A DNA stretch of 64,000 nt, from positions 134,134-198,133 of the forward strand of contig CAVVQP010000002.1 of the NCBI GenBank assembly GCA_963750405.1, in the 5' to 3' direction. A model generated the notes under the pieces. The model did not search any database. It saw nothing but the letters and a program-made list of their open reading frames with translations, and was not told where the DNA came from. This document shows, piece by piece, positions 1-64,000 of this stretch (its first letter is position 1; the number at the start of each line of letters is the position of its first letter). Source of the DNA: an uncultured Actinomycetota bacterium. GTDB lineage: Bacteria; Actinomycetota; Actinomycetes; Streptosporangiales; Streptosporangiaceae. A program made the translations under genes and the position numbers.

Positions 1-1058
1 CGCGTCGGAACCGCCGTTCACCGTGAAGGAGGTGAGGTAGCCGCCCGTGCTGATCGTGTGGGTGACCTCGGTCACCGTGTACGAGCCGCTGAACCTGCCG
101 ATCCCGGACAGCAATAGCCGCAGCCGGCCCGCAGCTCCGCCTGGCCGGCGCAGCTCCCCGTTCCGGTGACCAGTACCCGGCCCAAGTCGGCCACGATCCG
201 GTCGGCCATGGTCTTGGCCTCGGTGGCGCTTGTCACCTGAGCGTCGGCGATGACGAGCACCGAGTCACCGCCCGAGCCGCGCTGGATCGCCTCGCGGCCC
301 GCCGAGGCCAGCGCGCTGCCGCCCGAGACGGCCGAGCGCTGGGAGAAGCTCTGCTTTTGCAGCGGGTCCCAGCCGCGCACCTCGACCGCCATCACCTGGC
401 CCGTGAGCGAGAGCCTGGGCGTGAAGCTCCGCAGCGTCTGACCCCGGGCCAGCCTGACCGCCGGCCCTGGCGGCGGTCGCTCGGGCTCGAAATGCAGGGT
501 CCGGCCGTCGGCCCACAGCGAGAAGCCGTTGAGCGCCGCGAGTTGCCGGGCGAACGCGAGGTCGCTGATGTGGTTCTGAACCCGGGGCGTCCGGCGCGGC
601 GGGGTAGCGCGAACCGCCGGGCTCAGGCCCACATCGCGCGCGAGTCTGGTGACGATCTGGCTGTCAGGCATCCCGCTGCCGGGCTGCGACCCGGGGAAGA
701 CCCGGTAGGCGTTGCCCCTGGCCAGGTCATGCAGTAGGTCGAAGCCGTCGACGTGCACCAGCGGCGGCCCGTCGGCGGGAAACTCGGCGGCCAGGGCGGT
801 GATCCGGCCGGTGATCAGCCTGGTGGTCTTGCCCGAGTACCCGAAGCCGATGTCGACCACCATCCCCTCGGTGATCGGGCCGGCGGCCGGGGCGATCAGG
901 TCGAGCTCCGGATCATAGAGGTTGAAGCTGAACTCGCCCGGCGGGTCCGTTCGCTGGGTCACGCTCACCTCGGTCACCCGGTGGGCGACGGCAGGGGCCA
1001 GCGGCCTGCCGCCGACGGTGATGGTCACGCCGGGGAGAAAGACACCTGCCGTCGTCAT
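1..1058 (-). CDS. Contractile-injection-system spike/hub protein, phage late-control gpD / VgrG-like (Afp8-like); 3' partial, one frame break
   Basis: ORF 72-1058 has gpD-type sequence (GFGYSGKTTRLITGRITAL, ISDLAFARQLAALNGFSLWADGRTLHF). Its last ~16 aa look out of frame. The neighbouring frame over 1-~125 reads SGIGRFSGSYTVTEVTHTISTGGYLTSFTVNGG, the expected continuation. This implies a 1-nt break near 123, and the gene continues past the window start. Confidence 0.75.
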
Positions 1059-1086
1059 CGCTGTGTCACCATCACAGTGCTGGTCA

Positions 1087-1709
1087 TCACAGGGCCGGGA
1101 TCGACAGTTGCTGCCCGACGGCGAGCGTCAGCGGGTTGTCCAGCCCGCTGGCGCGGGCGATCGGCCGCCACTGACGCGGGTCGCCGTACTCGCGCGCCGC
1201 CATCGCGGCGAGCGTGTCACCGGCCCGCACCATGAGCGTTTCGCGCGGTCGGCGGACTCGAGCGGTATCCCGGCCAGCAGCCGGTCCAGCTTCTCGTCCC
1301 CGTGCAGGGTGACCGACAGTTCGGCGCGCAGCGGCACGCCGGCCGGGCTGAAGTACACGAACCGCTGGCTGACTCGCTCGAGCACGCAGGGGAAGGCGAG
1401 CGTGCCCCACATGAACAGCAGCCGGGGCGGCGCGTGCGTCTGCGGGGTCAGGTCGGTCAGGCCGACGATCAGCTCGGTGTGCAGCCGGACGTCGGTACCC
1501 GTGCTCGTAGTGTCGAAGAACAGGTCCATCGTGAGCGTCGGCGCGCCGCCGCGCACGAATTGCAGCAGCGACGAGCCCAGGCCGGGGATCTCGACCTCGG
1601 CGAACTGGTTCGACAGCTCGAGGGCGTACTCGGGCGGGTTGAACAGCACCGGGATGGCGATCCGGGGCGGAGGTTCCCGCACGACGATGAGCGCCTTGGA
1701 CAACGCCAT
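1087..1709 (-). CDS. CIS tube-fold protein with C-terminal LysM domain (Afp7/Pvc7-like tube initiator); one frame break
   Basis: The N-terminal ~155 aa of ORF 1128-1709 (PVLFNPPEYALELSNQFAEVEIPGLGSSLLQFVRGGAPTLTMDLFFDT) resemble eCIS tube-fold proteins. A LysM domain (TLMVRAGDTLAAMAAREYGDPRQWRPIARASGLDNPLTLAVGQQLSIPAL) lies in the frame of ORF 1087-1410. The break is near 1240. Confidence 0.7.
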
Positions 1710-1713
1710 GAGG

Positions 1714-2729
1714 TCAGCCCCTCCGTTCCCTGGCGAGCCGCTGCTGCCGTTGCAGCCTGGTGATCACGCGCTCGGCGATCGCGTCGAGGTCAGGCGGCCG
1801 CGCGGCCGGGGCGGCCGGCTGCGGGTCCCGGTGCGGCGGTGGCCAGGGCCGGTCCTGCTCGGCCGGACGGGGCGGCGCGGTCAGCTCGGCGGCGTGATCG
1901 GGCCGCCGGGCCTGATCGGCCGGCACCGGCCGGACGAGCAGGTCAGCCAGCTCGACCGGCGCGGTCACGGCGGCCACCAGATCCGTGCCTGGCCGCCATC
2001 CTGATACGGCCAGGTCGGCCGCGAACGCGCCAGGCGGCCGGCCTGATCAGGCCAGCGGGGGTGGTCAGGATTGACCGCGGGCGCCGCTGGCGCGGACCAG
2101 CCGGAACTCGATCGCCCTGGCCGCTGCCCGGCCACCGCCGCAGGAGAGCCGATCAGCCACGACGCCGAGCCGGCCGGGCCGCTCGATGAGGCGGGCGGGT
2201 TGCTTTCATCCTGAGGTTCCGTGCCCATCCGGTCGGCGCGGTTCGCCGTCGGCGCCGCAACGCGCGCTGGAACCCGGACCGGGCGGCCTGGCCCGGACGG
2301 CAGTCCTGAACTCGGTGGCACGGTGTTCGGTGGCACGGTACTTGGCAGCACGGTGTCTGGCGGCATGGTGTCCGGTGGCATGGTGTCCGGTGGCACGTTC
2401 TTCGGCGGCACGGTGCTAGCCAGCCCGGTGCTAGCCGGCCCGGTGTTAGTCCGCCCGGTGTTAGTCCGCCCGGTGTTAGTCGGCCTGGTGCGCAGGGGCT
2501 GATCCCCTGCCGGCCGGGAGAATCGCGCTCCGGCTGGCGGCGGCTCCGTGCCGGGCTGGCCACTGCGATTCGGTGCGTGGGCACGGAGACCGGCCGGCCA
2601 GGGCTGGCGGACCTGCCCGATGACGGGCCGGCGGGCCGAGAGCCGCAACGCGCCCTCCAGCCCGGCCGGGCGCCATGCCAGGCGCCCGCCTCCCATCGGG
2701 CCAGGGACCGGCTCTCCGGCCGCGCTCAC
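1714..2729 (-). CDS. Pro-rich repeat protein, candidate tail-length (tape-measure-like) protein; one gene with a break near 1970 or two overlapping ORFs
   Basis: ORFs 1965-2729 and 1714-1977 overlap by 13 nt in different frames. The product is Pro/Ala-rich with pentapeptide repeats and a basic C-terminus (IAERVITRLQRQQRLARERRG). The start overlaps the upstream stop (ATGA at 2726-2729). Function is inferred only from position in the eCIS operon. Confidence 0.4.
2314..2490. repeat. 15-nt (pentapeptide-coding) tandem repeats inside the Pro-rich gene
   Basis: The minus-strand product reads TNTGR TNTGR TNTGP ASTGL ASTVP PKNVP PDTMP PDTMP PDTVL PSTVP PNTVP. Adjacent units are identical at DNA level (ggcatggtgtccggt x2; ccgcccggtgttagt x2-3). 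Confidence 0.7.
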
Positions 2730-2884
2730 GGGCGTCCGCCGGCGATCAGCCGGGCCTGCCGCACCCAGCGCCTGCGCTCGGCGTGATCCAGGCGCATGAG
2801 TTCCTCATACGGCCAGTGGAAGTGGTACGCGAGCACGGCTACCTCCTCGTGAAGCTGGTCGAGGGGGTAGCCGCGGATTCCCCC
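2726..2884 (-). CDS. DUF6760-like small helical module with no start codon of its own; in -1 frame relative to the upstream ORF
   Basis: The frame of ORF 2726-2929 reads GGIRGYPLDQLHEEVAVLAYHFHWPYEELMRLDHAERRRWVRQARLIAGGRP, typical of the small conserved protein in actinobacterial eCIS loci. There is no ATG/GTG/TTG between the junction and the conserved part. The junction lies at a G5 run (2880-2884). Confidence 0.5.
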   Translation of the reverse strand, partial: GGIRGYPLDQLHEEVAVLAYHFHWPYEELMRLDHAERRRWVRQARLIAGGRP

Positions 2885-3243
2885 GTGGCGTCCACCTCCA
2901 CCTCGAACGGCCGGTCGCAGTGCGGGCACTCCACCTTCAGCGCCGACGTGCCCGAGCCGTTGATCCGGTTGTAGAAGTCCTGCAGGTAGCCGAGATCGGC
3001 GGCGAACAGGCCCTCGATCACCTTGGGGTTGATCACCTCGACCGACCCGAGCGCGGTGACCACCCGGGAGAGCAAGATGATCGCCAGGTACGCCGGGTTG
3101 GCCTGCACCCGAGGGTCCTTGAGCGGCAGGATCTCGTCGGCGGCCGTGGCCATCCGCATGCGCCCTTCCTTGTGCAGCTCGCCCTGAGCGTCCAGGTAGC
3201 CGGTGGGCAGCACGAAGCCGAACTCGGTCTGAAGGTCGCTCAC
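2839..3243 (-). CDS. Conserved eCIS accessory protein in the tail-assembly-chaperone position
   Basis: 134-aa ORF directly downstream of the tube gene (24-nt gap). It contains the segment RMATAADEILPLKDPRVQANPAYLAIILLSRVV and CPHC near the C-terminus. Its last ~13 aa (ESAATPSTSFTRR) look like out-of-frame read-through. Confidence 0.55.
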   Translation of the reverse strand: MSDLQTEFGFVLPTGYLDAQGELHKEGRMRMATAADEILPLKDPRVQANPAYLAIILLSRVVTALGSVEVINPKVIEGLFAADLGYLQDFYNRINGSGTSALKVECPHCDRPFEVEVDATGESAATPSTSFTRR

Positions 3244-3267
3244 GCCTGTGCCTTCAGGACTGGGGCC

Positions 3268-3693
3268 TCACGCCTGTTCCAGCCTTTCGCACGTCAGGGT
3301 CAGCGTGTGCAGGGCTACCTCATTGGCGGTCGCCGACAGGTCGGGGCCGGTGATCTCGCTCGGCCAGCCGCCGAAGAAGTTCCACCGCAGCTTCTCGGTG
3401 TTGTCGTCGCCGAGCAGCACGATCGAGCCGTTCTTGCGCAGTACCGTGCCGGCGACCGCGGTCGCGTGCCAGTTGTACAGTTCCCGTGAATCAGTGATCC
3501 CCCACTTGAGGGTGATGTCGGGGTAGCTGACCTTGCCCGGCAGCTTGCGCACCGTCGGCCCGTCCCCGCCCTCCCGGTACTCGACCGTTTCCACCTTGGA
3601 GCCGAAACCAGAGACATCGGCGAATCCTGCCTGCGTGATGCCGTCTATTTCCAGCAAGAACCGGTAATTCTTATACGGATCTACCCGCGCCAT
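3268..3693 (-). CDS. Contractile tail tube protein (T4 gp19 / Afp1-like)
   Basis: Intact 141-aa ORF. MARVDPYKNYRFLLEIDGITQAGFADVSGF...VEYREGGD...KLPGKVSYPDITLKWGI is the hallmark N-terminal pattern of this family. A GGAAGGA-type RBS sits in the 22-nt gap after the sheath gene. Confidence 0.9.
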   Translation of the reverse strand: MARVDPYKNYRFLLEIDGITQAGFADVSGFGSKVETVEYREGGDGPTVRKLPGKVSYPDITLKWGITDSRELYNWHATAVAGTVLRKNGSIVLLGDDNTEKLRWNFFGGWPSEITGPDLSATANEVALHTLTLTCERLEQA

Positions 3694-3715
3694 GCGAACC
3701 GTTCCTTCCCGCGAG

Positions 3716-4881
3716 TCAGCTGCCGGTAATCTGCTCGACCCTGAAGATGACGAATTCGGCGGGCTTGACGATCGCCACGCCTACTTCGGTGACCAACTGG
3801 CCGAGTTCCCGAACGGCCGGGGGGTTGGTCGTGGCGTCGCACCTGACGTAGAACGCCTGCTGCGGCGTGGTGCCGAAGAGCCGCCGGCCCGCCATTCACT
3901 GAGCAGGAAATCGCCGACGTTCCGGATGACCCGCTGCCACAGCGACGGGCTGTTGGGCTCGAACACGACCCAGCGAGTGCCGTCGATAATCGATTCCCGC
4001 AGGTAATTGAAATACCGGCGGGTGCTGACATAGCGGAACTCGGGGGTGTTGTCGTCGGCCAGCGTCCGCGCGCCCCAGACCGTGACGGTGCCGCCGAAGG
4101 ACCTGATCACGTTGATGCCCTCGGGGTTCAGCCCGTCCTGCTGCGCCTGGGTTACCTTGGTGGCCACGTCGAGCGCACCGGTCACCGCCACGTTCGCCGG
4201 CGCCTTGAAGACGCCGCGGGTCGCGTCGGTATTGGCATAGATGCCGGCCAGGTGGCCGGACGGCGCGACCTGGGCCGGGGCGCCCGCGACCGGGTCGAAT
4301 ACCGTGATCGGTGGGAAGTACAGGCCCGCGTAGCTGCCCTGGGCGCTGCGGCCCTCGGGGCGGATCTCGCTGGGCACGAGGCCCGGCGACGGCGCGCCGT
4401 CGAGGATCGCGACCCGGTCGGTGAGCTTGACGCAATGCGCGATGAGGGCGCTGTGCTGGACGTTGGTCAGCGCGCCCGGAATAGCGACGATCGCGATCTC
4501 GTCGATCGGCTCGAACGCCTCGAGCAGCGTCGACGGATCGACCAGCGAGGACGAGTCCGCCGACCGCTGGACCCAGCAGCGAGTGCCGCCGTTGTTAAAG
4601 AACCCGTACACGGCGTTCGCCAGCACCTGGTTCTCGGCATGGAAGTCGCCGAACGCGTTGCGGAAGTCCGCCCAGCTCGTGAGCAGGGTCGGATGGCCGG
4701 CGGGGGCGACGGTGTAGTAGTCGCCGGCGGCCGTCCCGGTGTGTCCCGGCAGTTGCGGCATCGGCACGGTGTCGGCGACCACGCCGATGAATCCGGCCGT
4801 CGATGTGCCCACGCCGCTGATCGGCCGGACCATCGGCGGGACCTCTTCGACGTAGACGCCAGGTGACAGGTATGTAGGCAT
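3716..4881 (-). CDS. Contractile tail sheath protein (Afp2-4-like); one frame break
   Basis: ORF 3781-4881 starts MPTYLSPGVYVEEV, the canonical sheath N-terminus. After ...LSEWRAGG the frame is lost (near 3880). The adjacent frame reads LFGTTPQQAFYVRCDATTNPPAVRELGQLVTEVGVAIVKPAEFVIFRVEQITGS with a stop at 3716-3718. Confidence 0.9.
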
Positions 4882-4938
4882 CCCGGGCGGGTCCTCCCTT
4901 CAGGTGGTGCGCAGGTTGTGGTTTGTCGAAAGCTGAGC

Positions 4939-5794
4939 TCAGGGCGGCAGGCTGACGTCGTCGCCGGCCGTCGCGGTGGCAGGCACGCTGACGGCAGGCT
5001 GGGCCGTTGAGCTCCCGTCGGCCGAGACCGTGCGCAGGACGTACTCGCCGGCCTGCAGGCCGGTGAAGCTGAACTGGCCGAGCGCGTCGGTGACCGCGGC
5101 CGGCCGCCGGGCTCCAGGGTGACCGTCGCCTGGCCGGCCGGGCTGCCGCCTCGTCGGACTGTGCCGGCGATCTGGAAGGCGGCATCCGCGGCCGGTGCCG
5201 CCTCGGCGGTCAGGCCCAGGTCGACCTGGCTGGTCAGGACTGCCGGCCCGAGATCGATGGCCGAGGCGAGCTCCATGCTGATCGTCACGGCCAGGTTGAG
5301 CGAGGGCCGGGGCGCGATGCCCAGGGCTGACCAGGTCCAGTAGTCCCCGGTGTCGGCGCCGGGACCCGGGCGCGCGAGCACCACCGGCGGCGGGATCTCC
5401 TGGCCGGCCAGGCTGCCCTGCAGGTAGCTAGCCGGGATCACCGGGAATTGCCGTAGCCAGATCAGCGCCTGACCGAGCAGCTGATGCTCGGCCAGCACCT
5501 GCGCCGGACCGCGGCCAGCGACGGGTCGGCCCACGTCGTCACCAGGTAGGAGCAGGCGACCCGCAGGGGCGGCGGCCGCAGCACGAAGCCGCCGCCTTGC
5601 TCGACAAGGCCGGGCACCGGGTCGTGCAGTTCGACATTCTCCCTGACGTCGCGCAGGAAGAGGTTGACGGTGGGCAGCGCGGGCGCGTAGTCCCGGCCAG
5701 GGGTGGCGAAACTGACGTCGGCCTGGCGCAGCTCGGCCAGCGCGGCCGCGTCGTCCAGCAGCGCCCGCAGCGTGGCGTCCAGGTCATCGAACAT
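4939..5794 (-). CDS. DUF4255 tail terminator/cap protein (Afp16-like) with C-terminal carboxypeptidase-regulatory-like domain; two frame breaks
   Basis: MFDDLDATLRALLDD...ADVSFATPGRDY...PTVNLFLRDVRENVELH is a DUF4255-type N-terminus (ORF 5462-5794). It continues in the frame of ORF 4467-5534 (break ~5525). A third frame follows (break ~5105) reading AAVTDALGQFSFTGLQAGEYVLRTVSADG... to the stop at 4939-4941. Confidence 0.75.
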
Positions 5795-7939
5795 GGGCGG
5801 CCAGTCCCTCAGGGAACACCCGGCCGAGCTTGGAGCACTCGCGCCTGGCCGCGTGCAGCACGTTCGCCATCGTGATGACGCTGCCGTCGGCCGCCGCCAG
5901 GAAGGCGGCGGCGACGCCGATGTTGCGGATGCTGCCTCCGGTCATGGTCAGTTCCCTGGCCAGCAGGTCCAGGTCGAGGTCGGCGGCCAGCGGCGTCGGC
6001 GGCGGCCACACCCCGGCCCAGATGCGCTTGCGGCACGCTTCATCGGGAAACGGGAATCCGATCGTGAACGCGAGCCGCCGGGCGAACGCGTCGTCGAGGT
6101 TGTCCTGGAGGTTGGTGGCCAAGATCGCGACCCCGTCGTGCTCTTCCATCTTCTGCAGCAGGTAGGCGGTCTCGACGTTGGCGTACCGGTCGTGGGCGTC
6201 ACGAATCGCTGACCGCTTGCCGAACAGCGCGTCGGCTTCGTCGAACAGCAAGATGGCGCTGGCGTCCCTGGCGGCGGTGAAGACGCGGTCCAGGTTCTTC
6301 TCGGTATCGCCGATGTACTTGCTCACCACCCGGGACAGGTCGATCCGGTACAGGTCAAGGCCGAGCTCGCCGGCCACGATCGCCGCGCCCGTCGTCTTGC
6401 CGGTGCCCGGCGGCCCGGTGAACAGCGCGGCCACGCCCCGCCCGAACGGCAGCATGGCGCCAATGCCCCAGTCCGCGAGCACGCGCTCGCCGGAGGCGAC
6501 CCGGTCGCACAGCTCGAGGAGCTGAGCGAGCACGTCGGCGGGCAGCACCAGGTCGTCCCAGCTCGCCCGCGTCGGCAGCCACGTCGCGACCGCCGCCAGG
6601 TCGTGGCCGGTCTGCGCTCTCGCGGCGGCCATCAGGTCCGCTAGGGCCGAGAGGCCGGCCCAGCGCCGCCGCCGTCTCCGCCGCCACGGCGACCGCATCG
6701 GCGATCTGGCGGGGCGACAGGCGGAAGCGGCCGGCGAGGGTCTCGGCCGCCGCGCGGGCCTCGGCCGCCATGCCGGCCTCGGTCAGGTCGTGCGCGGCCA
6801 TGGCGTCGGTCCAGCAGCGGCGCCGATCGGCGAGGCAGGCGGCGGGAAAGTCGACGGTGACGACGCCCGGCGGCCCTGCCATCCGGTGCCGCCACGGTGC
6901 TGACCCGGTCAGCGCCAGCACGCCGTCGTCGGCCGCGACCTCCGCCAGGACCGCGTTGAGTACCCGGCTGGCCAGGCTCAGCGCTGAGTTCGTCGACACC
7001 GGTCAGGAATGGAAGCGCGCGGCGGAATCTGGCGTCCCGCAGCGCGAGCCTGACCAGCTCGGGCACGTCCTCCCCGTCGCTGGCGGGGCTGGCCAGATCG
7101 ACGGTGAGCAGGTCCCGGTCCAGCGCCGCCGCGAGCGCCAGCGCCGCCGCTGAGCAGCCGGCCCCGGTCCGCTCCCTAAAGTACAGGCGCAGTGGCCTGC
7201 CCGCCTCGGCGGCCCGCGCGGCATGGCCGATGAGCTCGGGCGGCAGCCCGAGTCCCACGCTGTTGCTAGCAGCGCTGTCGCTAGCTGGCGTCAGCGCGGC
7301 ATACCGCGCCAGCCTGGCGTCAAGCCCGGGCTGGCCGAGCAGGAAGCCGACGACCTGCTCGTCGACCTTCAGATAGTGCGCGAGCAGCGGCGGCTCAACC
7401 TGGACTGGATCGGCGATCAGGCGGATGATCCCGGCGGAGATCAGCGGAGCATCGGCGGCCAGCCGCGCCCGCCCGGCCAGCCTGGCCGCAAAAGACGGGC
7501 AGAGCAGGCCCAATGCGAGTTCCACGGTGGGCCTGCGCCGGGTCACGTCATCTTGCAGGAACGCGTACACGCGCTCGTAACGCAGGTCAACCTCGGGTGC
7601 GAGAGCGATCAGGACGAGTCCGGCATCGAAGGCGTCCGCAGGCGCGCAGATCCCGCCGGCCTCCAGCGTCGCCCGCAGCCAGGTCGCGCCGTCCTCGTCG
7701 ATGCTGTCGTGCGCGGTCTGGGCCGCCGCCCACGGCGACTCCCCAGGGGACCGGCCGAGCGACCGGGCGACGTCTTCGCCGGCCAGGTAGAGGCCTCGAA
7801 GATCGGCGTCTGCCTGGGAATTGCCGGTGTCGGCTACCGCTACCGCGACCGCGAGTCTCCTGTCGAGCTGCTGCAACGCGCGGAAAAGACCGCGCTCAGC
7901 TGTGCAGATTCGATCAAGAGGTGCCCGCACCCTCATCAA
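5784..7939 (-). CDS. eCIS AAA+ ATPase (Afp15-like); two frame breaks
   Basis: The C-terminal part (ORF 5784-6698) has Walker A GPPGTGKTT and Walker B ILLFDEADALFGKRS. The N-terminal parts lie in ORFs 6641-7939 and 6355-6999, with breaks near 6985 and 6655. It is the first gene of the minus-strand operon and overlaps the DUF4255 start by 11 nt. Confidence 0.8.
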
Positions 7940-8255
7940 CCCTCGGTTCTGGCTGCGTGTGAAATAGCCTCGCCACCACTCATATCCCAGCGCGCACAGG
8001 TAGGGGTAGTGGCGGCCCGGTAAGCATTTCCGCCCTTGCTTTACAACGGCTTTTGTGCGTTTATCGGCCAGCTTTGACGGCGTACCAGGTCCGGGGCTTG
8101 CCGTGCCCTGCGGGGAAGGTTTTCTGCAGGTCTGTGCAATGCCAACTTGGCAACGTCGCGCCCGGCGCGGCGCAGGCGCCTCACTAGGCCGGGCGAGAAC
8201 GATTGCAGCCCCATTTTACCCCGGTTTGTAGCCTCCTTTCCGGTTCGCATGGCTT

Positions 8256-8304
8256 GCGCAATTGATGTTGTGTTTCAGGTATTAATTCGCGCATTGATGT
8301 TGTG
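8256..8304. promoter_or_regulatory. Imperfect direct repeat GCGCA(A)TTGATGTTGTG x2, candidate operator upstream of the eCIS operon
   Basis: The two copies lie at 8256-8272 and 8289-8304 in a lower-G+C intergenic stretch ~320 nt upstream of the ATPase start. Only the repeat itself is seen; a regulatory role is speculative. Confidence 0.2.
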
Positions 8305-8444
8305 CCGCCAGAGCGGACGGCAGGGCCTGGCCAGGGAGATCGCTCTTGAGCTGGGACACGGCCTTTCGCGGAGATTTTTCAGCTATTAGAGTCCGCAGAT
8401 TGTTATCACGTATGATCTGGCGGGTCGCGCGGGCCTGGCCCCGC

Positions 8445-8496
8445 GCACCGCTGTGCCGTTGGTGCTGCTCACACGACACCAACGGCACAGCGGTGC
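8445..8496. repeat. Perfect 20-bp inverted repeat (hairpin, 12-nt loop)
   Basis: GCACCGCTGTGCCGTTGGTG - ctgctcacacga - CACCAACGGCACAGCGGTGC. No T-tract follows on either strand, so I do not call it an intrinsic terminator. Confidence 0.6.
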
Positions 8497-8519
8497 GAGC
8501 GGTCTCTCCCCCGCAAACT

Positions 8520-8760
8520 AGCTAGCAGGCCGGCTGGGCGCGGCGGAGCTGGTGCAGGGTCCAGCTTCGGCCGCCGGGATCGAGCGTCCTGGTCGTGGCG
8601 GCGAAAATCTCGGCGGCCCGGCGGTGCGACATGCGGGTGCGTCCGGTTAGCGGGCAGCGGTCGGCCGCTCGGGAAGCGCGCGCAGCCCGGCCGTCGGGTC
8701 GCGGCTGATCCAGTCCTGGTCAAGCCACTAGTTCACCGCGCTGCGCAGCGTGCGCGTGCT
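8520..8760 (-). pseudogene. Tyrosine-recombinase (phage integrase family) remnant, heavily deleted
   Basis: Minus-strand frames read ...WLDQDWISRDPTAGLRALPERPT... and ...GRSWTLHQLRR..., with stops and frame changes. These resemble the core-binding linker and the catalytic HxLR region of integrases. The assignment is weak and by eye only. Confidence 0.3.
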
Positions 8761-8935
8761 CATTTATCTTAACGCAACGCGTCGGGCCATTTACTGCGAC
8801 AACTCCAGCGGTCGGCGAATCATATTTGCCTCAAGCTGCTATTGACTGTAAAACTGACGCAATGCCGATACGGAAAGTCGCCTTAGGTTCCTACCGCAGT
8901 AAATTCACGGGAAGGTCGGCCAGGACGTCAGTGTC

Positions 8936-10161
8936 GCCTCAATGGAGCCGCTCCCGAAGGAGCGGAGCGACCCTCTAGCTCGAAATCCAGGCCGTCCGGC
9001 GCTTCCCAGCACTCGCCTCAATGGAGCCGCTCCCGAAGGAGCGGGGCGACGCAGACCATAACAATGGTACCCGGCCAGTTCGACGCGCCTCAATGGAGCC
9101 GCTCCCGAAGGAGCGGAGCGACCTGACCTGGGCTCCTAAAAATCCGGGTCAGGAAACGCGGCCTCAATGGAGCCGCTCCCGAAGGAGCGGAGCGACCAGT
9201 GGACTCTGACGCGGCCCGGTCAGGCGGGGTCGGGAAGCCTCAATGGAGCCGCTCCCGAAGGAGCGGAGCGACGGCCTGTCCTGTCACGACCTGTACGTCA
9301 AGAAGGTCGGGCCTCAATGGAGCCGCTCCCGAAGGAGCGGAGCGACGATCCGCAACCCCGTCGGCCCCTACTACGGGCAGCTGCGCAGGCCTCAATGGAG
9401 CCGCTCCCGAAGGAGCGGAGCGACGGTCTGGATCGGCGGCGACCCCGGCGCCCAGGCACGCGTGCCTCAATGGAGCCGCTCCCGAAGGAGCGGAGCGACG
9501 ACGCCCATGTCAGCCGCCCCGTCAGCCTGAACAGTCTGCCTCAATGGAGCCGCTCCCGAAGGAGCGGAGCGACACTCGCATCGAGTGGCCCGTTTTTCCG
9601 CGACCAGTACGCCTCAATGGAGCCGCTCCCGAAGGAGCGGAGCGACGGGTCAGGGCGCAGTGCTGCCCGTCGATGCCGACATCGCCTCAATGGAGCCGCT
9701 CCCGAAGGAGCGGAGCGACCTGTCAGTGGATGACGCGTCGAACGCTCAGCAGGCGATCCTGCCTCAATGGAGCCGCTCCCGAAGGAGCGGAGCGACGACC
9801 CGAAGAAAGGCACCAAAGATGATCCCGAATTCGTGCCTCAATGGAGCCGCTCCCGAAGGAGCGGAGCGACGCAAGGGCATCTTGCAGCGGCAGGACTCCC
9901 AAGGCCAGGCCTCAATGGAGCCGCTCCCGAAGGAGCGGAGCGACAAACCCTAGAGCGCTTCGGCGTGGTACAGCGGCTGCGGCCTCAATGGAGCCGCTCC
10001 CGAAGGAGCGGAGCGACACCCTAAACGTGACCCGAACAACGGCTGATAGTGTGCCTCAATGGAGCCCGCTCCCGAAGGAGCGGAGCGACCATTCACGATC
10101 GTCACGCCAGACGGTGCCACCGTCAGCCTCAATGGAGCCGCTCCCGAAGGAGCGGAGCGAC
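8936..10161 (-). CRISPR. CRISPR array, 17 repeats of 36 nt, 16 spacers of 35-43 nt
   Basis: The plus-strand repeat is GCCTCAATGGAGCCGCTCCCGAAGGAGCGGAGCGAC. Repeats start at 8936, 9015, 9087, 9161, 9237, 9311, 9389, 9464, 9538, 9611, 9684, 9761, 9835, 9909, 9982, 10053 and 10126; several starts are cross-checked against ORF-track ATGs. Repeat 2 has A>G and repeat 16 has a 1-nt insertion. All spacers are unique. The minus-strand reading GTCGCTCCGCTCCTTCGGGAGCGGCTCCATTGAGGC has a 7-bp stem plus TTCG loop and an ATTGAGGC 3' end. Orientation is inferred from that end and from cas2. Confidence 0.95.
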
Positions 10162-10349
10162 GGCTCGCAAAAAACGAGCCATCTGACCTGCGAAAACGCG
10201 GCCGTTTGCGAGCACCTCCCGAAAACCCTCACACGATCCACCCAATATGCAGTTCTCAAGATACAAAAACACCCTCTGACCTGCATGCGAGCGCTCCCCG
10301 GCATCTGACCCTCCACCTGAGCGCTCGCACGGCCGAGACGCTGGGAACA
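10162..10349 (-). promoter_or_regulatory. Probable CRISPR leader
   Basis: 188-nt non-coding, relatively A/T-richer stretch between cas2 (minus) and the first repeat. It contains TCTGACC(T/C) three times and a GGCTCG-N7-CGAGCC hairpin abutting the repeat. Confidence 0.5.
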
Positions 10350-10682
10350 TCAGACAATCACCGTGCTCGACACCGGCAGCTTCTCATGATGCCCCAGAAA
10401 CAGGAACCGGCCCGGATCTCCTGCCAGCCCCAGGTCGATAATCATGTCCTCAGACGGCCTGATCCTCACCTCAAGATCACCGCGCAGTAGAACCGCTTCC
10501 TCATCCGACAGGTCACAGATGAAGACCGAGTACTGAATCCGCTCGCCGCAACCCTCGACGCACGCCGCGACACTCCGCAACCGCCGATCCTCGCGAATGT
10601 CGTAAGCAACCAGATAACGCCGCCGCGCCCACGGCAAACCTACCTCGTCCCTCCGTGCTGGCGCGCAACTTCGAGTAGTCAA
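10350..10682 (-). CDS. cas2: CRISPR-associated endoribonuclease Cas2
   Basis: RRYLVAYDIREDRRLRSVAACVEGCGERIQYSVFICDLSDEEAVLLRGDLEVRIRPSEDMIIDLGL matches the Cas2 ferredoxin-fold pattern. The true start is probably the TTG at ~10637 (LPWARRRYLV), preceded by GGAGGG. Confidence 0.85.
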   Translation of the reverse strand: MTTRSCAPARRDEVGLPWARRRYLVAYDIREDRRLRSVAACVEGCGERIQYSVFICDLSDEEAVLLRGDLEVRIRPSEDMIIDLGLAGDPGRFLFLGHHEKLPVSSTVIV

Positions 10683-10919
10683 CTGCGGCTCGCAGGCAGG
10701 AGGGCTTGCCAGGCTGCCGTCCCGATCGCGATCTTGGTCGGCCGTCTTCGCCGGGGAGGTTGGTCCGTGGTTCTTAGGCTGCCGCCGGCCTTCCGCTGGC
10801 GGTGCGCGAGCGTGTTCCTCGTGGCTGGCGGGGCGCTGCTTGCCTAGGTCGGCTCCACTGTCAACGGCATCCTCTCGACGTCGGTCCAGCAGCAGCCTGA
10901 CCGTCAGCGCGAACGTTGG

Positions 10920-11534
10920 CTAGGACTTGGTGGCGACGCCTTCGAAGGTGTAGCCGACGACGCGGGAGCCTTTGAGGTAATAAGTGTCGAGGCGGGTGAG
11001 CTCAAGCCCGGAGGCGCCAATGATCTGGTCGATCGGCCGGTCCAGATGACAGCCGCCAAAGAGCATGCGCTGGAACGGGGTCAGCCTGTGCTGAAGGCGC
11101 GCGACCTTGGCATCCGGCGCCAGGCCATGCTCGGCGAAACGCAACGATCCGCCTGGCCGCAGCACGCGCCGGATCTCCGCGAGCACCCGGGCCGGATCGG
11201 GCACCGTGCACATCGTCCAGGTGCTGAGGACGTGGTCGACGCTGTCGTCCTGCGCCGGGAGCGACCCGGCGTCGAGCCCCGCGAAGTCGATCGGCACCGG
11301 ACACGCGGCGATCCGCCTCGCCGCGATCTTCCGCCCGGCGACGGCCGGGTCGACCACCCTGATCCGGGTCACCGAGGACGGGTAGTGCGGGAGGTTCAGC
11401 CCGGACCCGAAACCGATCTCCAGTACCTCGCCGCCGAGCCCGGCGGCCACCCGCGCCCGCGCCGGCTTGAACTCTGAGCCGCGCATCGCGAAGTCCACTA
11501 GCCGGGGGAGTACTCGGTCTGCGTACCAGCTCAT
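10920..11534 (-). CDS. Class I SAM-dependent methyltransferase
   Basis: MSWYADRVLPRLVDF...VLEIGFGSGLNLPHY (motif I)...LRPGGSLRFAEHG. The start is taken at the internal ATG (11532-11534) of ORF 10920-11735. Confidence 0.85.
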   Translation of the reverse strand: MSWYADRVLPRLVDFAMRGSEFKPARARVAAGLGGEVLEIGFGSGLNLPHYPSSVTRIRVVDPAVAGRKIAARRIAACPVPIDFAGLDAGSLPAQDDSVDHVLSTWTMCTVPDPARVLAEIRRVLRPGGSLRFAEHGLAPDAKVARLQHRLTPFQRMLFGGCHLDRPIDQIIGASGLELTRLDTYYLKGSRVVGYTFEGVATKS

Positions 11535-11867
11535 GCAGGTCAGTCTGGCATGTGGACCCGACCGGCCTGCCCGCCGCGTAGTCCGCAAGAGTGATGCCGG
11601 CCGGGCAGGTTCGCCTGGTCGAATGACGACTCGCTGGCCCTGATCCCTTAGCGTGTTCGGCAATTGCGGGACCGCGCGGGCGGAGAGGATGATGGCCGGT
11701 GGCAGGAAGGCGCCCTGAAATGCGGGTAGGGACATCGATGGCGCGGGAGAACCATCTTTGGGACATTGACGGGCTTGCCGTGGGCGGCAGGACCTGGTGC
11801 CGTGGCTCGGCCCTGGTCGTTCGTGCCCTGGATCACACTCGGGCCGCCCAGATCCTTAACCTGCGAG

Positions 11868-12135
11868 CTATGGGGTGTGCGAGCCGGTGGCGGTGCCTTC
11901 GAAGGTGCAGCCGACGAAGCGGGGGCCCGACAGGTTCAGCCGGCGCTGCGTTCTGGCGACCTTGGCGTAGGGGGACAGCCCATGCTCCGCGAAATGCAGC
12001 GATCCGCCAAGGCGCAGCACCCGCCGGATTTCGGCTAGCGCCGCGCTGGGGTCAGGCACCGTGCACAGAGTCCAGGTGCTGAGCACGTGGTCGACGCTGG
12101 CGTCCCCGGCCGGCAGCGAGCCGGCGTCTAGGCCG
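11868..12135 (-). pseudogene. Truncated paralog of the 10920-11534 methyltransferase
   Basis: VDHVLSTWTLCTVPDPSAALAEIRRVLRLGGSLHFAEHGLSPYAKVARTQRRL then jumps to ...FVGCTFEGTATGS. This is collinear with the intact copy, but the N-terminal half and an internal ~50 aa are missing. Confidence 0.7.
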
Positions 12136-12567
12136 GCGACTCAAGAATGCTTGCGGGCGGTCAGGTGGCTTCTTCCTTGATTGCGTCAAGCGGTTCCGTT
12201 GCCCGGCGCGGCGTGCCTGGGGCGGCGATAGCAGCGCGGTCCTTCCTGCTGCTGTCGCGGGTGGTCCGGGGTGAGCAGCGTGGCCCTCCCCGCTGCTGTT
12301 GCGAGGCGGGACAGGCGGGCTGGCCTCGCCTGGTCAGCGGGTCTCGGGCGCATGGAGCGCGATTTGCTCTAAAGGCCTTGGCGCAGGCAGTAAAAGCGGC
12401 AAGGTTACTGGCCATTCCCCTGTTGACCAGCGAATCAGGCTACCGTACAAGCACCCAGATTCGTGCACCGTATCGGCTGACGCCCAGCTTGCCAGATCGG
12501 GTCACGTTCATGTGTGGCTCACTGCCTATGAGCGTAAGCGATAAACCGCCCGCGGGAAGTGCGGATG

Positions 12568-14136
12568 TCAGGATGGGAGTTCGCCGAGCAGATCGGTCAT
12601 GGACTGGCGGGTTCGCTCGTTCGGCTCGTTGAGCGCGGCGGCGCGCAGGGTTTCGGCGGCCCGCGGTGGCCACTGCGAGAGCGGCCAGCCCCGCAATACC
12701 TTGACCGCCGCGTTGCGCACGCGGATGAATGGGCTGCTCAGCCCGGCCCTGATTAGGTCCCAGCCTTTGCCGGGGAATCGGTCCAGGTCCTGGAGCACGA
12801 ATGACAATGCCTCATCGGCGGCGTATTTCGGGCCCATGAACAGCAGTTCCGCCGGTCCGGTCAGAAGAAGCCGGGGGACAACCTCCGCCATCGCGAACTC
12901 GATGATCTGATCGATCCGCTGATCGTTCGCCGACTTCATGGCCGCGTGCCAGTTCGCGCTGACCGGGTCAGCCTGCACGCGCCGCCAGTGCGCGTCGAAC
13001 GCGTCGATGCCGAGCACGCGCGCCGCCCGGGACGCGTCCCAGAACGTCCTGTTGTCGTCGGACTGGAGGCCGTCGGCCGCCAGGGTACGCCAGCGCGGAC
13101 GGGACGTGAGCTCTTCGCAGCGCGTCAGCGTGCCAGAGCGCTCCTGCTCCGTCCAGTTCCGGTCGTCCCAGCCGTCGTCGCGGCGCAGGAACCCGGCGAT
13201 CTCATCGACGACCAGGAACTGGGCGAGGCTCTCGGCCCGCGCGGAGCTGATGGTCACGTAACGGTCGAGCAGCGCTGGCGCGTCGTCGTAGTCCTCGATG
13301 TCCTGCGCCGGGCCGCCCATGATCAGCGCGCTGATGATGTCGCCGGCCGCGTCGAGCAGTTCGGCGTCCGGGTCACCAGCGGCTAGCCGCTCGCAGAGGC
13401 GCCCGGTCGTGGCGGCGATCCAGGCCAGGTACTCGTACATGACCGTGTTGCGGAAGCCGTGGCGGACGATCCAGTCGCGGATCTCGTCGTCACCGGTGGC
13501 GGCCAGCCGTTCCACCACGTGTATCCGGCCCCAGCCATCGACGCCGCGGGCCAGCGCCCAGAGCACCCGGTCAGGCTCGGATTCGCAGTTGCAGATCGCG
13601 ACCGCGCAGTACAGCGTGAACTCCTCGTGCCGCCCCAGGGTCAGCAGCAGGTCGCGGTCGGCCGGGCCGCCGGCAATGCCGATCAGCGCGATGCCGGCCT
13701 TGACCGGCTCAGCGTGGCGGCCAGTCCCGGCCAGCCGCCGGCCGATCTCTGCGACACCGGACATCGGCAGCGCGGACTTCGCGATGGCGGGGAGCAGTTC
13801 GTCGATCATCGGCAAGGTGACGCTCGAGCGGAGGCGCTCATAGAGCGTGCCGACCTCGATCGGGCCGAAACCGCCCGCGATGCAGCGGCCCATGAGCGTG
13901 ATCAGTTCGGCGACCGCGACTTCAGGCTCGCCAGGCCCGGCGTGATGGCCGAATACGCCATCGCGGGCGCCGGCGACCCAGCGAATCGTGTCATCGTCGG
14001 CCTGGCCCTCGCCCGGCAAGTCCTCTCCGCCCGGCAGCAGCCCGCAGCCCGAAGGGTCGAGCTGGGCGCGCACATGCTCGAGGATCGTGAGCCGATTAGC
14101 CGAATTGGCGTTCGCCCATTCGGGGACAGATTCCAT
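12568..14136 (-). CDS. Hypothetical protein, 522 aa, no family recognised
   Basis: Long intact ORF with normal actinobacterial composition. No signal peptide, TM segments or catalytic motifs that I can name; possibly helical-repeat. Confidence 0.6.
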   Translation of the reverse strand: MESVPEWANANSANRLTILEHVRAQLDPSGCGLLPGGEDLPGEGQADDDTIRWVAGARDGVFGHHAGPGEPEVAVAELITLMGRCIAGGFGPIEVGTLYERLRSSVTLPMIDELLPAIAKSALPMSGVAEIGRRLAGTGRHAEPVKAGIALIGIAGGPADRDLLLTLGRHEEFTLYCAVAICNCESEPDRVLWALARGVDGWGRIHVVERLAATGDDEIRDWIVRHGFRNTVMYEYLAWIAATTGRLCERLAAGDPDAELLDAAGDIISALIMGGPAQDIEDYDDAPALLDRYVTISSARAESLAQFLVVDEIAGFLRRDDGWDDRNWTEQERSGTLTRCEELTSRPRWRTLAADGLQSDDNRTFWDASRAARVLGIDAFDAHWRRVQADPVSANWHAAMKSANDQRIDQIIEFAMAEVVPRLLLTGPAELLFMGPKYAADEALSFVLQDLDRFPGKGWDLIRAGLSSPFIRVRNAAVKVLRGWPLSQWPPRAAETLRAAALNEPNERTRQSMTDLLGELPS

Positions 14137-14160
14137 CTTGTCAGTATCGCGTGCCTAGTA

Positions 14161-15031
14161 CTACAGCCGTAGATCGTGATCTTCAAAGAAGCATGGATTG
14201 CCGCTGGTAGTGGACGCCCGGGCGCGGTGCTGCAGGTGGTGTCGTCGCCAGCGAACCAGCGCATCTGGTGCCGGGCATCGTGCGCTGGGCTGGTAAGGCT
14301 GGCGAGCAGGTGGGCGATCTCGTTGCGGGTCAGCGGGGCCTGGCCGGCGGGGGCCGGGCTGCGGGCGTGCTCGGCGGCGGCGGCGATGGTGAGGAAGGCG
14401 CTGGCGAGCATGGCGAGGGTGACCCACCGGTACCAGGAGGTCCAGCGCCGGACCTGGTGCTCGTCCAGGCCAGCCAGGCCTTTGTCGGCCTGGAAGTTCT
14501 CTTCGACGGTCCACCGGCGTCCGGCAGCCTTCACCAGGGCGGCAAGCGGAACCGGGCGCGGGCGTAGCAGCGGTAGGAGGCCAGCTCCCGGTGCGCGGGG
14601 TGCGGCGGATCAGCAGCCACCGGCACCCGGGCCGGGAGCCGGGATGCTGAGCCAGGCCAGTAGTGGTAGCGGTAGCCCTTGGCGCCCGCACCAGCGGTCA
14701 GGCGCTGCCAGGATCGCGGGGGGAGGCAGGCGGCGAGCTTATCCGCGCGGATCGTTTCCGGCTCCGGCGGGCACCCGGTGGTCGCACGACACGGCCAGCA
14801 CGTGACAGATCTGGGTGTCCTCCAGCCAGGCGCGCAGCGGCCCGTTATTCCCGTAGGCCTCATCAGCGGCGACCCAGCCGAACGGCACCCCGGCCGCGAT
14901 GGCCCGCTCGATCATCCGCTGGGCTAGCTGGGGCTTAGTCGCGAATCCGGCGTCAGCGGGGATCCCGGCGGCCCGGCAGCGAGCCGGGTCACCGGTCCAG
15001 GACCGGGGGATCGGGTCGGCCGCGCGGCGAG
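14161..15031 (-). mobile_element. IS701-family transposase remnant (C-terminal ~2/3), spread over at least 3 frames, 5' part replaced by intron insertion/deletion
   Basis: The pieces are IPRSWTGDPARCRAAGIPADAGFATKPQLAQRMIERAIAAGVPFGWVAADEAYGNNGPLRAWLED, then GAKGYRYHYW, then KAAGRRWTVEENFQADKGLAGLDEHQVRRWTSWYRWVTLAMLASAFL, then RWRRHHLQHRARAS. They lie in ORFs 14739-15206, 14531-14863, 13902-14534 and 14161-14691. No terminal inverted repeats were identified. Confidence 0.7.
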
Positions 15032-16242
15032 GTGCCCGCTGGCGGGTCCTTTTCCGCGCGGCCTCCCGCCGAACCGGACGTGCCCGTTTCCGGGCACCCG
15101 GCTCTTCAGTGACTACTGCGCTGTGACTAGGTTGCGGGCGGTGGCATGGCAGTGTCCGCAGAGGACGAGCGTCTTGCGGCGTCGCCGCTGCATCTCCTCC
15201 GCCCACCGGGGCTGTCCGGGCCTGCCGAGGTCGGCGAGCCTGCGGATGTGGTGGACCTCAACGTCGGTCGTGCTTCCGCAGAGCTCGCACGTGCCGGCCA
15301 GGAAGCGCTGGATGAGTTCCCTGCCGTGTGCCACGGTGCGGCCTGGGTCAGTGACGCGGTCGTCGAGGACCGCGTTCTTCTTGCGGTGCAACGGGATTCC
15401 GCCGAACCGTGCGACCAGTGGTTTCCTGCCATCGCGTTCGACCTTGGCCTCGAAGCAGACGCGCCGCCCGTGCGGGTGTCGATGGCCGTCTTGTGCTTGC
15501 GGGCCATTTTCGCCGCTGTCGAGTGGTGCTTGCCTGCCAGGGTCTTGAGCATGGCGGTCTCCGCTACCCAGCGCAGCCTGGCGAGCCTGCAGGCATCCCA
15601 GGCCAGCAGGTAGTACTGGACGATGCCCCGGTATTCCGCGCCGAAGGCCGCGACTATGGCGTAGTCGTCGGCGTTGAGCAGCGCGGAGCGGCACGCGGGT
15701 TCGCCGCGTTTGAGGTGGGGCGCGCACTTGTCCTTGATCACCGTTCGCGGCACCCGCAGGCTGACGGTGCCGGTGCCGGTGCGGCGGCCGTTCCTGACCC
15801 GGCTGCCGTCGCGGATGGTGATCTCGTAGCCGAGGAACCGGGCCGCGCCGGTGCGGCCGCGGGTGATCAGGGTCTTGTCCCGCGACAGGTCCAGGCGGAG
15901 TTCACCGGCAAGGAACTGGCCCAGGCGGGCCTTGATCTCCTCAGCTTCGGCTCGGGGTCCGGTGAACCCGGGCAGGTGGTCGCCGGCGTAGCGCAGGTAG
16001 CGCAGCCTGCGGTAGCCAGGATCGTCTGGATCCTGGCTGGGCAGGGTGCGCAGGGTCCGGCTCAGCGCCCGGGCCTGTGCCCGGTCACCGAGCCTGCGCG
16101 CTTTGCTGACCTGGCTGGCCAGCTTCCGGTATGCCGGGTTATCCGCCCGGCGCTGGCCCCGCGTGTACTGCGGGATCAGCTCTGTCTCGACAAAACGGTC
16201 CAGCCGGTCCAGGTAAATACTGGACAGGATCGGGGATGCCAC
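15032..16242 (-). mobile_element. Group II intron, 5'-truncated (3' half of RT, maturase X, HNH En domain, ribozyme domains V-VI)
   Basis: ORF 15127-16242 starts inside the RT (SPILSSIYLDRLDRFVE). After a break near 15480, ORF 15113-15727 carries the HNH domain (CELCGSTTDVEVHHIRRL...LCGHCH). Domain V follows the stop. Downstream exon sequence resumes the IS701 transposase frame. The 3' boundary is approximate. Confidence 0.8.
15071..15104 (-). ncRNA. Group II intron domain V
   Basis: The minus strand reads GAGCCGGGTGCCCGGAAACGGGCACGTCCGGTTC. It is 34 nt with an AGC triad, a GAAA tetraloop and a 2-nt bulge (GT) on the 3' strand, which is the canonical DV architecture. Confidence 0.8.
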
Positions 16243-16374
16243 GCCGCCTTATGAACAGTGCGGGGTTATGCGCAGCGCTGGCCTGCTGGCCCTGGTGACA
16301 GCGATGCTGGCGTTCGAGCACTGCGCATAACGCGGAGGATCTGATCAGGCGGTCCGGCATGGTGCCGGGCACGC

Positions 16375-16760
16375 GTGATCGGAGTCGGCGTGATGGCGGC
16401 TATTTCTGCGCTGGTGTCGGGCCTGGATGCGGAGTTACTGTGTCTGGGCTACAAGGACTCGGCGATGGCCTGGTACCGGCGCTGCTGGCGCCGCATGCAG
16501 GAGCGCCAAGCTCAAGAAGCTCACAGCCATCGATCTCGAACGATTCTTCAACGATCTGGCCAAGGTGCTCAGCAAGCGATCGTTGGTCATGATTAAGAGC
16601 ACCTTGCGGTGATCCATTAGGCGAGCGCAAAAGCACGATTTGATCGGGCGGAACGTCGCCCAGTTCGTGGACCTGCGAGACGCGCAGCCTGGCCGACCTT
16701 CGCGAGCCGTGACCCAAGATCAAGCTGCCTTGGTGCTCAAGGCAGCCGCAGGCGATCACA
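16375..16760 (+). pseudogene. Tyrosine recombinase N-terminal (core-binding) fragment with frame break/stop, catalytic domain absent
   Basis: LTAIDLERFFNDLAKVLSKRSLVMIKSTLR (ORF 16427-16612) then DLIGRNVAQFVDLRDAQPGRPSRAVTQDQAALVLKAAAGDH (ORF 16640-16954). This is the typical integrase SAM-like domain pattern. No RHRY catalytic region follows. Confidence 0.55.
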
Positions 16761-17162
16761 GCGCCTATTCAGTCGTTGTAAGGATCGGCAAGTCCACTAA
16801 TGCTGCAACTCATGCGGCGACAGACCTAGGAGAAATCGCCTGTGGCAACAAGGTGCGCAGCGCGAGGAGAACCGATCAAAGTCAGCACCGATCTGGCGGA
16901 CGCTTCCTGCATTGCCTGCCGAAGCCATCTCGGCATCGGCCAAGACGACGCTGACACCAAAACGACTAGCGGCGATCTTTGTCCTAGCAAGAGACTGCGG
17001 ACAGGGATCACGGAAGATCACGCCGCTCAGGGAGGCTGTCGGTCGGCTCGGGTTCTTCGAAGGTCAGGCGCCGGCGGGTCAGCGACCTTGCGCCATGTGC
17101 ACTGGATCGGACGGCTTTATCGGGCTCATCCCTAGAAGACGCGCCGCACCGGGAGTTAACTG

Positions 17163-17432
17163 ATGGGTAATAACGAGGAGCTATTTGGGTATTCCCCTGC
17201 AGAAGATGCGTTCCCCCGGCAGCGAGAGGACATGATGATGATCGCTCAGGCACATTGGCGGTCACGCGGGGCAGACTTAGGCGACCTTAGCCTAGGTGCC
17301 GGGTATGATGGCGACGACGAGAGCGGCGCCGCACAGAACATCACCCCAGTTTCTTGTCGCCTTGGCGGAGCTATAGACGGATCGTCGCGCAAATATGACC
17401 TCATATCGCTTACTGTCTGGCTCCTGCCGTGA
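17163..17432 (+). CDS. Small acidic hypothetical protein (89 aa), possible first gene of the low-GC operon
   Basis: Its stop overlaps the GTG start of the Tmk-like gene (GTGA at 17429-17432). I see no homology, and coding status is uncertain. Confidence 0.3.
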   Translation: MGNNEELFGYSPAEDAFPRQREDMMMIAQAHWRSRGADLGDLSLGAGYDGDDESGAAQNITPVSCRLGGAIDGSSRKYDLISLTVWLLP

Positions 17433-18094
17433 TCGAGGAGTTTCCTACTCCATGTTCGGGTTTCCTGGCCGCGATTGACGGCCCTGTCGGCGTGGGCAAG
17501 ACCACCGTCGCGGCCTTAGTTCGTGCTAGCTTCGACGACCTTGGCCTTGCCGTATTAGTGACGAGCCAGCCGTCGGACTCGGCTCTGGGGACACTTGCCC
17601 GAGCTTCCACTTACGACCTGCACGGGTTACCGCTGAGCCTCCTCATGGCGGCTGACCGGTATCACCACCAAGATCATGTTATTGTCCCGGCGCTGCGGGC
17701 TGGCCAAGTCGTGCTGTGCGACCGGTACGTGACCACGGCGCTTGTCCTTGATCAAATGGACGGCGGAGATCCCGAGTACATCTGGAGTATTTACCGGTAC
17801 TTGCACTGGGCGGATCTGGCGGTCATCCTCACTGGTGATCCGACTGTCTGCCGGGCGCGCGCCGCTGACCGTGGAATCTACAGCCGCTTCCATGAGGGTG
17901 GCGCTAATCAGGGAAAGCGCGAAGCGGCGCTTTACGCTCGCGCAGCCGACTTGTTGGCTGGCCATGGATATCCCGTACAGGTAATCGACATCGGCGACCG
18001 TTCCGCTGCTCAGGTTAGCGAGGCCGTGGTCCGGCTAATCCGAGACCGCATGACGACCATCTCGAACACGGCGATAAAGGAGGACCTGCGATGA
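17429..18094 (+). CDS. Thymidylate-kinase-like (Tmk family) nucleotide kinase
   Basis: It has a P-loop IDGPVGVGKTT, LLMAADRYHH, a DRY motif (CDRYVTT) and a lid-like RARAADRGIYSRFHEGG. The 221-aa ORF overlaps the next gene by ATGA. Confidence 0.8.
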   Translation: MIEEFPTPCSGFLAAIDGPVGVGKTTVAALVRASFDDLGLAVLVTSQPSDSALGTLARASTYDLHGLPLSLLMAADRYHHQDHVIVPALRAGQVVLCDRYVTTALVLDQMDGGDPEYIWSIYRYLHWADLAVILTGDPTVCRARAADRGIYSRFHEGGANQGKREAALYARAADLLAGHGYPVQVIDIGDRSAAQVSEAVVRLIRDRMTTISNTAIKEDLR

Positions 18095-19404
18095 GGGTCG
18101 CATTGCTATATCCGGAGGTTTACGACATGGCGCGTTTCAAGGACAAGCGCAAAGAATTCCCTCCATTTGGCGTTCTGTACCTGGCGGCCGTCATCGAACT
18201 GGCCGGCCACGAAGTTGCGATCAAGGCTGTGACGCCCTCGCGTACCAGCTTGGATCTGAGTGGTTACGAGGCAGTCGGTTTAAGCCTGGCATCGTCGGCG
18301 ACATACGGCCTGATGCTCCGGGCCCGCCGTGAATCTTTATTCGCCGATAATGCCTTGATCATGGTTGGTGGCGTGCATTGTAATTTCTACCCGGAGTCCA
18401 GCCTGATCGACTTCGGCGCGGATCTGGCCGCCGACGGCGAGTCGGAGGAGACGATCTTAGAGATCCTTGAGCACGGAGCCCGACGTGAGTTTAGCGGCAT
18501 CCCTGGAATCTTGTGGCGTAGTCCGGATAAAGAGGTTCACCGCAATCCCGCTCGACCGCTACTGCGTGACATCGACCAGCTCCCGCTCCCGGCCCGTCAC
18601 CTTCTACCCGCCGAGCACGTAGTGCTGACCGACCGGTTGGCGGGCACCGATCTTCGAATGGCCCATGTCATGTTCAGCCGCGGCTGCCCATTTCCGTGCA
18701 GCTTCTGCGCGGCCGGTCAAACCCGCATCCAGTACCGGAGCGGGGTATCCGCGCAACTCGAACTTGAGCACCTCATCAGCGCCTACGGCATCGAGGGCTT
18801 TGCGATCGTCGACGACAACTTCATCGTCAACAAGACTAAGGTCGGCGATATCTGCGACCACATCACGGGCCTTGGCCTACGGTGGTCGGCGTTGTCGCGA
18901 GTCGACACCATCGATTCTCCGCTATTAGCCAAGATGGCAGGCTCCGGCTGCATCGAAGTCAAGTACGGGATGGAGTCCGGCAGCGAGCGATTGCTGAAGG
19001 CCATGCGGAAAAACACCAGCCGGGACCAGATCCGCCGCGCGGTTCACGCGACCGTTGCCGCGGGCATCGCGGCGAAAGTCTTTGTCATCCACGGATTCCC
19101 GGGCGAGAACGACCAGACAACCGATGACACCATCAGCTTGCTTGCCGAGCTTGCAGCGGACCTGGCCAGGGTGTCACTATTCCGTTTCGTGCCGCTGCCC
19201 GGTACGCAGGTGTACGCCAGGCCAGACGCATATGGGGTGACCGGCACCCATCTGCAGCCGGACTGGGACGGCGACTGGTCAGCCTTCCACATTCACCACA
19301 ATACACACCGATGGTGGGGAACCGATGCACAGTGGGCGGAGGTCGAATCCTCTTACCAGCGGCTTCGTGACTTCGTCGAGACGACCTGGGGGCCGCAAGG
19401 CTGA
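18091..19404 (+). CDS. B12-binding-domain radical SAM protein
   Basis: The N-terminal Rossmann-like segment (RVALLYPE...PPFGVLYLAAVIELAGHEVAI...IMVGGVH) is followed by the CxxxCxxC cluster SRGCPFPCSFCAAG and a TIM-barrel-type remainder (VDDNF...GMESGS...). Confidence 0.85.
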   Translation: MRVALLYPEVYDMARFKDKRKEFPPFGVLYLAAVIELAGHEVAIKAVTPSRTSLDLSGYEAVGLSLASSATYGLMLRARRESLFADNALIMVGGVHCNFYPESSLIDFGADLAADGESEETILEILEHGARREFSGIPGILWRSPDKEVHRNPARPLLRDIDQLPLPARHLLPAEHVVLTDRLAGTDLRMAHVMFSRGCPFPCSFCAAGQTRIQYRSGVSAQLELEHLISAYGIEGFAIVDDNFIVNKTKVGDICDHITGLGLRWSALSRVDTIDSPLLAKMAGSGCIEVKYGMESGSERLLKAMRKNTSRDQIRRAVHATVAAGIAAKVFVIHGFPGENDQTTDDTISLLAELAADLARVSLFRFVPLPGTQVYARPDAYGVTGTHLQPDWDGDWSAFHIHHNTHRWWGTDAQWAEVESSYQRLRDFVETTWGPQG

Positions 19405-19504
19405 TCATGCTGTCCGCTCGGCCAGGAACCATGTCCGCCATTGACACGCATCGGCTAGCCTGCCACGGGTGGCATCCCTGATCTCGATCGCACCCGGTCC
19501 GGCG

Positions 19505-20650
19505 ATGCTCATGCTGGATGAGCCGGCTGCCTCACGAACCTGGAACCGGATTCTCGTGCGGCAAGGCCTCGCCGACGCCTATCGCCTCAGCACCGCACCG
19601 CAGGTCGCCGACGCCGTCCTCGGACTGCACGCGGCACGACTGCCGTCCCCGTATGCGATCGTCGCAGCCCGGACGGGCGATCCTGCAGTGCCCACCAGCC
19701 TGTTCACTACCTCTGTACGGGAGTCATTACTGACCGTCCGGTGCATGCGTAAGACACTCCACGCGCTGCCGCTACCTCTCGCTGCCATCGCTCACGCTGC
19801 CACCCTCAAATTCCGTGATCGAGATGCCCGCCGCGCGGTGCTCAACGCCGGTCATGCCATGGCTACCGTCGAACGCAAGATCGGCCATCTGTGCGAACTC
19901 CTGCGCGACGGCCCGCTTTCACACCGTGTCATCGAATCGCACCTAGCCTCCCGCAGGGATGTCCAAGTCGGCCGGCTGGCCATCAAAGTCGCATGGGAGC
20001 GCGGGACTATCGCCTATGTCAACTCCACCACTTTCTGGAATCGGGAGGCCAGAACATTCGCCCTGACCTCATCCGCCTATCCCACGCTTGACCTTTCCGT
20101 TACCCGCGACCAGGCTGTGGCTAAACTGGTCACCGCTTACTTCGACCGATATGGACCGGCGACGGTTCGGGATGCCACCTGGTGGTCTGGACTGCCCGCG
20201 ACCGAGATCATGACGGCCCTGCTGACATGCGACCGCCCCGTCATCGCGGTCGCTACTCCATGGAGCGATGTTCCCTGCCTCATGTTCGCCGATCAAACGG
20301 AGAGCAGCGCCAGCAAGGCAACAACTACGGGAGTTCAGTTCCTCGCTCACGAGGACACCGCCCTCAAGGCCTACTTCCAGACTCGTCGGCGCTATCTGGG
20401 AGACCTGCCACAGCAGCAGGTCTTCAATCAGATTGGGGAGGCTCTGCCCACGATCATCATCGACGGCGGGGTGGCTGGCACCTGGTGGTGGAACGCTCGC
20501 ACCGCGAGCGTCGAGTTCGCTCTGGTGCCGGGTGAAGTCCGCCGACCAGTCCGGAGCGAGGTGAAGATCCGCGCCGCATCTCTGACCGAGACGCTGCGTG
20601 CAGCATGGACATCGGACCGGCCATCACGGCACACCGACCAGCGCCGATAA
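19505..20650 (+). CDS. Winged-helix HTH_42 (DUF1006; AlkZ/YcaQ-family) protein, catalytic motif apparently absent
   Basis: Family-typical segments are RQGL...V...LGL.A., RCMRKTLHALP, YFDRYGPATVRDATWWSGL and WWWN at the C-terminus. The start is taken at the ATG at 19505 within ORF 19469-20650. Confidence 0.7.
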   Translation: MLMLDEPAASRTWNRILVRQGLADAYRLSTAPQVADAVLGLHAARLPSPYAIVAARTGDPAVPTSLFTTSVRESLLTVRCMRKTLHALPLPLAAIAHAATLKFRDRDARRAVLNAGHAMATVERKIGHLCELLRDGPLSHRVIESHLASRRDVQVGRLAIKVAWERGTIAYVNSTTFWNREARTFALTSSAYPTLDLSVTRDQAVAKLVTAYFDRYGPATVRDATWWSGLPATEIMTALLTCDRPVIAVATPWSDVPCLMFADQTESSASKATTTGVQFLAHEDTALKAYFQTRRRYLGDLPQQQVFNQIGEALPTIIIDGGVAGTWWWNARTASVEFALVPGEVRRPVRSEVKIRAASLTETLRAAWTSDRPSRHTDQRR

Positions 20651-20748
20651 CTCAAACCGCGCCTCCCCAATAGCGCAATGGCAGATGCGGCTGACTGCTA
20701 GCGTCACAACTTCTACCTGACTCACCGAGCACGCGAGGTGACTACCGG

Positions 20749-21066
20749 ATGGAACCATTGAGCAGGGACACTTCCCTGCCCGGAATCCAAGATTATGTTG
20801 CCAGAATGGAGGCGGAACGCGGGCTGGACAAGCAGGACCTGGCGTCCCAGTGCCTCAAGCTCGGTGAAGAAGTCGGCGAGTTGTACCGGGCCGTCCGCAA
20901 ACTGCAAGGACAGCCCCAGGACCCGGGCGGGCGGACAGCCGATGTGGGAGACGAAGCCGTCGATGCGCTTATCCTTCTGATGTCGATCGTTAACCGATGC
21001 GGAATCAACCTGGAAGACGCCTTCCGCACGAAGGAAGCCCGCAACGAAACCCGCGTGTGGGTCTAG
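20749..21066 (+). CDS. MazG-like all-alpha nucleoside-triphosphate pyrophosphohydrolase
   Basis: LKLGEEVGELYRAVRK...VGDEAVDALILLMSIVNRCGINLEDAFRTKEARNETR carries the EExxE and ExxD metal-binding helices typical of small MazG/DR2231-type proteins. Confidence 0.7.
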   Translation: MEPLSRDTSLPGIQDYVARMEAERGLDKQDLASQCLKLGEEVGELYRAVRKLQGQPQDPGGRTADVGDEAVDALILLMSIVNRCGINLEDAFRTKEARNETRVWV

Positions 21067-21167
21067 GTAGCGTCGCCGGCCGATTACGGGCCGAGCCTGC
21101 GGGGGATAGCGTTGACAGGCGCGGTCGCCACGGGGGCTGGGGGGCTCAGTTGAGTTTCGCGCGGAAA

Positions 21168-23270
21168 ATGGCACAGTTCCCGGTCGGGCGCTGGACCAAG
21201 TGGCTCGTGCTCGGATTCTGGCTGGTCGTGATCGTCGTCGCGGGCCCGCTGGCCGGCAAGCTGACCGGTGCCGAGCAGAACCAGGCGAGAGCCTGGCTGC
21301 CCGCCAATGCCGAGTCGACGAAGGTCCTGGACGTGCAGTCACGCTTCCAGTCGCCCAACATCTATCCAGGGGTCATTGTCTACGCGCGGGCCTCGGGCCT
21401 GACCGCGGCCGACCGGGCCAAGGGCGCCGCCGACGCGCGAGAGTTCGCCCAGGTGCCTGGCATCCTCCCGCACCGGATAACAGGTCCGATCCTGTCGGCG
21501 GACGGCAAGGCAATGGAGACAGTGGTCCAGGTCAATCTGGGCCGCCAGGGATTCAACCGGGCGGCCACGGTCGCCAAGTCGGCGCTCGCGATCGCCCGGA
21601 TGGGGTCGAACGGGATGAGCGTTCACCTCACCGGGCCACTCGGCAACGCGGCCGACAACAACGCCGTCTTCAGCGGCATCGACAGCACGCTGCTGATCGC
21701 GGCCCTGGCGGTGGTCATCATCATCTTGCTGATCACCTACCGGAGCCCGGTGCTGTGGCTGCTGCCGGTGGTCTGCTCAGCCGTGTCGCTGATCGCCGCC
21801 CAGGCCCTGATCTACCTGCTCGCCGCCCACGCCGGCCTGACCGTCAACGCGCAAAGCGCGGGCATTCTCGATGTCCTGGTGTTCGGTGCCAGCACGGACT
21901 ACGCGCTCCTGATCGTCGCGCGTTACCGCGAGGAGTTGCGCCGCCACGACCGCCGTAGCGCGGCCATGGCCGAGGCGCTGCTGCGGGCAGGCCCGGCGGT
22001 CATCGCGAGCGCGTCCACCGTGATCATCGCGCTGCTGACCCTGCTCGTGGCGGAGCTCCAGTCCACCAAGGATCTCGGTCCGGTGCTGGCCCTCGGCGTC
22101 GCGGTGAGCCTGCTGGCGATGCTGACGCTGCTGCCGGCGCTGCTCGCGGCGTTCCCGAGGGGAGTGTTCTGGCCCTACCGGCCTGCCTATGGCTCGGCCG
22201 AGCCGACCACCCGAGGCCTCTGGGCGCGGGTTGGCTGGAGCATCGCCACCCGGCCCCGCGTCGTGTGGGTCACGGCCGCCGTGGTCCTCGGCGTGATGGC
22301 GCTCGGGCTGATCGGGCTGAAGGCCAGTGGCCTGACCAATGCGCAGTCCTTTCGCGGCCGGCCCGACTCCGTGGTCGGGGAGTCGGTGCTGGCCAGGCAC
22401 TTCCCCGCCGGAGCGGGTCAGCCCGTCATCGTGATCGGCAGGGCGGGCGCGGCGGCCCGGGTGCGCTCCGCGTTCGCCTCGACCCGGGGGATCGCGGCCG
22501 TGACGCCGCCGGTGACCAGGGCCGGCTTTGTCTACCTGCAGGGGACGCTGACCTCGCCGCCAGATAGCCAGGCGGCCTACACCACGATCGACCGGGCACG
22601 GTCCGCCGTGCACGCCGTGCCCGGTGCCGACGCCAAGGTGGGCGGTACCACGGCCATCAACCTGGACGTGATGCGAGCGTCCGCGCACGACCGCACGATC
22701 ATCATCCCGCTGATCCTGCTCGTGGTGCTCGTGATCCTCGGGCTGCTGTTGCGGTCGCTGGTCGCGTCAGTAGTGCTGACCGCGACGGTTGTCCTGTCGT
22801 TCGCCGCCGCGCTCGGCGTGAGTTCCCTGTTCTTTGACCACGTCTTCGGCTTCGGCGGCGCGGATACCGCCTTCCCGCTGTTCGTCTTCGTGTTCCTCGT
22901 CGCGCTCGGCATCGACTACAACATCTTCCTGATGACCCGGGTGCGGGAGGAAGCGGTCAGGCGGGACGCCAGGCACGGCGCCATCGTCGGCCTCGCCGCC
23001 ACCGGAGGAGTGATCACCTCGGCCGGATTCGTGCTGGCCGGCACGTTCGCCGTCCTCGCGACCATCCCGTCCACGTTCCTGACCGAATTGGGCTTCGCGG
23101 TCGCGTTCGGCATCCTGCTCGACACGATCGTCGTCCGTTCGGTTCTCGTCACTGCGCTCAACCTGGACCTGGGCCACCGGATGTGGTGGCCGAGCAAGCT
23201 GGCGCGCAAGTCAGATCCGGCACCTGAGCAGCTCAGCCGGGAACGCGCGGGGGCCCTGAGCCAGCGGTGA
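21168..23270 (+). CDS. MMPL-family (RND superfamily) membrane transporter
   Basis: 700 aa from the ATG at 21168. It shows two six-TM bundles separated by soluble domains. Typical strings include WLVLGFWLVVIVVAGPLAGKL, FGASTDYALLIVARYREEL and GIDYNIFLMTRVREE. Confidence 0.85.
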   Translation: MAQFPVGRWTKWLVLGFWLVVIVVAGPLAGKLTGAEQNQARAWLPANAESTKVLDVQSRFQSPNIYPGVIVYARASGLTAADRAKGAADAREFAQVPGILPHRITGPILSADGKAMETVVQVNLGRQGFNRAATVAKSALAIARMGSNGMSVHLTGPLGNAADNNAVFSGIDSTLLIAALAVVIIILLITYRSPVLWLLPVVCSAVSLIAAQALIYLLAAHAGLTVNAQSAGILDVLVFGASTDYALLIVARYREELRRHDRRSAAMAEALLRAGPAVIASASTVIIALLTLLVAELQSTKDLGPVLALGVAVSLLAMLTLLPALLAAFPRGVFWPYRPAYGSAEPTTRGLWARVGWSIATRPRVVWVTAAVVLGVMALGLIGLKASGLTNAQSFRGRPDSVVGESVLARHFPAGAGQPVIVIGRAGAAARVRSAFASTRGIAAVTPPVTRAGFVYLQGTLTSPPDSQAAYTTIDRARSAVHAVPGADAKVGGTTAINLDVMRASAHDRTIIIPLILLVVLVILGLLLRSLVASVVLTATVVLSFAAALGVSSLFFDHVFGFGGADTAFPLFVFVFLVALGIDYNIFLMTRVREEAVRRDARHGAIVGLAATGGVITSAGFVLAGTFAVLATIPSTFLTELGFAVAFGILLDTIVVRSVLVTALNLDLGHRMWWPSKLARKSDPAPEQLSRERAGALSQR

Positions 23271-23310
23271 TCAGCCCGCCGCGCGTGGGCAAGCTGCTAT
23301 ACGTCAATGC

Positions 23311-23658
23311 GTGACCATCGCAAGCTTGCAGCGGCAGTACAGGCAGTTCGTGGCCGAACGGGAGTGGGAGCAGTTCCAGAGCCCTAAAAACCTGGTCATG
23401 GCGCTGGCCGGGGAGACCGGCGAGCTCACCGAGATCTTCCAGTGGCTCACCGAGGAGCAGTCATCGGCTGTCATGGGCGACGAATCCCGCGCGGCCCAGG
23501 TGCGCGACGAACTCGCCGACGTCTTCGCCTACCTGATCAGGCTCGCCGACGTCCTCGGCGTAGACCTCGAGCAGGCCTTCGCCGAGAAGATGATCAAGAA
23601 CGCTCACAGGTACCCGATCGAGACGGCCCGAGGCAGTGCAGCTAAAGCAGTCCCTTGA
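23311..23658 (+). CDS. MazG-like nucleotide pyrophosphohydrolase (dCTPase/DCTPP1-like small type)
   Basis: FVAEREWEQFQSPKNLVMALAGETGELTEIFQW...VRDELADVFAYLIRLADVLGVDLEQAFAEKMIKNAHRYP is the characteristic sequence of this family. Confidence 0.8.
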   Translation: MTIASLQRQYRQFVAEREWEQFQSPKNLVMALAGETGELTEIFQWLTEEQSSAVMGDESRAAQVRDELADVFAYLIRLADVLGVDLEQAFAEKMIKNAHRYPIETARGSAAKAVP

Positions 23659-23747
23659 CCTGCGTGTGTCGGCAGGAGCGGGGTGACTGACAGTCGGGCG
23701 CGCAAGAATGTCCGGTGACCCCCGGCCGTTCGAGGAGCCCGACAGAC

Positions 23748-24971
23748 ATGAAGATCCTGCACACCAGCGACTGGCATGTTGGCAAGGTGCTCAAGGGCCG
23801 CGACCGGCACGACGAGCAGACGGCGGTGCTCGGCAGCATCGTCAGCACGGCCCGCGGCGAGGATGTCGACCTCGTGCTGGTGGCCGGCGACCTGTTCGAG
23901 ACCTCGGCGCCGACCGCGAAGTCGCAGGGGCTGGTCATGCGGACGCTGCTCGCGCTGCGCGAGGACGGCCGCCAGGTCGTGGTCATCGCGGGGAACCACG
24001 ACAACGCCGGCCTTATCGATTCCGTCTACCGGCCCGTGCTCGGGCAACTCGGGCTGACCGTGCTCGGCCTGCCTAAACGCCCGCAGTCGGGGGGCACCAC
24101 CGCGTTCACCCTCCGAAATGGCGAAGAGGTCAGGGTCGCGGCCTTGCCTTTCTTGTCACACCGGTTCGCCGTGCGGGCTGCCGAGATCGTGCTGCATGAG
24201 TTCGCTGAGCACACGCTCGACTACTCGCAGCGGGTTTCCGAGATCGTGCGGGCACTGACCGCCGGGTTCACCGACGACGCCGTGAACATAGTGATGGCGC
24301 ACGCCACGCTGCTCGGCGGGCGGCGCGGCGGCGGCGAGCGCGGCGTCCAGACCAGCCTGGATTACGAGCTGTCGGCCAGCATGTTCCCGGCCGCCGCGCA
24401 CTACGCCGCGCTCGGTCACCTGCACCGGCAGCAGGAGATCCCCGGCCCGTGCCCGATCTTCTACTCGGGATCGCCGCTGCCGGTCGACTTCGGCGAGGAG
24501 TCCAACGAGCCGGTCGTGCTGATCGTGTCGGCGGCGCCCGGCGTGCGGGCAGACGCCAGGCCGGTGCCGGTGGCCGGTGCCCGCCGGCTGCGGACGCTGC
24601 GGGGCACGCTCGACCAGGTGATCGCCGAGGCCGAGGCGCTCCAGGGCGGCGACGCGGAGGACGCATACCTGCGGGTGATCCTCGCCGAGCCCGCCCGCGC
24701 CGGGCTCGGCGACCTGGTCAGGGAGAAACTGCCGAACACGCTCGAGGTGCTGCTCGACGACGCGCACCGGCCGCGGCCTGGCGGGCGCGATGGCGGGGGA
24801 GGCGACCGGCCGAGCCGGGTGGGGAGGAGCCCGGCGCAGCTGTTCGGGGATTATCTAGGCGAGGAAGGCGTGGCCGACCCGCGGATCACGGCGATGTTCT
24901 CCCAGCTGCTCGACCAGGTGACCAGCGAGCCGGCCGACCTGGCCGCCGCCGACCTGGCGGGAGGTGCCTGA
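23748..24971 (+). CDS. sbcD: SbcD/Mre11-family nuclease
   Basis: It has MKILHTSDWHVG, LVAGDLFE, IAGNHD, MAHATL and GHLH calcineurin-like phosphoesterase motifs. Its stop overlaps the sbcC ATG (TGATG). Confidence 0.85.
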   Translation: MKILHTSDWHVGKVLKGRDRHDEQTAVLGSIVSTARGEDVDLVLVAGDLFETSAPTAKSQGLVMRTLLALREDGRQVVVIAGNHDNAGLIDSVYRPVLGQLGLTVLGLPKRPQSGGTTAFTLRNGEEVRVAALPFLSHRFAVRAAEIVLHEFAEHTLDYSQRVSEIVRALTAGFTDDAVNIVMAHATLLGGRRGGGERGVQTSLDYELSASMFPAAAHYAALGHLHRQQEIPGPCPIFYSGSPLPVDFGEESNEPVVLIVSAAPGVRADARPVPVAGARRLRTLRGTLDQVIAEAEALQGGDAEDAYLRVILAEPARAGLGDLVREKLPNTLEVLLDDAHRPRPGGRDGGGGDRPSRVGRSPAQLFGDYLGEEGVADPRITAMFSQLLDQVTSEPADLAAADLAGGA

Positions 24972-27438
24972 TGCGGCCGGTGCGGTTGCTGCTCGACGGC
25001 TTCGGCTCCTACCGGGAGCAGGCTGAGGCCGACTTCTCCGATGTGGACTTCTTCGCGCTGGTCGGGCCGACCGGGTCGGGCAAGAGCACGGTGATCGACG
25101 GCCTGTGCTTCGCCTTGTACGGCACGGTGCCCCGATGGGGCCGGGAGAACGCGATCGCCCAGGCACTCGCCCCGGCTGCCAACGCCTGCCGGGTCGCGCT
25201 CGTGTTCGAGGCGGCGGGCAAGCGGTACGCGGCAGTACGCGCCCTGACCAGGAACGCGCGCGGCCAGGTCAACACCAAGGAAGCGCGACTTGAGCTGCTC
25301 GACCCGTCGGTAGCCGCGGACGCGCCGATGAGCGAGCTGCTCGAGGCCAGCATCGAAGCAGTGGCGGAGGGACCCGAGCAGGTCAAAGCCGCCGCCGCGG
25401 GCATACTCGGGCTGACCTACGAGCACTTCACCCAGTCGGTGCTGCTGCCGCAAGGGCGGTTCTCCGAGTTCCTGCACGCGCGGGCCGCTGACCGGCAGAA
25501 CCTGCTCGTCGAACTGCTCGGCGTTCGGCGTGTACGAGGCCGTCGGGCAGAAGGCGCGGGAGCGGGCGAAGCTCGCGGGCGAGCTGGCGGCGCGGACTAA
25601 GGACGCTCTCGCCTCGCTGGCCGGGGGTGCCAGCGAGGAGGCCGAGGCCGCCGCGCAGGCCCGGGTGGCCGGGCTTGCCGAGCTGGCCGGCGAGGTTTCC
25701 GAGCTGATCGGCTCGATGCGGGAGCACGCGGACCGGGCTCGGGAGGCCGGGGCGCTGGGGCAGGCCGTTCGGGCCGAGGTTGACCTGCTGGCCAAGGTGA
25801 GCGTGCCCGCCGGGGTGCCTGGCCTGGCCAGGCGGATCGCCGACGCCACTGCGCTGGTGACCAGGCGGCAGGCCGAAGGCGAGCGGGCGGACCAGGCGGA
25901 GGCCGAGGCTTCGGCGGCGCGTGAGGCCCTGCCGGCGGTCGCCGCGCTCGAACGGCTGCGTGACGCCTACGGCCAGCGCCGGGAGCTCGACGCCGCGCAT
26001 GCTAAGAACGACAAGGTCGCCGCCGAGCGGCAGGCCGAGCTCGCCGCTCGCGAGCAGGCGCTGGCGCAGGCCGAGCTGAAGAGCTCGCAGGCCCAAGGCG
26101 CCTACGTCGCGGCGGAGCGCAGTCATGCCGCCGCCGCGGTCGCGCAGGACCTGCGGGTCGGCGAGGACTGCCCGGTCTGCCTGCGGCCGGTCGAGGCGCT
26201 GCCGCGGCACAGCGTGCCCGCCGATGTCGCCGAGGCGCGGGCGGCCGTGGACTGGGCCGCCAAGGCGGTCAGGAAGGCGCGGTCCGAGCGTGATGCGGCG
26301 GCCAAGGCGACTGCCATCGCCGGCCGCTGCCGTAGAGAACACTGCCGGGCAGCTTGGAAAGGTTGCCGCCGTGCTCGCCGATGCGTCTGGGGAGTCCGAG
26401 GTCCGGGGCCTGCTGGAGGCCATCGCCGAGGCTGAGGAACGGATCGCGCGGGCTCGCGTCCTGGCCCGGACTGCCCGCTCCGGTCTGGTCGCGGCCCAGG
26501 CCGAGCGCGCCGGCCTCGACCACGAGGAACGCGCCGCGTGGGCCGCCCTGCGCACCGTCCGGGACTCGGTCGTCGGGCTTGGCGCCCCGTCCGTGGATGG
26601 CAGGGAGCTGGTGGCGGCGTGGGACGCGCTGACCAGCTGGTCGAAGGAGCAGCACGAGCGGCAGACCGTGCGGCTCGAGGAGGTCCGCGAGGCGTACCGG
26701 CAGGCGGCCGAGCAGGTCAACGGGCTCGAGGCGCGGATTCGCGGGCTGCTGGCTGCGCATGAGGTTGCCTCGCCGGCGAGCGGGGCTGGCCCGGGCCAGG
26801 CCGAGGCCGCGCTGGCTGCCGTGGCGGGGCAGCAGGAGCGGGCCAGGCACCAGCTCGAGCAGGTGCGGGCGAACCGGCGCAAGGCGGCCGAGCTCGAGCA
26901 GCAGCTGGCGGCCCAGGCCGAGGACGAGCAGGTGGCCGCGATGCTCGGGCGGCTGCTCCGCGCGTCGTCGTTCGAGCGGTGGCTGTGCGGCGAGGCGCTC
27001 GACTCGCTCGTGGCCGAGGCGTCGGAGACGCTGATGGAGCTGTCCGGCGGGCAGTACCAGCTGGACCGGGATGAGCGGAACGACCTGTTCGTGATCGATT
27101 ACCAGGATGCCGGGGCGCGGCGGCCGGTGCACACCTTGTCGGGAGGCGAGACGTTCCAGGCCTCGCTGGCCCTGGCGCTGGCGCTGTCACGCCAGGTGGT
27201 GGGGCTGTCGGCGGGGATGCGGGACCTGAACTCGATGTTCCTGGACGAGGGCTTCGGCACGCTGGACGAGGACACGCTGGAGGTTGTCGGGTCGACCCTG
27301 GAGCGGCTTTCCGCCGACTCCGAGCGCATGATCGGGATCATCACGCACGTGCCGGCGCTGGCTGAGCGCGCGCCGGTGCGGTTCGTCGTCGCCCGCGCCG
27401 GCATGACCTCGACGCTGCGCAAGGAGGGCGTGACGTGA
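24971..27438 (+). CDS. sbcC: SbcC/Rad50-family ATPase; two frame breaks
   Basis: It has Walker A GPTGSGKST, a long Ala/Glu coiled coil, the zinc hook CPVC (EDCPVCLRPV), the signature LSGGETFQASLALALAL, Walker B MFLDEGFGTLD and the H-loop ITHV. It is assembled from ORFs 24449-25600, 25530-26435 and 26125-27438, with breaks near 25520 and 26320. Confidence 0.85.
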
Positions 27439-28409
27439 GCGGCATGTCGTTCACGGTTGATCCCTGGGACCCGGGCTACGGGCAGGCGTTCGCCGAGGAG
27501 CAGGAGGGCGGCTCGGGCGGGCTGTCGCAGTCCACTGCCGAGCTCAACCTGGACCTCGAGGTCCCGGCCGGCGAGTGGCGGCCGCTCGACCCCGACCCCT
27601 CGGTGGTGCCCCCTGGCACGGTGCTTTTCCTCGACGGCGTGCGCCGGATCGACGCCCGGGTCTGGGTGCACGGCGGCGGTCTCCAGCCGGTCGCGGGGAT
27701 TGCCGCGTCCCTGGCCGCCGGCATCGTCGTCTGCAATGGCGGCGCCCACGTGGCCGACGTGGTCGTCGAGCGCGGCCTCTTCACCGCCGCCGGAGACGCG
27801 GGAGACCTGGTAACCCGCTGCGGCCGGTACGCGGCTTACCCGGCCGCCGATGGCGCCGGGCTCGACAAGCTCTCGCAGGCGCTGCAGCAGCGGCTGGCGT
27901 TCGCCGAGGTAGAGCTGGCGGTGGCGTTCCGGGGCGCGCACCCCGGCGACGACGACCTGCTGATCGTGGATGGCCCGCTGCACGGCCGAGCCCACCTGGA
28001 ACGGACCATCGGCTACGTCAAGACGCACCACGCCTCGTACCTGCCAGGCGACCAGGCCGCGGTCGTCGGCGCCCTGAAGCCAGGCCAGCGCACCCCGGCC
28101 TTCACCATGGGCACGTCGTGGGAGCGGGCGTCCTGGTACCTGCAGCTGCCAGGGACGGACGGCGTGCCCTGGTCCGGCGTGGTCCGCCTGGAATGCTCGG
28201 CCGACCTCGACCCCAAGGACATCTCCATGCTGGCCGACCAGACGACCCGCGTGCTGCCCGCCTTCGCGAGCGTCCCGCACAAGGACCCGCGCGCCCCCCA
28301 GAACCTGGTCCCGATCGGCGGCCTGGAGCGCCAGCTCAAGCACCGCCTAGGCGACGAGCGCCTCCTCTACCGCGCACTCAGGGCCGCGAGCCTGACCCAG
28401 TTCGCTTGA
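27435..28409 (+). CDS. Conserved hypothetical protein, possible NurA-like nuclease domain
   Basis: The GTG start overlaps the sbcC stop (GTGA). The segments VLFLDGVRR, LLIVDGPLHG and IGYVKTHH resemble the DG / DGxL / (V/S)K(T/S) motifs I recall for NurA. This is by eye only. Confidence 0.35.
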   Translation: MSGMSFTVDPWDPGYGQAFAEEQEGGSGGLSQSTAELNLDLEVPAGEWRPLDPDPSVVPPGTVLFLDGVRRIDARVWVHGGGLQPVAGIAASLAAGIVVCNGGAHVADVVVERGLFTAAGDAGDLVTRCGRYAAYPAADGAGLDKLSQALQQRLAFAEVELAVAFRGAHPGDDDLLIVDGPLHGRAHLERTIGYVKTHHASYLPGDQAAVVGALKPGQRTPAFTMGTSWERASWYLQLPGTDGVPWSGVVRLECSADLDPKDISMLADQTTRVLPAFASVPHKDPRAPQNLVPIGGLERQLKHRLGDERLLYRALRAASLTQFA

Positions 28410-28998
28410 GACGGCCGACGAGGCTTGCGGGCAGCGGGTGCACCGCGAAGTGCAAGACAGCAGCGAGCACCCCGCCGACCATCGGCGCGACAAGGAAGAC
28501 CCAGACCTGGGAGAGCACGCTCCCGCCCGTGACCAGCGCGGGTCCCAGGCTGCGGGCCGGATTGACCGACGCGCCGTCGAACGGAATGCCGATAACGTGC
28601 AATATCGAGTTCGCCCCGTAGCCATTCGCGCCCAGACCGATCCTCGACTTGCTGTAGAGCGGCGAGGTCCGCATCATCCACCACAGCAGCAATGCGCCCA
28701 CGATGCCGCCCGCCAGCTGGGCCACCCAGTAGCCGGCCGCCTCGATCAGGCCTATCCGCCTGCTGATGAAGGCACCGAGGGTCACCGCAGGATTGACGTG
28801 ACCGCCAGAGATCGGGCCGATCACGTACACCAGGGCAGCGTAGATCAGCCCGAATGTGATGGCGACGAGAAGGATGCCGGCCGCCAGGCTGCTGCCGAAG
28901 ATCCGGTAGCCGAAGACGAGAGCCGCCGCTCCGGCCCCGAAGAACACCAAGAGGATGGTGCCGAGAAACTCAGCGGCATACTTTCTCCCCATATTCAC
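28378..28998 (-). CDS. MIP/aquaporin-family channel, apparently shortened
   Basis: It has both NPA boxes (GGHVNPAVT, ASVNPARS). Only ~19 aa lie between GANGYGANS and the second NPA box, whereas E. coli AqpZ has roughly 60 by my recollection. The 3' end overlaps the convergent 27435-28409 ORF by 32 nt. Confidence 0.75.
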   Translation of the reverse strand: MNMGRKYAAEFLGTILLVFFGAGAAALVFGYRIFGSSLAAGILLVAITFGLIYAALVYVIGPISGGHVNPAVTLGAFISRRIGLIEAAGYWVAQLAGGIVGALLLWWMMRTSPLYSKSRIGLGANGYGANSILHVIGIPFDGASVNPARSLGPALVTGGSVLSQVWVFLVAPMVGGVLAAVLHFAVHPLPASLVGRLKRTGSGSRP

Positions 28999-29076
28999 CC
29001 TTACCGCGCCGGAAACCGGATCTCAGACCAGGGATATTCCCACGTTGGGTGATCTCAACGCTACTTTCAGCAATGG

Positions 29077-29585
29077 CTACGTCCGTGAGGCCTGGCTGGG
29101 CGGTATCGAATGTTGTCGGTCAGCGGGCGCGGCAGTTCCTGCGGAGTGTCGGCGATCCGCACGCTGAAGGCCGGATCGCCCGGCCAGGCGACTGGCACGC
29201 CCGGGACGAGCCCGAGCAGTCGCCGTACCCATTCGACGTACTCTTCGCTGCGGCCGGGAGTTGCGGAGCTTCGCCGAGGTGAACCGGCTCTCCGAGGTCT
29301 CGCGGATCCGGTGCGCCTCGTCGAGGATCAGTACCTCGAGCCCGTTGCGGTCAGCCTCCATGAAGCTGTTGAAAGCAAGCCGTTGCTGGTCAAGCAGCAC
29401 GAACTGCTCTCGCTCGCGGATTTCAGCCGCCGCCACGTGAGTAGCTGTCGGCTCGGAGCGGCCCGAGATCCGAGGAAAGCGTCCGCATAGTCCGCTCCCG
29501 GCACCGAATCAGTCAGCTTGGACCGCAGATACTTGAGAAATTCGCCGCCGGATACGGCCGCCTCGTCTTCGTGTAGTGCCGGCAA
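29077..29585 (-). pseudogene. DUF2075-type (Schlafen-like helicase/ATPase) gene remnant
   Basis: Disjointed frames read EFLKYLRSKLTD..., EQFVLLDQQRLAFNSFMEADRNGLEVLILDEAHRIRE (Walker-B-like) and SEEYVEWVRRLLG. No P-loop segment is present. Confidence 0.4.
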
Positions 29586-29750
29586 GAAGTCGAGAAGGTA
29601 CTGGCAGTACCCGCGTACCTGCTCAGCGCAGCACGAAAAAGTCGCGCGGGTAGGAGCATGTCGGCGACAGCAGCCATTTCAGCGCTGCCGAAGAAGCCCG
29701 TCGGGCCGCAGTGCGACCCCAGCTTATCCCGATGCGTGACCTGACGACCG

Positions 29751-31019
29751 CTACGTCCAGAGCGCGTCGACTGGCATGGCGAAGATGCGCGAGCGCGGGT
29801 CGAGGCAGGCTGTGTGCTGCCCGGTGTAGAACACGATGCCCGTTAGCCACCGGTCGCCTAGTCGTCTGGCCAGGGTGAGCAGCCCCGACGCATCTCTCAA
29901 CCGGACCTGCGACGCCGCCTTGACCTCGATGCCCACTACGGCTCCGTCTGGCCTCTCCAGTAGCAGGTCGACTTCTTCCCCGCCGCGGTCGCGCCAGTGT
30001 CCCGCCACGAGGGGTTGCGCGGACCAGCTTGCTTGCTTGAGCACCTCGTTAACCACGAAGGTCTCCATCAGGTGACCGTATTCGGTAAGGGTCTCCGGCA
30101 GTCTGCGGAGCAGCTTCTCACTGGTGATCCGCGTCATCTGGCCGGCTACCCCGGAATCGACGAGGTGCAGCTTGGGCAGCGCTCCTGCCTTGGCGCCCAA
30201 GGTGGTCCCCCAGGCCGGGAGGCGGTGGATCAGGTAGACAGATTCCAGCAACTGAGTGTAGTTCTCGGCGGTCGAGATCTCGAGGCCTACCGACCTGGCT
30301 GCCTCGGAAACGTTCAGCAATTGCGCGGTCTGCCCGGCCAGCCTCGTCAGGAGCCGAGGCAACTGGGTGCGTTGCCGCACTCGCGAAATGGCCATGACGT
30401 CGCGTTCACATACCAAAGCCACGTAGTCCGCGAACCATTGCGTCCGTAGCGGATCGGGGATGGCCAGGGCCTGCGGGAAACCGCCAGCCAGCACCCGCTC
30501 GGCGTACTCCTGTCCGCTCGTCCGGCCACTGGACGCCGCCGTCGAGGGAGCTTCCCCTGCGAGCAGCCGTTCAACGCAGTCTTCGCGAACGCCGTCGATC
30601 TCGCCTTGTGACAACGGCCAGACAGGTACCACGGTGGCACGTCCGGTCAGGGACTGGGCCGCGCGTGGCAGCGCTTCGTAACGCGTAGATCCGGTCAGCA
30701 CAAACCGGCCGGGAGTGCTCCGGCGGTTTAGCTCGGCCTTGATCGCGTCCAGGATCTCCGGCACATGCTGGAACTCGTCAACACATACCGGAGCTGGCCC
30801 GCTGACAAACGTCGCTGGGTCTGCCGACGCGAGCGCCCTTGTGTCGAGGTCGTCCAGATCGACGACGATGACGTCGGCTTCCTCCGCCAACTGGCGCAAC
30901 AGGACGGACTTGCCGACGGCCCTGGCGCCAGTTAGGACCACGACCGGGAATCCGGTGAGCCGGGCCCGCAAGGTAACGCCAAGTCGGCGCTCAACGATGT
31001 CGGTCAACCTCGGGGTCAT
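29751..31019 (-). CDS. AAA-type ATPase with DUF4143 C-terminal domain
   Basis: It has FPVVVLTGARAVGKS (Walker A), VCVDEFQHVPEILDAIK (Walker B) and a restriction-endonuclease-like C-terminus (EVDLLLERPDGAVVGIEVK). Confidence 0.8.
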   Translation of the reverse strand: MTPRLTDIVERRLGVTLRARLTGFPVVVLTGARAVGKSVLLRQLAEEADVIVVDLDDLDTRALASADPATFVSGPAPVCVDEFQHVPEILDAIKAELNRRSTPGRFVLTGSTRYEALPRAAQSLTGRATVVPVWPLSQGEIDGVREDCVERLLAGEAPSTAASSGRTSGQEYAERVLAGGFPQALAIPDPLRTQWFADYVALVCERDVMAISRVRQRTQLPRLLTRLAGQTAQLLNVSEAARSVGLEISTAENYTQLLESVYLIHRLPAWGTTLGAKAGALPKLHLVDSGVAGQMTRITSEKLLRRLPETLTEYGHLMETFVVNEVLKQASWSAQPLVAGHWRDRGGEEVDLLLERPDGAVVGIEVKAASQVRLRDASGLLTLARRLGDRWLTGIVFYTGQHTACLDPRSRIFAMPVDALWT

Positions 31020-31180
31020 TGACCTAGCCTAACAGATTTTCCGAAATCGTCTCAGAGCAATTTCCGAAAGCGTCCTCAGATTCGTGACAGCCCCGGCTGT
31101 GTTCTTGCAGCTCGAAGAGGTCAGCGACTGTGCCTGGCAGCCGCCATCGTGCCTCCATACTCCTTCCCTTGCCGCAAAGG

Positions 31181-34126
31181 TCACTCGCCTGGCCGCCTGA
31201 CTAGCGGTTGGCTGGTGCCGGTGAGAGCGAAGCCGGCGTCGTCGATCGCCTCGCACCAGGACGTACTTGTGCAGTCCTCGTAGAGGATCGGGATGCCGGG
31301 GTCCAGCGTCCCGATCGGCCACAGCCCGGTCCCGTCGAACGTGTAGGCGGCCCCGGACTCCGTCCCTGCCAGGCAGTCATTCGCCGCCGGGCAATCCAGG
31401 GACGTGATCGTGTCGGTGACCGGAGTCCGCACCGCGTGCCACTTCGACCCGTTGAAGACGTCGATGGCCTGAGGCGTGCTATTCAACGGGTAGCCGACGC
31501 AGAAGACGGCGGACCCGCAGGTCAGGTAGAACAGGTCGCCTCCTTGCGCGGATGCCTTCCGCCATGCCTTGCCGTTGTAGACGAACGAGGCGTCAGCGGA
31601 GAGAAGGCAGAAAGTCACCGACACACACGATACGAGAGTGCCGATATTCTGCCGCGACGGAGTTTCGTAGGACGTGGCGGCCCAGCTAGTGCCGTTGTAG
31701 ATATAGGCGAGGCCGTCGAATCCGTCATCCGCGACGCAGAAACGGCGACTGACGCAAGACAGCGAGTCGACGGAGAATCCGACTGTGCCAGGGGCGGTCG
31801 GTTTGGTCCAGTGGTCATTGGCGTACGTCAGTACCGAGCCGGATCCGGTCGTGGCCAGGCACCAGCCGGCAACCGGGCACGAGACCGTGGCGGGCTGATA
31901 AACAAACCCGCTGGCGTCACGTTTCGCAGCGCCAGTGGTGATCATTACGGGCGCCGACCACTTCGTGCCGTTGAAGGTCTCGGCGTAGCCGTCCAGGTCG
32001 ACCAGGGCGCAAAAGGCAGGAGAAGCGCACGACTCCTGGATAACGAAGTGCGGCGCGTCGACCTGGACCGGCGCGGACCAGGCGCCGGACCGATACCGGG
32101 ACTGATATCCGGAGAACGTGTCCAGCCAGCACGACTCGCCCGTGCACGACAGCCCGCTGACTGCCCCTTCACCACCGTCGCTGCTGGTGACAACCGGCCC
32201 GATGCTGACGGGCGCCGACCAGGACGAGCCGCTGAAGACGGTGCTCTCAAGTTCGCTGCCGTCGGCTGACTCACCGATGCCCAGGCAGAAGTGGGCAGCC
32301 GTGCACGATGCCAGGTCGACGGAGTTTGTCGACGCGAGTGCGGCATCAGTCCAGGTCGAGCCTGACCAGGTTTGCGGAGTGTTTCCGTTTCCCCCGGCCA
32401 GGCACGCGCTGGCGGATGCGCAGGTTACGAAGCCGACCTCGTTGTCAAATGGGGTCGGCAGGTTCTCGACCGCGGACCAGGTTCCGCCGTTCGAGGTGAC
32501 ATAAGAGTCCTGGCCGATGACCGTGCAGAATTTAGCGGCAGTGCACGAGACGGGATAGTTTCCGCCGGATGGATTCATGACTGGTCCCCTGGACCACGAG
32601 CCGTTATCGAGTGCGTAGATGTTGCCGTCGCCATCGGTAAATACGCAGTACGATGCGTTAGAGCACGATATGCTCTGAATGCTTCCGGCGAACGGATGCC
32701 GCTCTACCGGAATCGTCTTGATACCGGACCAAATACCATTCTGGTAGACTAGGTAACCGTCGCGGCCAACATCGACGCCGGCCAGGCAAAAGCCGGCTGC
32801 GGGGCAGTCGAGCGTGTCGAGGCATGTCCCGCTGCAGCTGAATCCGCCCTGCCCGGCTACATGCCGGAATATCGGCTTCGGTCCTGACCATTCCACACCG
32901 TTGTAGGTCAGGTAGTTGCCGTACTGGTCAATCGCGACGCAAGAACTGGCCGAGACGCACGAGACGCTGGCCAGCAGGCCCTGGCTCAGGTCAATACGCT
33001 CCGGCGCTGACCAGCGGAGTTTGCTCAGCGGAGTCGGCCGGGAGAAGCCGAGGAATGCGGTCTCTACCCGACGAGCGAACATGTCCTGACCGGCCTTGGT
33101 CGGATGGAAAGTGGCCGTGCTGACCAGCGACTTGCCCTTGGAACCTACGCCGTGGAAAGCCGAGATCTCGAATGCAGCGACCGTGGCCTTAGGGGTCGTT
33201 CCCTTGCAATTATGCGGAACGGATGGGTTATAGGTATCGACATAGCTGATTCGGCCCGCGTAGCCCGGGCTGGCCGACTTTACCTTGCTGATGGCGGCCT
33301 TGATCATGGCGTTCATGGCCACGATGAAGCCGTCCACGTTCTTGGCGTCCGTGACCGGCATCCCGACGTCCACGGTAAACCCGGGATCATAGTGATCGAG
33401 AACGCAGAACGGCGATCCTTTCAGCGTCGGAACGCCCTTGTAACTGGGCGGCAGCACCCTCGGGTAGCCGACGACGGCTAGCGCCGCGTTCGGCGCCCGT
33501 TTAAGCAAGCCGGTGTAGAGCCTCGCCAGCTCTGCCTGGACCTGGCTGATCCGGCCGCGCTCGAACGCGAGTTCTTTGGCGCAGGTGGCGGAGGAGAACC
33601 GCACTACCTTCTTGTGGCTGATGATCACTTCGGCGCAGGCCCGGCCGACATCACCGAAGCCGAGGTCGTCGCCGCCCGCCGAGATCGAGATCCACTGGGT
33701 CGCCGGGCTGACCATGTCGACCTGGGCCGGCTGCTTGTACTGCTCATTCTGGCCCGACTGCGGAGGGACGCTCATCATGTCGACCGCCGTCGCACCCGAG
33801 CACGCCCAGGACACCCGCGAAGTCACCGACGGCAGCACCACGTGCGGGGTCAGCGCCGAGTACGCATGCGGGGACCGATGGCAGACGTTGCGCTTCGGCC
33901 CCTTCTTGACGTCGGTGCCCGTCAGGTATGACCCGAGCCCCTCGCCCGAGGCGTACGAGTCGCCGAGCGCGACGTACGCCGGCCCGCCGCTGGCCTGAGC
34001 TAGCGCCCGACCGGCGCTAGCAGCCGCCACCGTCGCGGTCCTTGTCGCGGAGCCATTCGGGCCGGCTGCCGCGGTACCAGCGACGGCGGTCACGGCAATC
34101 GCCGCCGAAATCAGTCGAGCCAGCAT
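31181..34126 (-). CDS. Secreted SGNH/GDSL hydrolase fused to ~14 Cys-pair repeats (beta-propeller-like)
   Basis: The start is taken at MLARLISAAIAVTAVAGTAAA (signal peptide). SGNH block I is YVALGDSYASGEG. The C-terminal ~600 aa consist of ~40-45-aa repeats of the form (V/L)SC.S..FC.A.D..G....Y.G..WS.P. Confidence 0.8.
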   Translation of the reverse strand: MLARLISAAIAVTAVAGTAAAGPNGSATRTATVAAASAGRALAQASGGPAYVALGDSYASGEGLGSYLTGTDVKKGPKRNVCHRSPHAYSALTPHVVLPSVTSRVSWACSGATAVDMMSVPPQSGQNEQYKQPAQVDMVSPATQWISISAGGDDLGFGDVGRACAEVIISHKKVVRFSSATCAKELAFERGRISQVQAELARLYTGLLKRAPNAALAVVGYPRVLPPSYKGVPTLKGSPFCVLDHYDPGFTVDVGMPVTDAKNVDGFIVAMNAMIKAAISKVKSASPGYAGRISYVDTYNPSVPHNCKGTTPKATVAAFEISAFHGVGSKGKSLVSTATFHPTKAGQDMFARRVETAFLGFSRPTPLSKLRWSAPERIDLSQGLLASVSCVSASSCVAIDQYGNYLTYNGVEWSGPKPIFRHVAGQGGFSCSGTCLDTLDCPAAGFCLAGVDVGRDGYLVYQNGIWSGIKTIPVERHPFAGSIQSISCSNASYCVFTDGDGNIYALDNGSWSRGPVMNPSGGNYPVSCTAAKFCTVIGQDSYVTSNGGTWSAVENLPTPFDNEVGFVTCASASACLAGGNGNTPQTWSGSTWTDAALASTNSVDLASCTAAHFCLGIGESADGSELESTVFSGSSWSAPVSIGPVVTSSDGGEGAVSGLSCTGESCWLDTFSGYQSRYRSGAWSAPVQVDAPHFVIQESCASPAFCALVDLDGYAETFNGTKWSAPVMITTGAAKRDASGFVYQPATVSCPVAGWCLATTGSGSVLTYANDHWTKPTAPGTVGFSVDSLSCVSRRFCVADDGFDGLAYIYNGTSWAATSYETPSRQNIGTLVSCVSVTFCLLSADASFVYNGKAWRKASAQGGDLFYLTCGSAVFCVGYPLNSTPQAIDVFNGSKWHAVRTPVTDTITSLDCPAANDCLAGTESGAAYTFDGTGLWPIGTLDPGIPILYEDCTSTSWCEAIDDAGFALTGTSQPLVRRPGE

Positions 34127-34257
34127 CGATCTCACCCAATGGTTATACAGCCGTTGCCCGGCCACAGAACAGTAGCCAAAGGCGGTGTTGCGTACGCAGT
34201 GTACTTGACGTACGTGGTTGTGATGAGGACAATGGGTACGGGATGGGGGAGGACGCG

Positions 34258-34671
34258 ATGGTGGCGGTGCACTACGACAGCTACAGCGAGGCTCGCGCGC
34301 ACCTGAAAGACCTGCTGGACGCTGCCGAGCGGGGGCGCGTGGCGACAGTACGGCGAGAGTCAGCGAACGCGGTAGTGCTCGATGCCCGGCGGTTGCGCCA
34401 GTTGCTCGCATTGGTGGTGCCGTCTCGCGCCCAGGTGGTGGCGGAGGCGGGCGGCTGGTCAGTCTTCATCCCCGGACTGCCGGTGGCTGCGGACGGTCCG
34501 ACCTTCGACGAGGCGATCGGGGAGATGATACAGGCGCTTCGAGAGTACGCCGAGGATTGGGACGAAAGACTGCTCGACGCCCCAAACCACCGGGGCCACT
34601 GGGGTCTCGTCCAGCTCATTAGCTTGAGCGACGACGACCAGCTCCGGGACTGGCTGGCGGCGTCGCCCTGA
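34258..34671 (+). CDS. Antitoxin, Phd/YefM-like N-terminus plus HicB-like domain
   Basis: YSEARAHLKDLLDAAERGRVATVRR is Phd-like. WSVFIPGLPVAADGPTFDEAIGEMIQALREYAEDW is HicB-like. Its stop overlaps the next ATG (ATGA-type junction at 34671). Confidence 0.55.
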   Translation: MVAVHYDSYSEARAHLKDLLDAAERGRVATVRRESANAVVLDARRLRQLLALVVPSRAQVVAEAGGWSVFIPGLPVAADGPTFDEAIGEMIQALREYAEDWDERLLDAPNHRGHWGLVQLISLSDDDQLRDWLAASP

Positions 34672-35096
34672 TGAGCGGGACGGTGGCGACGAGGAAGGAC
34701 CACCAGTCATTCTGCGAGACAGAGGGCTGGATGCGGGTGCGCGACGCGCGCGGGCGGACCGGCACTCACCATGTCACTTATGAACTGGATATTCCTGATG
34801 GCGGTGTGCTGCGTACTCGGATCTCACATCCCGTGGACCGCACCGACTACGGGCCGGCCTTGTGGAGCCACATCCTGCGCGACCAGCTTCAGGTGACAGC
34901 GAGCGAATTCTGGGATTGCGTTCACAATGGTGCTCTGCCCGATCGCGGAGTACCGGAGATCCCTCAGGCGGCGCTGCCGGCCGACGTGGTGCATCTGCTG
35001 ATCACCCGGGTCGGGCTGGCTGAAGCGGACGTGGCCGCTATGGACAAGCACGAGGCAATCGCAAGGCTGCAGCGTTACTGGTCGGAGTCGAGCTAG
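34671..35096 (+). CDS. HicA-like toxin with extended C-terminus
   Basis: RKDHQSFCETEGWMRVRDARGRTGTHHVTYELDIPDGGVLRTRISHP resembles the HicA dsRBD-like fold with its conserved His. About 70 extra C-terminal aa follow. Confidence 0.5.
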   Translation: MSGTVATRKDHQSFCETEGWMRVRDARGRTGTHHVTYELDIPDGGVLRTRISHPVDRTDYGPALWSHILRDQLQVTASEFWDCVHNGALPDRGVPEIPQAALPADVVHLLITRVGLAEADVAAMDKHEAIARLQRYWSESS

Positions 35097-35401
35097 CCAG
35101 CGACAACGCTGTCGCGGCCATCGAGCCACAGCTGCCATGGCTCGATCGATTCCACCCGGAGCAGGTCGGCCGCTGCCCACGGATCCTCGCTGAGCCGAGC
35201 CCGGATCTCGGTCTCGCTCGCAGCCGCGATGAGATGCAAGGTCCGGTCGCCGTTGCTCAGCGGACCGCCCACGATGAGGAAGCCAGTCTCGACCAGTCCG
35301 TCCATGAACGCCGCGTGCTCGTCCCAGCCGTCTTGCTCCCTGATGGGCCGCGCGGAGTCCCAGCCTGGCCCGTGCGCCAGCGTCAGTGCGAAGTTAGCCA
35401 T
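35093..35401 (-). CDS. YciI-like protein
   Basis: MANFALTLAHGPGWD...WDEHAAFMDGLVETGFLIVGGPL...DPW is typical of the YCII-related domain. The start is taken at the internal ATG of ORF 35093-35518. Confidence 0.7.
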   Translation of the reverse strand: MANFALTLAHGPGWDSARPIREQDGWDEHAAFMDGLVETGFLIVGGPLSNGDRTLHLIAAASETEIRARLSEDPWAAADLLRVESIEPWQLWLDGRDSVVAG

Positions 35402-35589
35402 GCCCCGCACCGTACCGACGGCTACCGACAGCGCATACGAATACCTCTGAGCGAGTTTCTTCGCGAAGTAAGCGCTCGCCACCTTCAGGGTCTCATTAGT
35501 GCGACCCAGCTTACGCACCCCCGCCTTTCAGTACCGATTGTGCGATCTACCAGGCGTACCGACTCGCGGACGCGGCCGACCGCTTAGCC

Positions 35590-36017
35590 CCGCTGGTCAT
35601 CGCGGGCAGAAAGGCGGCCTCCCCGACCATGGTGTCCACTTGCTGCGGCTCGACCCGGCGCTTGCCGGTCGCGTACGGGTGCTCACTGACGCCGATGATG
35701 CCCAACTCACCTGGCTATATCGGCACTGCGCGTACACTATTTACGGTTCACTGGCCGAGGGCTGGGGCATCCCGATCGATGAGTCGCTCTCCTTTGGTGT
35801 GCCCTGCCTTTGTTCTGGAGAAGCAGGGATGCCGGAGGTAGCGGGGGACGCAGCCGGTTACTTCGATCCCCACGACCCGACGTCACTTCTGTGTCTACTG
35901 CGCCGGGCCAGCGACCCAGAGACACTGACCAGGTGGCGCCAGCGAATCGAGGCCGAGTATCGCCCCATCACCTGGGTCGACGTGGTACAGGCGACCGATG
36001 CATGGATCACGCGGTAG
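35590..36017 (+). pseudogene. Glycosyltransferase family 1 (GT4-type) C-terminal fragment
   Basis: VRVLTDADDAQLTWLYRHCAYTIYGSLAEGWGIPIDESLSFGVPCLCSGEAGMPEVAGDAAGYFDP is the GT-B C-terminal EX7E region. No N-terminal domain is present, and the upstream part is in another frame. Confidence 0.55.
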
Positions 36018-36084
36018 ACGTCCGACTGCGTTGTATGGTTCCTAGGTGCAATCGCGGCGAAGCCCACACCGGTCGACCGGGCAG

Positions 36085-37175
36085 ATGTCGGAGCCGCCTG
36101 GCGGCGGTCCGAGGAAGCGCCGAACCTCTGCCCGTGGCATCCGCATGTTCGCCACCGTCGTCCCGGGCTTGGCCGAACTGGTGGCTCGCGAACTCGATGA
36201 TCTCGACGGGGTCCGCCTCAGCGACTCTGGCCACGACGGCCGGTCGGATCTCGTTCGGTTTGAGGTCGACCGGAGCTCGCGCGAGCGCGTTTGGTCGCTT
36301 CGCAGTGTCGAGGATCTTTTCGTAGAGGTCGGTGAAGCGATCCGATCGGATGGGGACCGGGCAGCTTCCATCGCCGAGCGTCTATGGCGACCAGAGTTCG
36401 TCCAGAAGGCGCTGTCGGTGTGGGCCGAGACCGTCCGGCCACTCGCAAGCAGCATGAGGTTCCGGGTCGTCGCCCGCGTGTTGCAGGAGCGGGCGTTCCT
36501 CCGTACCGACCTGCGAAGCGCGCTGAGCCGGACTATAGCTGCCGACCGTCCGAAGTGGAAAGTCACGGACCCGGGCCAAATTGAGGTGTGGGCCAGCGAG
36601 TACCGGCCCGGGACATTCGTCGCTGGTGTGCGCTTGTCCGACGCCAGCCGGCGCCAGCATGACGGACGGACGATCGAACGGCAGGGGGCGCTCCGTCCGA
36701 CGGTCGCCGCGGCCATGGTGGCGCTTGCCGGCGAACCGGTCGAAGTGCTCCTCGATCCGTGTTGCGGATCCGGCACGATCCTGGCCGAGGCGACTGTCGT
36801 CGGATGGCCCGAAGTCCACGGTGGTGACTTCGATCCTGAAGCTGTCCAGATTGCGGCTACTAACGTTCCGTCGGCGCAAGTCCATCAATGGGACGCCCGG
36901 GAAATCGGCCGCGCCGACGCGACCGTAGACGCGGTTGTCACCAACTTGCCGTTCGGGCGCCAGTTCGATGTGCCTGGCTCGATGACCGCATGGCTGACCC
37001 GAGTACTCGCCGAGTTGGGTCGGGTGGTCAGGCCGGGTGGTCGCGTTGTGGTGCTGGCTCCTGAGATCCCGGCTGCCGCCATCCCGCCGGTCCTCCGGTG
37101 CCGTGCCGGCACCCGCTGCGGCTGCTCGGAACCAGCACTACCTTGTGGGTCTTTGACCGGGACAGTGGCGGTTAA
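36085..37175 (+). CDS. THUMP-domain RNA methyltransferase (UPF0020-type); one frame break
   Basis: It has an N-terminal THUMP-like region, DPCCGSGTILAEA (motif I) and TNLPFG (motif IV). After ~37100 the adjacent frame gives the expected end PLRLLGTSTTLWVFDRDSGG, with a stop at 37173-37175. Confidence 0.75.
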
Positions 37176-37297
37176 CCCAACCAGGTAGTAGCTCAGTCTC
37201 AGATGTTTGATAAAAATTGGCTGGAACTGGCCCTGGCACAGTCCGCAATCGGCGGTCCTTGTTTGAGATTGCCCGATCAACCAGCTTGCATCTGTCG

Positions 37298-37822
37298 ATG
37301 GCCGGTCGCACTCTCGGCCCTGTGAGTAGTGATACGGCAGAAGTAGAAGCGCCACCCGGGATCTCGCTGCGGCGGTGGCGGGTCTTTCCCGGCCACGGCC
37401 GGCAGCTCGGCCTGATGCGGCGGTGGCTGGAGTCGGTGCTACCGGAGGGTCCGGCCCGTGACGACGTCGCGAGCGTCGCGAGCGAGCTGGCCAGCAACGC
37501 GATCCGGCATACCCGAAGCGGAAGAGGAGGTGCGTTCGTCGTGGAGATAGCGGCGACACGCGAGACGGTTCGGGTCGCCGTCACCGACGGCGGGGCCTTG
37601 CAGGAGCCGAGGTTCGTCGAAAATCCCGGCGGCGAGTCTGGCCGGGGCCTGGCCTTAGTGCGCGCTCTCGCGCGCAATACCGGAGTGCGCGGTGACCGCC
37701 GCAGTCGCATGGTCTGGGCGGAGTTGCCCTGGCCGGGCGACGCGATCGTGGGCACACCGAACGACAAGCCCGCTTTTGTGATAGACCATCTATCAGCGTC
37801 GGCCCCGGCATCTGCCGGTTGA
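37298..37822 (+). CDS. HATPase_c-type anti-sigma regulatory factor (RsbW/SpoIIAB-like Ser kinase)
   Basis: VASELASNAIRHTRSGRGGAFVVEIAATRETVRVAVTDGG...GRGLALVRAL corresponds to the N-box and G1/G2 boxes of this family. Confidence 0.65.
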   Translation: MAGRTLGPVSSDTAEVEAPPGISLRRWRVFPGHGRQLGLMRRWLESVLPEGPARDDVASVASELASNAIRHTRSGRGGAFVVEIAATRETVRVAVTDGGALQEPRFVENPGGESGRGLALVRALARNTGVRGDRRSRMVWAELPWPGDAIVGTPNDKPAFVIDHLSASAPASAG

Positions 37823-37894
37823 TGCCGGGGTCGGCGCATTACCTGCGGTGTCAGCTACAGACCGGGCCTTTGATCTCCATGCGGCTAGTCTGCC

Positions 37895-39580
37895 TCAACT
37901 GGACTTGAACGCGTTCACCATGGTGATCAGCATGCTTCTCAGCTTGACGATGTGCCGTCCTGGAGGCAGGTGCAGCGCGGCCGGGTCGATGCGGAAGCTG
38001 ACAGTTCCGGTCGCGCTGGCGTGCAATGTGGTGATCCTCCTGCCGCCGATGAAGACGGCTACCGGATGCAGCGGCAGGAACCCGCGTGCCGTCAGCACGG
38101 TCGTCCCGCCCGCCGGGACGCGGAAGCTGCTCAGCGCGTTCCGGCGGGTGAGCGTGGTCAGTTCCGTCGCCGCCTCGCGCCGGGCGGCCGCGTCCTGGCG
38201 GGCTGCCTGGGTGGCCCTGACCAGGGCGGGAACGAAGGCGTTCGCCCGGATCGTGCCCCAGCCGCTCGCGACGTCGAACCCCTTCGCCGCGGTGAATCCG
38301 CGCACCACGACCTGACCGTCCCTGACCAGCGAGTTGTTGCCGGAGACCACATCGGCGATGCCGTCCTTAAGACCATGCGGGCCGAGCACGGTGTACAGGA
38401 CCGGGTTGATGGGGCCGACGTTCCGGCCATGGTTGAGCTGAGTGGCCAGGGCGAGTATCCCGGCCAGCAGGGGCGTGGACTCTGATGTGCCGTCGGTGGC
38501 GTCGAGCGAGATATCGGGCACGGAGCGGTGCCGCGACTTGGTGATCGAGGCCACGCCGCTCTGATAGCCGGGCCGGGCGAAGTCCGCCGAGAACCCGGCG
38601 CCTTCGCCGTTGGCCTGGTCCTGGGCGGCCAGATTCCACACCGGATCGGAGCCGGCTCGCTTGCCCGTGGCCGTCAGGTTCGGCACGGTGCCGCCGACCG
38701 CCGTCACCCAGGGCGAGTCGTCCCATGCGGCCGACGCCCGGCCGGCCGTGGTGGTCTTGGCGGTGCAGTGGCCGGGGCCGACGGCCAGGTGCTGGGCCGC
38801 GTCGCAGTCGCCGGTGCCGACGAGCATCGGGATGCCGGCCGCGGCGGCCGCCAGTTCGCCCGGGTCCTGGGCGAACACCTCGGGCTTGCCGTCGCTGTAG
38901 GTGCCCTCGCCGGTGTTGTCGCTGATCGAGATCACGTTGGCGAGGTGATGACTGGCCACGAACTCGACGGCCTGCATGAACTCGGGCGGCGCGACCTGGC
39001 TCGCCGCGTCGTCGGACCGCTCGCTGTCGGCCGGGGCGACGACGAGCAGGATCTTGGCGTAGGGCGCCATCAGGTGGACCGACAAGGCGTCGAGCTCGAG
39101 CTCGCCGCCCCAGGCCTTGCACGACCCGTAGCTGCCGAGCTTGACCATGCCTTTCGGGCAGGTGCCGGGAAGGTGGTGGGCACCGGTCGGGAAAATGGTC
39201 TTGACCTGCGCCTTGGGCAAGCCGAATAGCTTGTCGACCTGCGTCATGAACGCGGCTATGCCCGGATCGGACCAGCCTTCGATCAGCGCGACGGTGGTGC
39301 CGGTGCCGTCGATGCCGCGGCGCCACAGGTCGCCGATCTGGTAGTCAAAGACGTCTGGGGCGGCCGGCGAGAAGTTGAGCTTCTTGTAGTTCTTGTGCAT
39401 CAGCGTCAGGGCGCGGGTGAGCACCCTGACGCGCTGGCTCTTGGTAGGGCCGGCCGCTGGCGTCGCGGCCCGGGCGGTGGCGGGGGTAAAGGGCAGTAAG
39501 AGCGGCACTGCCAGAGTCAAGCTAGCCGCGACGCAGCCGTTGCGCCAGATTCGCCAGGTCCGACATGTTTTTCTGTTCAT
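37895..39580 (-). CDS. Secreted S53/S8-clan serine peptidase (sedolisin-like) with C-terminal extension
   Basis: It has a signal peptide (AASLTLAVPLLLPFTPATARA). Other segments are GTTVALIEGW, GTGDCD, WVTAVGGT and the catalytic-Ser box DGTSESTPLLAGILA. Confidence 0.7.
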   Translation of the reverse strand: MNRKTCRTWRIWRNGCVAASLTLAVPLLLPFTPATARAATPAAGPTKSQRVRVLTRALTLMHKNYKKLNFSPAAPDVFDYQIGDLWRRGIDGTGTTVALIEGWSDPGIAAFMTQVDKLFGLPKAQVKTIFPTGAHHLPGTCPKGMVKLGSYGSCKAWGGELELDALSVHLMAPYAKILLVVAPADSERSDDAASQVAPPEFMQAVEFVASHHLANVISISDNTGEGTYSDGKPEVFAQDPGELAAAAAGIPMLVGTGDCDAAQHLAVGPGHCTAKTTTAGRASAAWDDSPWVTAVGGTVPNLTATGKRAGSDPVWNLAAQDQANGEGAGFSADFARPGYQSGVASITKSRHRSVPDISLDATDGTSESTPLLAGILALATQLNHGRNVGPINPVLYTVLGPHGLKDGIADVVSGNNSLVRDGQVVVRGFTAAKGFDVASGWGTIRANAFVPALVRATQAARQDAAARREAATELTTLTRRNALSSFRVPAGGTTVLTARGFLPLHPVAVFIGGRRITTLHASATGTVSFRIDPAALHLPPGRHIVKLRSMLITMVNAFKSS

Positions 39581-39645
39581 GGCGCCTCCTCGATACTTCT
39601 ATTCAGGCTGAGGCACCTCGACCGTTTATATCTGTCAGGCAACGA

Positions 39646-40551
39646 TCAGGGCACAATGGCGCGCCCGGCCTTGTCCCCGGCGGGCCTGTCCTCGCCGGTC
39701 TGGGTCGTGCGCAGGATCGTGGAGCGGCTCAGCAGGAACACGCCTCCCGCCAGCGCTAGCCCCGGCAAGGCGGTCAGCCACAGGAGCGGGCCGTGGTTGA
39801 CCACCTCACCGAATACGACGAGTCCCCAGATCGTGGACACCAGGGGATCGACCAGCGTGATGCCAGGCTGGGACGCGGTCAGCGGTCCGGCCTGATACGC
39901 GTTCTCCAGCAGGAACGCCGACAGCAGGCCGGCGCCGATCGTGGCGTACAGCTCCCACGTGGTGAAGATGGCCGAGATCCCGCCGGAGTTGAACTGGTCG
40001 GCCATGCCCTTGGTATAGGCGGCTGTCAGGCCGTAGCCGAGCCCGGTCGCGACGCCGAGCAGGCTGGCCCGCACGGCCGGCCTGGAGTGCGCCCGCGCGA
40101 CCGCCACCAGCACCGCCAGCGCGCCGATGTTGGCCGCCGACATCGTGATCCACAAGATCGGCGCGATGGCCTTCTCCGGTCCCGGACGCGGCTCGAGCAG
40201 CGCGAGCAGGCCGATCACGCTGGCTGTGAGCGCCGCGATCGCGATCCACTCGCGCGGCCCGATCGGCGTGTGCAGCAGCCAGGCACCGCCGATGATCGTC
40301 ATCGGCAGCTCGAGGACGACCACGAGCTGCACGGACGCAAGCTGGCCAGTGCCGAGCGCCGCCGCTGCCAGCGCGAACGAGACGATCATCATCCCGACGG
40401 CGGCGAGCCAGACCTTCCTGTGCATCAGGTCCGCGATCAGCCGCAGCCGGAACTCGGCTTGGTCCGGCTCGTCCCGCGCGGCCTTGCGATTGAGCACATT
40501 GCCGGTCGCGTTCACCAGGCCAGCGAGGAAGGCCAGCACGTAGCTCAGCAT
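39646..40551 (-). CDS. Polytopic membrane protein (DMT/EamA-like, ~9-10 TM)
   Basis: Hydrophobic periodicity is seen throughout, and the two halves are internally similar. I do not recognise a specific family. Confidence 0.5.
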   Translation of the reverse strand: MLSYVLAFLAGLVNATGNVLNRKAARDEPDQAEFRLRLIADLMHRKVWLAAVGMMIVSFALAAAALGTGQLASVQLVVVLELPMTIIGGAWLLHTPIGPREWIAIAALTASVIGLLALLEPRPGPEKAIAPILWITMSAANIGALAVLVAVARAHSRPAVRASLLGVATGLGYGLTAAYTKGMADQFNSGGISAIFTTWELYATIGAGLLSAFLLENAYQAGPLTASQPGITLVDPLVSTIWGLVVFGEVVNHGPLLWLTALPGLALAGGVFLLSRSTILRTTQTGEDRPAGDKAGRAIVP

Positions 40552-40573
40552 GCTTGCCTAGCGTAATCGTCCG

Positions 40574-41503
40574 CTAACTCGGTGCTGAGGCGGGCAGAGC
40601 AGTGGCGGTCAGTCGCTCAGACTCGGTCCAGAGCCGGGCGGCGACCGCCTGGTCGCGGGCCCGGCGCGGCGGCTGAACGGTTGTCGTCGGGCCCACCAGG
40701 CCCATCATGCCGCGCGGCCCGTAGTAGCCGCCGTTGACCGCGTCCGGACTGGTCGCGGCGTAAAGAAGAGGCTCGGTGCCGGGCTCGACCGCCTGGGACG
40801 GCACGAAGGGGACGCCGTTGGCCATCGTGCGCTTTGGCTTGTCGCGGCCCAGGCTCGCGCCAGCGGTCTGCAGGTTGGTCCGCGTGTAGCCGGGGTGCGC
40901 CGCCGTGGCGAGCAGCGGCCAGCCGCGCTCGGCGGCGACGCCCGCGAGGTGCAGGCTGTGCATCAGGTTGGCGAGCTTGGACTGCGCGTAGGCGAACATC
41001 GGCCGGTAGCGGCGCTGCTCCCATTGCAGGTCGGCGAAGTCGATCTTGCCGAAACTGGCGACGCCACTCGACATGTCGACAATCCGGGGCGCGGGCGCGG
41101 CGAGGATCAGCGGCAGCAACCTGACCGTCAGCGCGAACGGCCCCAGGTAGTTGCTGCCGAACTGCAGCTCAAAGCCGTCGGCGGTGACCATCCGGGTCGG
41201 CGGTGCCATCACGCCCGCGTTGTTGATCAGGACGTCGACCGGCCTGCCGTCGGTGATCAGGCCGTCGGCGAACTCGCTGACCGAGCCGAGGTCGGCCAGG
41301 TCGATGCGGCGCACCTCCAGCTGGCTCTCCGGATGCCGGGCCAGGATCTCGGCCTTGGCGGCCTCGCCCTTGGCGGGCGTCCGCACGGCCATGATGACGT
41401 GGGCGCCTGCCTCGGCGAGCCGGCGAGTCGCCTCCTTGCCGGTGCCGCTATTGGCCCCGGTCACGACGATCAGCTTGCCTGCCTGGTCCGGCACTGTATA
41501 CAT
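40574..41503 (-). CDS. SDR-family oxidoreductase (retinol-dehydrogenase-like)
   Basis: It has the [10 protein letters not shown] cofactor motif, NNAG and YAQSK (YxxxK). Confidence 0.9.
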
Positions 41504-41528
41504 AGCTGGGGCTCCTCACGCTGGGCGC

Positions 41529-42773
41529 TCAGCCTAGCCGGGCGCTCTCGTCGGTGACCCACAGGCCGGTTAGCCCGCGCAGATGAGCGATGAACTGGTC
41601 CTGCTCCCGCTCCGGGTACACCGCCCTGACCGTCTGCACCAGCAGGTCGTCGAAGTCGGTGCCCGCGACCCAGTCGAGCACCACGTCGTCGATCGACCGC
41701 AGGCTGGTCGAGCAGAATTCCTCGTAGTGCTCGGTGTCGAAGTAGGCATCGGCGAGCGCGCGGTAGGCCGCCAGTTTCTCGCCGTAGGAGAGCCCTGGAT
41801 TGTCGGCGATCGCGAAATAGCTGTCGGTGTTCAGGTCCAGCTTGGGGCGCCGGCCTGTGACCAGGACGAACACTGACCATTTGACGAGTGCCTTGATAGC
41901 CCAGGGGAAATAATAGTGCAGGCTGGTCAGGGCGACATCAGGGCAGGCATTCGCGTAATCGATCGGATAAATGACATTATCCTTGACCAGGGTCTCGCAG
42001 GAATTGAACTCCCACTTAAAGAACGCGTTGACCAGCCGCCCGATGGTCACGACCTCGGTACCCGCGTCGGGGGACAGGAAATCATGATCCACGGCGTACC
42101 GCTCGTGCATCGGCTTGTCCGGCTGGAACCGCATCACCATCGTCTCCGCGCCGATCGACAGCGACCGGGCGAAGACGTCGTAGTCCTCGACCGACTTCTG
42201 CAGGTGCATCAGCATCTCGCCGCTCTGGTCATAGGCGGCGTGGAGTTCGGCCGGGTTGCGGATGCGCGAGACGCCGCGCCAGGCCCCGCCGTCGTACGGC
42301 TTCATGAAAAGCGGGTAGCCGATCTGCTCGGCGAGGGCATCGAGGTCGAAAGACTGATTGTACTTGGCTGCCGTATAGGCGTACCTGGCGTTGTCGAGCG
42401 GATTCTTGTAGGGCACGAGCACTGTATCCGGCACGTGCAGGCCAAGCCTGATCATCGCGCAGTAGGCGGCGTGCTTCTCCATGCTCTGAAAGGTGAACGG
42501 GCTGTTGAGCAGATACACGCTGTCCATCAGCGCGACTTTCTTGAGCCACTCGCGGGGATGGTAGTACCAGTACGCCAGGCGGTCGATCACTAGCTCATAG
42601 CGCGGGCGCGCGCGAAGGTCGAACGGCTCGATCGTGATCCGCTCGCAGCCGAAACTGTGTTTCGAGCCGTCATCACCGGAGACGGTGCCGATCCGGCGCA
42701 GCAGTTCGCCGAAGGCGCGCGGCCAGTCCTCCTCGGTGCCGAGCAGCAGTCCGATCAGGTGCGAGGTTGTCAT
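41529..42773 (-). CDS. ATP-grasp-like protein (conserved actinobacterial)
   Basis: Intact 414 aa. GYPLFMKPYDGGAWRGVSRI and later acidic motifs fit an ATP-grasp fold. It is clustered with two esterases and a GCS2 ligase. Confidence 0.6.
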   Translation of the reverse strand: MTTSHLIGLLLGTEEDWPRAFGELLRRIGTVSGDDGSKHSFGCERITIEPFDLRARPRYELVIDRLAYWYYHPREWLKKVALMDSVYLLNSPFTFQSMEKHAAYCAMIRLGLHVPDTVLVPYKNPLDNARYAYTAAKYNQSFDLDALAEQIGYPLFMKPYDGGAWRGVSRIRNPAELHAAYDQSGEMLMHLQKSVEDYDVFARSLSIGAETMVMRFQPDKPMHERYAVDHDFLSPDAGTEVVTIGRLVNAFFKWEFNSCETLVKDNVIYPIDYANACPDVALTSLHYYFPWAIKALVKWSVFVLVTGRRPKLDLNTDSYFAIADNPGLSYGEKLAAYRALADAYFDTEHYEEFCSTSLRSIDDVVLDWVAGTDFDDLLVQTVRAVYPEREQDQFIAHLRGLTGLWVTDESARLG

Positions 42774-42785
42774 GGGCCTGCTCCT

Positions 42786-43530
42786 TTAGAAGAACCTCGG
42801 CATGTGATGGCTCGAACTGGGCCCGCCAGGACGGCCAGTCGTGTGGTACGTCATGTCCCCAAAGGTCGAGTTCATGCCTGAGCTGCTTGTCTGCGAGCAA
42901 CGCGGCAAGCTCCTTCGTGCTCGGCAGCGAGCCGGTGGTGTCCTCCCACTGCCCCTGGCCGCAGACGAGGAGCAGGCTGATCCGCCCGCGCAGCCAGTCC
43001 AGGTGCTCGCCGTCCAGGTGGGCGACGTAGTCCATGGGATTGTTGAAGTAGGCGGCGGTGCCGCGCTCGCCCCAGCCGTTCCAGGTCGACGGATCATAGT
43101 TGCCGGAAAAGCACAGGGCCAGCGGGAACAGGTCGGCTCGCTTGAGCGCGAAGTTCGCCGCGTGGAACGCGCCCAGGCTGCACCCGAGGGTCGCGATGTC
43201 GGCGCTGCCGCCGCAATCTTCGGAGATCCACGGCACCACCTGGTCGATGATCCAGGATTCGTAGCTGCCGTGGCGCCTGGCCCGCTCTTCGAGCTCAACG
43301 CTGGAGTCCGACCAGGAGGCGGCGTCGTAGGAATCGACGCAATAGAGCTTCAGCCGCCCGGCGTCCACCAAGTCAGCGATGGCACCAACCATGCCATTAT
43401 TTTCAAAGTCGGAGGCATTTCCCTGCTCGGATGGAAAGACGAGTACTGGCCTGCCCCAGTGGCCGTAGCGGATCACGGTGCCGTCGGCGCCGATAGCACC
43501 GGACCACAGCCTGCTCTCGTGGCGATTCAC
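42786..43530 (-). CDS. Esterase-family (esterase D / putative esterase) protein; one frame break near 42820
   Basis: It has the nucleophile elbow GCSLGAF. The C-terminus HDWPSWRAQ then shifts frame to ...SHHMPRFF, with a stop at 42786. The ORF-track version instead reads through into the next gene. Confidence 0.7.
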
Positions 43531-44651
43531 TGGCCGGCCTGGCCGATCAGGGCTGTCAGGTGCGGGTCGAGCGCGTCCCGCCAGGCGGTGTAGTTGTGCA
43601 TGTCGGGCACCTCGTGCAGGGCGGCGTCGTAGCCGGATCGGGCCAGGGCCGCGGTCAGCAGGCGGTTATTGGCCAGGTTCTCCTCGATGACCCCGCAGGT
43701 CAGGGCGACCGGGATGGGCTTTGGGGGTAGCTTGCCCCGGTGCACCCCGGCGACGAAGGCCGTGATCCGCCGGTAGTAAGGGAAACGCCGCTCGTGGCCG
43801 TCGAATCTTGGCGTGAAGAAGCTGCCGGACTGCAGGAAGAGCGCGTCGAACGCGTCCGGGTAACGGCAGTGCGCGTGCAGCATCGCGAGGGCGCCGAGGC
43901 TGGCGCCCATGCCGATGCGGGCCTTGGTCGCGACCCGGGCCGTGACGGCGGGGATGACGGCCTGGCGGAGCGCCCGCGCGTAGTCGGCATTGGCGCTGTA
44001 CCAGCGATCGCGATCGCCGGGGCCGAGCAGGGCGGCGCGCATCCTGGGCAGCCAGGTACCGGTGACGCCGGCCGCCAGGTACCCGGTCAGGCCGGCCAGC
44101 GAGTCGAACTCGGGGCCATCGTGGGCGATGAGCAGGGGCAGCGGCTCGTCGTCGGGGGCGCCAGCCGGAGACCAGATGCGCACGCCGATCGCCGTGTCGA
44201 GCTGGCGGGCGGGTACCTCGAAGTCGTCGCTGCTGCCCGGCTCGGCCTCGGCGGACAGCCAGGAGGGCGCCTCGTAACCGGCGAACTCGCGCACGCTCTT
44301 GACGCCGAAGGCGCCGGGCGCCTGATGCGGGTTGCCCGGGTCAGGGACGGTCTGGCTGCGGCCATCGGCGTACCGCAGCTCGAGCAGGTACTCCATGCGG
44401 CTGACCGGCGGCCTGGCCAGGGCCAGCTCCCAGTGACCGGCGCGGTAGGAGAAGCCGGGCCGGGCGCCCGCCAGCGGCACGTCGGTGACCAGTCGCACCC
44501 CGGTCAGCTCGCGGCCTGGGTCAGCGACGCGGAAGCGGACCACCTCGGGCTCGGCACTCACGCAGCAATAGTGCCCGCCCGATCCGGCCGTGACAATCCT
44601 TGGACGGCCGTCACCCGGCCGCCGCGATGCTGGCGCGAAGTGCGACGGCAT
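43527..44651 (-). CDS. Esterase-family protein (enterochelin-esterase-like, N-terminal Ig-like domain)
   Basis: It has the elbow GASLGAL and PLLIAHDGPEF. The true start may be the GTG near 44561. It overlaps the downstream esterase by 4 nt. Confidence 0.7.
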   Translation of the reverse strand: MPSHFAPASRRPGDGRPRIVTAGSGGHYCCVSAEPEVVRFRVADPGRELTGVRLVTDVPLAGARPGFSYRAGHWELALARPPVSRMEYLLELRYADGRSQTVPDPGNPHQAPGAFGVKSVREFAGYEAPSWLSAEAEPGSSDDFEVPARQLDTAIGVRIWSPAGAPDDEPLPLLIAHDGPEFDSLAGLTGYLAAGVTGTWLPRMRAALLGPGDRDRWYSANADYARALRQAVIPAVTARVATKARIGMGASLGALAMLHAHCRYPDAFDALFLQSGSFFTPRFDGHERRFPYYRRITAFVAGVHRGKLPPKPIPVALTCGVIEENLANNRLLTAALARSGYDAALHEVPDMHNYTAWRDALDPHLTALIGQAGQ

Positions 44652-44704
44652 GCGACTGTTTACAGGGGACTGGCTGGGGGGAGGCCGGTGGACCGGAGGC
44701 GAGC

Positions 44705-46180
44705 ATGGGCCGTGACATTCAGCCGATCAAGTTCGGCGGCGAAGACAGGCGCAAATACCGGGAGAAGGTCAGGCTGTCGCTCGACGTGTTCGCGGCGATG
44801 CTGCGCGAGCGGGTCTTCGACGGCGGGCCGTCGCTAGTCGGCCAGGAAATCGAGCTGAACCTGGTGGACAGCCTCGGCGCGCCGTCGATGCGGAACGCGG
44901 CCGTACTCGACGCGATCGCCGATCCGCTGTGGGCCACCGAGGTCGGGCAGTTCAACCTGGAGATCAACGTGCCGCCGCGCGAGCTGGCAGGCGACGCGTT
45001 CACCGGGCTCGAGCAGGAGATCCGGGGCAGCCTGAACGCGGCGGACGGGAAGGCGCGCGGTGGCGGCAGCCAGTTGGTCATGGTCGGCATCTTGCCTACG
45101 CTCGGCAAGGCAGACGTCTACGAGGGCGCGATGTCGGCCAACGCCAGGTACAAGGTGCTCAACGAGCAGATCTTCGCCGCGCGCGGCGAGGACATGCGGA
45201 TCGAGATTGACGGGCCTGAGCCGCTGCTCACGCACGCCGACAGCATCACGCCCGAGGCGGCCTGCACGAGCGTGCAGCTGCACACGCAGGTCAGCCCGGA
45301 CGAGTTCGCCAGGTACTGGAACGCCGCCCAGGCGATCGCCGGGGTGCAGGTGGCGCTCGCGGCGAACTCGCCGTTCCTGTTCGGACGGCAGCTGTGGCAG
45401 GAGACGAGGATCACGCTGTTCGAGCAGGCGACCGATACCCGGCCCGAGGAGCTGAAGCAGCAGGGAGTCCGGCCGCGGGTGTGGTTCGGCGAGCGCTGGA
45501 TCACGTCGGTGTTCGACCTGTTCGAGGAGAACATCCAGTATTTCCCCGCGCTGCTGCCGATCTGCGAGGACGAGGACCCGCAGGTCGCCTTCGACAGCGG
45601 GGAGTGCCCCGAGCTCGCCGAGATGTGCCTGCACAACGGCACGATCTACCGGTGGAACCGGCCGGTCTACGCCGTCGTGAACGGGAAGCCGCACGTGCGG
45701 GTGGAGAACCGGGTGCTGCCGGCCGGGCCTACGGTCGTGGACATCATGGCGAACGCCGCGTTCTACTACGGGCTGGTCAGGACCCTGGCCGAGGCGGACC
45801 GGCCGATCTGGAGCCAGATGTCGTTCGCGACCGCCGCGGAGAACCTGCATATGGCGGCCAGGCATGGCCTGGAGTCGCATTTGTACTGGCCCGGCCTGGG
45901 CGAGGCTCCGGTCGCTGAGCTGGTGCTGCGCCGGCTGCTGCCGATGGCGCACGAGGGCCTGGCGCGCTGGGGGGTCGCGCCGGAGGATGCGGGCCGGCTG
46001 CTCGGGATCATCGAGCAGCGCTGCCTGACCGGCACGACCGGGGCGTCCTGGCAGATCGGGGCCGTCTCGGCGCTGTGCTCACGCGGCGCGGACCGGCTTG
46101 AGGCGCTGCGGCAGATGACCTTGCTCTACATCGAGCACATGCACGCCAATCTGCCAGTGCACGCCTGGCCGGAGCTGTAA
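44705..46180 (+). CDS. Glutamate-cysteine ligase family 2 (carboxylate-amine ligase) protein
   Basis: GQEIELNLVD, FNLEINVPP, SVQLHTQV and ANSPFLFG are typical GCS2 blocks. The start is taken at MGRDIQP. Confidence 0.8.
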   Translation: MGRDIQPIKFGGEDRRKYREKVRLSLDVFAAMLRERVFDGGPSLVGQEIELNLVDSLGAPSMRNAAVLDAIADPLWATEVGQFNLEINVPPRELAGDAFTGLEQEIRGSLNAADGKARGGGSQLVMVGILPTLGKADVYEGAMSANARYKVLNEQIFAARGEDMRIEIDGPEPLLTHADSITPEAACTSVQLHTQVSPDEFARYWNAAQAIAGVQVALAANSPFLFGRQLWQETRITLFEQATDTRPEELKQQGVRPRVWFGERWITSVFDLFEENIQYFPALLPICEDEDPQVAFDSGECPELAEMCLHNGTIYRWNRPVYAVVNGKPHVRVENRVLPAGPTVVDIMANAAFYYGLVRTLAEADRPIWSQMSFATAAENLHMAARHGLESHLYWPGLGEAPVAELVLRRLLPMAHEGLARWGVAPEDAGRLLGIIEQRCLTGTTGASWQIGAVSALCSRGADRLEALRQMTLLYIEHMHANLPVHAWPEL

Positions 46181-46250
46181 GCCCGAAGCGTAATCCGGTG
46201 GGTACTGACCGAGACCGGTCAGGTGACGCAAACGCGATATGTTTCGTCTC

Positions 46251-47219
46251 ATGACTTATGCCATCGAGGCCGAGGGCCTGGTCAGGAGGTTCGGCAAGAC
46301 CCTGGCGGTGGACGGGGTCGACCTCGCGGTACTCCCCGGAACGGTGCTGGGCCTGCTCGGGCCGAATGGCGCCGGCAAGACGACGGTCGTCCGGATGCTG
46401 GCCACGCTGCTGCGGCCGGACGCCGGATCGGCCAGGGTCTGCGGCGCCGACATCGTCCGCGAGGCCGGCCGGGTGCGCGAGCTGATCGGGCTGACCGGCC
46501 AGTACGCCGCGGTCGATGAGGACCTGACGGGATTCGAGAACCTGCTGCTGATCGGGCGGCTGCTCGAGATTCCCAGGGCTGGTGCCAAGAAGCGGGCCGC
46601 CGAGCTGCTGGAGAGGTTCGACCTGGCCGACGCGGGCGGACGATCGGTCAAGACGTACTCGGGCGGCATGCGCCGCCGGCTCGACCTGGCCGCCAGCCTG
46701 GTCCGGCGGCCGCAGGTGCTGTTCCTGGACGAGCCGACCACCGGCCTTGACCCGCGCAGCCGGGGTGAGGTCTGGCTGATGATCAGGGAGCTGATCGGCG
46801 AGGGCACGACCGTGCTGCTGACCACCCAGTACCTGGATGAGGCCGACCGGCTGGCCAGCGAGATCGCCGTGATCGACCACGGCAAGGTCATCGCGACCGG
46901 GACGTCGGCCGAGCTGAAGGCCAAGGTCGGCAAGCAGACCCTGGACGTCCGCCCGGCTGACCCGGCCGACCTGCCGGCGGTGACGTTCATCGTGGCTGCC
47001 GCCGTCGGCGTGGCGCCGGTGGTGTCCAGCGAGGATCCGGGGCTGCTCTCGGTGCCGGTGGCCGACGCCAGCGCGCTGCCCGCCGTGGTCGGCCGGCTGC
47101 AGGCCGAGCAGATCGAGGTGACCGAGCTGGCGCTGCGCCTGGCCAGCCTGGACGAGGTGTTCATGGCGCTGACCGGGCACTCGGCGGCGGCCGGGATTAC
47201 AGGCGAGGAAGGTTCCTGA
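46251..47219 (+). CDS. ABC transporter ATP-binding protein (DrrA-like)
   Basis: It has GPNGAGKTT, the signature YSGGMRRRL and Walker B LFLDEPTTGLD. Confidence 0.9.
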   Translation: MTYAIEAEGLVRRFGKTLAVDGVDLAVLPGTVLGLLGPNGAGKTTVVRMLATLLRPDAGSARVCGADIVREAGRVRELIGLTGQYAAVDEDLTGFENLLLIGRLLEIPRAGAKKRAAELLERFDLADAGGRSVKTYSGGMRRRLDLAASLVRRPQVLFLDEPTTGLDPRSRGEVWLMIRELIGEGTTVLLTTQYLDEADRLASEIAVIDHGKVIATGTSAELKAKVGKQTLDVRPADPADLPAVTFIVAAAVGVAPVVSSEDPGLLSVPVADASALPAVVGRLQAEQIEVTELALRLASLDEVFMALTGHSAAAGITGEEGS

Positions 47220-48049
47220 TGGCGGTCCTTACCGTAACCGAGCCCGCGACGCCGGCGACGGACCCGGGCCGGGCGCGGAGCATGACGCCGGACCGGGCGC
47301 TGCGGCACGCGCTGACGCTGGCGTGGCGCGCGCTCGCGCGCATCAGGCGCAACCCTGAGCAACTGCTCGACGTGACGTTGCAGCCGATCGTGTTCGTGAC
47401 CTTGTTCGTGTTCCTGTTCGGCGGCGCGATCAAGGGCGACACCCGGCACAGTTACCTGGAGTACGTGCTGCCCGGCATCACGGTGATGACCGTGGTGTTC
47501 GCCAGCATGGGCACTGGCATCGGGCTGAACACCGATGTGACCAAGGGCATCTTCGACCGGTTCAAGAGCCTGCCGATCTCCCGTTCCGCGCCGCTGACCG
47601 GCACGATCCTGGGCGACTTCGTGCGCTACGTGGTGTCGATCGGAATGGTCTTCGCCTACGGCTCGCTGCTCGGCTTCCGGATCGCGACCAACCCGCTGCT
47701 CGCCCTCGGCGCGGTCGGCCTGATGTTCATCTTCGGCTTCGCCGTCGGCTGGATCTGGGTACTGCTCGGGCTGTTCGTGAAGTCGCCGCAGAGCCTGCAG
47801 GGGTTCGGCTTCATCGTGATGTTCCCGCTCACCTTCGGCAGCAACGTGTTCGTCAGGACCTCGACGCTGCCAGGCTGGCTGCAAGCCTGGGTGAAGATCA
47901 ACCCGGTCACCGAGCTCTCCAGCGCCTGCCGGAGCCTGGTACTGGGCGGTCCGGTCGCCACCCCGGCCTGGCAATCGGTGTTGTGGGCGATCGGCATCAC
48001 CGCCGTCTTCGCCCCGCTGGCCGTCCGTCGGTACCGCCGCCTGGCCTAG
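47219..48049 (+). CDS. ABC-2-type transporter permease (DrrB-like)
   Basis: It has six predicted TM segments. Its ATG overlaps the ATPase stop (TGATG). Confidence 0.85.
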   Translation: MAVLTVTEPATPATDPGRARSMTPDRALRHALTLAWRALARIRRNPEQLLDVTLQPIVFVTLFVFLFGGAIKGDTRHSYLEYVLPGITVMTVVFASMGTGIGLNTDVTKGIFDRFKSLPISRSAPLTGTILGDFVRYVVSIGMVFAYGSLLGFRIATNPLLALGAVGLMFIFGFAVGWIWVLLGLFVKSPQSLQGFGFIVMFPLTFGSNVFVRTSTLPGWLQAWVKINPVTELSSACRSLVLGGPVATPAWQSVLWAIGITAVFAPLAVRRYRRLA

Positions 48050-48092
48050 CGCCCCGGCTGGGCTTCCGTGCCGGGCGTGAGAGCATCGAGTT

Positions 48093-48730
48093 ATGGCGCT
48101 TTATGACTCGATTGGGCTTACGTACCGGTCGACGCGCCGGGCTGACCCGCGGATAGGCGCGGCGATCGAGGATGCGCTCGGGAATGCGGCCAGCGTAGTC
48201 AACGTAGGCGCCGGGGCAGGGTCATACGAGCCGGACAGGACTATTGCCGCCATCGAACCGAGCGAGGTGATGATCGCGCAGCGCCCGGCCGGGAGCGCTC
48301 CGGTCATCCGGGCAGTGGCCGAGCAGCTTCCGCTGCGCGACAAGTGCGCCGACGCGGCGATGGCCTTGCTGACCGTGCACCACTGGACCGACCTGGCGGC
48401 AGGGATCGCTGAGTTGCGCAGGATCGCGCGGCGTAGGCTGGTCATTTTTACGTGTTCGTGCGCAAGGCCGAGATCCATCCCGTGCTCGTGCCGCACGACT
48501 GCACCGACGGGTTCGGCGCAGCGTACTGGCGGCGGCCCGAGGCCTACCTCGATCCGGAGGTGCGTGCGGGGATCTCCATGCTGGCCAAGGCAGGCCCGGA
48601 GCAACTGGAGCCCGGGTTGCGCCGGCTTGAGGATGACCTGGCTACCGGGCGCTGGTACGCGGGGCACGCCGGCCTGCTCGAACTACAGGCACTTGATGCC
48701 GGTTATTGCCTGATGATTGCCAAGCCTTGA
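48093..48730 (+). pseudogene. Class I SAM methyltransferase with frame break and probable internal deletion
   Basis: VVNVGAGAGSYEP (motif I) ... RRRLVIFT then changes frame (~48450) to PVLVPHDCTDGFGAAYWRRPEAYLDPEVRAGIS. The segment between looks ~40 aa short compared with relatives I recall. Confidence 0.6.
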
Positions 48731-48761
48731 CGCCCGTCAATGCCGCATCGACGATGATGCA

Positions 48762-49154
48762 ATGACTCATCCGAATGAAGATCTGGTCAGAGCTGGATTC
48801 GCGGCGTTTGCACAGGGGGATTTCACGACGCTGGAGCAGGGCATTTTCTCACCGGACATTGTCTGGCATTTCCCTGGTCGCAGCGTGCACGCGGGCGATC
48901 ATGCCGGGCCGGCCAAGGTCACCGACGCGTTCAGGCGACTGGCCGCGCTCTCCGGCGGCACGCACCGGATCGAGTTGCAAGACGTGATCGCGGGCGATAA
49001 CCACGTCGTTGCGCTGCACACGACCCGTGCGGAGCGTGGCGCTAAGAAGCTCGAGATCAGAGCCGTGCAGGTGTTCCGCGTCGCTGCTGGCAAGGTCACC
49101 GAGGCCTGGACGCACCACAGCGACCTGTACGCCTTCGACGAGTTCTGGGACTAG
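48762..49154 (+). CDS. SnoaL-like / NTF2-family protein
   Basis: NEDLVRAGFAAFAQGDFTTLEQ...DIVWHFPG...VFRVAAGKVTEAW is the typical pattern. Confidence 0.7.
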   Translation: MTHPNEDLVRAGFAAFAQGDFTTLEQGIFSPDIVWHFPGRSVHAGDHAGPAKVTDAFRRLAALSGGTHRIELQDVIAGDNHVVALHTTRAERGAKKLEIRAVQVFRVAAGKVTEAWTHHSDLYAFDEFWD

Positions 49155-49165
49155 GGCGGTTCCGC

Positions 49166-51082
49166 TCACGCGACCGCCGTCGTGCCCGGCGGCGGACTGT
49201 GGCTATGGAAGACCCGGGTGCCGTCGGGGCTTCGGGCGGTGGTGGTGCCGTCCGGATTAAGGGTGATTGTCCAATTCCACTGGTGCACCAGAATAAGATG
49301 GTGAAATGTGCACAAAAGCAGCAAATTAGTCAGCTTAGTGGGTCCGCCGAGCTTGCGGGGAATGACGTGATGCACCTGGCACCCGGCCGGCGGCTGGAGG
49401 CAGCCCGGCGCCGCGCAATGCCGGTCCCGGACGATCACCGCGCGGCGCAGGTGCGGCGGGATCGTGTCGGTCGCCTTGCCGGCGTCCAGGGGCAGGCTGA
49501 CTGACCCGGCGGGCGGGGCGAGCTTGCCGGTGCGCAGGTAGGACGCGAGGCCGTGCGGGCCGGAGAGCAGCGCGACGGCGTTCGCCGCGATCAGGTCCCG
49601 GACCTGTCGGCGGACCTGGTCGCGGCTCCGGGTCCCGGGCGTGGCACCGCAGGACGGGCAGCCGCCGCTGCTGCCTGGCCCGGTGAGCGGGCGGGTCAGC
49701 AGGGCGGTGAGCCGGTCCAGCAGGTCATGGTCCACGTGGCCCGCGACCATCGGGATGATCGTGGCGTCGCACTCATCACCGGGCATGGCGGCTGCGCCGG
49801 GCAGCGCCGGGGCCGGGGCGGCGCTGCCGTCGGGGGTGAGCCGGGGCCACAGCCGGTCCCGCCACCCGGCGCCATGCCACCAGTCCCCGGGTCCCGCCGC
49901 TACGCCGCCGCCTGCCCGGCCGGAGCCAGAGCCCGGCTGGCCTGAGCCCGGCTGGCCTGAGCCCGGCTGGCTTGAGCCGCTGGCCGGGCCGGCGGCGGGG
50001 CTGGTCCCGGCGCCCGGGCTGGTCCCGGCGCCCGGGCTGGTCCCGGCATCCGGGCTGGTCCCGGCGCCCGGGCTGGTCCCGGCGGCCGCGCTGGTCCCGG
50101 CGGCCGCGCTGCCCATCCGCGCGAGGAGGTCGTCGAGGGTGATGTGGAGCTGGATCTGGGTGGGCTGCCCGGCCCGGTCCGGGACCATCCCGGCGGCAAC
50201 TAGTCTCCGGCACATCTCCTGGAGCGCGTCGTGGTGACGCTGCCGCAGGGTGCGGGTGTCCTCGGGTCCGGCCTTCTTACCCAGGGCGTCCAGGACGGTC
50301 CGCAGGGACTCGGCGCAGCCCTCGGTCAGGTCGCCGTCCAGGCGGCCGGTCCCGCCCAGGCCGGCCCGCAGCCGGACCTGCCGGTCCTCGAACGCCGGCT
50401 TGCCGCCGTCATCGTCGGGGCACAGGCGGCGGCGGATCTGGGCGGCCAGGGCCTCCAGGTCATCCAGCCCCGCGCCACTGGCGGCCGCGGCCAGCAGGAT
50501 CACGTCCGCGTCCTCGCGGGCGGACACCGGCAGCGGGTCCGTCCAGTCGCACACCTGCCGCGCCCACGACGCCGACACCGTCCCGGCGGCCAGCGCGTCA
50601 CGGACGGCCCGGTGAGAGTTCAGGCGCCGCATCCATGACACGGCGGCGGAGGCGGCCGGGCTGGTGATCTGGGTCTGCCACCGCAGCCACGTCCGCGCCG
50701 TCCCGCAACCGTCATCAGCGAACCCGGACTGCGCGTCGAACGCCGACAGCACCGCCGACCGGGCAGCCACCTGCACCGACGCCGCCCGCTCCAAACCCCG
50801 CAGGCACTCCGCCTGCACCACCGCCGGCACCGACGCCAGGTCAGCGGACGCCAGCCAGCCCAGGCCCGCCAGCACCATCCCCATCGCCTCACCCGCCGAC
50901 CCCGGCACACGCGCGCTGGCCGGGCCGCCGCTGCCGCCGCGCATGCCAGCCGGCGCCCCCGGCGTAACGCCAGGCCGCTCACCCTGCTCGCACAACGGGA
51001 CCACCTCCTCGCAAACGCCGACAACGACACAGGAAGACCACCCAGAACAGGGCAAGACGTGGGGATCAAGCAGCAAGCACAA
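49166..51082 (-). CDS. DUF222 / HNH endonuclease (13E12-repeat-type) protein
   Basis: It has a DUF222-like N-terminal region and a C-terminal HNH (HCAAPGC...CQVHHVIPRKLGGPTKLTNLLLLCTFHH). The start codon is uncertain. Confidence 0.8.
   Translation of the reverse strand: MCLLLDPHVLPCSGWSSCVVVGVCEEVVPLCEQGERPGVTPGAPAGMRGGSGGPASARVPGSAGEAMGMVLAGLGWLASADLASVPAVVQAECLRGLERAASVQVAARSAVLSAFDAQSGFADDGCGTARTWLRWQTQITSPAASAAVSWMRRLNSHRAVRDALAAGTVSASWARQVCDWTDPLPVSAREDADVILLAAAASGAGLDDLEALAAQIRRRLCPDDDGGKPAFEDRQVRLRAGLGGTGRLDGDLTEGCAESLRTVLDALGKKAGPEDTRTLRQRHHDALQEMCRRLVAAGMVPDRAGQPTQIQLHITLDDLLARMGSAAAGTSAAAGTSPGAGTSPDAGTSPGAGTSPGAGTSPAAGPASGSSQPGSGQPGSGQPGSGSGRAGGGVAAGPGDWWHGAGWRDRLWPRLTPDGSAAPAPALPGAAAMPGDECDATIIPMVAGHVDHDLLDRLTALLTRPLTGPGSSGGCPSCGATPGTRSRDQVRRQVRDLIAANAVALLSGPHGLASYLRTGKLAPPAGSVSLPLDAGKATDTIPPHLRRAVIVRDRHCAAPGCLQPPAGCQVHHVIPRKLGGPTKLTNLLLLCTFHHLILVHQWNWTITLNPDGTTTARSPDGTRVFHSHSPPPGTTAVA
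49925..50110. repeat. Coding tandem repeats (AGTSP x ~7, GSGQP x 3) inside the HNH gene
   Basis: The protein reads AAGTSAAAGTSPGAGTSPDAGTSPGAGTSPGAGTSPAAGPASGSSQPGSGQPGSGQPGSG. The DNA has gggctggtcccggc(g/a)(c/t)cc units. Confidence 0.8.
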
Positions 51083-51149
51083 CGCCTGCGCGACAAAAAC
51101 GGAGGGCCACTCGGCCGGGACAATCTCCCGCGAAGGGAGTCCAACACCA

Positions 51150-52511
51150 GAAAGAAACTCAGCTACAACGTCCCGGTGATGCCATCTCTCTAAACAACTA
51201 CCAGCAGCCTAACAACACCCACTGACACCCAACCCGCCGCAAGCCTCGCTGCTGTGACCAAAGTGGCGCAGGGAAACCTAATGAGTACTGTGACTCAAGT
51301 TAATTTTGGGAACACCAAACGGCGCTGCCCAACTGTTCCGCCGTTCTGCCGTTCTGCCGTGCGCCGCTGCCGCCTACCCAAGGCGATCGAGACCGCCACG
51401 CCAGTGTTTCCCAGGAGGGCGAAGCGCATGGGCACGGGAATCGATGACTCAGATACGTGAATGGTCCCGGCCGTTCTCATCCACGCGAGCAGCCAGGCAG
51501 GCCATCGCAATCTGTTGGCTTATCGGGTTCAGGCGGCGGGGTTACCAATTCAGGGTGACGAGGCCGACCGTTCGAGCTGACCATCACTAAACGTCCATGA
51601 TCATGACCCGGGGCTTGATCGCGGAGTTTTACGCCCAGGAAGGATGACTCGGGATCTTGGAGAGTAAAGGTCCGGTAGGCAGCGGGGAGGTCTTTCCTGA
51701 GTCATCGCGGGATTTCCGCTTCAGGGAGGGTTTCGGGGCAGCCCGGGCCTTGCGAGGCCCAGCGTTGTGACTTGGGTGTGGCTCTGTCGGGGTGAGCTAG
51801 CTGGGTGGTGCCGTGGGCGGGGGGTTGTCCGAAAGAAACTGAGCTACAACGTCCCGGTGATGCCATCTCTCTAAACAACTACGAGCAGCCTAACAACACC
51901 CACTGACACCCAACCCGCCGCAAGCCTCGCTGCTGTGACCAAAGTGGCGCAGGGAAACCTAATGAGTACTGTGACTCAAGTTAATTTTGGGAACACCAAA
52001 CGGCGCTGCCCAACTGTTCCGCTGTTCTGCCGTTCTGCCGTGCGCCGCTGCCGCCTACCCAAGGCGATCGAGACCGCCACGCCAGTGTTTCCCAGGAGGG
52101 CGAAGCGCATGGGCACGGGAATCGATGACTCAGATACGTGAATGGTCCCGGCCGTTCTCATCCACGCGAGCAGCCAGGCAGGCCATCGCAATCTGTTGGC
52201 TTATCGGGTTCAGGCGGCGGGGTTACCAATTCAGGGTGACGAGGCCGACCGTTCGAGCTGACCATCACTAAACGTCCATGATCATGACCCGGGGCTTGAT
52301 CGCGGAGTTTTACGCCCAGGAAGGATGACTCGGGATCTTGGAGAGTAAAGGTCCGGTAGGCAGCGGGGAGGTCTTTCCTGAGTCATCGCGGGATTTCCGC
52401 TTCAGGGAGGGTTTCGGGGCAGCCCGGGCCTTGCGAGGCCCAGCGTTGTGACTTGGGTGTGGCTCTGTCGGGGTGAGCTAGCTGGGTGGTGCCGTGGGCG
52501 GGGGGTTGTCC
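51150..52511 (+). repeat. Tandem direct duplication, 2 x 681 bp, ~99.5 % identical
   Basis: ORF-track pairs 51254/51935, 51295/51976 and 51306/51987 are all offset by exactly 681 nt with near-identical translations (one P/L difference). The units are 51150-51830 and 51831-52511. Each contains GTGCGCC at 51359 / 52040. Confidence 0.9.
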
Positions 52512-53073
52512 TGCTCCGGGAGGAGAGTTGCCGTGTCCGGGAGGGTTCTCGGAAAGCGCCGGGATAAACCGGCATGGAGGAGGAGATGGAAGAGCTCTAC
52601 GCCGAAGGGCTAGCGACCCGCGGCGGCCCTCAGCCATGCGCCGACGACCCGCGAGGGCGTGGCGAAGCGCAGTCATGGGCACGTGCAGGCCGGGCTATTG
52701 AGCCGCGAAATCATCGTTCCGGGGTGATTGCACTGCCGGGCAAAGTGGAAGGCAACACCGCTGGCGGCGCTAGACGCGAGCCGTCAGGGGGTCCCGCGCG
52801 GTCAGGGAACCAGGGCATGTGCGGAACCTTCATGCGCGAGAACCGGGAGATCCCGTGTCTCGCCCGCCTGGCTGATTCACCGGGCGGGCCGTCCAGGGAA
52901 CGCCGGGGCGGTAATCCTGGGATGAACGAGCACGGGAACCCGGTCGCTCCGTAGTACCTGCGAACCCGCCGAACAAGGCTGCGGCTGCGGCTGCGGAGGC
53001 GGGGGAGGAAAGGGAGCGAGCCAAGGGGAACACGGACGGTGAAACACGTCCCGGACGCGGTGCCGGGCCTGGC

Positions 53074-54408
53074 GTGCCAGGTGAGCTGGATCGTGTGCGA
53101 GAGGTAGCGGTACGGGACAAGGAAGCGCGGTTCACCGCGCTGCTGCACCATGTCACGGTGTCCCGCTTGCGGTGGGCTTACCAGTCGATCAGCTCGAAGG
53201 CCGCGCCGGGGACGGACGGGGTGACGTGGGGCGCGTACGGGCTGGACCTGGAGGCTAACCTCCGGGACCTGCACGAGCGGGTGCGGCAGGGGCGCTACCG
53301 GGCGAGTCCGTCGCGGCGGGTGTACATCCCGAAGGCGGACGGGCGGCTGCGGCCGCTCGGCATCGCCGCGCTGGAAGACAAGATCGTCCAGCGGGCCGTC
53401 GCCGGGGTGCTGAACGCTGTTTACGAGGCGGATTTCCTGGGCTTCTCTTACGGGTTCCGGCCAGGGCGCGGGCCGCATCAGGCTCTGGATGCGCTGGCGA
53501 CCGGGATCGGGCGGAAGAAGGTGAACTGGGTGCCAGCCGCGGATATCCGCGACTTTTTCGGCCAGCTTGACCGGGGCTGGCTGGAAAGGTTTCTCCGGCA
53601 CCGGATCGCGGACGAGCGGGTCCTGCGGCTGATCGGCAAGTGGCTGGCCGCGGGGGTCGTGGAGGAAGAGGTCTGGAGCGAGGGCGCGGGGGCACCGCAG
53701 GGAGCATCGGCGTCGCCGCTGCTCGCTAACGTGTACCTGCACTACGTGCCGGGCCTGTTCGCAGGGTGGTGGCGACGCCGCCACGCTCGCGGCGAGGTGA
53801 TCATCGTGCGGTTCGCCGGCGACTTCGTCGCCGGGTTCCGGTACGAGCAGGACGCGCGGCGGTTCCTGGCAGATCTCCGGCCCCGGCTGGCGAAGTCCGG
53901 CCTGGAACCGCACCCGGACAAGACCCGGCTGACCGGGTTCGGGCGGTTCGCCGCCCCGAACCGGGCAGCAAGAGGACAGGGCAAGCCGGAGTCGTCCGGT
54001 TTCCCGGGCTTCAACTGTATTTGCGGGACGACCAGGAACGGGCGGTTCCAGCTGAAGCGCATCACGATCGCCAGGCGGCTGCGGGCGAAGCTGGCCGAGG
54101 TCAAGGCCCAGCCCAGGCGCCGCATGCACGATCCGGTCCCCGGGCAGGGCCGCTGGCTGGCCAGCGTGGTGCGCGGGCACATGGCGTACTACGCCGTGCC
54201 CGGCAACGTCCACGCGGTCGCGGCCTTCCGCGACCAGGTAACCCGGCACTGGCTCCAGGTGCTACGGCGCCGCAACTGCAAGCACCGGACCACCTGGCAG
54301 CGGATGAAACGGACCGGAACCCGATGGCTCCCCCCAGCCCGCGTGACGCATCCCTACCCCAACGTGCGCTTCGACGCCAGAACCCAAGGCAGGAGCCCGG
54401 TGCGGTAG
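53074..54408 (+). CDS. Group II intron reverse transcriptase/maturase
   Basis: It has AAPGTDGVTW, YIPKADGRLRPLGIAALEDKIVQ, AADIRDFFGQL, QGASASPLLANVYLH, RFAGDFV (in place of YADD) and an X domain RGHMAYYAVPGN...LRRRNCKHRTTW. Confidence 0.85.
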   Translation: MPGELDRVREVAVRDKEARFTALLHHVTVSRLRWAYQSISSKAAPGTDGVTWGAYGLDLEANLRDLHERVRQGRYRASPSRRVYIPKADGRLRPLGIAALEDKIVQRAVAGVLNAVYEADFLGFSYGFRPGRGPHQALDALATGIGRKKVNWVPAADIRDFFGQLDRGWLERFLRHRIADERVLRLIGKWLAAGVVEEEVWSEGAGAPQGASASPLLANVYLHYVPGLFAGWWRRRHARGEVIIVRFAGDFVAGFRYEQDARRFLADLRPRLAKSGLEPHPDKTRLTGFGRFAAPNRAARGQGKPESSGFPGFNCICGTTRNGRFQLKRITIARRLRAKLAEVKAQPRRRMHDPVPGQGRWLASVVRGHMAYYAVPGNVHAVAAFRDQVTRHWLQVLRRRNCKHRTTWQRMKRTGTRWLPPARVTHPYPNVRFDARTQGRSPVR

Positions 54409-54427
54409 TCCCGCACGCCGGGATCTG

Positions 54428-54463
54428 CGCGGGGGGCCGGCCGCAAGGCCGGTCCCTACCGCG
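54428..54463 (+). ncRNA. Group II intron domain V
   Basis: The sequence is CGCGGGGGGCCGGCCGCAAGGCCGGTCCCTACCGCG. It has a 5-bp lower helix, a 2-nt bulge (TA) on the 3' strand, a 10-bp upper helix and a GCAA tetraloop. A CGC occupies the catalytic-triad position. Confidence 0.7.
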
Positions 54464-54710
54464 ACTCCTTACCGTGGAGGGTTTCCGGGTTCCCGCAGGA
54501 GCGTTGTCGCATGAAGGAGGGTTGTCGTCGTATAGTCCGGTCAACTCTCCTAGACGCGGAAACCCTCCTGCACGAACCCGAAAACCCTCCTGCGAGAGCA
54601 GCCTCACCCCGGAAGAGCCGCACCCTTGTCACATTGCTGGCATTCCGGCGCCGCCGTTGTGGCATTGCTGGGCCTGCCGGGCCATTGCAGTCCACAGCCC
54701 TGACCCGATC

Positions 54711-54750
54711 ACGCGTGACGCGTGACGCGTGACGCGTGACGCGTGACGCG
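54711..54750. repeat. Heptanucleotide microsatellite (ACGCGTG)5 plus a partial unit
   Basis: atcACGCGTGACGCGTGACGCGTGACGCGTGACGCGTGACGCGac. Each unit carries the palindrome ACGCGT. Confidence 0.9.
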
Positions 54751-55232
54751 ACAGCCTTACGCTCCAGGCTGAAGGTCCGTGATCACGTTCCTGACGATAG
54801 TAGTAGGAAACTAGCCCCGGCCCGCTCCCGGCGGCCAAGCACCCCATCCTGGCCACGCCCCTCAAACTCATCGCTCATCTGAAGTAGCCACACGTTTCGC
54901 GAGCTGCGAGCCGAGCCCGGCCTATGGTGCTTGCGGGTGCGGCAGCTCAAACCCGCGACGCCCGGCGACCTGGCCTGAGCCGGCGGTTGCTCGCCGTTCC
55001 GGGCGGTGAGTGACCGGAGAGCGTCGGCCAATGTGGGCGCGGTGCCAGCGGTAACAGTGCGATCCTTGACAGCGCCGTTCGGGATGAATCAGGCTTAAGG
55101 CCATACATCTGCTGATCCGGTGACCAATCTTCGCGCGTTCCCCCACCTCGCGCCTTTCGCTAGCCTGCCCCGCCCAGCGGTCACCGGTGTGGAGATCAGC
55201 GGCATCCGTCATGAAGGCCGAGGAGGGCTTGC

Positions 55233-57271
55233 ATGAGCTTGATCCACCGTCCGGTGCGCGCTGGCGTCATCGCCGTTATCGGATTGGCGATGACTGCGAT
55301 GACCAGTGCGCTCGCGACCTCAGCGATGGCGTCGGGGCATCCTGCCACGCCGGCGTTCGTCGCGCTCAGCGGGAGCGCGGCGCCTGTGCACGACGCGGCC
55401 ACCGGCGCGTACGCCAGCGGCAAGATGTCGGTTGAAGTGGCGCTCGCGCCGAGGGACGCTCGCGGCCTGAGTTCCCTGCTCGGGGCGCAGTACTCCAACG
55501 GCAGCGGCCGGTTCCACGCCTGGCTGGCCAAGGGCCAGTTCGACGCTCGCTTCGCGCCATCGGCCAGGGCCCGTACGGCGGTCGCCCGGTACCTCAGGAG
55601 CAGCGGGCTCACCGTGCGGAACTCGGCATCGCCTTTCCTGGTGCGCGCGACCGGGAGCAGCGCCGCGGTCGCCGGGGCCTTCCGGACTACGCTGATGAAC
55701 TACAAGACCAGCCGGGGCAAGCGGTTCTTCGCCAATGCCACGGCGGTGCGGCTGCCGAGTTCGCTGGCGGGCAGCGTGCTTGGCGTCATCGGCCTGACTA
55801 ACCTGGTCCGCGAGCACGACTTCGTGAAGCTGCGGGAGCACCCGGCAGCGGCGCAACGCCCGACAGCAGCGCCGCAGGCTTGCGAAGAGGACCCCTATCC
55901 GACCGACGCCCAGATCGCCGGGCTCTACCTCGACGGCACCGGGTTCCCCGACGGCTACGGAGCCGGGCCGGGCTGCAGCGGCCTGTCGCCGTCGCAGACC
56001 CGCTCGATTTACGAGGCCTCCAACGCCGGGCCAGCGGCGAACGGCGCAGGCGTCACCCTCGCCGTGTTCGAGCTCTCGGCCTACCTCAAGTCCGACATCA
56101 GGACCTGGGGCAAGACGATCTTCGGCGCAGGATTCCACGTCAAGCTGCACAACGTGAACGTCGACGGCGGAACGCTGACCCCGGCGTGCCCGTCGGGCGA
56201 TACCTGCCCGGCCGAGCTTCAGGGTTACGCGGGTGACGTCGAGGTCGATGCCGACCTCGAGCAGCAGCTCACCGCCGCCCCGGACGCGCCGAGGATCATC
56301 GTCTACAACGCGCCGAACGACCTGACCGGCGAGACCACCGTCGATGAGTACACGCGGATCGCCCGCGACGACGCGGCGTCGGCGATCAGCTCAAGCTGGG
56401 GCGAGTGCGAGAACGACATCGGCACCGCCGTCGCCCAGGCCGAGAACGTGGTCTTCGAGCAGATGGCCGCCCAGGGCCAGAGCATGTTCGCGGCCTCGGG
56501 CGACCAGGGCGCCTTCGACTGCCTGCTGACCGACGGCACCAGCGTCGTCAACGTCGATGACCCGGAGGCGCAGCCCTGGGTCACCAGCGTGGGCGGCACC
56601 TCGCTGGAGACCGACAACCCGGGCCAGAACCCCGCGCCCGGTTATCCAGCCGCCGGCACCGAGACGGTCTGGAACGTCGACAACCTCTGCAACGCCGATG
56701 CTGACGAGAACGGCGCCAACGGCTTCTTCTGGTGCAGCGGCCCCGGCGCCTCAGGCGGCGGCTCGAGCGAGTTCTGGCCTCGCCCGCTCTACCAGCACGC
56801 TCCAGGGGTGAACAATCAGTTCACCACCACCGGCTGCGCGTTCGCGGCGTCGGCGCGGACGCCGTGCCGCGAGGTGCCCGACATCACGGCGAACGCCGAC
56901 GAGTGGACGCCGTACACCGAGTTCTGCACCGGCAACGACAACACGCCCAACAGCATCTGCGGTGAGTTCAGCCAGTTCCAGCCGGTGCCGGGCTGGTTCG
57001 GTGACGGCGGCACGAGCCTGTCGTCGCCGCTGTGGTCAGGTATCGCCGCCGACCTGGACAGCTTTCACGGTTTCCGGGCGGGCAACCTCAACCCGCTGCT
57101 CTACACGCTGTTCGACCTCAACCCGGGCCTGTACTTCCACGACATCAACGGCATCGGCCCGCTCAGCAGCTCGCGCCCGACAACGGGCTGTTCCCGAGCG
57201 GGCCGGGCTTCGATGAGGCGAACGGGCTCGGGTCGCCGAGGATGGCGGCGCTGATCACCAGGTCCGCCTAG
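55233..57271 (+). CDS. Secreted S53 (sedolisin/kumamolisin-like) peptidase with pro-kumamolisin activation domain; one frame break
   Basis: It has a signal peptide, a prodomain (MSVEVALAPRD...FLVRATGSSAAV), SSSWGECE, ASGDQGAFDC and the catalytic-Ser box GDGGTSLSSPLWSGI. After ~57160 the adjacent frame (ORF 57032-57271) gives ...GLFPSGPGFDEANGLGSPRMAALI. Confidence 0.8.
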
Positions 57272-57340
57272 TCCGCATGGTGAGACGCGGCGCGGGAGTT
57301 CCGGCTCCCGCGCCGCGCTCCGCGCGGGCAAATTTTCACA

Positions 57341-59017
57341 CTATGCCAGCACTCGGGCAAGCACGAGGGTGATGTCGTCCTCGCCCCGCGCGTGCAGGGC
57401 GGAGGTGATCTCCTCGCAGCTGCCGTCGAGCGTGTGGCCCGGGCGGGTCAGGACGGAGCTGAGCGCGGCGGTCAGTTCGGCGAGGCCGTCGTCGAGCGAG
57501 CGGTTGCGGCTCTCCACCAGCCCGTCGGTATACAGCGCGAGGGTCGCGCCGGCGGGGAAGGGGACGCGCGCCGATTCGAACGAGCCGCCGCCGAGCCCGA
57601 TCGGCAGGCCGAGCGGGAGCTCGAGCACGCGGGTCTCACCGTCGGGCATGGTCATCATCGGCGGCAGGTGACCGGCCTTGGCGATCACGCAGCTGCCCGC
57701 GGCCGGGTCGATGATCGCGGCGATGCAGGTCGCGAACGGCGTCGTCTGCATGCCGGTCGCCAGCCGGTCGAGCCTGGCCAGGATCGCCTCGGGCGGCAGC
57801 CCGAGATCGGCCAGGGTATGCGCCGCCGTGCGCAGCTGGACCATGACGGCGGCGGCCTCTGGCCCGTGTCCCATGGCGTCGCCGACGATCAGGGCGGCGC
57901 GGCCAGAAGTTAATGGGACGATGTCGTGCCAGTCGCCGCCGACGATGCTCGCGCCCACGGCCAGGTAACGGTGCGCCACGGCGATGCCGGCCGGGACGCG
58001 CGGCTCTGCGGGCAGCAGGCCCTGCTGCAGTGCCGACGATGCCCGGCGTTCCCTGGCGTAAAGCCTCGCGTTGTCGATCGAGACAGCGGCACGCGAGACG
58101 AGTTCTTCGGCAAGCGCGATGTCGGCCGTGGTGAATTCACGCCAGGCGGCCGATCGCGCGAAGGTGACGCAGCCCAGCACGGTGCCCCTGGCCACGAGCG
58201 GCACGGCGAGGAAGCACGTGTAGGCGGCGAAGGCCTCCTGCCCGCCGGGTCGCCTGCCGATCCGCTCGGCCGACTCGTCGTCCAGCTTGTCGAACCTGAC
58301 GGCGCGGCGAGCCGTCATCGCCTGGTAGCTCGGCGACTCCTTGGCGAACACGATCGCCTCGCCGGGGCGGAGCAGCTTGTCGGTGATCGCTGTGGGCTGC
58401 CCTGACAGCCTGGCTATCAGGCGGCGCACGACGATGGAAGGGCCGGCGATGTAAGACCCGAGTTCGTCGGCGACGAGCAGCCGTTCCGAGACGAAGAAGG
58501 CCGCCGCGTCGGCGAAGGCGGGGACGGCCACCTCGGCTGCCTCGCAGGCAGTCCGGTTGAGGTCGAGCGTCGTGCCGATGAGGGTAGCCGCGGCGGTCAG
58601 CACGTGCTGCTGCGGTGCCCGCCGCCCAGCCTCGGCTAGTTCCGGGTCGTCAGATTGGGGGCTGACCCGGCGCGCGATCACCAGCACGCCTTCGTCCGCG
58701 TGCGGCTCGCAGTGGATGGTCACGTGGCACGGCCCGCTGGCAGTCTCCATCGGCAAGACCGCCGTCCAGACCCTGCCTTCGGCGACCTCGGCCAGCGCCT
58801 GCTTGATGAGCTGCTGCTGGCCCGGGCCGGAGATCAGCCCGTCACAGATGTCGCGCCCGCACACCTCATCGGCCGAGTACCCGAAAAGCCGATCCGCCGT
58901 CACCGACCACGAGGTGACCTGGCCTATCGAGTTCAGCGTCAGGACGGCCACGCCGGTCAGGCCGGTGTCCTGCCGTCGCCGCTGCAGCGATCCGCCGTCG
59001 TCGGCCAGTTGTGTCAT
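57341..59017 (-). CDS. PAS-GAF-PP2C (SpoIIE-type) serine phosphatase
   Basis: It has a PAS-like N-terminus (VTSWSVTADRLFGYSADEVCGRDI), a central GAF-like region and PP2C motifs (GGDWHDIVPL, GDAMGHGPEAAAVM, LYTDGLVE). Confidence 0.8.
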   Translation of the reverse strand: MTQLADDGGSLQRRRQDTGLTGVAVLTLNSIGQVTSWSVTADRLFGYSADEVCGRDICDGLISGPGQQQLIKQALAEVAEGRVWTAVLPMETASGPCHVTIHCEPHADEGVLVIARRVSPQSDDPELAEAGRRAPQQHVLTAAATLIGTTLDLNRTACEAAEVAVPAFADAAAFFVSERLLVADELGSYIAGPSIVVRRLIARLSGQPTAITDKLLRPGEAIVFAKESPSYQAMTARRAVRFDKLDDESAERIGRRPGGQEAFAAYTCFLAVPLVARGTVLGCVTFARSAAWREFTTADIALAEELVSRAAVSIDNARLYARERRASSALQQGLLPAEPRVPAGIAVAHRYLAVGASIVGGDWHDIVPLTSGRAALIVGDAMGHGPEAAAVMVQLRTAAHTLADLGLPPEAILARLDRLATGMQTTPFATCIAAIIDPAAGSCVIAKAGHLPPMMTMPDGETRVLELPLGLPIGLGGGSFESARVPFPAGATLALYTDGLVESRNRSLDDGLAELTAALSSVLTRPGHTLDGSCEEITSALHARGEDDITLVLARVLA

Positions 59018-59271
59018 CACTATCGCATCAGCACCATTTCCCGACGACCTGTCGACAGCTAAGCCGCCCAATCCCGGTGCGCTCCTTTGCTCCCGGCTGA
59101 CCCGGGCACGGGGGGCCTTCGCCAGTGCCTGAGATATCGTGCAATCAGCAAAATGTATCGCATCGCGGGCGTCTTGACCTCATGGTAACGGGGCGTATTT
59201 GGAGCTATGTTGCCTGCGTAGGACAGCCGTGACGACACGAGACAGTGACCTGGATCAGGACAGGAGGCGTG

Positions 59272-60090
59272 ATGGCCGACGAGGCCATGCCGGACTGGGC
59301 GCCGCCGGGAGTTGACACCAAACGGGCTAATACCGCCCGGGTCTACGACTACTGGCTTGGCGGCACGCACAACTTCCTGGCCGATCAGGACGTCGGCCGG
59401 GCGATCGCCGCGGTCGAGCCGAATATGCGCGCGATCGCGCAGGCGAACCGGGCGTTCCTTCGCCGGGCCGTGCGGTTCCTGGGTGAGTCGGGCATCGGGC
59501 AGTTTCTCGATGTCGGCTCGGGGATCCCGACCGAGGGGAACGTGCACGAGATCGCGCAGCGAGCCGATCCCGGCGCCCGGGTCGCCTATGTGGACGTCGA
59601 TCCGGTGGCCATCGCGCATAGCAAGGTCATACTCGAAGGCAACGACAATGCCGCCGTCATCGACGCTGACCTGCGCGAGCCTGAGAAGATCCTCGCTCAC
59701 GACACGGTCTGCAGGCTGATTGACTTCAGCCAGCCCGCCGCGCTGATCTTGATGGTCGTGATGCACTTTGTTGCCGACGCCGAGCAGCCGGCGCAGATCA
59801 TGGACAGGCTCCGCGAGGCGCTCGCGCCCGGCAGCTACGTGGTGCTCGGCCATGCCACGCACGACGGCAAGCCCGTGGTTGCGCACGCGAGCGAGAGAGT
59901 CTATAACCGCAGCGTCGCCACGCAACTGCACCTGCGCTCGCACGCCGAGATCCTCCGCTTCTTCGACGGCTTCGAGTTGCTCGATCCCGGGCTGGTCTAC
60001 GCGCCGCTATGGCGGCCGGACTCGCCCGGCGACGTGCCGAGGGACCCGAGGGAGTTCGGCACGCTGGTGGGCGTGGCCAGGAAGGCCTGA
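59272..60090 (+). CDS. SAM-dependent methyltransferase, DUF574 family
   Basis: ARVYDYWLGGTHNFLADQ...ANRAFLRRAVRFL...QFLDVGSGIPT...YVDVDPVA is the hallmark of this actinobacterial family. Confidence 0.8.
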   Translation: MADEAMPDWAPPGVDTKRANTARVYDYWLGGTHNFLADQDVGRAIAAVEPNMRAIAQANRAFLRRAVRFLGESGIGQFLDVGSGIPTEGNVHEIAQRADPGARVAYVDVDPVAIAHSKVILEGNDNAAVIDADLREPEKILAHDTVCRLIDFSQPAALILMVVMHFVADAEQPAQIMDRLREALAPGSYVVLGHATHDGKPVVAHASERVYNRSVATQLHLRSHAEILRFFDGFELLDPGLVYAPLWRPDSPGDVPRDPREFGTLVGVARKA

Positions 60091-60204
60091 CCGACCGGCG
60101 CGGCCCGCGCCGGCGCGGGCCGGCGCACCGGGCCAAGGATCGGTTGAGCCAAATAACCTTTGACAGACTCAAGCAATCTGTCATATGGTTGAGTTACTCA
60201 AGAG

Positions 60205-60786
60205 TTGAGATCGTCAAAGACGTCCGGGGAGGTGACAGTGGGCAGGTGTCCGGGCGGTAACAAGCTCGACCAGGAGATTTTTGACGCCATGACCGAGTTT
60301 GTCACCAAGTTGATGCAGTGCGGCGAGCGGCTCGCTGAGCGGTTTGACGTGCCTGTGTCGTGCATGAAGGCCATGCGCCGGGTGGACACCTCGGTGTCGA
60401 TGAAGGCGCTAGGGCAGTTGCTGCACTGTGACCCGTCGTTCGTCACGATGATCGCCGATGCGCTCGAGCGGCGCGGCCTGGCCAAGCGCGAGCCAGGCAC
60501 CGTGGACCGGCGCGTCAAGAACCTGGTGCTGACGCCGCGCGGCGTGGAGATCAAGGCGACGCTTGAGCAAGAGTCGCGTGACCTGATGCCGTGGGCGCAA
60601 GCGCTGACCGTGGACGAGCGCGAGCAGCTTCTCGGGCTCGTTCGCAAGATGAATGAGGCACTGGCCGCATCGCCCGTGCCAGCCACGACGACCACGACGC
60701 CCATGACAGCCGCGTTGGCGGTCAACGGAGCTACTGCCGAGGAGGGGGTGACGGGCAGCACCAGTACCGCCATGCCGGCCGTCTAG
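60205..60786 (+). CDS. MarR-family transcriptional regulator
   Basis: It has a winged helix with LGQLLHCDPSFVTMIADALERRGLAKREPGTVDRRVKNLVLTPRG. It is upstream of, and co-oriented with, the MFS gene. The start codon is uncertain. Confidence 0.8.
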   Translation: MRSSKTSGEVTVGRCPGGNKLDQEIFDAMTEFVTKLMQCGERLAERFDVPVSCMKAMRRVDTSVSMKALGQLLHCDPSFVTMIADALERRGLAKREPGTVDRRVKNLVLTPRGVEIKATLEQESRDLMPWAQALTVDEREQLLGLVRKMNEALAASPVPATTTTTPMTAALAVNGATAEEGVTGSTSTAMPAV

Positions 60787-61009
60787 TGAAGGCCGGCGTG
60801 TAGCAGGGGTCTCAGCGGGGGAACGCCTGAGGGTTCCGCACTGCACCGCCGCACGCTAATCGGGGGAATCGCACGAGTCAGCTGTGCTTATCAATACAAC
60901 TCTGCTTCGAGGGCGTATTTCGTGACGCCGTGACCGGCTGCAGGTCGCGGTGCGGGATCTGCGCGCCCTGAGGGATCTGCACGCCCTAAGACAGGTGAGG
61001 AGAACCGCT

Positions 61010-62612
61010 GTGTCAACGACGCACACGGCACCGGCCAAGGCCGAAGGTGGCGCCCAACGTCATCTGGGCCTGGCCCTCGTGGTGATCGCCACGGCTCAGC
61101 TCATGGTCGTGCTCGACGCGGCCATCGTGAACGTCGCGCTGCCGCACATCCAGCGCGCGCTCGGCTTTACCGGCACCGGCCTGGAATGGGTCGTCACCGC
61201 TTATGCCGTGACCTTCGGCGGGCTGCTGCTGCTCGGCGGCCGCTCCGGAGACCTGCTCGGCCGGCGGCGGATTTTTATCGCCGGGACTGATCTGTGTTCT
61301 CGGCCGCGTCGCTCTTCGGCGGCTTCGCGCAGTCCGAAGCGTGGCTGCTGGCTGCTCGAGCCATCCAGGGCGTCGGCGGCGCGATGATCGCGCCGACCGC
61401 GCTGGCGCTGATCACCACCACGTTCCCGCAGGGACCGCAGCGCAACAGGGCGTTCGGCGTCTACGCCGCGATGAGCGGCGGCGGCGCGGCGGTCGGCCTG
61501 GTCGCCGGCGGACTGCTGACGACGTACCTGTCCTGGCGCTGGGTGCTCTTCGTCAACGTGCCGATCGGCATCGTGACCGCGCTGCTCGCCCGCTACGTCA
61601 TCGGCGAGTCCGACCGTCAGACGCGGCCGGTTCGACCTGCCAGGTGCGATCACGGCGACCGTGGGCGTCGGTGCGCTCGTGTACGGCCTGTCCAACGCCA
61701 GCACCGACCAGTCGGGCGTCTCGCACTGGGGCGACCCGAAGGTCATCATCTCGCTGGTCGCCTCGGTCGTCCTGCTGGCGGTTTCGCCTTCATCGAGTCG
61801 CGAGGCAAGCACGCGCTGCTGCCGATGCGCATGCTGCAGAACCGCAGCCGGACCGGGGCTTACCTCGTGATGCTGTGCCTGGCCACGGCGATGTTCGGGA
61901 TCTTCTTCTTCCTGACGATCTTCGTGCAGGAAGTGCTCGGCTACAGCGCCCTGCGGTCCGGCCTGGCGTTCCTGCCGTTCGCCGCGATGATCGTGGTGAT
62001 CTCCGGCGTCGTGTCCAGGCTGGTCGCCCGTACCGGGCCGCGTCCGCTGATGATCGCCGGGTCGGCGATCACGGCAGGCGGCATGTACTGGTTCTCGCAC
62101 ATCAGCGTGAACAGCCCGTACGTCAGCGGCCTGCTCTTCCCGATGCTGGTCACCTCGTCGGGCCTCGGCATGCTCTTCGTGCCGCTGTCGCTGGTCGCCC
62201 TGACCAAGGTCAGGCCGGACGACGCCGGCGTGGCTTCGAGCCTGCTCAACACCGGCCAGCAGGTCGGGGGCGCGATCGGGCTCGCCGCGCTCGGCACGGT
62301 GACCTGGACCGTGGTGTCCAGCAGCATCAAGACCCAGATGGCTGCCGCTGCTGCCGCCGCCGCGAGGGCGGGCACGCCGCTGCCTAAGCCAGGGGCGCCG
62401 GTGCCGGCCTCGGTCCTGCACGTGGCGCTGGCGGCCGGCATCTCGCGCGGCTTCGTCGTCGCGGCCGGGATCTCGGTGCTCGCGCTGATCATCACGATCC
62501 TGACGATCACCTTGCGCCGCGAGGACATCGCCGCCACCCCGGCAGTTCCGGGTGCGGCCCCGCCGACGAGGACCAGCCGCAGCACCCCGAACTCCAGGAC
62601 GCGCTCAGGTAG
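61010..62612 (+). CDS. MFS transporter, DHA2 (EmrB/QacA, 14-TM) type; three to four frame breaks
   Basis: LMVVLDAAIVNVALPHI and GGRSGDLLGRRRIF are motif-A-like. It is assembled from ORFs 60950-61387, 61294-62988 and 61661-61870, with breaks near 61285, 61625 and 61785. A GTG start at 61010 is preceded by GAGGAG. The end at 62612 assumes a further break near 62560 and is uncertain. Confidence 0.7.
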
Positions 62613-62622
62613 ACGGGCGCAG

Positions 62623-64000
62623 CTACACAGCGGTGGCGCTGGCTTCGGCCGGCGCCACCGCGCTGTCCTGGCCGCCCTCGTTGAGCACCGCACCATCTAC
62701 GTAGACGACCGTGTTGGTCGCGATCGACGGCACGCGCGGCCCCGGCAGCAGGACGCCGGTCAGGTTGAGCGGGTCGGCGGCGGAGATCCGCACGGTCTCA
62801 CCGCCGCGCGGCTGCTTGCGCACCGCCTTGAGCACGTCGATCGCCTCCGGATGCGCGTACTGCTCCCCGCTGAACCCTGTCACGAACCGGCCGCCCCTGA
62901 CTGGTCCCCCGAGCCTCCATCCGCCGGAACGCCCACAGCAGGTCACGCCAGCCCACAGCGAGGTTCTCCCGCACGGCCAGATCCCTGAACACCACGCCCC
63001 ACCGGGCCACCAGCTGCTCGGCGACGGCCTCGGCCAGCTCATCGCGGTCGGCGGTACCCAGCGGGCCTGGCAGCAGCGACCACCGGCCCGCCGACCAGGT
63101 CGCGGCGCCCGCGCCAGACCCGCGGGCACCGCGCCGCAGCCCGCGCGGCAGCACGGCCCGCTCGTCACCCCGCCGCAGCAGCGACCTGACGGCACGGAAC
63201 CCGTCAGCGGTGATCAGCCCGCGCGCCACGCCGTCCCACAGCGCGGCGTCGATCTCGGCGGGCGCCAGCCCGGTCGCCGCGATCAGGTCGTGCCGGAACA
63301 TCGCCCCCTGCTGTCGCAGCACGTCCAGCACCTCAAGCCCGTGGTTTGAGCCGACCAGCCTCGGGAAGCGCGGGCGCCAGGTCGCCTCGTGCCGCCCGCA
63401 GCAGCCACGGCAGGTCGGCGCGGATCGCGAGCGTGATCGGCGTCGCCCGCGACGGCGCCCGGGAGGCGGCATCGCCGCCCTGCGTGTCCCGCACCGACAG
63501 GCGCCCCCAGCACACCTGGCCGGACAGGCACAGCTCGTCGAGCCAGTCCCGCCGGTACCCTCCACCCGCGCGGCGAGCACCGACCGCTCCCACGCGCGCC
63601 GCCGCCAGCTCGAACCCCTGCAGCTGCTCGATCACCGACAGGACGCCGAACCTGCCCTCGCGCCTGGTGCCAGCGGACGACATGCTGCCAGCGCAGCAGG
63701 AACCGCATGAAGTCGCGCGCGTTCACCGGCTCGACCTCGCGCCGCCGCCGTTCCCGTGAGTACGCGTGAATGCGCGCCAGCAGCCGCCGCGCGCAGAATT
63801 CCTCGTCGGCGTCGGGCGCGGTGAACCGGCCGCGGATCGCGAAGCCCTGCTGCTCGAGCAAGGCAACACCCCGCATGATGAACGACTCGCGCAAGCCGGT
63901 CGCCACAGCAAGCTCGGTCGCCGTCGAAGGCCCTCGGGTATCCAGGTGGCCCCGCAGCAACGCGGCCGCCGCCGCGTCCTCATCTTCGGGGCCGCTCACC
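62623..64000 (-). CDS. lhr: Lhr-type large helicase, C-terminal (winged-helix/DUF1998-like) part; 5' partial, three frame breaks
   Basis: The segments are FCARRLLARIHAYSRERRRREVEPV, GVLSVIEQLQGFELAA, WDGVARGLITADGFRAVRSLL, VVFRDLAVRE and GGRFVTGFSGEQYAHPEAI. They lie in four ORF-track frames, with breaks near 63680, 63385 and 62905. The stop is at 62623. Confidence 0.65.

Follow-up and report, generated by a model that had tools for sequence, protein, structure and literature searches.

The window analysed here, a 64,000-nucleotide stretch of a Streptosporangiaceae genome, contains five same-strand open reading frames at the positions given in an earlier note on this DNA (Table 1); four of them belong to the cassette described below. 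The small ORF and the kinase gene overlap by GTGA at 17429–17432, as direct reading confirmed, and the kinase and radical SAM genes by ATGA, the former ending at 18094 and the latter starting with ATG at 18091. Gaps of 100 nt (64 nt if the GTG start is used) and 98 nt precede the HTH_42 and MazG-like genes, respectively. The block had been described as low in G+C, at 50–53%; the deviation is real but that figure is overstated. The block measures 61.6% and the whole window 68.2%; just 12% of the 60-nt lines of the block are at or below 53%, and only 3 of 301 windows of the same size are lower in G+C. The GC3 values of the block genes (0.68–0.74, compared with 0.85–0.91 in neighbouring genes) likewise mark the block as foreign in composition. 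The reported surroundings were recovered in part: an IS701-type remnant, a group II intron remnant with frameshifted maturase and HNH, and a CRISPR-like repeat array are present, and a Pfam search gave no match for the claimed integrase fragment.

Table 1. Features of the cassette region and its surroundings (window positions)
Feature	Coordinates	Strand	Length	Evidence or remark
CRISPR-like repeat array	9160–10166			
IS701-type remnant	14739–15206	-		DDE_5 transposase fragment
Group II intron remnant	15010–15106	-		Rfam RF00029
Small ORF	17163–17432	+	89 aa	Doubtful
Tmk-like P-loop nucleoside-monophosphate kinase	17429–18094	+	221 aa	PF02223 (1.9e-18)
Compact class-B radical SAM, N-terminal B12-binding-type domain	18091–19404	+	437 aa	PF04055 (1.8e-15), PF02310 (3.9e-09)
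HTH_42 (AlkZ/YcaQ-fold) winged-helix DNA-binding protein	19469–20650	+		PF06224 (4.5e-29); start GTG 19469 or ATG 19505
All-alpha MazG-like NTP pyrophosphohydrolase	20749–21066	+	105 aa	PF03819 (7e-4, under the Pfam gathering score), PF01503

The small ORF had been counted as the first gene of a five-gene operon. It has no family match in Pfam, NCBIfam or PADLOC, tblastn found homologs at none of the 62 orthologous loci introduced below, and its GC3 (0.59) is the lowest of the block. The stretch is probably non-coding, a leader or a promoter outside the cassette, which comprises four genes.

The radical SAM gene is the signature gene of the cassette, and Pfam profiles upheld its assignment to the B12 type. 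The CxxxCxxC motif (C199/C203/C206) is invariant, and C255, C287, HIHHN (400–404) and WWG (408–410) are invariant or nearly so. The enzyme falls outside every characterised family: it passes no cut-off among curated NCBIfam models, the best match being ApyD with 180 bits against the required 750. The structures nearest to its AF2 model (pLDDT 88.4) are MgmA (9ccb), TsrM, AprD4, OxsB (E=3.8e-18) and TokK. The class-B fold is no proof of methylation, because AprD4 is a cobalamin-free dehydratase and OxsB a ring-contraction enzyme. Homologs form 959 clusters at E≤1e-10, the best 120 of which show 69–89% identity and come from many actinomycete genera.

Assignment of the next protein to the HTH_42 family stands, but the motif that defines the AlkZ/YcaQ glycosylases is missing from it. 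Foldseek searches with its AF2 model (pLDDT 85.2) retrieved AlkZ (5uuj, 8.5e-16, TM 0.75) and AlkX-DNA (9zd6, TM 0.69), and the scaffold motifs MRxTLH, YGPA and GxVVGxW of the C-terminal β-barrel are shared with AlkZ/YcaQ proteins. In a profile alignment, the invariant GLH(A/S)AR of the cassette proteins falls on GVQAQ of AlkZ, placing an invariant H-A-A-R where AlkZ/YcaQ have the essential QxQ or QxD; the AZL, AZL2 and YQL clades have (Q/H)xQ, QxD or Hx(S/T)(D/E) in place of the H-A/S-A-R of the cassette. The setting differs too: the linkage of the cassette gene to a radical SAM gene is obligate, whereas the AlkZ/YcaQ clades are found in genotoxin biosynthetic gene clusters (BGCs) or in the conserved YQL neighbourhood. 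The cassette proteins constitute a new clade of the AlkZ/YcaQ fold. A published survey of the AlkZ family would have filtered this clade out.

The Tmk fold of the kinase was corroborated by the Pfam search, and its TIGR00041 score (67.6) lies under the cut-off of 83.25. Its best PDB match is the Tmk of T. thermophilus (1.8e-09), relative to which it retains the P-loop and the two DR motifs and differs at base and sugar contact positions. No 5-hmU DNA-kinase (HMUDK) domain was detected by domain search; with its scaffold kept, the protein looks like a nucleotide kinase. For the pyrophosphatase, the MazG assignment is supported by integron iMazG (2q73, 5e-05), with which the EEVGE and DEAVD metal-binding motifs align.

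Joint recurrence in unrelated genomes had been set beforehand as the refutation test, and the gene set does recur. We assembled 62 genomic loci with an ortholog of the radical SAM (47–91% identity), 53 of them uncut by contig ends. The HTH_42 gene adjoins the radical SAM gene in 59 loci (51 of those uncut), an NTP pyrophosphatase gene is adjacent in 50 (45) and an NMP kinase gene in 41 (35); the full set of four roles is found in 36 (34). The kinase is absent from 18 of the 53 complete loci, the Pedobacter and Bryobacteraceae versions consist of the radical SAM–HTH_42 pair alone, and in Lachnospiraceae and Pedobacter these two genes overlap. Non-orthologous displacement preserves the roles: the MazG-like gene is kept in 38/62 loci and a NUDIX hydrolase (PF00293, 8.6e-17) has the same position in 12, and a Tmk-like gene is found in 37/62 and a Cytidylate_kin2 kinase (5e-12) in its place in 4. 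In these loci a class-B (B12-type) radical SAM always has a DNA-glycosylase-fold partner; the two are usually joined by an NTP pyrophosphohydrolase (MazG or NUDIX) and often by a dedicated NMP kinase, which is Tmk-like or Cmk-like. Radical SAM and HTH_42 form the core of the system, with kinase and pyrophosphatase as frequent, replaceable accessories, and positions 17429–21066 of the window are one copy of a horizontally mobile four-role cassette.

Curated families, PADLOC systems and literature searches yielded nothing that describes the cassette, in agreement with the claim that no named system, defence systems included, has this composition. The cassette, copies of which occur in dozens of unrelated bacteria, corresponds to no system described so far. 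The Tmk, MazG, NUDIX and HTH_42 families are common in actinomycetes, and adjacency by chance or by shared mobility alone, with no common function, might be argued from this. The recurrence statistics effectively refute such a reading, which is now barely credible: order and tight spacing are kept over the whole 47–91% range of radical SAM identity, in more than 50 loci that together represent at least five phyla, gene overlaps are present, and role-preserving replacements occur both in this cassette (type A) and in a second one (type B).

In type B, the gene order is AlkA-like, B12-type radical SAM, Tmk, and NUDIX or MazG. It is carried by the temperate Streptomyces phage SF3, where the integrase lies about 600 bp away, and also by eight proviral contigs, by plasmids and by numerous Streptomyces chromosomes. 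The first gene encodes an AlkA-type HhH-GPD homolog (2jhj, 3.6e-06; 1diz, 3.8e-04), in which the catalytic Asp is aligned with that of AlkA-type structures. This glycosylase occupies the HTH_42 slot, and a glycosylase-fold gene adjoins the radical SAM gene in types A and B alike. Identities of 35–44% (104–137 bits) between the window kinase and type-B kinases, and of 40–43% between the NUDIX proteins of the two types, indicate a specific relationship, and the kinase belongs to a dedicated clade common to both types. The radical SAMs of the two types share only about 30% identity, no nearer than unrelated B12-type radical SAMs, so shared chemistry may not hold.

The G+C content of the cassette is below that of its flanks in 43 of 54 loci, and its neighbours include a prophage serine recombinase (L078) and a tyrosine integrase (L077). 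Conflict genes found nearby are a Type ISP R-M with Fic (L079), pAgo with TIR (L044), a TIR-HAD fusion (L053), Septu-like genes (L087), Gabija and RHS toxins (L084/85). Known defence genes adjoin the cassette in a minority of loci only; XRE/HTH_31 regulators and ordinary genes make up most of its closest neighbours, and copies L081 and L082 stand alone among housekeeping genes. A defence role, as the earlier note suggested, can be inferred from context, but the defence-island setting is inconsistent across loci.

We tentatively predict, with a probability of roughly 0.4, that the cassette serves as a conflict module by producing a modified nucleotide and policing it. The product, made and controlled by the cassette, would most likely be an unusual DNA building block, and we propose a non-canonical, probably C-methylated, purine deoxynucleotide. 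Purely by inference, the reactions may be ordered as follows. The pyrophosphatase would convert (d)NTP to (d)NMP and also limit the level of the modified triphosphate; the radical SAM enzyme would modify the mononucleotide; the dedicated kinase would re-phosphorylate this product, which housekeeping kinases would refuse; and host enzymes would complete the triphosphate, which polymerases would bring into replicating DNA. The modified base would then be recognised by the glycosylase-fold protein, which in type B is AlkA-like and retains the catalytic Asp. Having lost the canonical motif, the type-A AlkZ-fold protein would bind the base or use other chemistry, and the window copy, which lacks the residues shown to be essential for base excision, may not police by excision. 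The module would act in genetic conflict, anti-phage or inter-element, with fast-replicating invader DNA as its main victim. The kinase-free loci and the pair-only versions mean that a pool-level pathway is not obligatory.

The classical phage route to non-canonical DNA bases employs a dNTPase, a dNMP-modifying enzyme and a dNMP kinase, and the cassette resembles such dNMP-level base replacement (T4, S-2L MazZ/PurZ) in its pyrophosphatase–modifier–kinase triad. In the GO system, a pool sanitiser (MutT) works alongside a glycosylase (MutM/MutY), as a pool pyrophosphatase stands beside a glycosylase-fold protein in the cassette. Both logics are joined here in one operon around a radical SAM, but the parts are unrelated by descent to those of either system. 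Prokaryotic viperins (pVips) are linked to nucleotide kinases; as in the cassette, a Tmk/Cmk-type kinase accompanies the radical SAM on mobile islands, and their logic, the making of a modified nucleotide harmful to invaders, is comparable. The type-B kinase matches the PADLOC model VakA, which, judging from its name, may be a viperin-associated kinase. In contrast to pVips, the cassette radical SAM is a class-B, non-viperin enzyme with a B12-type domain (no window protein matches the PADLOC viperin model), and the DNA-glycosylase-fold protein and NTP pyrophosphatase integral to the cassette are absent from pVip systems.

Post-replicative base hypermodification at the DNA level, by the logic of phage thymidine hypermodification, is an unlikely alternative. 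The glycosylase-fold protein would bind DNA and present or activate a base for modification in the polymer by the radical SAM, the P-loop kinase would phosphorylate a group on DNA, and the pyrophosphatase would tune pools. The phage system offers a comparable trio, also on mobile elements: a DNA-acting P-loop kinase, aGPT-Pplase (an HhH glycosylase fold that is not a glycosylase) and a radical SAM (PMC8989533). The minimal core of a radical SAM and a DNA-binding HTH_42, with overlapping genes, would suit such a scheme, as would the adjacency of the glycosylase-fold gene in both types and a type-A HTH_42 that retains its whole DNA-binding scaffold without the glycosylase motif. However, the cassette kinase belongs to the Tmk family of nucleotide kinases, with LID and DR motifs and no HMUDK domain, where the phages have 5-HMUDK; instead of aGPT-Pplase there is an HTH_42 or AlkA-type glycosylase fold, and instead of an SPL-like isomerase a B12-type radical SAM. 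The cassette resides mostly on bacterial chromosomes and encodes neither a dUMP hydroxymethylase nor anything else that would supply a reactive precursor base. HTH_42 enzymes act without base flipping (PMC13303869), which would make presentation of a base to a second enzyme harder, and NTP pyrophosphatases in 45 of the 53 complete loci suggest the nucleotide pool.

Quite unlikely, in our estimate, is a miniature BGC for a genotoxic, oxetanocin-like nucleoside-analogue antibiotic, made by the radical SAM, kinase and phosphohydrolase, with the glycosylase-fold protein providing self-resistance. OxsB, a structural neighbour of the cassette enzyme, is a B12-type radical SAM acting on dAMP, dADP and dATP with the partner phosphohydrolase OxsA, encoded in the tiny plasmid-borne oxetanocin A cluster. 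Compared with the cassette enzyme, OxsB (730 aa) carries additional domains and is not specifically related in sequence; its partner OxsA, an HD enzyme, differs from MazG and NUDIX, and the oxetanocin cluster has neither kinase nor glycosylase-fold protein. One variant locus (L034), with an MFS transporter gene ahead of the radical SAM gene, a MazG-like gene and an HD phosphohydrolase, favours antibiotic synthesis, as does the enrichment of AlkZ-like proteins in BGCs as self-resistance (PMC9040887). Yet the cassette HTH_42 clade lacks the catalytic motif present in BGC-linked AZL proteins, there is no conserved exporter, 5'-nucleotidase or pathway regulator, the flank census contains no BGC-type genes, and the cassette has only 2–4 genes, carried also by a temperate phage and proviruses.

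More doubtful still is a role in damage control, in which the cassette would generate no novel nucleotide and would deal with alkylated purine nucleotides. Alkylated dNTPs would be sanitised by the pyrophosphatase and the lesion in DNA handled by the glycosylase-fold protein, and repair or recycling of the damaged mononucleotide would fall to the radical SAM and kinase. Such a two-tier logic would be that of MutT and MutM/MutY, the AlkZ and AlkA folds are both alkylpurine-specific families, and soil actinomycetes meet alkylating natural products. Against this, no LexA box or RecA-independent damage promoter was found upstream in 30 loci, the excision motif is missing from type-A HTH_42, and we know of no radical SAM nucleotide-repair enzyme. 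Patchy distribution, foreign composition and carriage by phages and plasmids would also be unusual for housekeeping repair.

A PADLOC check of the window proteins gave only weak matches, of the radical SAM and the kinase to the paired candidate models PDC-M51A and PDC-M51B (38.6 and 16.4 bits); the SF3 radical SAM does not match PDC-M51A. Literature searches found no description of the PDC-M51 or PDC-S07 candidate systems, the latter of which is matched by the NUDIX genes of the cassette.

The B12-type radical SAM (rSAM) gene of the window belongs to a gene set that recurs in other genomes, the check that the earlier note had set for its candidate module. A scan for rSAM orthologs that sampled each species by a single genome found 62 loci at 47-91% identity, 53 of which are not cut by contig ends, and neighbours were counted by tblastn of the window proteins. 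An AlkZ-like gene of the HTH_42 family adjoins the rSAM gene at 59 of the 62 loci (51 of the 53 complete ones), an NTP pyrophosphatase gene at 50 (45) and an NMP kinase gene at 41 (35), and all four roles occur together at 36 (34); the window copy has all four, in the commonest gene order. This recurrence is our central result: a mobile cassette couples a B12-type rSAM to a protein of DNA-glycosylase fold, and the pair is usually accompanied by an NTP pyrophosphatase and often by a dedicated NMP kinase. We define the type-A cassette as an rSAM ortholog of at least 47% identity adjoining an HTH_42 gene with the H-A-A-R motif, plus an NMP kinase gene and a MazG or NUDIX gene. Its hosts are mostly actinomycetes of many genera, and include Acidobacteriota, a Pseudomonadota metagenome-assembled genome (MAG), a MAG labelled Saccharibacteria, Lachnospiraceae and Pedobacter.

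The five co-oriented ORFs of the operon proposed for the window are present as described (see the table). The GTG start of the Tmk-like gene and the small-ORF stop share a GTGA that is seen directly in the sequence, the rSAM ATG lies on the Tmk-like stop (ATGA), and gaps of 100 nt (64 nt if the GTG start is used) and 98 nt precede the HTH_42 and MazG-like genes, respectively. Pfam likewise returned the expected domains: Thymidylate_kin (1.9e-18), Radical_SAM (1.8e-15), B12-binding (3.9e-09) and AlkZ-like (4.5e-29). The small ORF, in contrast, had been counted as a member of the operon but has no family match and no counterpart in any of the 62 loci, and was therefore dropped from the system. 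The MMPL gene and a second MazG-like gene were also rejected as members, both being unlinked to the cassette in other loci. The block is indeed low in G+C (61.6% versus 68.2% for the window, with only 3 of 301 same-size windows lower), but the size of the deviation had been overstated, as just 12% of the 60-nt lines in it have a G+C content of 53% or less. GC3 is 0.68-0.74 in the block versus 0.85-0.91 in the neighbouring MMPL, second MazG-like and SbcD genes.

Coordinates of features in the window and in the compared loci
Feature	Locus	Position	Strand	Remarks
Tail sheath, AAA ATPase and WHD-domain genes	window	3781-7939	-	
CRISPR-like array	window	9160-10166		period ~74 nt, ~13.6 copies, repeat ~37 nt GCCTCAATGGAGCCGCTCCCGAAGGAGCGGAGCGAC
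DDE_5 (IS701-type) transposase fragment with degenerate group II intron inside	window	14739-16242	-	Rfam RF00029; maturase and HNH frameshifted, in different frames
Group II intron domains V-VI	window	15010-15106	-	Rfam RF00029
Small ORF	window	17163-17432		
GTGA overlap	window	17429-17432		
Tmk-like kinase	window	17429-18094		
B12-type rSAM	window	18091-19404		ATG at 18091
HTH_42 protein	window	19469/19505-20650		GTG at 19469, ATG at 19505
MazG-like protein	window	20749-21066		
Start region of MMPL ORF	window	20997-21170		mechanical start 20997
Second MazG-like gene	window	23311-23658		PF12643, 6.5e-13; GC3 0.85
SbcD-like nuclease gene	window	23715-24971		
Lowest-G+C kilobase	window	51001-52000		58.8%
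Second group II intron match, D1-D4	window	52589-52811	+	
Transporter-bearing variant	L034	8626-12505		
Rearranged Kribbella variant	L035	7843-14616		
Argonaute, TIR protein, rSAM, HTH_42	L044	6030-9799		
Phage SF3 operon	L074	5061-8434		NC_028952
Upstream regulators	L077	7091-8751		
Upstream regulators	L079	7332-8716		
Upstream regulators	L086	6280-7345		
Genes downstream of type-A cassette	L079	14535-17956		
Split Tmk-like gene	L083	9258-10004		

Clustering of neighbourhood ORFs identified two replacements: a NUDIX hydrolase (PF00293, 8.6e-17) takes the MazG position in a Streptomyces/Micromonosporaceae clade, and a cytidylate-kinase-like P-loop kinase (PF13189, 5e-12) takes the Tmk position in Frankia and Saccharopolyspora. 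In Lachnospiraceae and Pedobacter, whose versions are low in G+C, the rSAM and HTH_42 genes overlap, and the Pedobacter version consists of these two genes only. Given these swaps and the two-gene version, the core is rSAM plus HTH_42; the roles of NTP pyrophosphohydrolase and NMP kinase are common accessories, which unrelated genes can take over.

Several loci have ORFs of 628-753 aa that resemble rSAM-HTH_42 fusions. These are artefacts, since every rSAM ends at a stop codon of its own and the extra length comes from an HTH_42 frame that stays open upstream in high-GC DNA. In a single JGI metagenome record (P0181, 444 aa), AlkZ-like and MazG-like parts share one ORF that runs through the usual spacer, which may reflect either a genuine fusion or the loss of a stop codon. 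One metagenomic copy (L083) has its Tmk-like gene broken into two ORFs (96 and 150 aa) with the remaining genes intact, which suggests decay of the kinase. An HTH_42-less variant (L034) consists of an MFS transporter gene followed by the rSAM, with MazG-like and HD phosphohydrolase genes on the opposite strand, and resembles OxsA/OxsB of oxetanocin biosynthesis plus an exporter. A rearranged Kribbella locus (L035) has the order HTH_42, AAA_26/CbiA-type P-loop protein, rSAM, unknown 417-aa protein and ATP-grasp ligase.

At 43 of 54 loci the cassette has less G+C than the flanking DNA (mean difference -4.7 points), and the same is seen in low-GC hosts (31% versus 44% in Lachnospiraceae, 34.5% versus 48.6% in Pedobacter). 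A census of 149 flanking ORFs yielded mainly XRE/HTH_31 regulators, often with DUF5753, and no consistent biosynthetic gene cluster (BGC) or defence-island context. The neighbours at individual loci are suggestive. The cassette lies inside a prophage-like element adjoining a serine recombinase in L078 and near a tyrosine integrase and excisionase in L077; it adjoins a Type ISP R-M system and Fic in L079, and a TIR-HAD fusion and a HigBA-like pair in L053. A Piwi-domain Argonaute (833 aa) and a C-terminal-TIR protein are encoded directly upstream of the rSAM-HTH_42 pair of the Pseudomonadota MAG (L044), and Gabija lies near the cassette in one locus. In L081 and L082 the copies stand alone between housekeeping genes. 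HTH_31/DUF5753 regulators with DUF6879 or DUF397 partners are located just upstream of cassettes of both types (L077, L079, L086; type B is described below), and may be dedicated to the cassette or part of the mobile unit. Downstream of the cassette in L079 are genes for a PCMT methyltransferase, a radical SAM/SPASM protein and a protein with HMUDK_hel, the helical domain of 5-hmU DNA kinases.

The rSAM protein scores above the gathering thresholds of both PF04055 (58 bits) and PF02310 (36.8 bits). The cysteines of its CxxxCxxC motif (C199/C203/C206) are invariant, as are C255, C287 and a WWG motif, and HIHHN is nearly so. Judged by this motif and a predicted N-terminal B12-binding domain of Rossmann type, it is a class-B enzyme; the AlphaFold2 model (pLDDT 88.4) is compact, and its nearest structures are MgmA, TsrM, AprD4, OxsB and TokK, with Foldseek matches to MgmA, TsrM, OxsB, TokK and CysS at E<=1e-16. 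AprD4 (TM 0.73) has a B12-type domain yet no cobalamin; cobalamin binding and methyl transfer by the cassette enzyme are putative. All 30 NCBIfam matches to curated B12-rSAM families (ApyD, PhpK, HpnJ, BchE, MgmA, Fom3-like and others) fall far below their cut-offs, the best being ApyD at 180.4 bits versus 750. To our knowledge, OxsB is the only precedent for a class-B radical SAM reaction on nucleotides. This precedent and the transporter-bearing variant favour another reading of the cassette, a miniature oxetanocin-like nucleoside-antibiotic cluster with self-resistance; the flank census, with no consistent BGC context, counts against it, and we consider it quite unlikely.

The HTH_42 protein (PF06224, 102.6 bits) is predicted to have the AlkZ fold, with three winged-helix domains and a C-terminal beta-barrel; its AlphaFold2 model (pLDDT 85.2) has TM-scores of 0.75 to AlkZ (5uuj) and 0.69 to DNA-bound AlkX (9zd6). 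In an alignment of 20 orthologs, an invariant G-L-H-(A/S)-A-R stands in register with G-V-Q-A-Q of AlkZ, and H-(A/S)-A-R is kept in the Lachnospiraceae, Pedobacter and Kribbella proteins, which are 27-38% identical. The catalytic motif of AlkZ/YcaQ, (Q/H)-phi-Q, Q-phi-D or H-phi-(S/T)-(D/E), is absent from the 20 orthologs and the divergent versions. Since H-A-A-R replaces this essential motif, we class the protein as HTH_42-fold and not as an AlkZ/YcaQ-type glycosylase. The AlkZ/YcaQ family is defined by (Q/H)xQ, QxD or Hx(S/T)(D/E), residues that are essential, and a Streptomyces survey of the HTH_42 superfamily demanded this motif, so the cassette clade would have been filtered out of it (PMC9040887, PMC13303869). 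The cassette proteins represent a fourth HTH_42 clade. Their own invariant motifs, VRCMRKTLH, LAHEDxALKAY and FNQIGEALPT, may mark a different active site, and the invariant acidic residues E283/D284, E165 and E312 could supply an alternative one.

The Tmk-like kinase (PF02223, 67.3 bits versus a gathering score of 27) retains the hallmarks of a nucleotide kinase (P-loop, both DR motifs and a LID rich in arginine), read as GVGKTT, AADR, CDRY and RARAADR in an alignment to Thermus thermophilus Tmk. Its TIGR00041 score of 67.6 is below the dTMP-kinase equivalog cut-off of 83.25, and the thymine and deoxyribose contacts are changed (LLF->LLM, S..AYQ->T..LVLDQ, TREPGG->TSQPSD). The MazG-like protein is below the Pfam threshold (PF03819, 20.2 versus a gathering score of 22; 7e-4); its assignment to the four-helix MazG fold rests on motifs and a PDB match, EEVGE and DEAVD aligning to the EExxE/DxxD metal-binding motifs of the integron enzyme iMazG (2q73, 5e-05).

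No type-A orthologs were found in phage, plasmid and IMG/VR collections. A related four-gene set, which we call type B, is carried by the temperate Streptomyces phage SF3 (L074) as an overlapping operon about 600 bp from the integrase: gp35, annotated as a hypothetical protein and AlkA-like by profile, gp36, a B12-type radical SAM enzyme, gp37, a thymidylate kinase, and gp38, a NUDIX hydrolase. The set also occurs on Streptomyces plasmids (L075 and L076, one with a MazG-like gene replacing NUDIX), on 8 more proviral contigs, each with all four genes in the SF3 order, and in many Streptomyces chromosomes; the loci collected are L074, L075, L076 and L084-L096. Among them, L087 adjoins Septu-like ATPase/HNH genes, and L084 and L085 adjoin RHS toxins. 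The gp35 family comprises more than 400 clusters. Pfam detects no AlkA-type domain in this first gene; a profile of gp35 homologs matches AlkA-type HhH-GPD 3-methyladenine DNA glycosylases (Archaeoglobus fulgidus AlkA 2jhj, 3.6e-06; Escherichia coli AlkA 1diz, 3.8e-04), with an invariant DLAVR in register with the catalytic DDLGVR of AlkA, and some UniRef and JGI records of the family are already named 3-methyladenine DNA glycosylase. A relation of gp35 to HTH_42 was rejected (hhalign probability 0.1%).

The closest relatives of the window kinase are type-B cassette kinases, not housekeeping Tmk: in pairwise comparison the kinases of the two types share 35-44% identity (104-137 bits), where a comparison with housekeeping Tmk gives about 41 bits. 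Identity is 40-43% between the NUDIX proteins and only about 30% between the rSAMs, which are about 500 aa long in type B. By these comparisons, types A and B have common accessory genes, diverged rSAMs and a fourth slot filled by two unrelated folds. They are not mutually exclusive, because strain ITFR-21 has a type-A copy on the chromosome (L081, CP134605) and a type-B copy on plasmid pSITFR-21c (L075, CP134608), and they may differ in specificity. The AlkZ and AlkA folds are both known for recognising alkylated purines in DNA. This favours reading the cassette as a module for sanitation and repair of alkylated nucleotides; DNA-damage regulation was rejected, as LexA boxes and RecA-NDp motifs are absent upstream of the cassette in 30 loci, and we hold the sanitation reading to be very unlikely. 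No riboswitch, B12 or other, was found near the cassette.

No description of the cassette was found among curated families, PADLOC systems or the literature searched, where one search near the topic returned HTH_42 glycosylase papers only. Its sole link to catalogued systems consists of weak matches to PADLOC candidate models: PDC-M51A with the rSAM core only (1.4e-10, 38.6 bits), PDC-M51B with the kinase (1.4e-3, 16.4 bits) and PDC-S07 with the cassette NUDIX genes. PDC-M51 is itself only a candidate, and full-text literature searches yielded no description of it. More distant B12-rSAM loci (L063-L073) were rejected as the true PDC-M51 relatives, since they are not linked to genes for a kinase, a glycosylase or a pyrophosphatase; the one in L072, for instance, adjoins a glycosyltransferase. 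PADLOC found no viperin-family rSAM, PDC-M51A being its only match to the enzyme; in contrast to prokaryotic viperins, the cassette rSAM is of class B with a B12-type domain. Another candidate is a machine that hypermodifies DNA itself, as in phage thymidine hypermodification (PMC8989533). The cassette likewise combines a P-loop kinase with a radical SAM enzyme but has no HMUDK kinase (Pfam matches its kinase only to Thymidylate_kin and generic AAA families, with no 5-hmU DNA-kinase domain), and its glycosylase-fold protein is HTH_42, not HhH aGPT-Pplase; we regard this explanation as unlikely.

All parts of the cassette can be placed in known superfamilies, and its overall logic is similar to that of nucleotide-modifying systems already described. 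A triad of pyrophosphatase, modifier and kinase is the classical route to a non-canonical deoxynucleotide at the monophosphate level (T4, S-2L MazZ/PurZ), and a pyrophosphatase with a glycosylase is the classical way of keeping a specific base out of DNA (MutT with MutM/MutY). By analogy, the pyrophosphatase, rSAM and kinase would make a modified deoxynucleotide at the monophosphate level, and the pyrophosphatase and glycosylase-fold protein would police the modified base. Our proposal puts the two logics together: the cassette would make and police a modified purine nucleotide, probably C-methylated, that is used in genetic conflict. We give this make-and-police module a probability of roughly 40%. 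What the proposal explains least well is the loss of the catalytic motif from type A and the existence of two-gene versions.

If the proposed logic is true, the cassette represents a widespread way of making a non-canonical nucleotide or DNA base that is as yet entirely uncharacterised. Type-A rSAM clusters number about a thousand, and Streptomyces has several hundred cassettes of type B; carriers include Micromonospora sp. SH-82 (CP148049) and Actinoallomurus sp. CA-150999 (CP192063). The cassette is also a testable candidate for defence or conflict in antibiotic-producing actinomycetes, with a phage-borne counterpart, and such modified nucleotides have yielded antiviral chain terminators and DNA-labelling tools. 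A stronger version is doubtful. In it, the cassette would be the first cellular example of a B12-type rSAM writing an unusual (e.g. C-methylated) base into DNA, via the pool or on the polymer. A repurposed and rewired AlkZ- or AlkA-fold partner would read or process that base, and phages, plasmids and genomic islands would be spreading a new form of nucleotide-based immunity or inter-element warfare. There is a real, if similarly modest, chance that both chemistry and biology are categorically new. As a matter of method, role-preserving gene swaps at three of four positions here define a system ahead of its biochemistry.

The flanks of the window copy are a mosaic of mobile-element debris. The IS701 and group II intron remnants named in the earlier note were recovered, and the integrase fragment has no profile support; the CRISPR-like array near the block is present. 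The second group II intron match adjoins the lowest-G+C kilobase of the window. The mechanically called MMPL ORF runs into the end of the MazG-like gene with a 70-nt overlap, and the gene probably begins further downstream, close to the segment MAQFPVGRWTKW. The second MazG-like gene is higher-scoring than that of the cassette, has host-like GC3 and is directly followed by the SbcD-like nuclease gene. Elsewhere in the window, the tail sheath gene and its neighbours resemble a phage-tail-like cluster or an extracellular contractile injection system.
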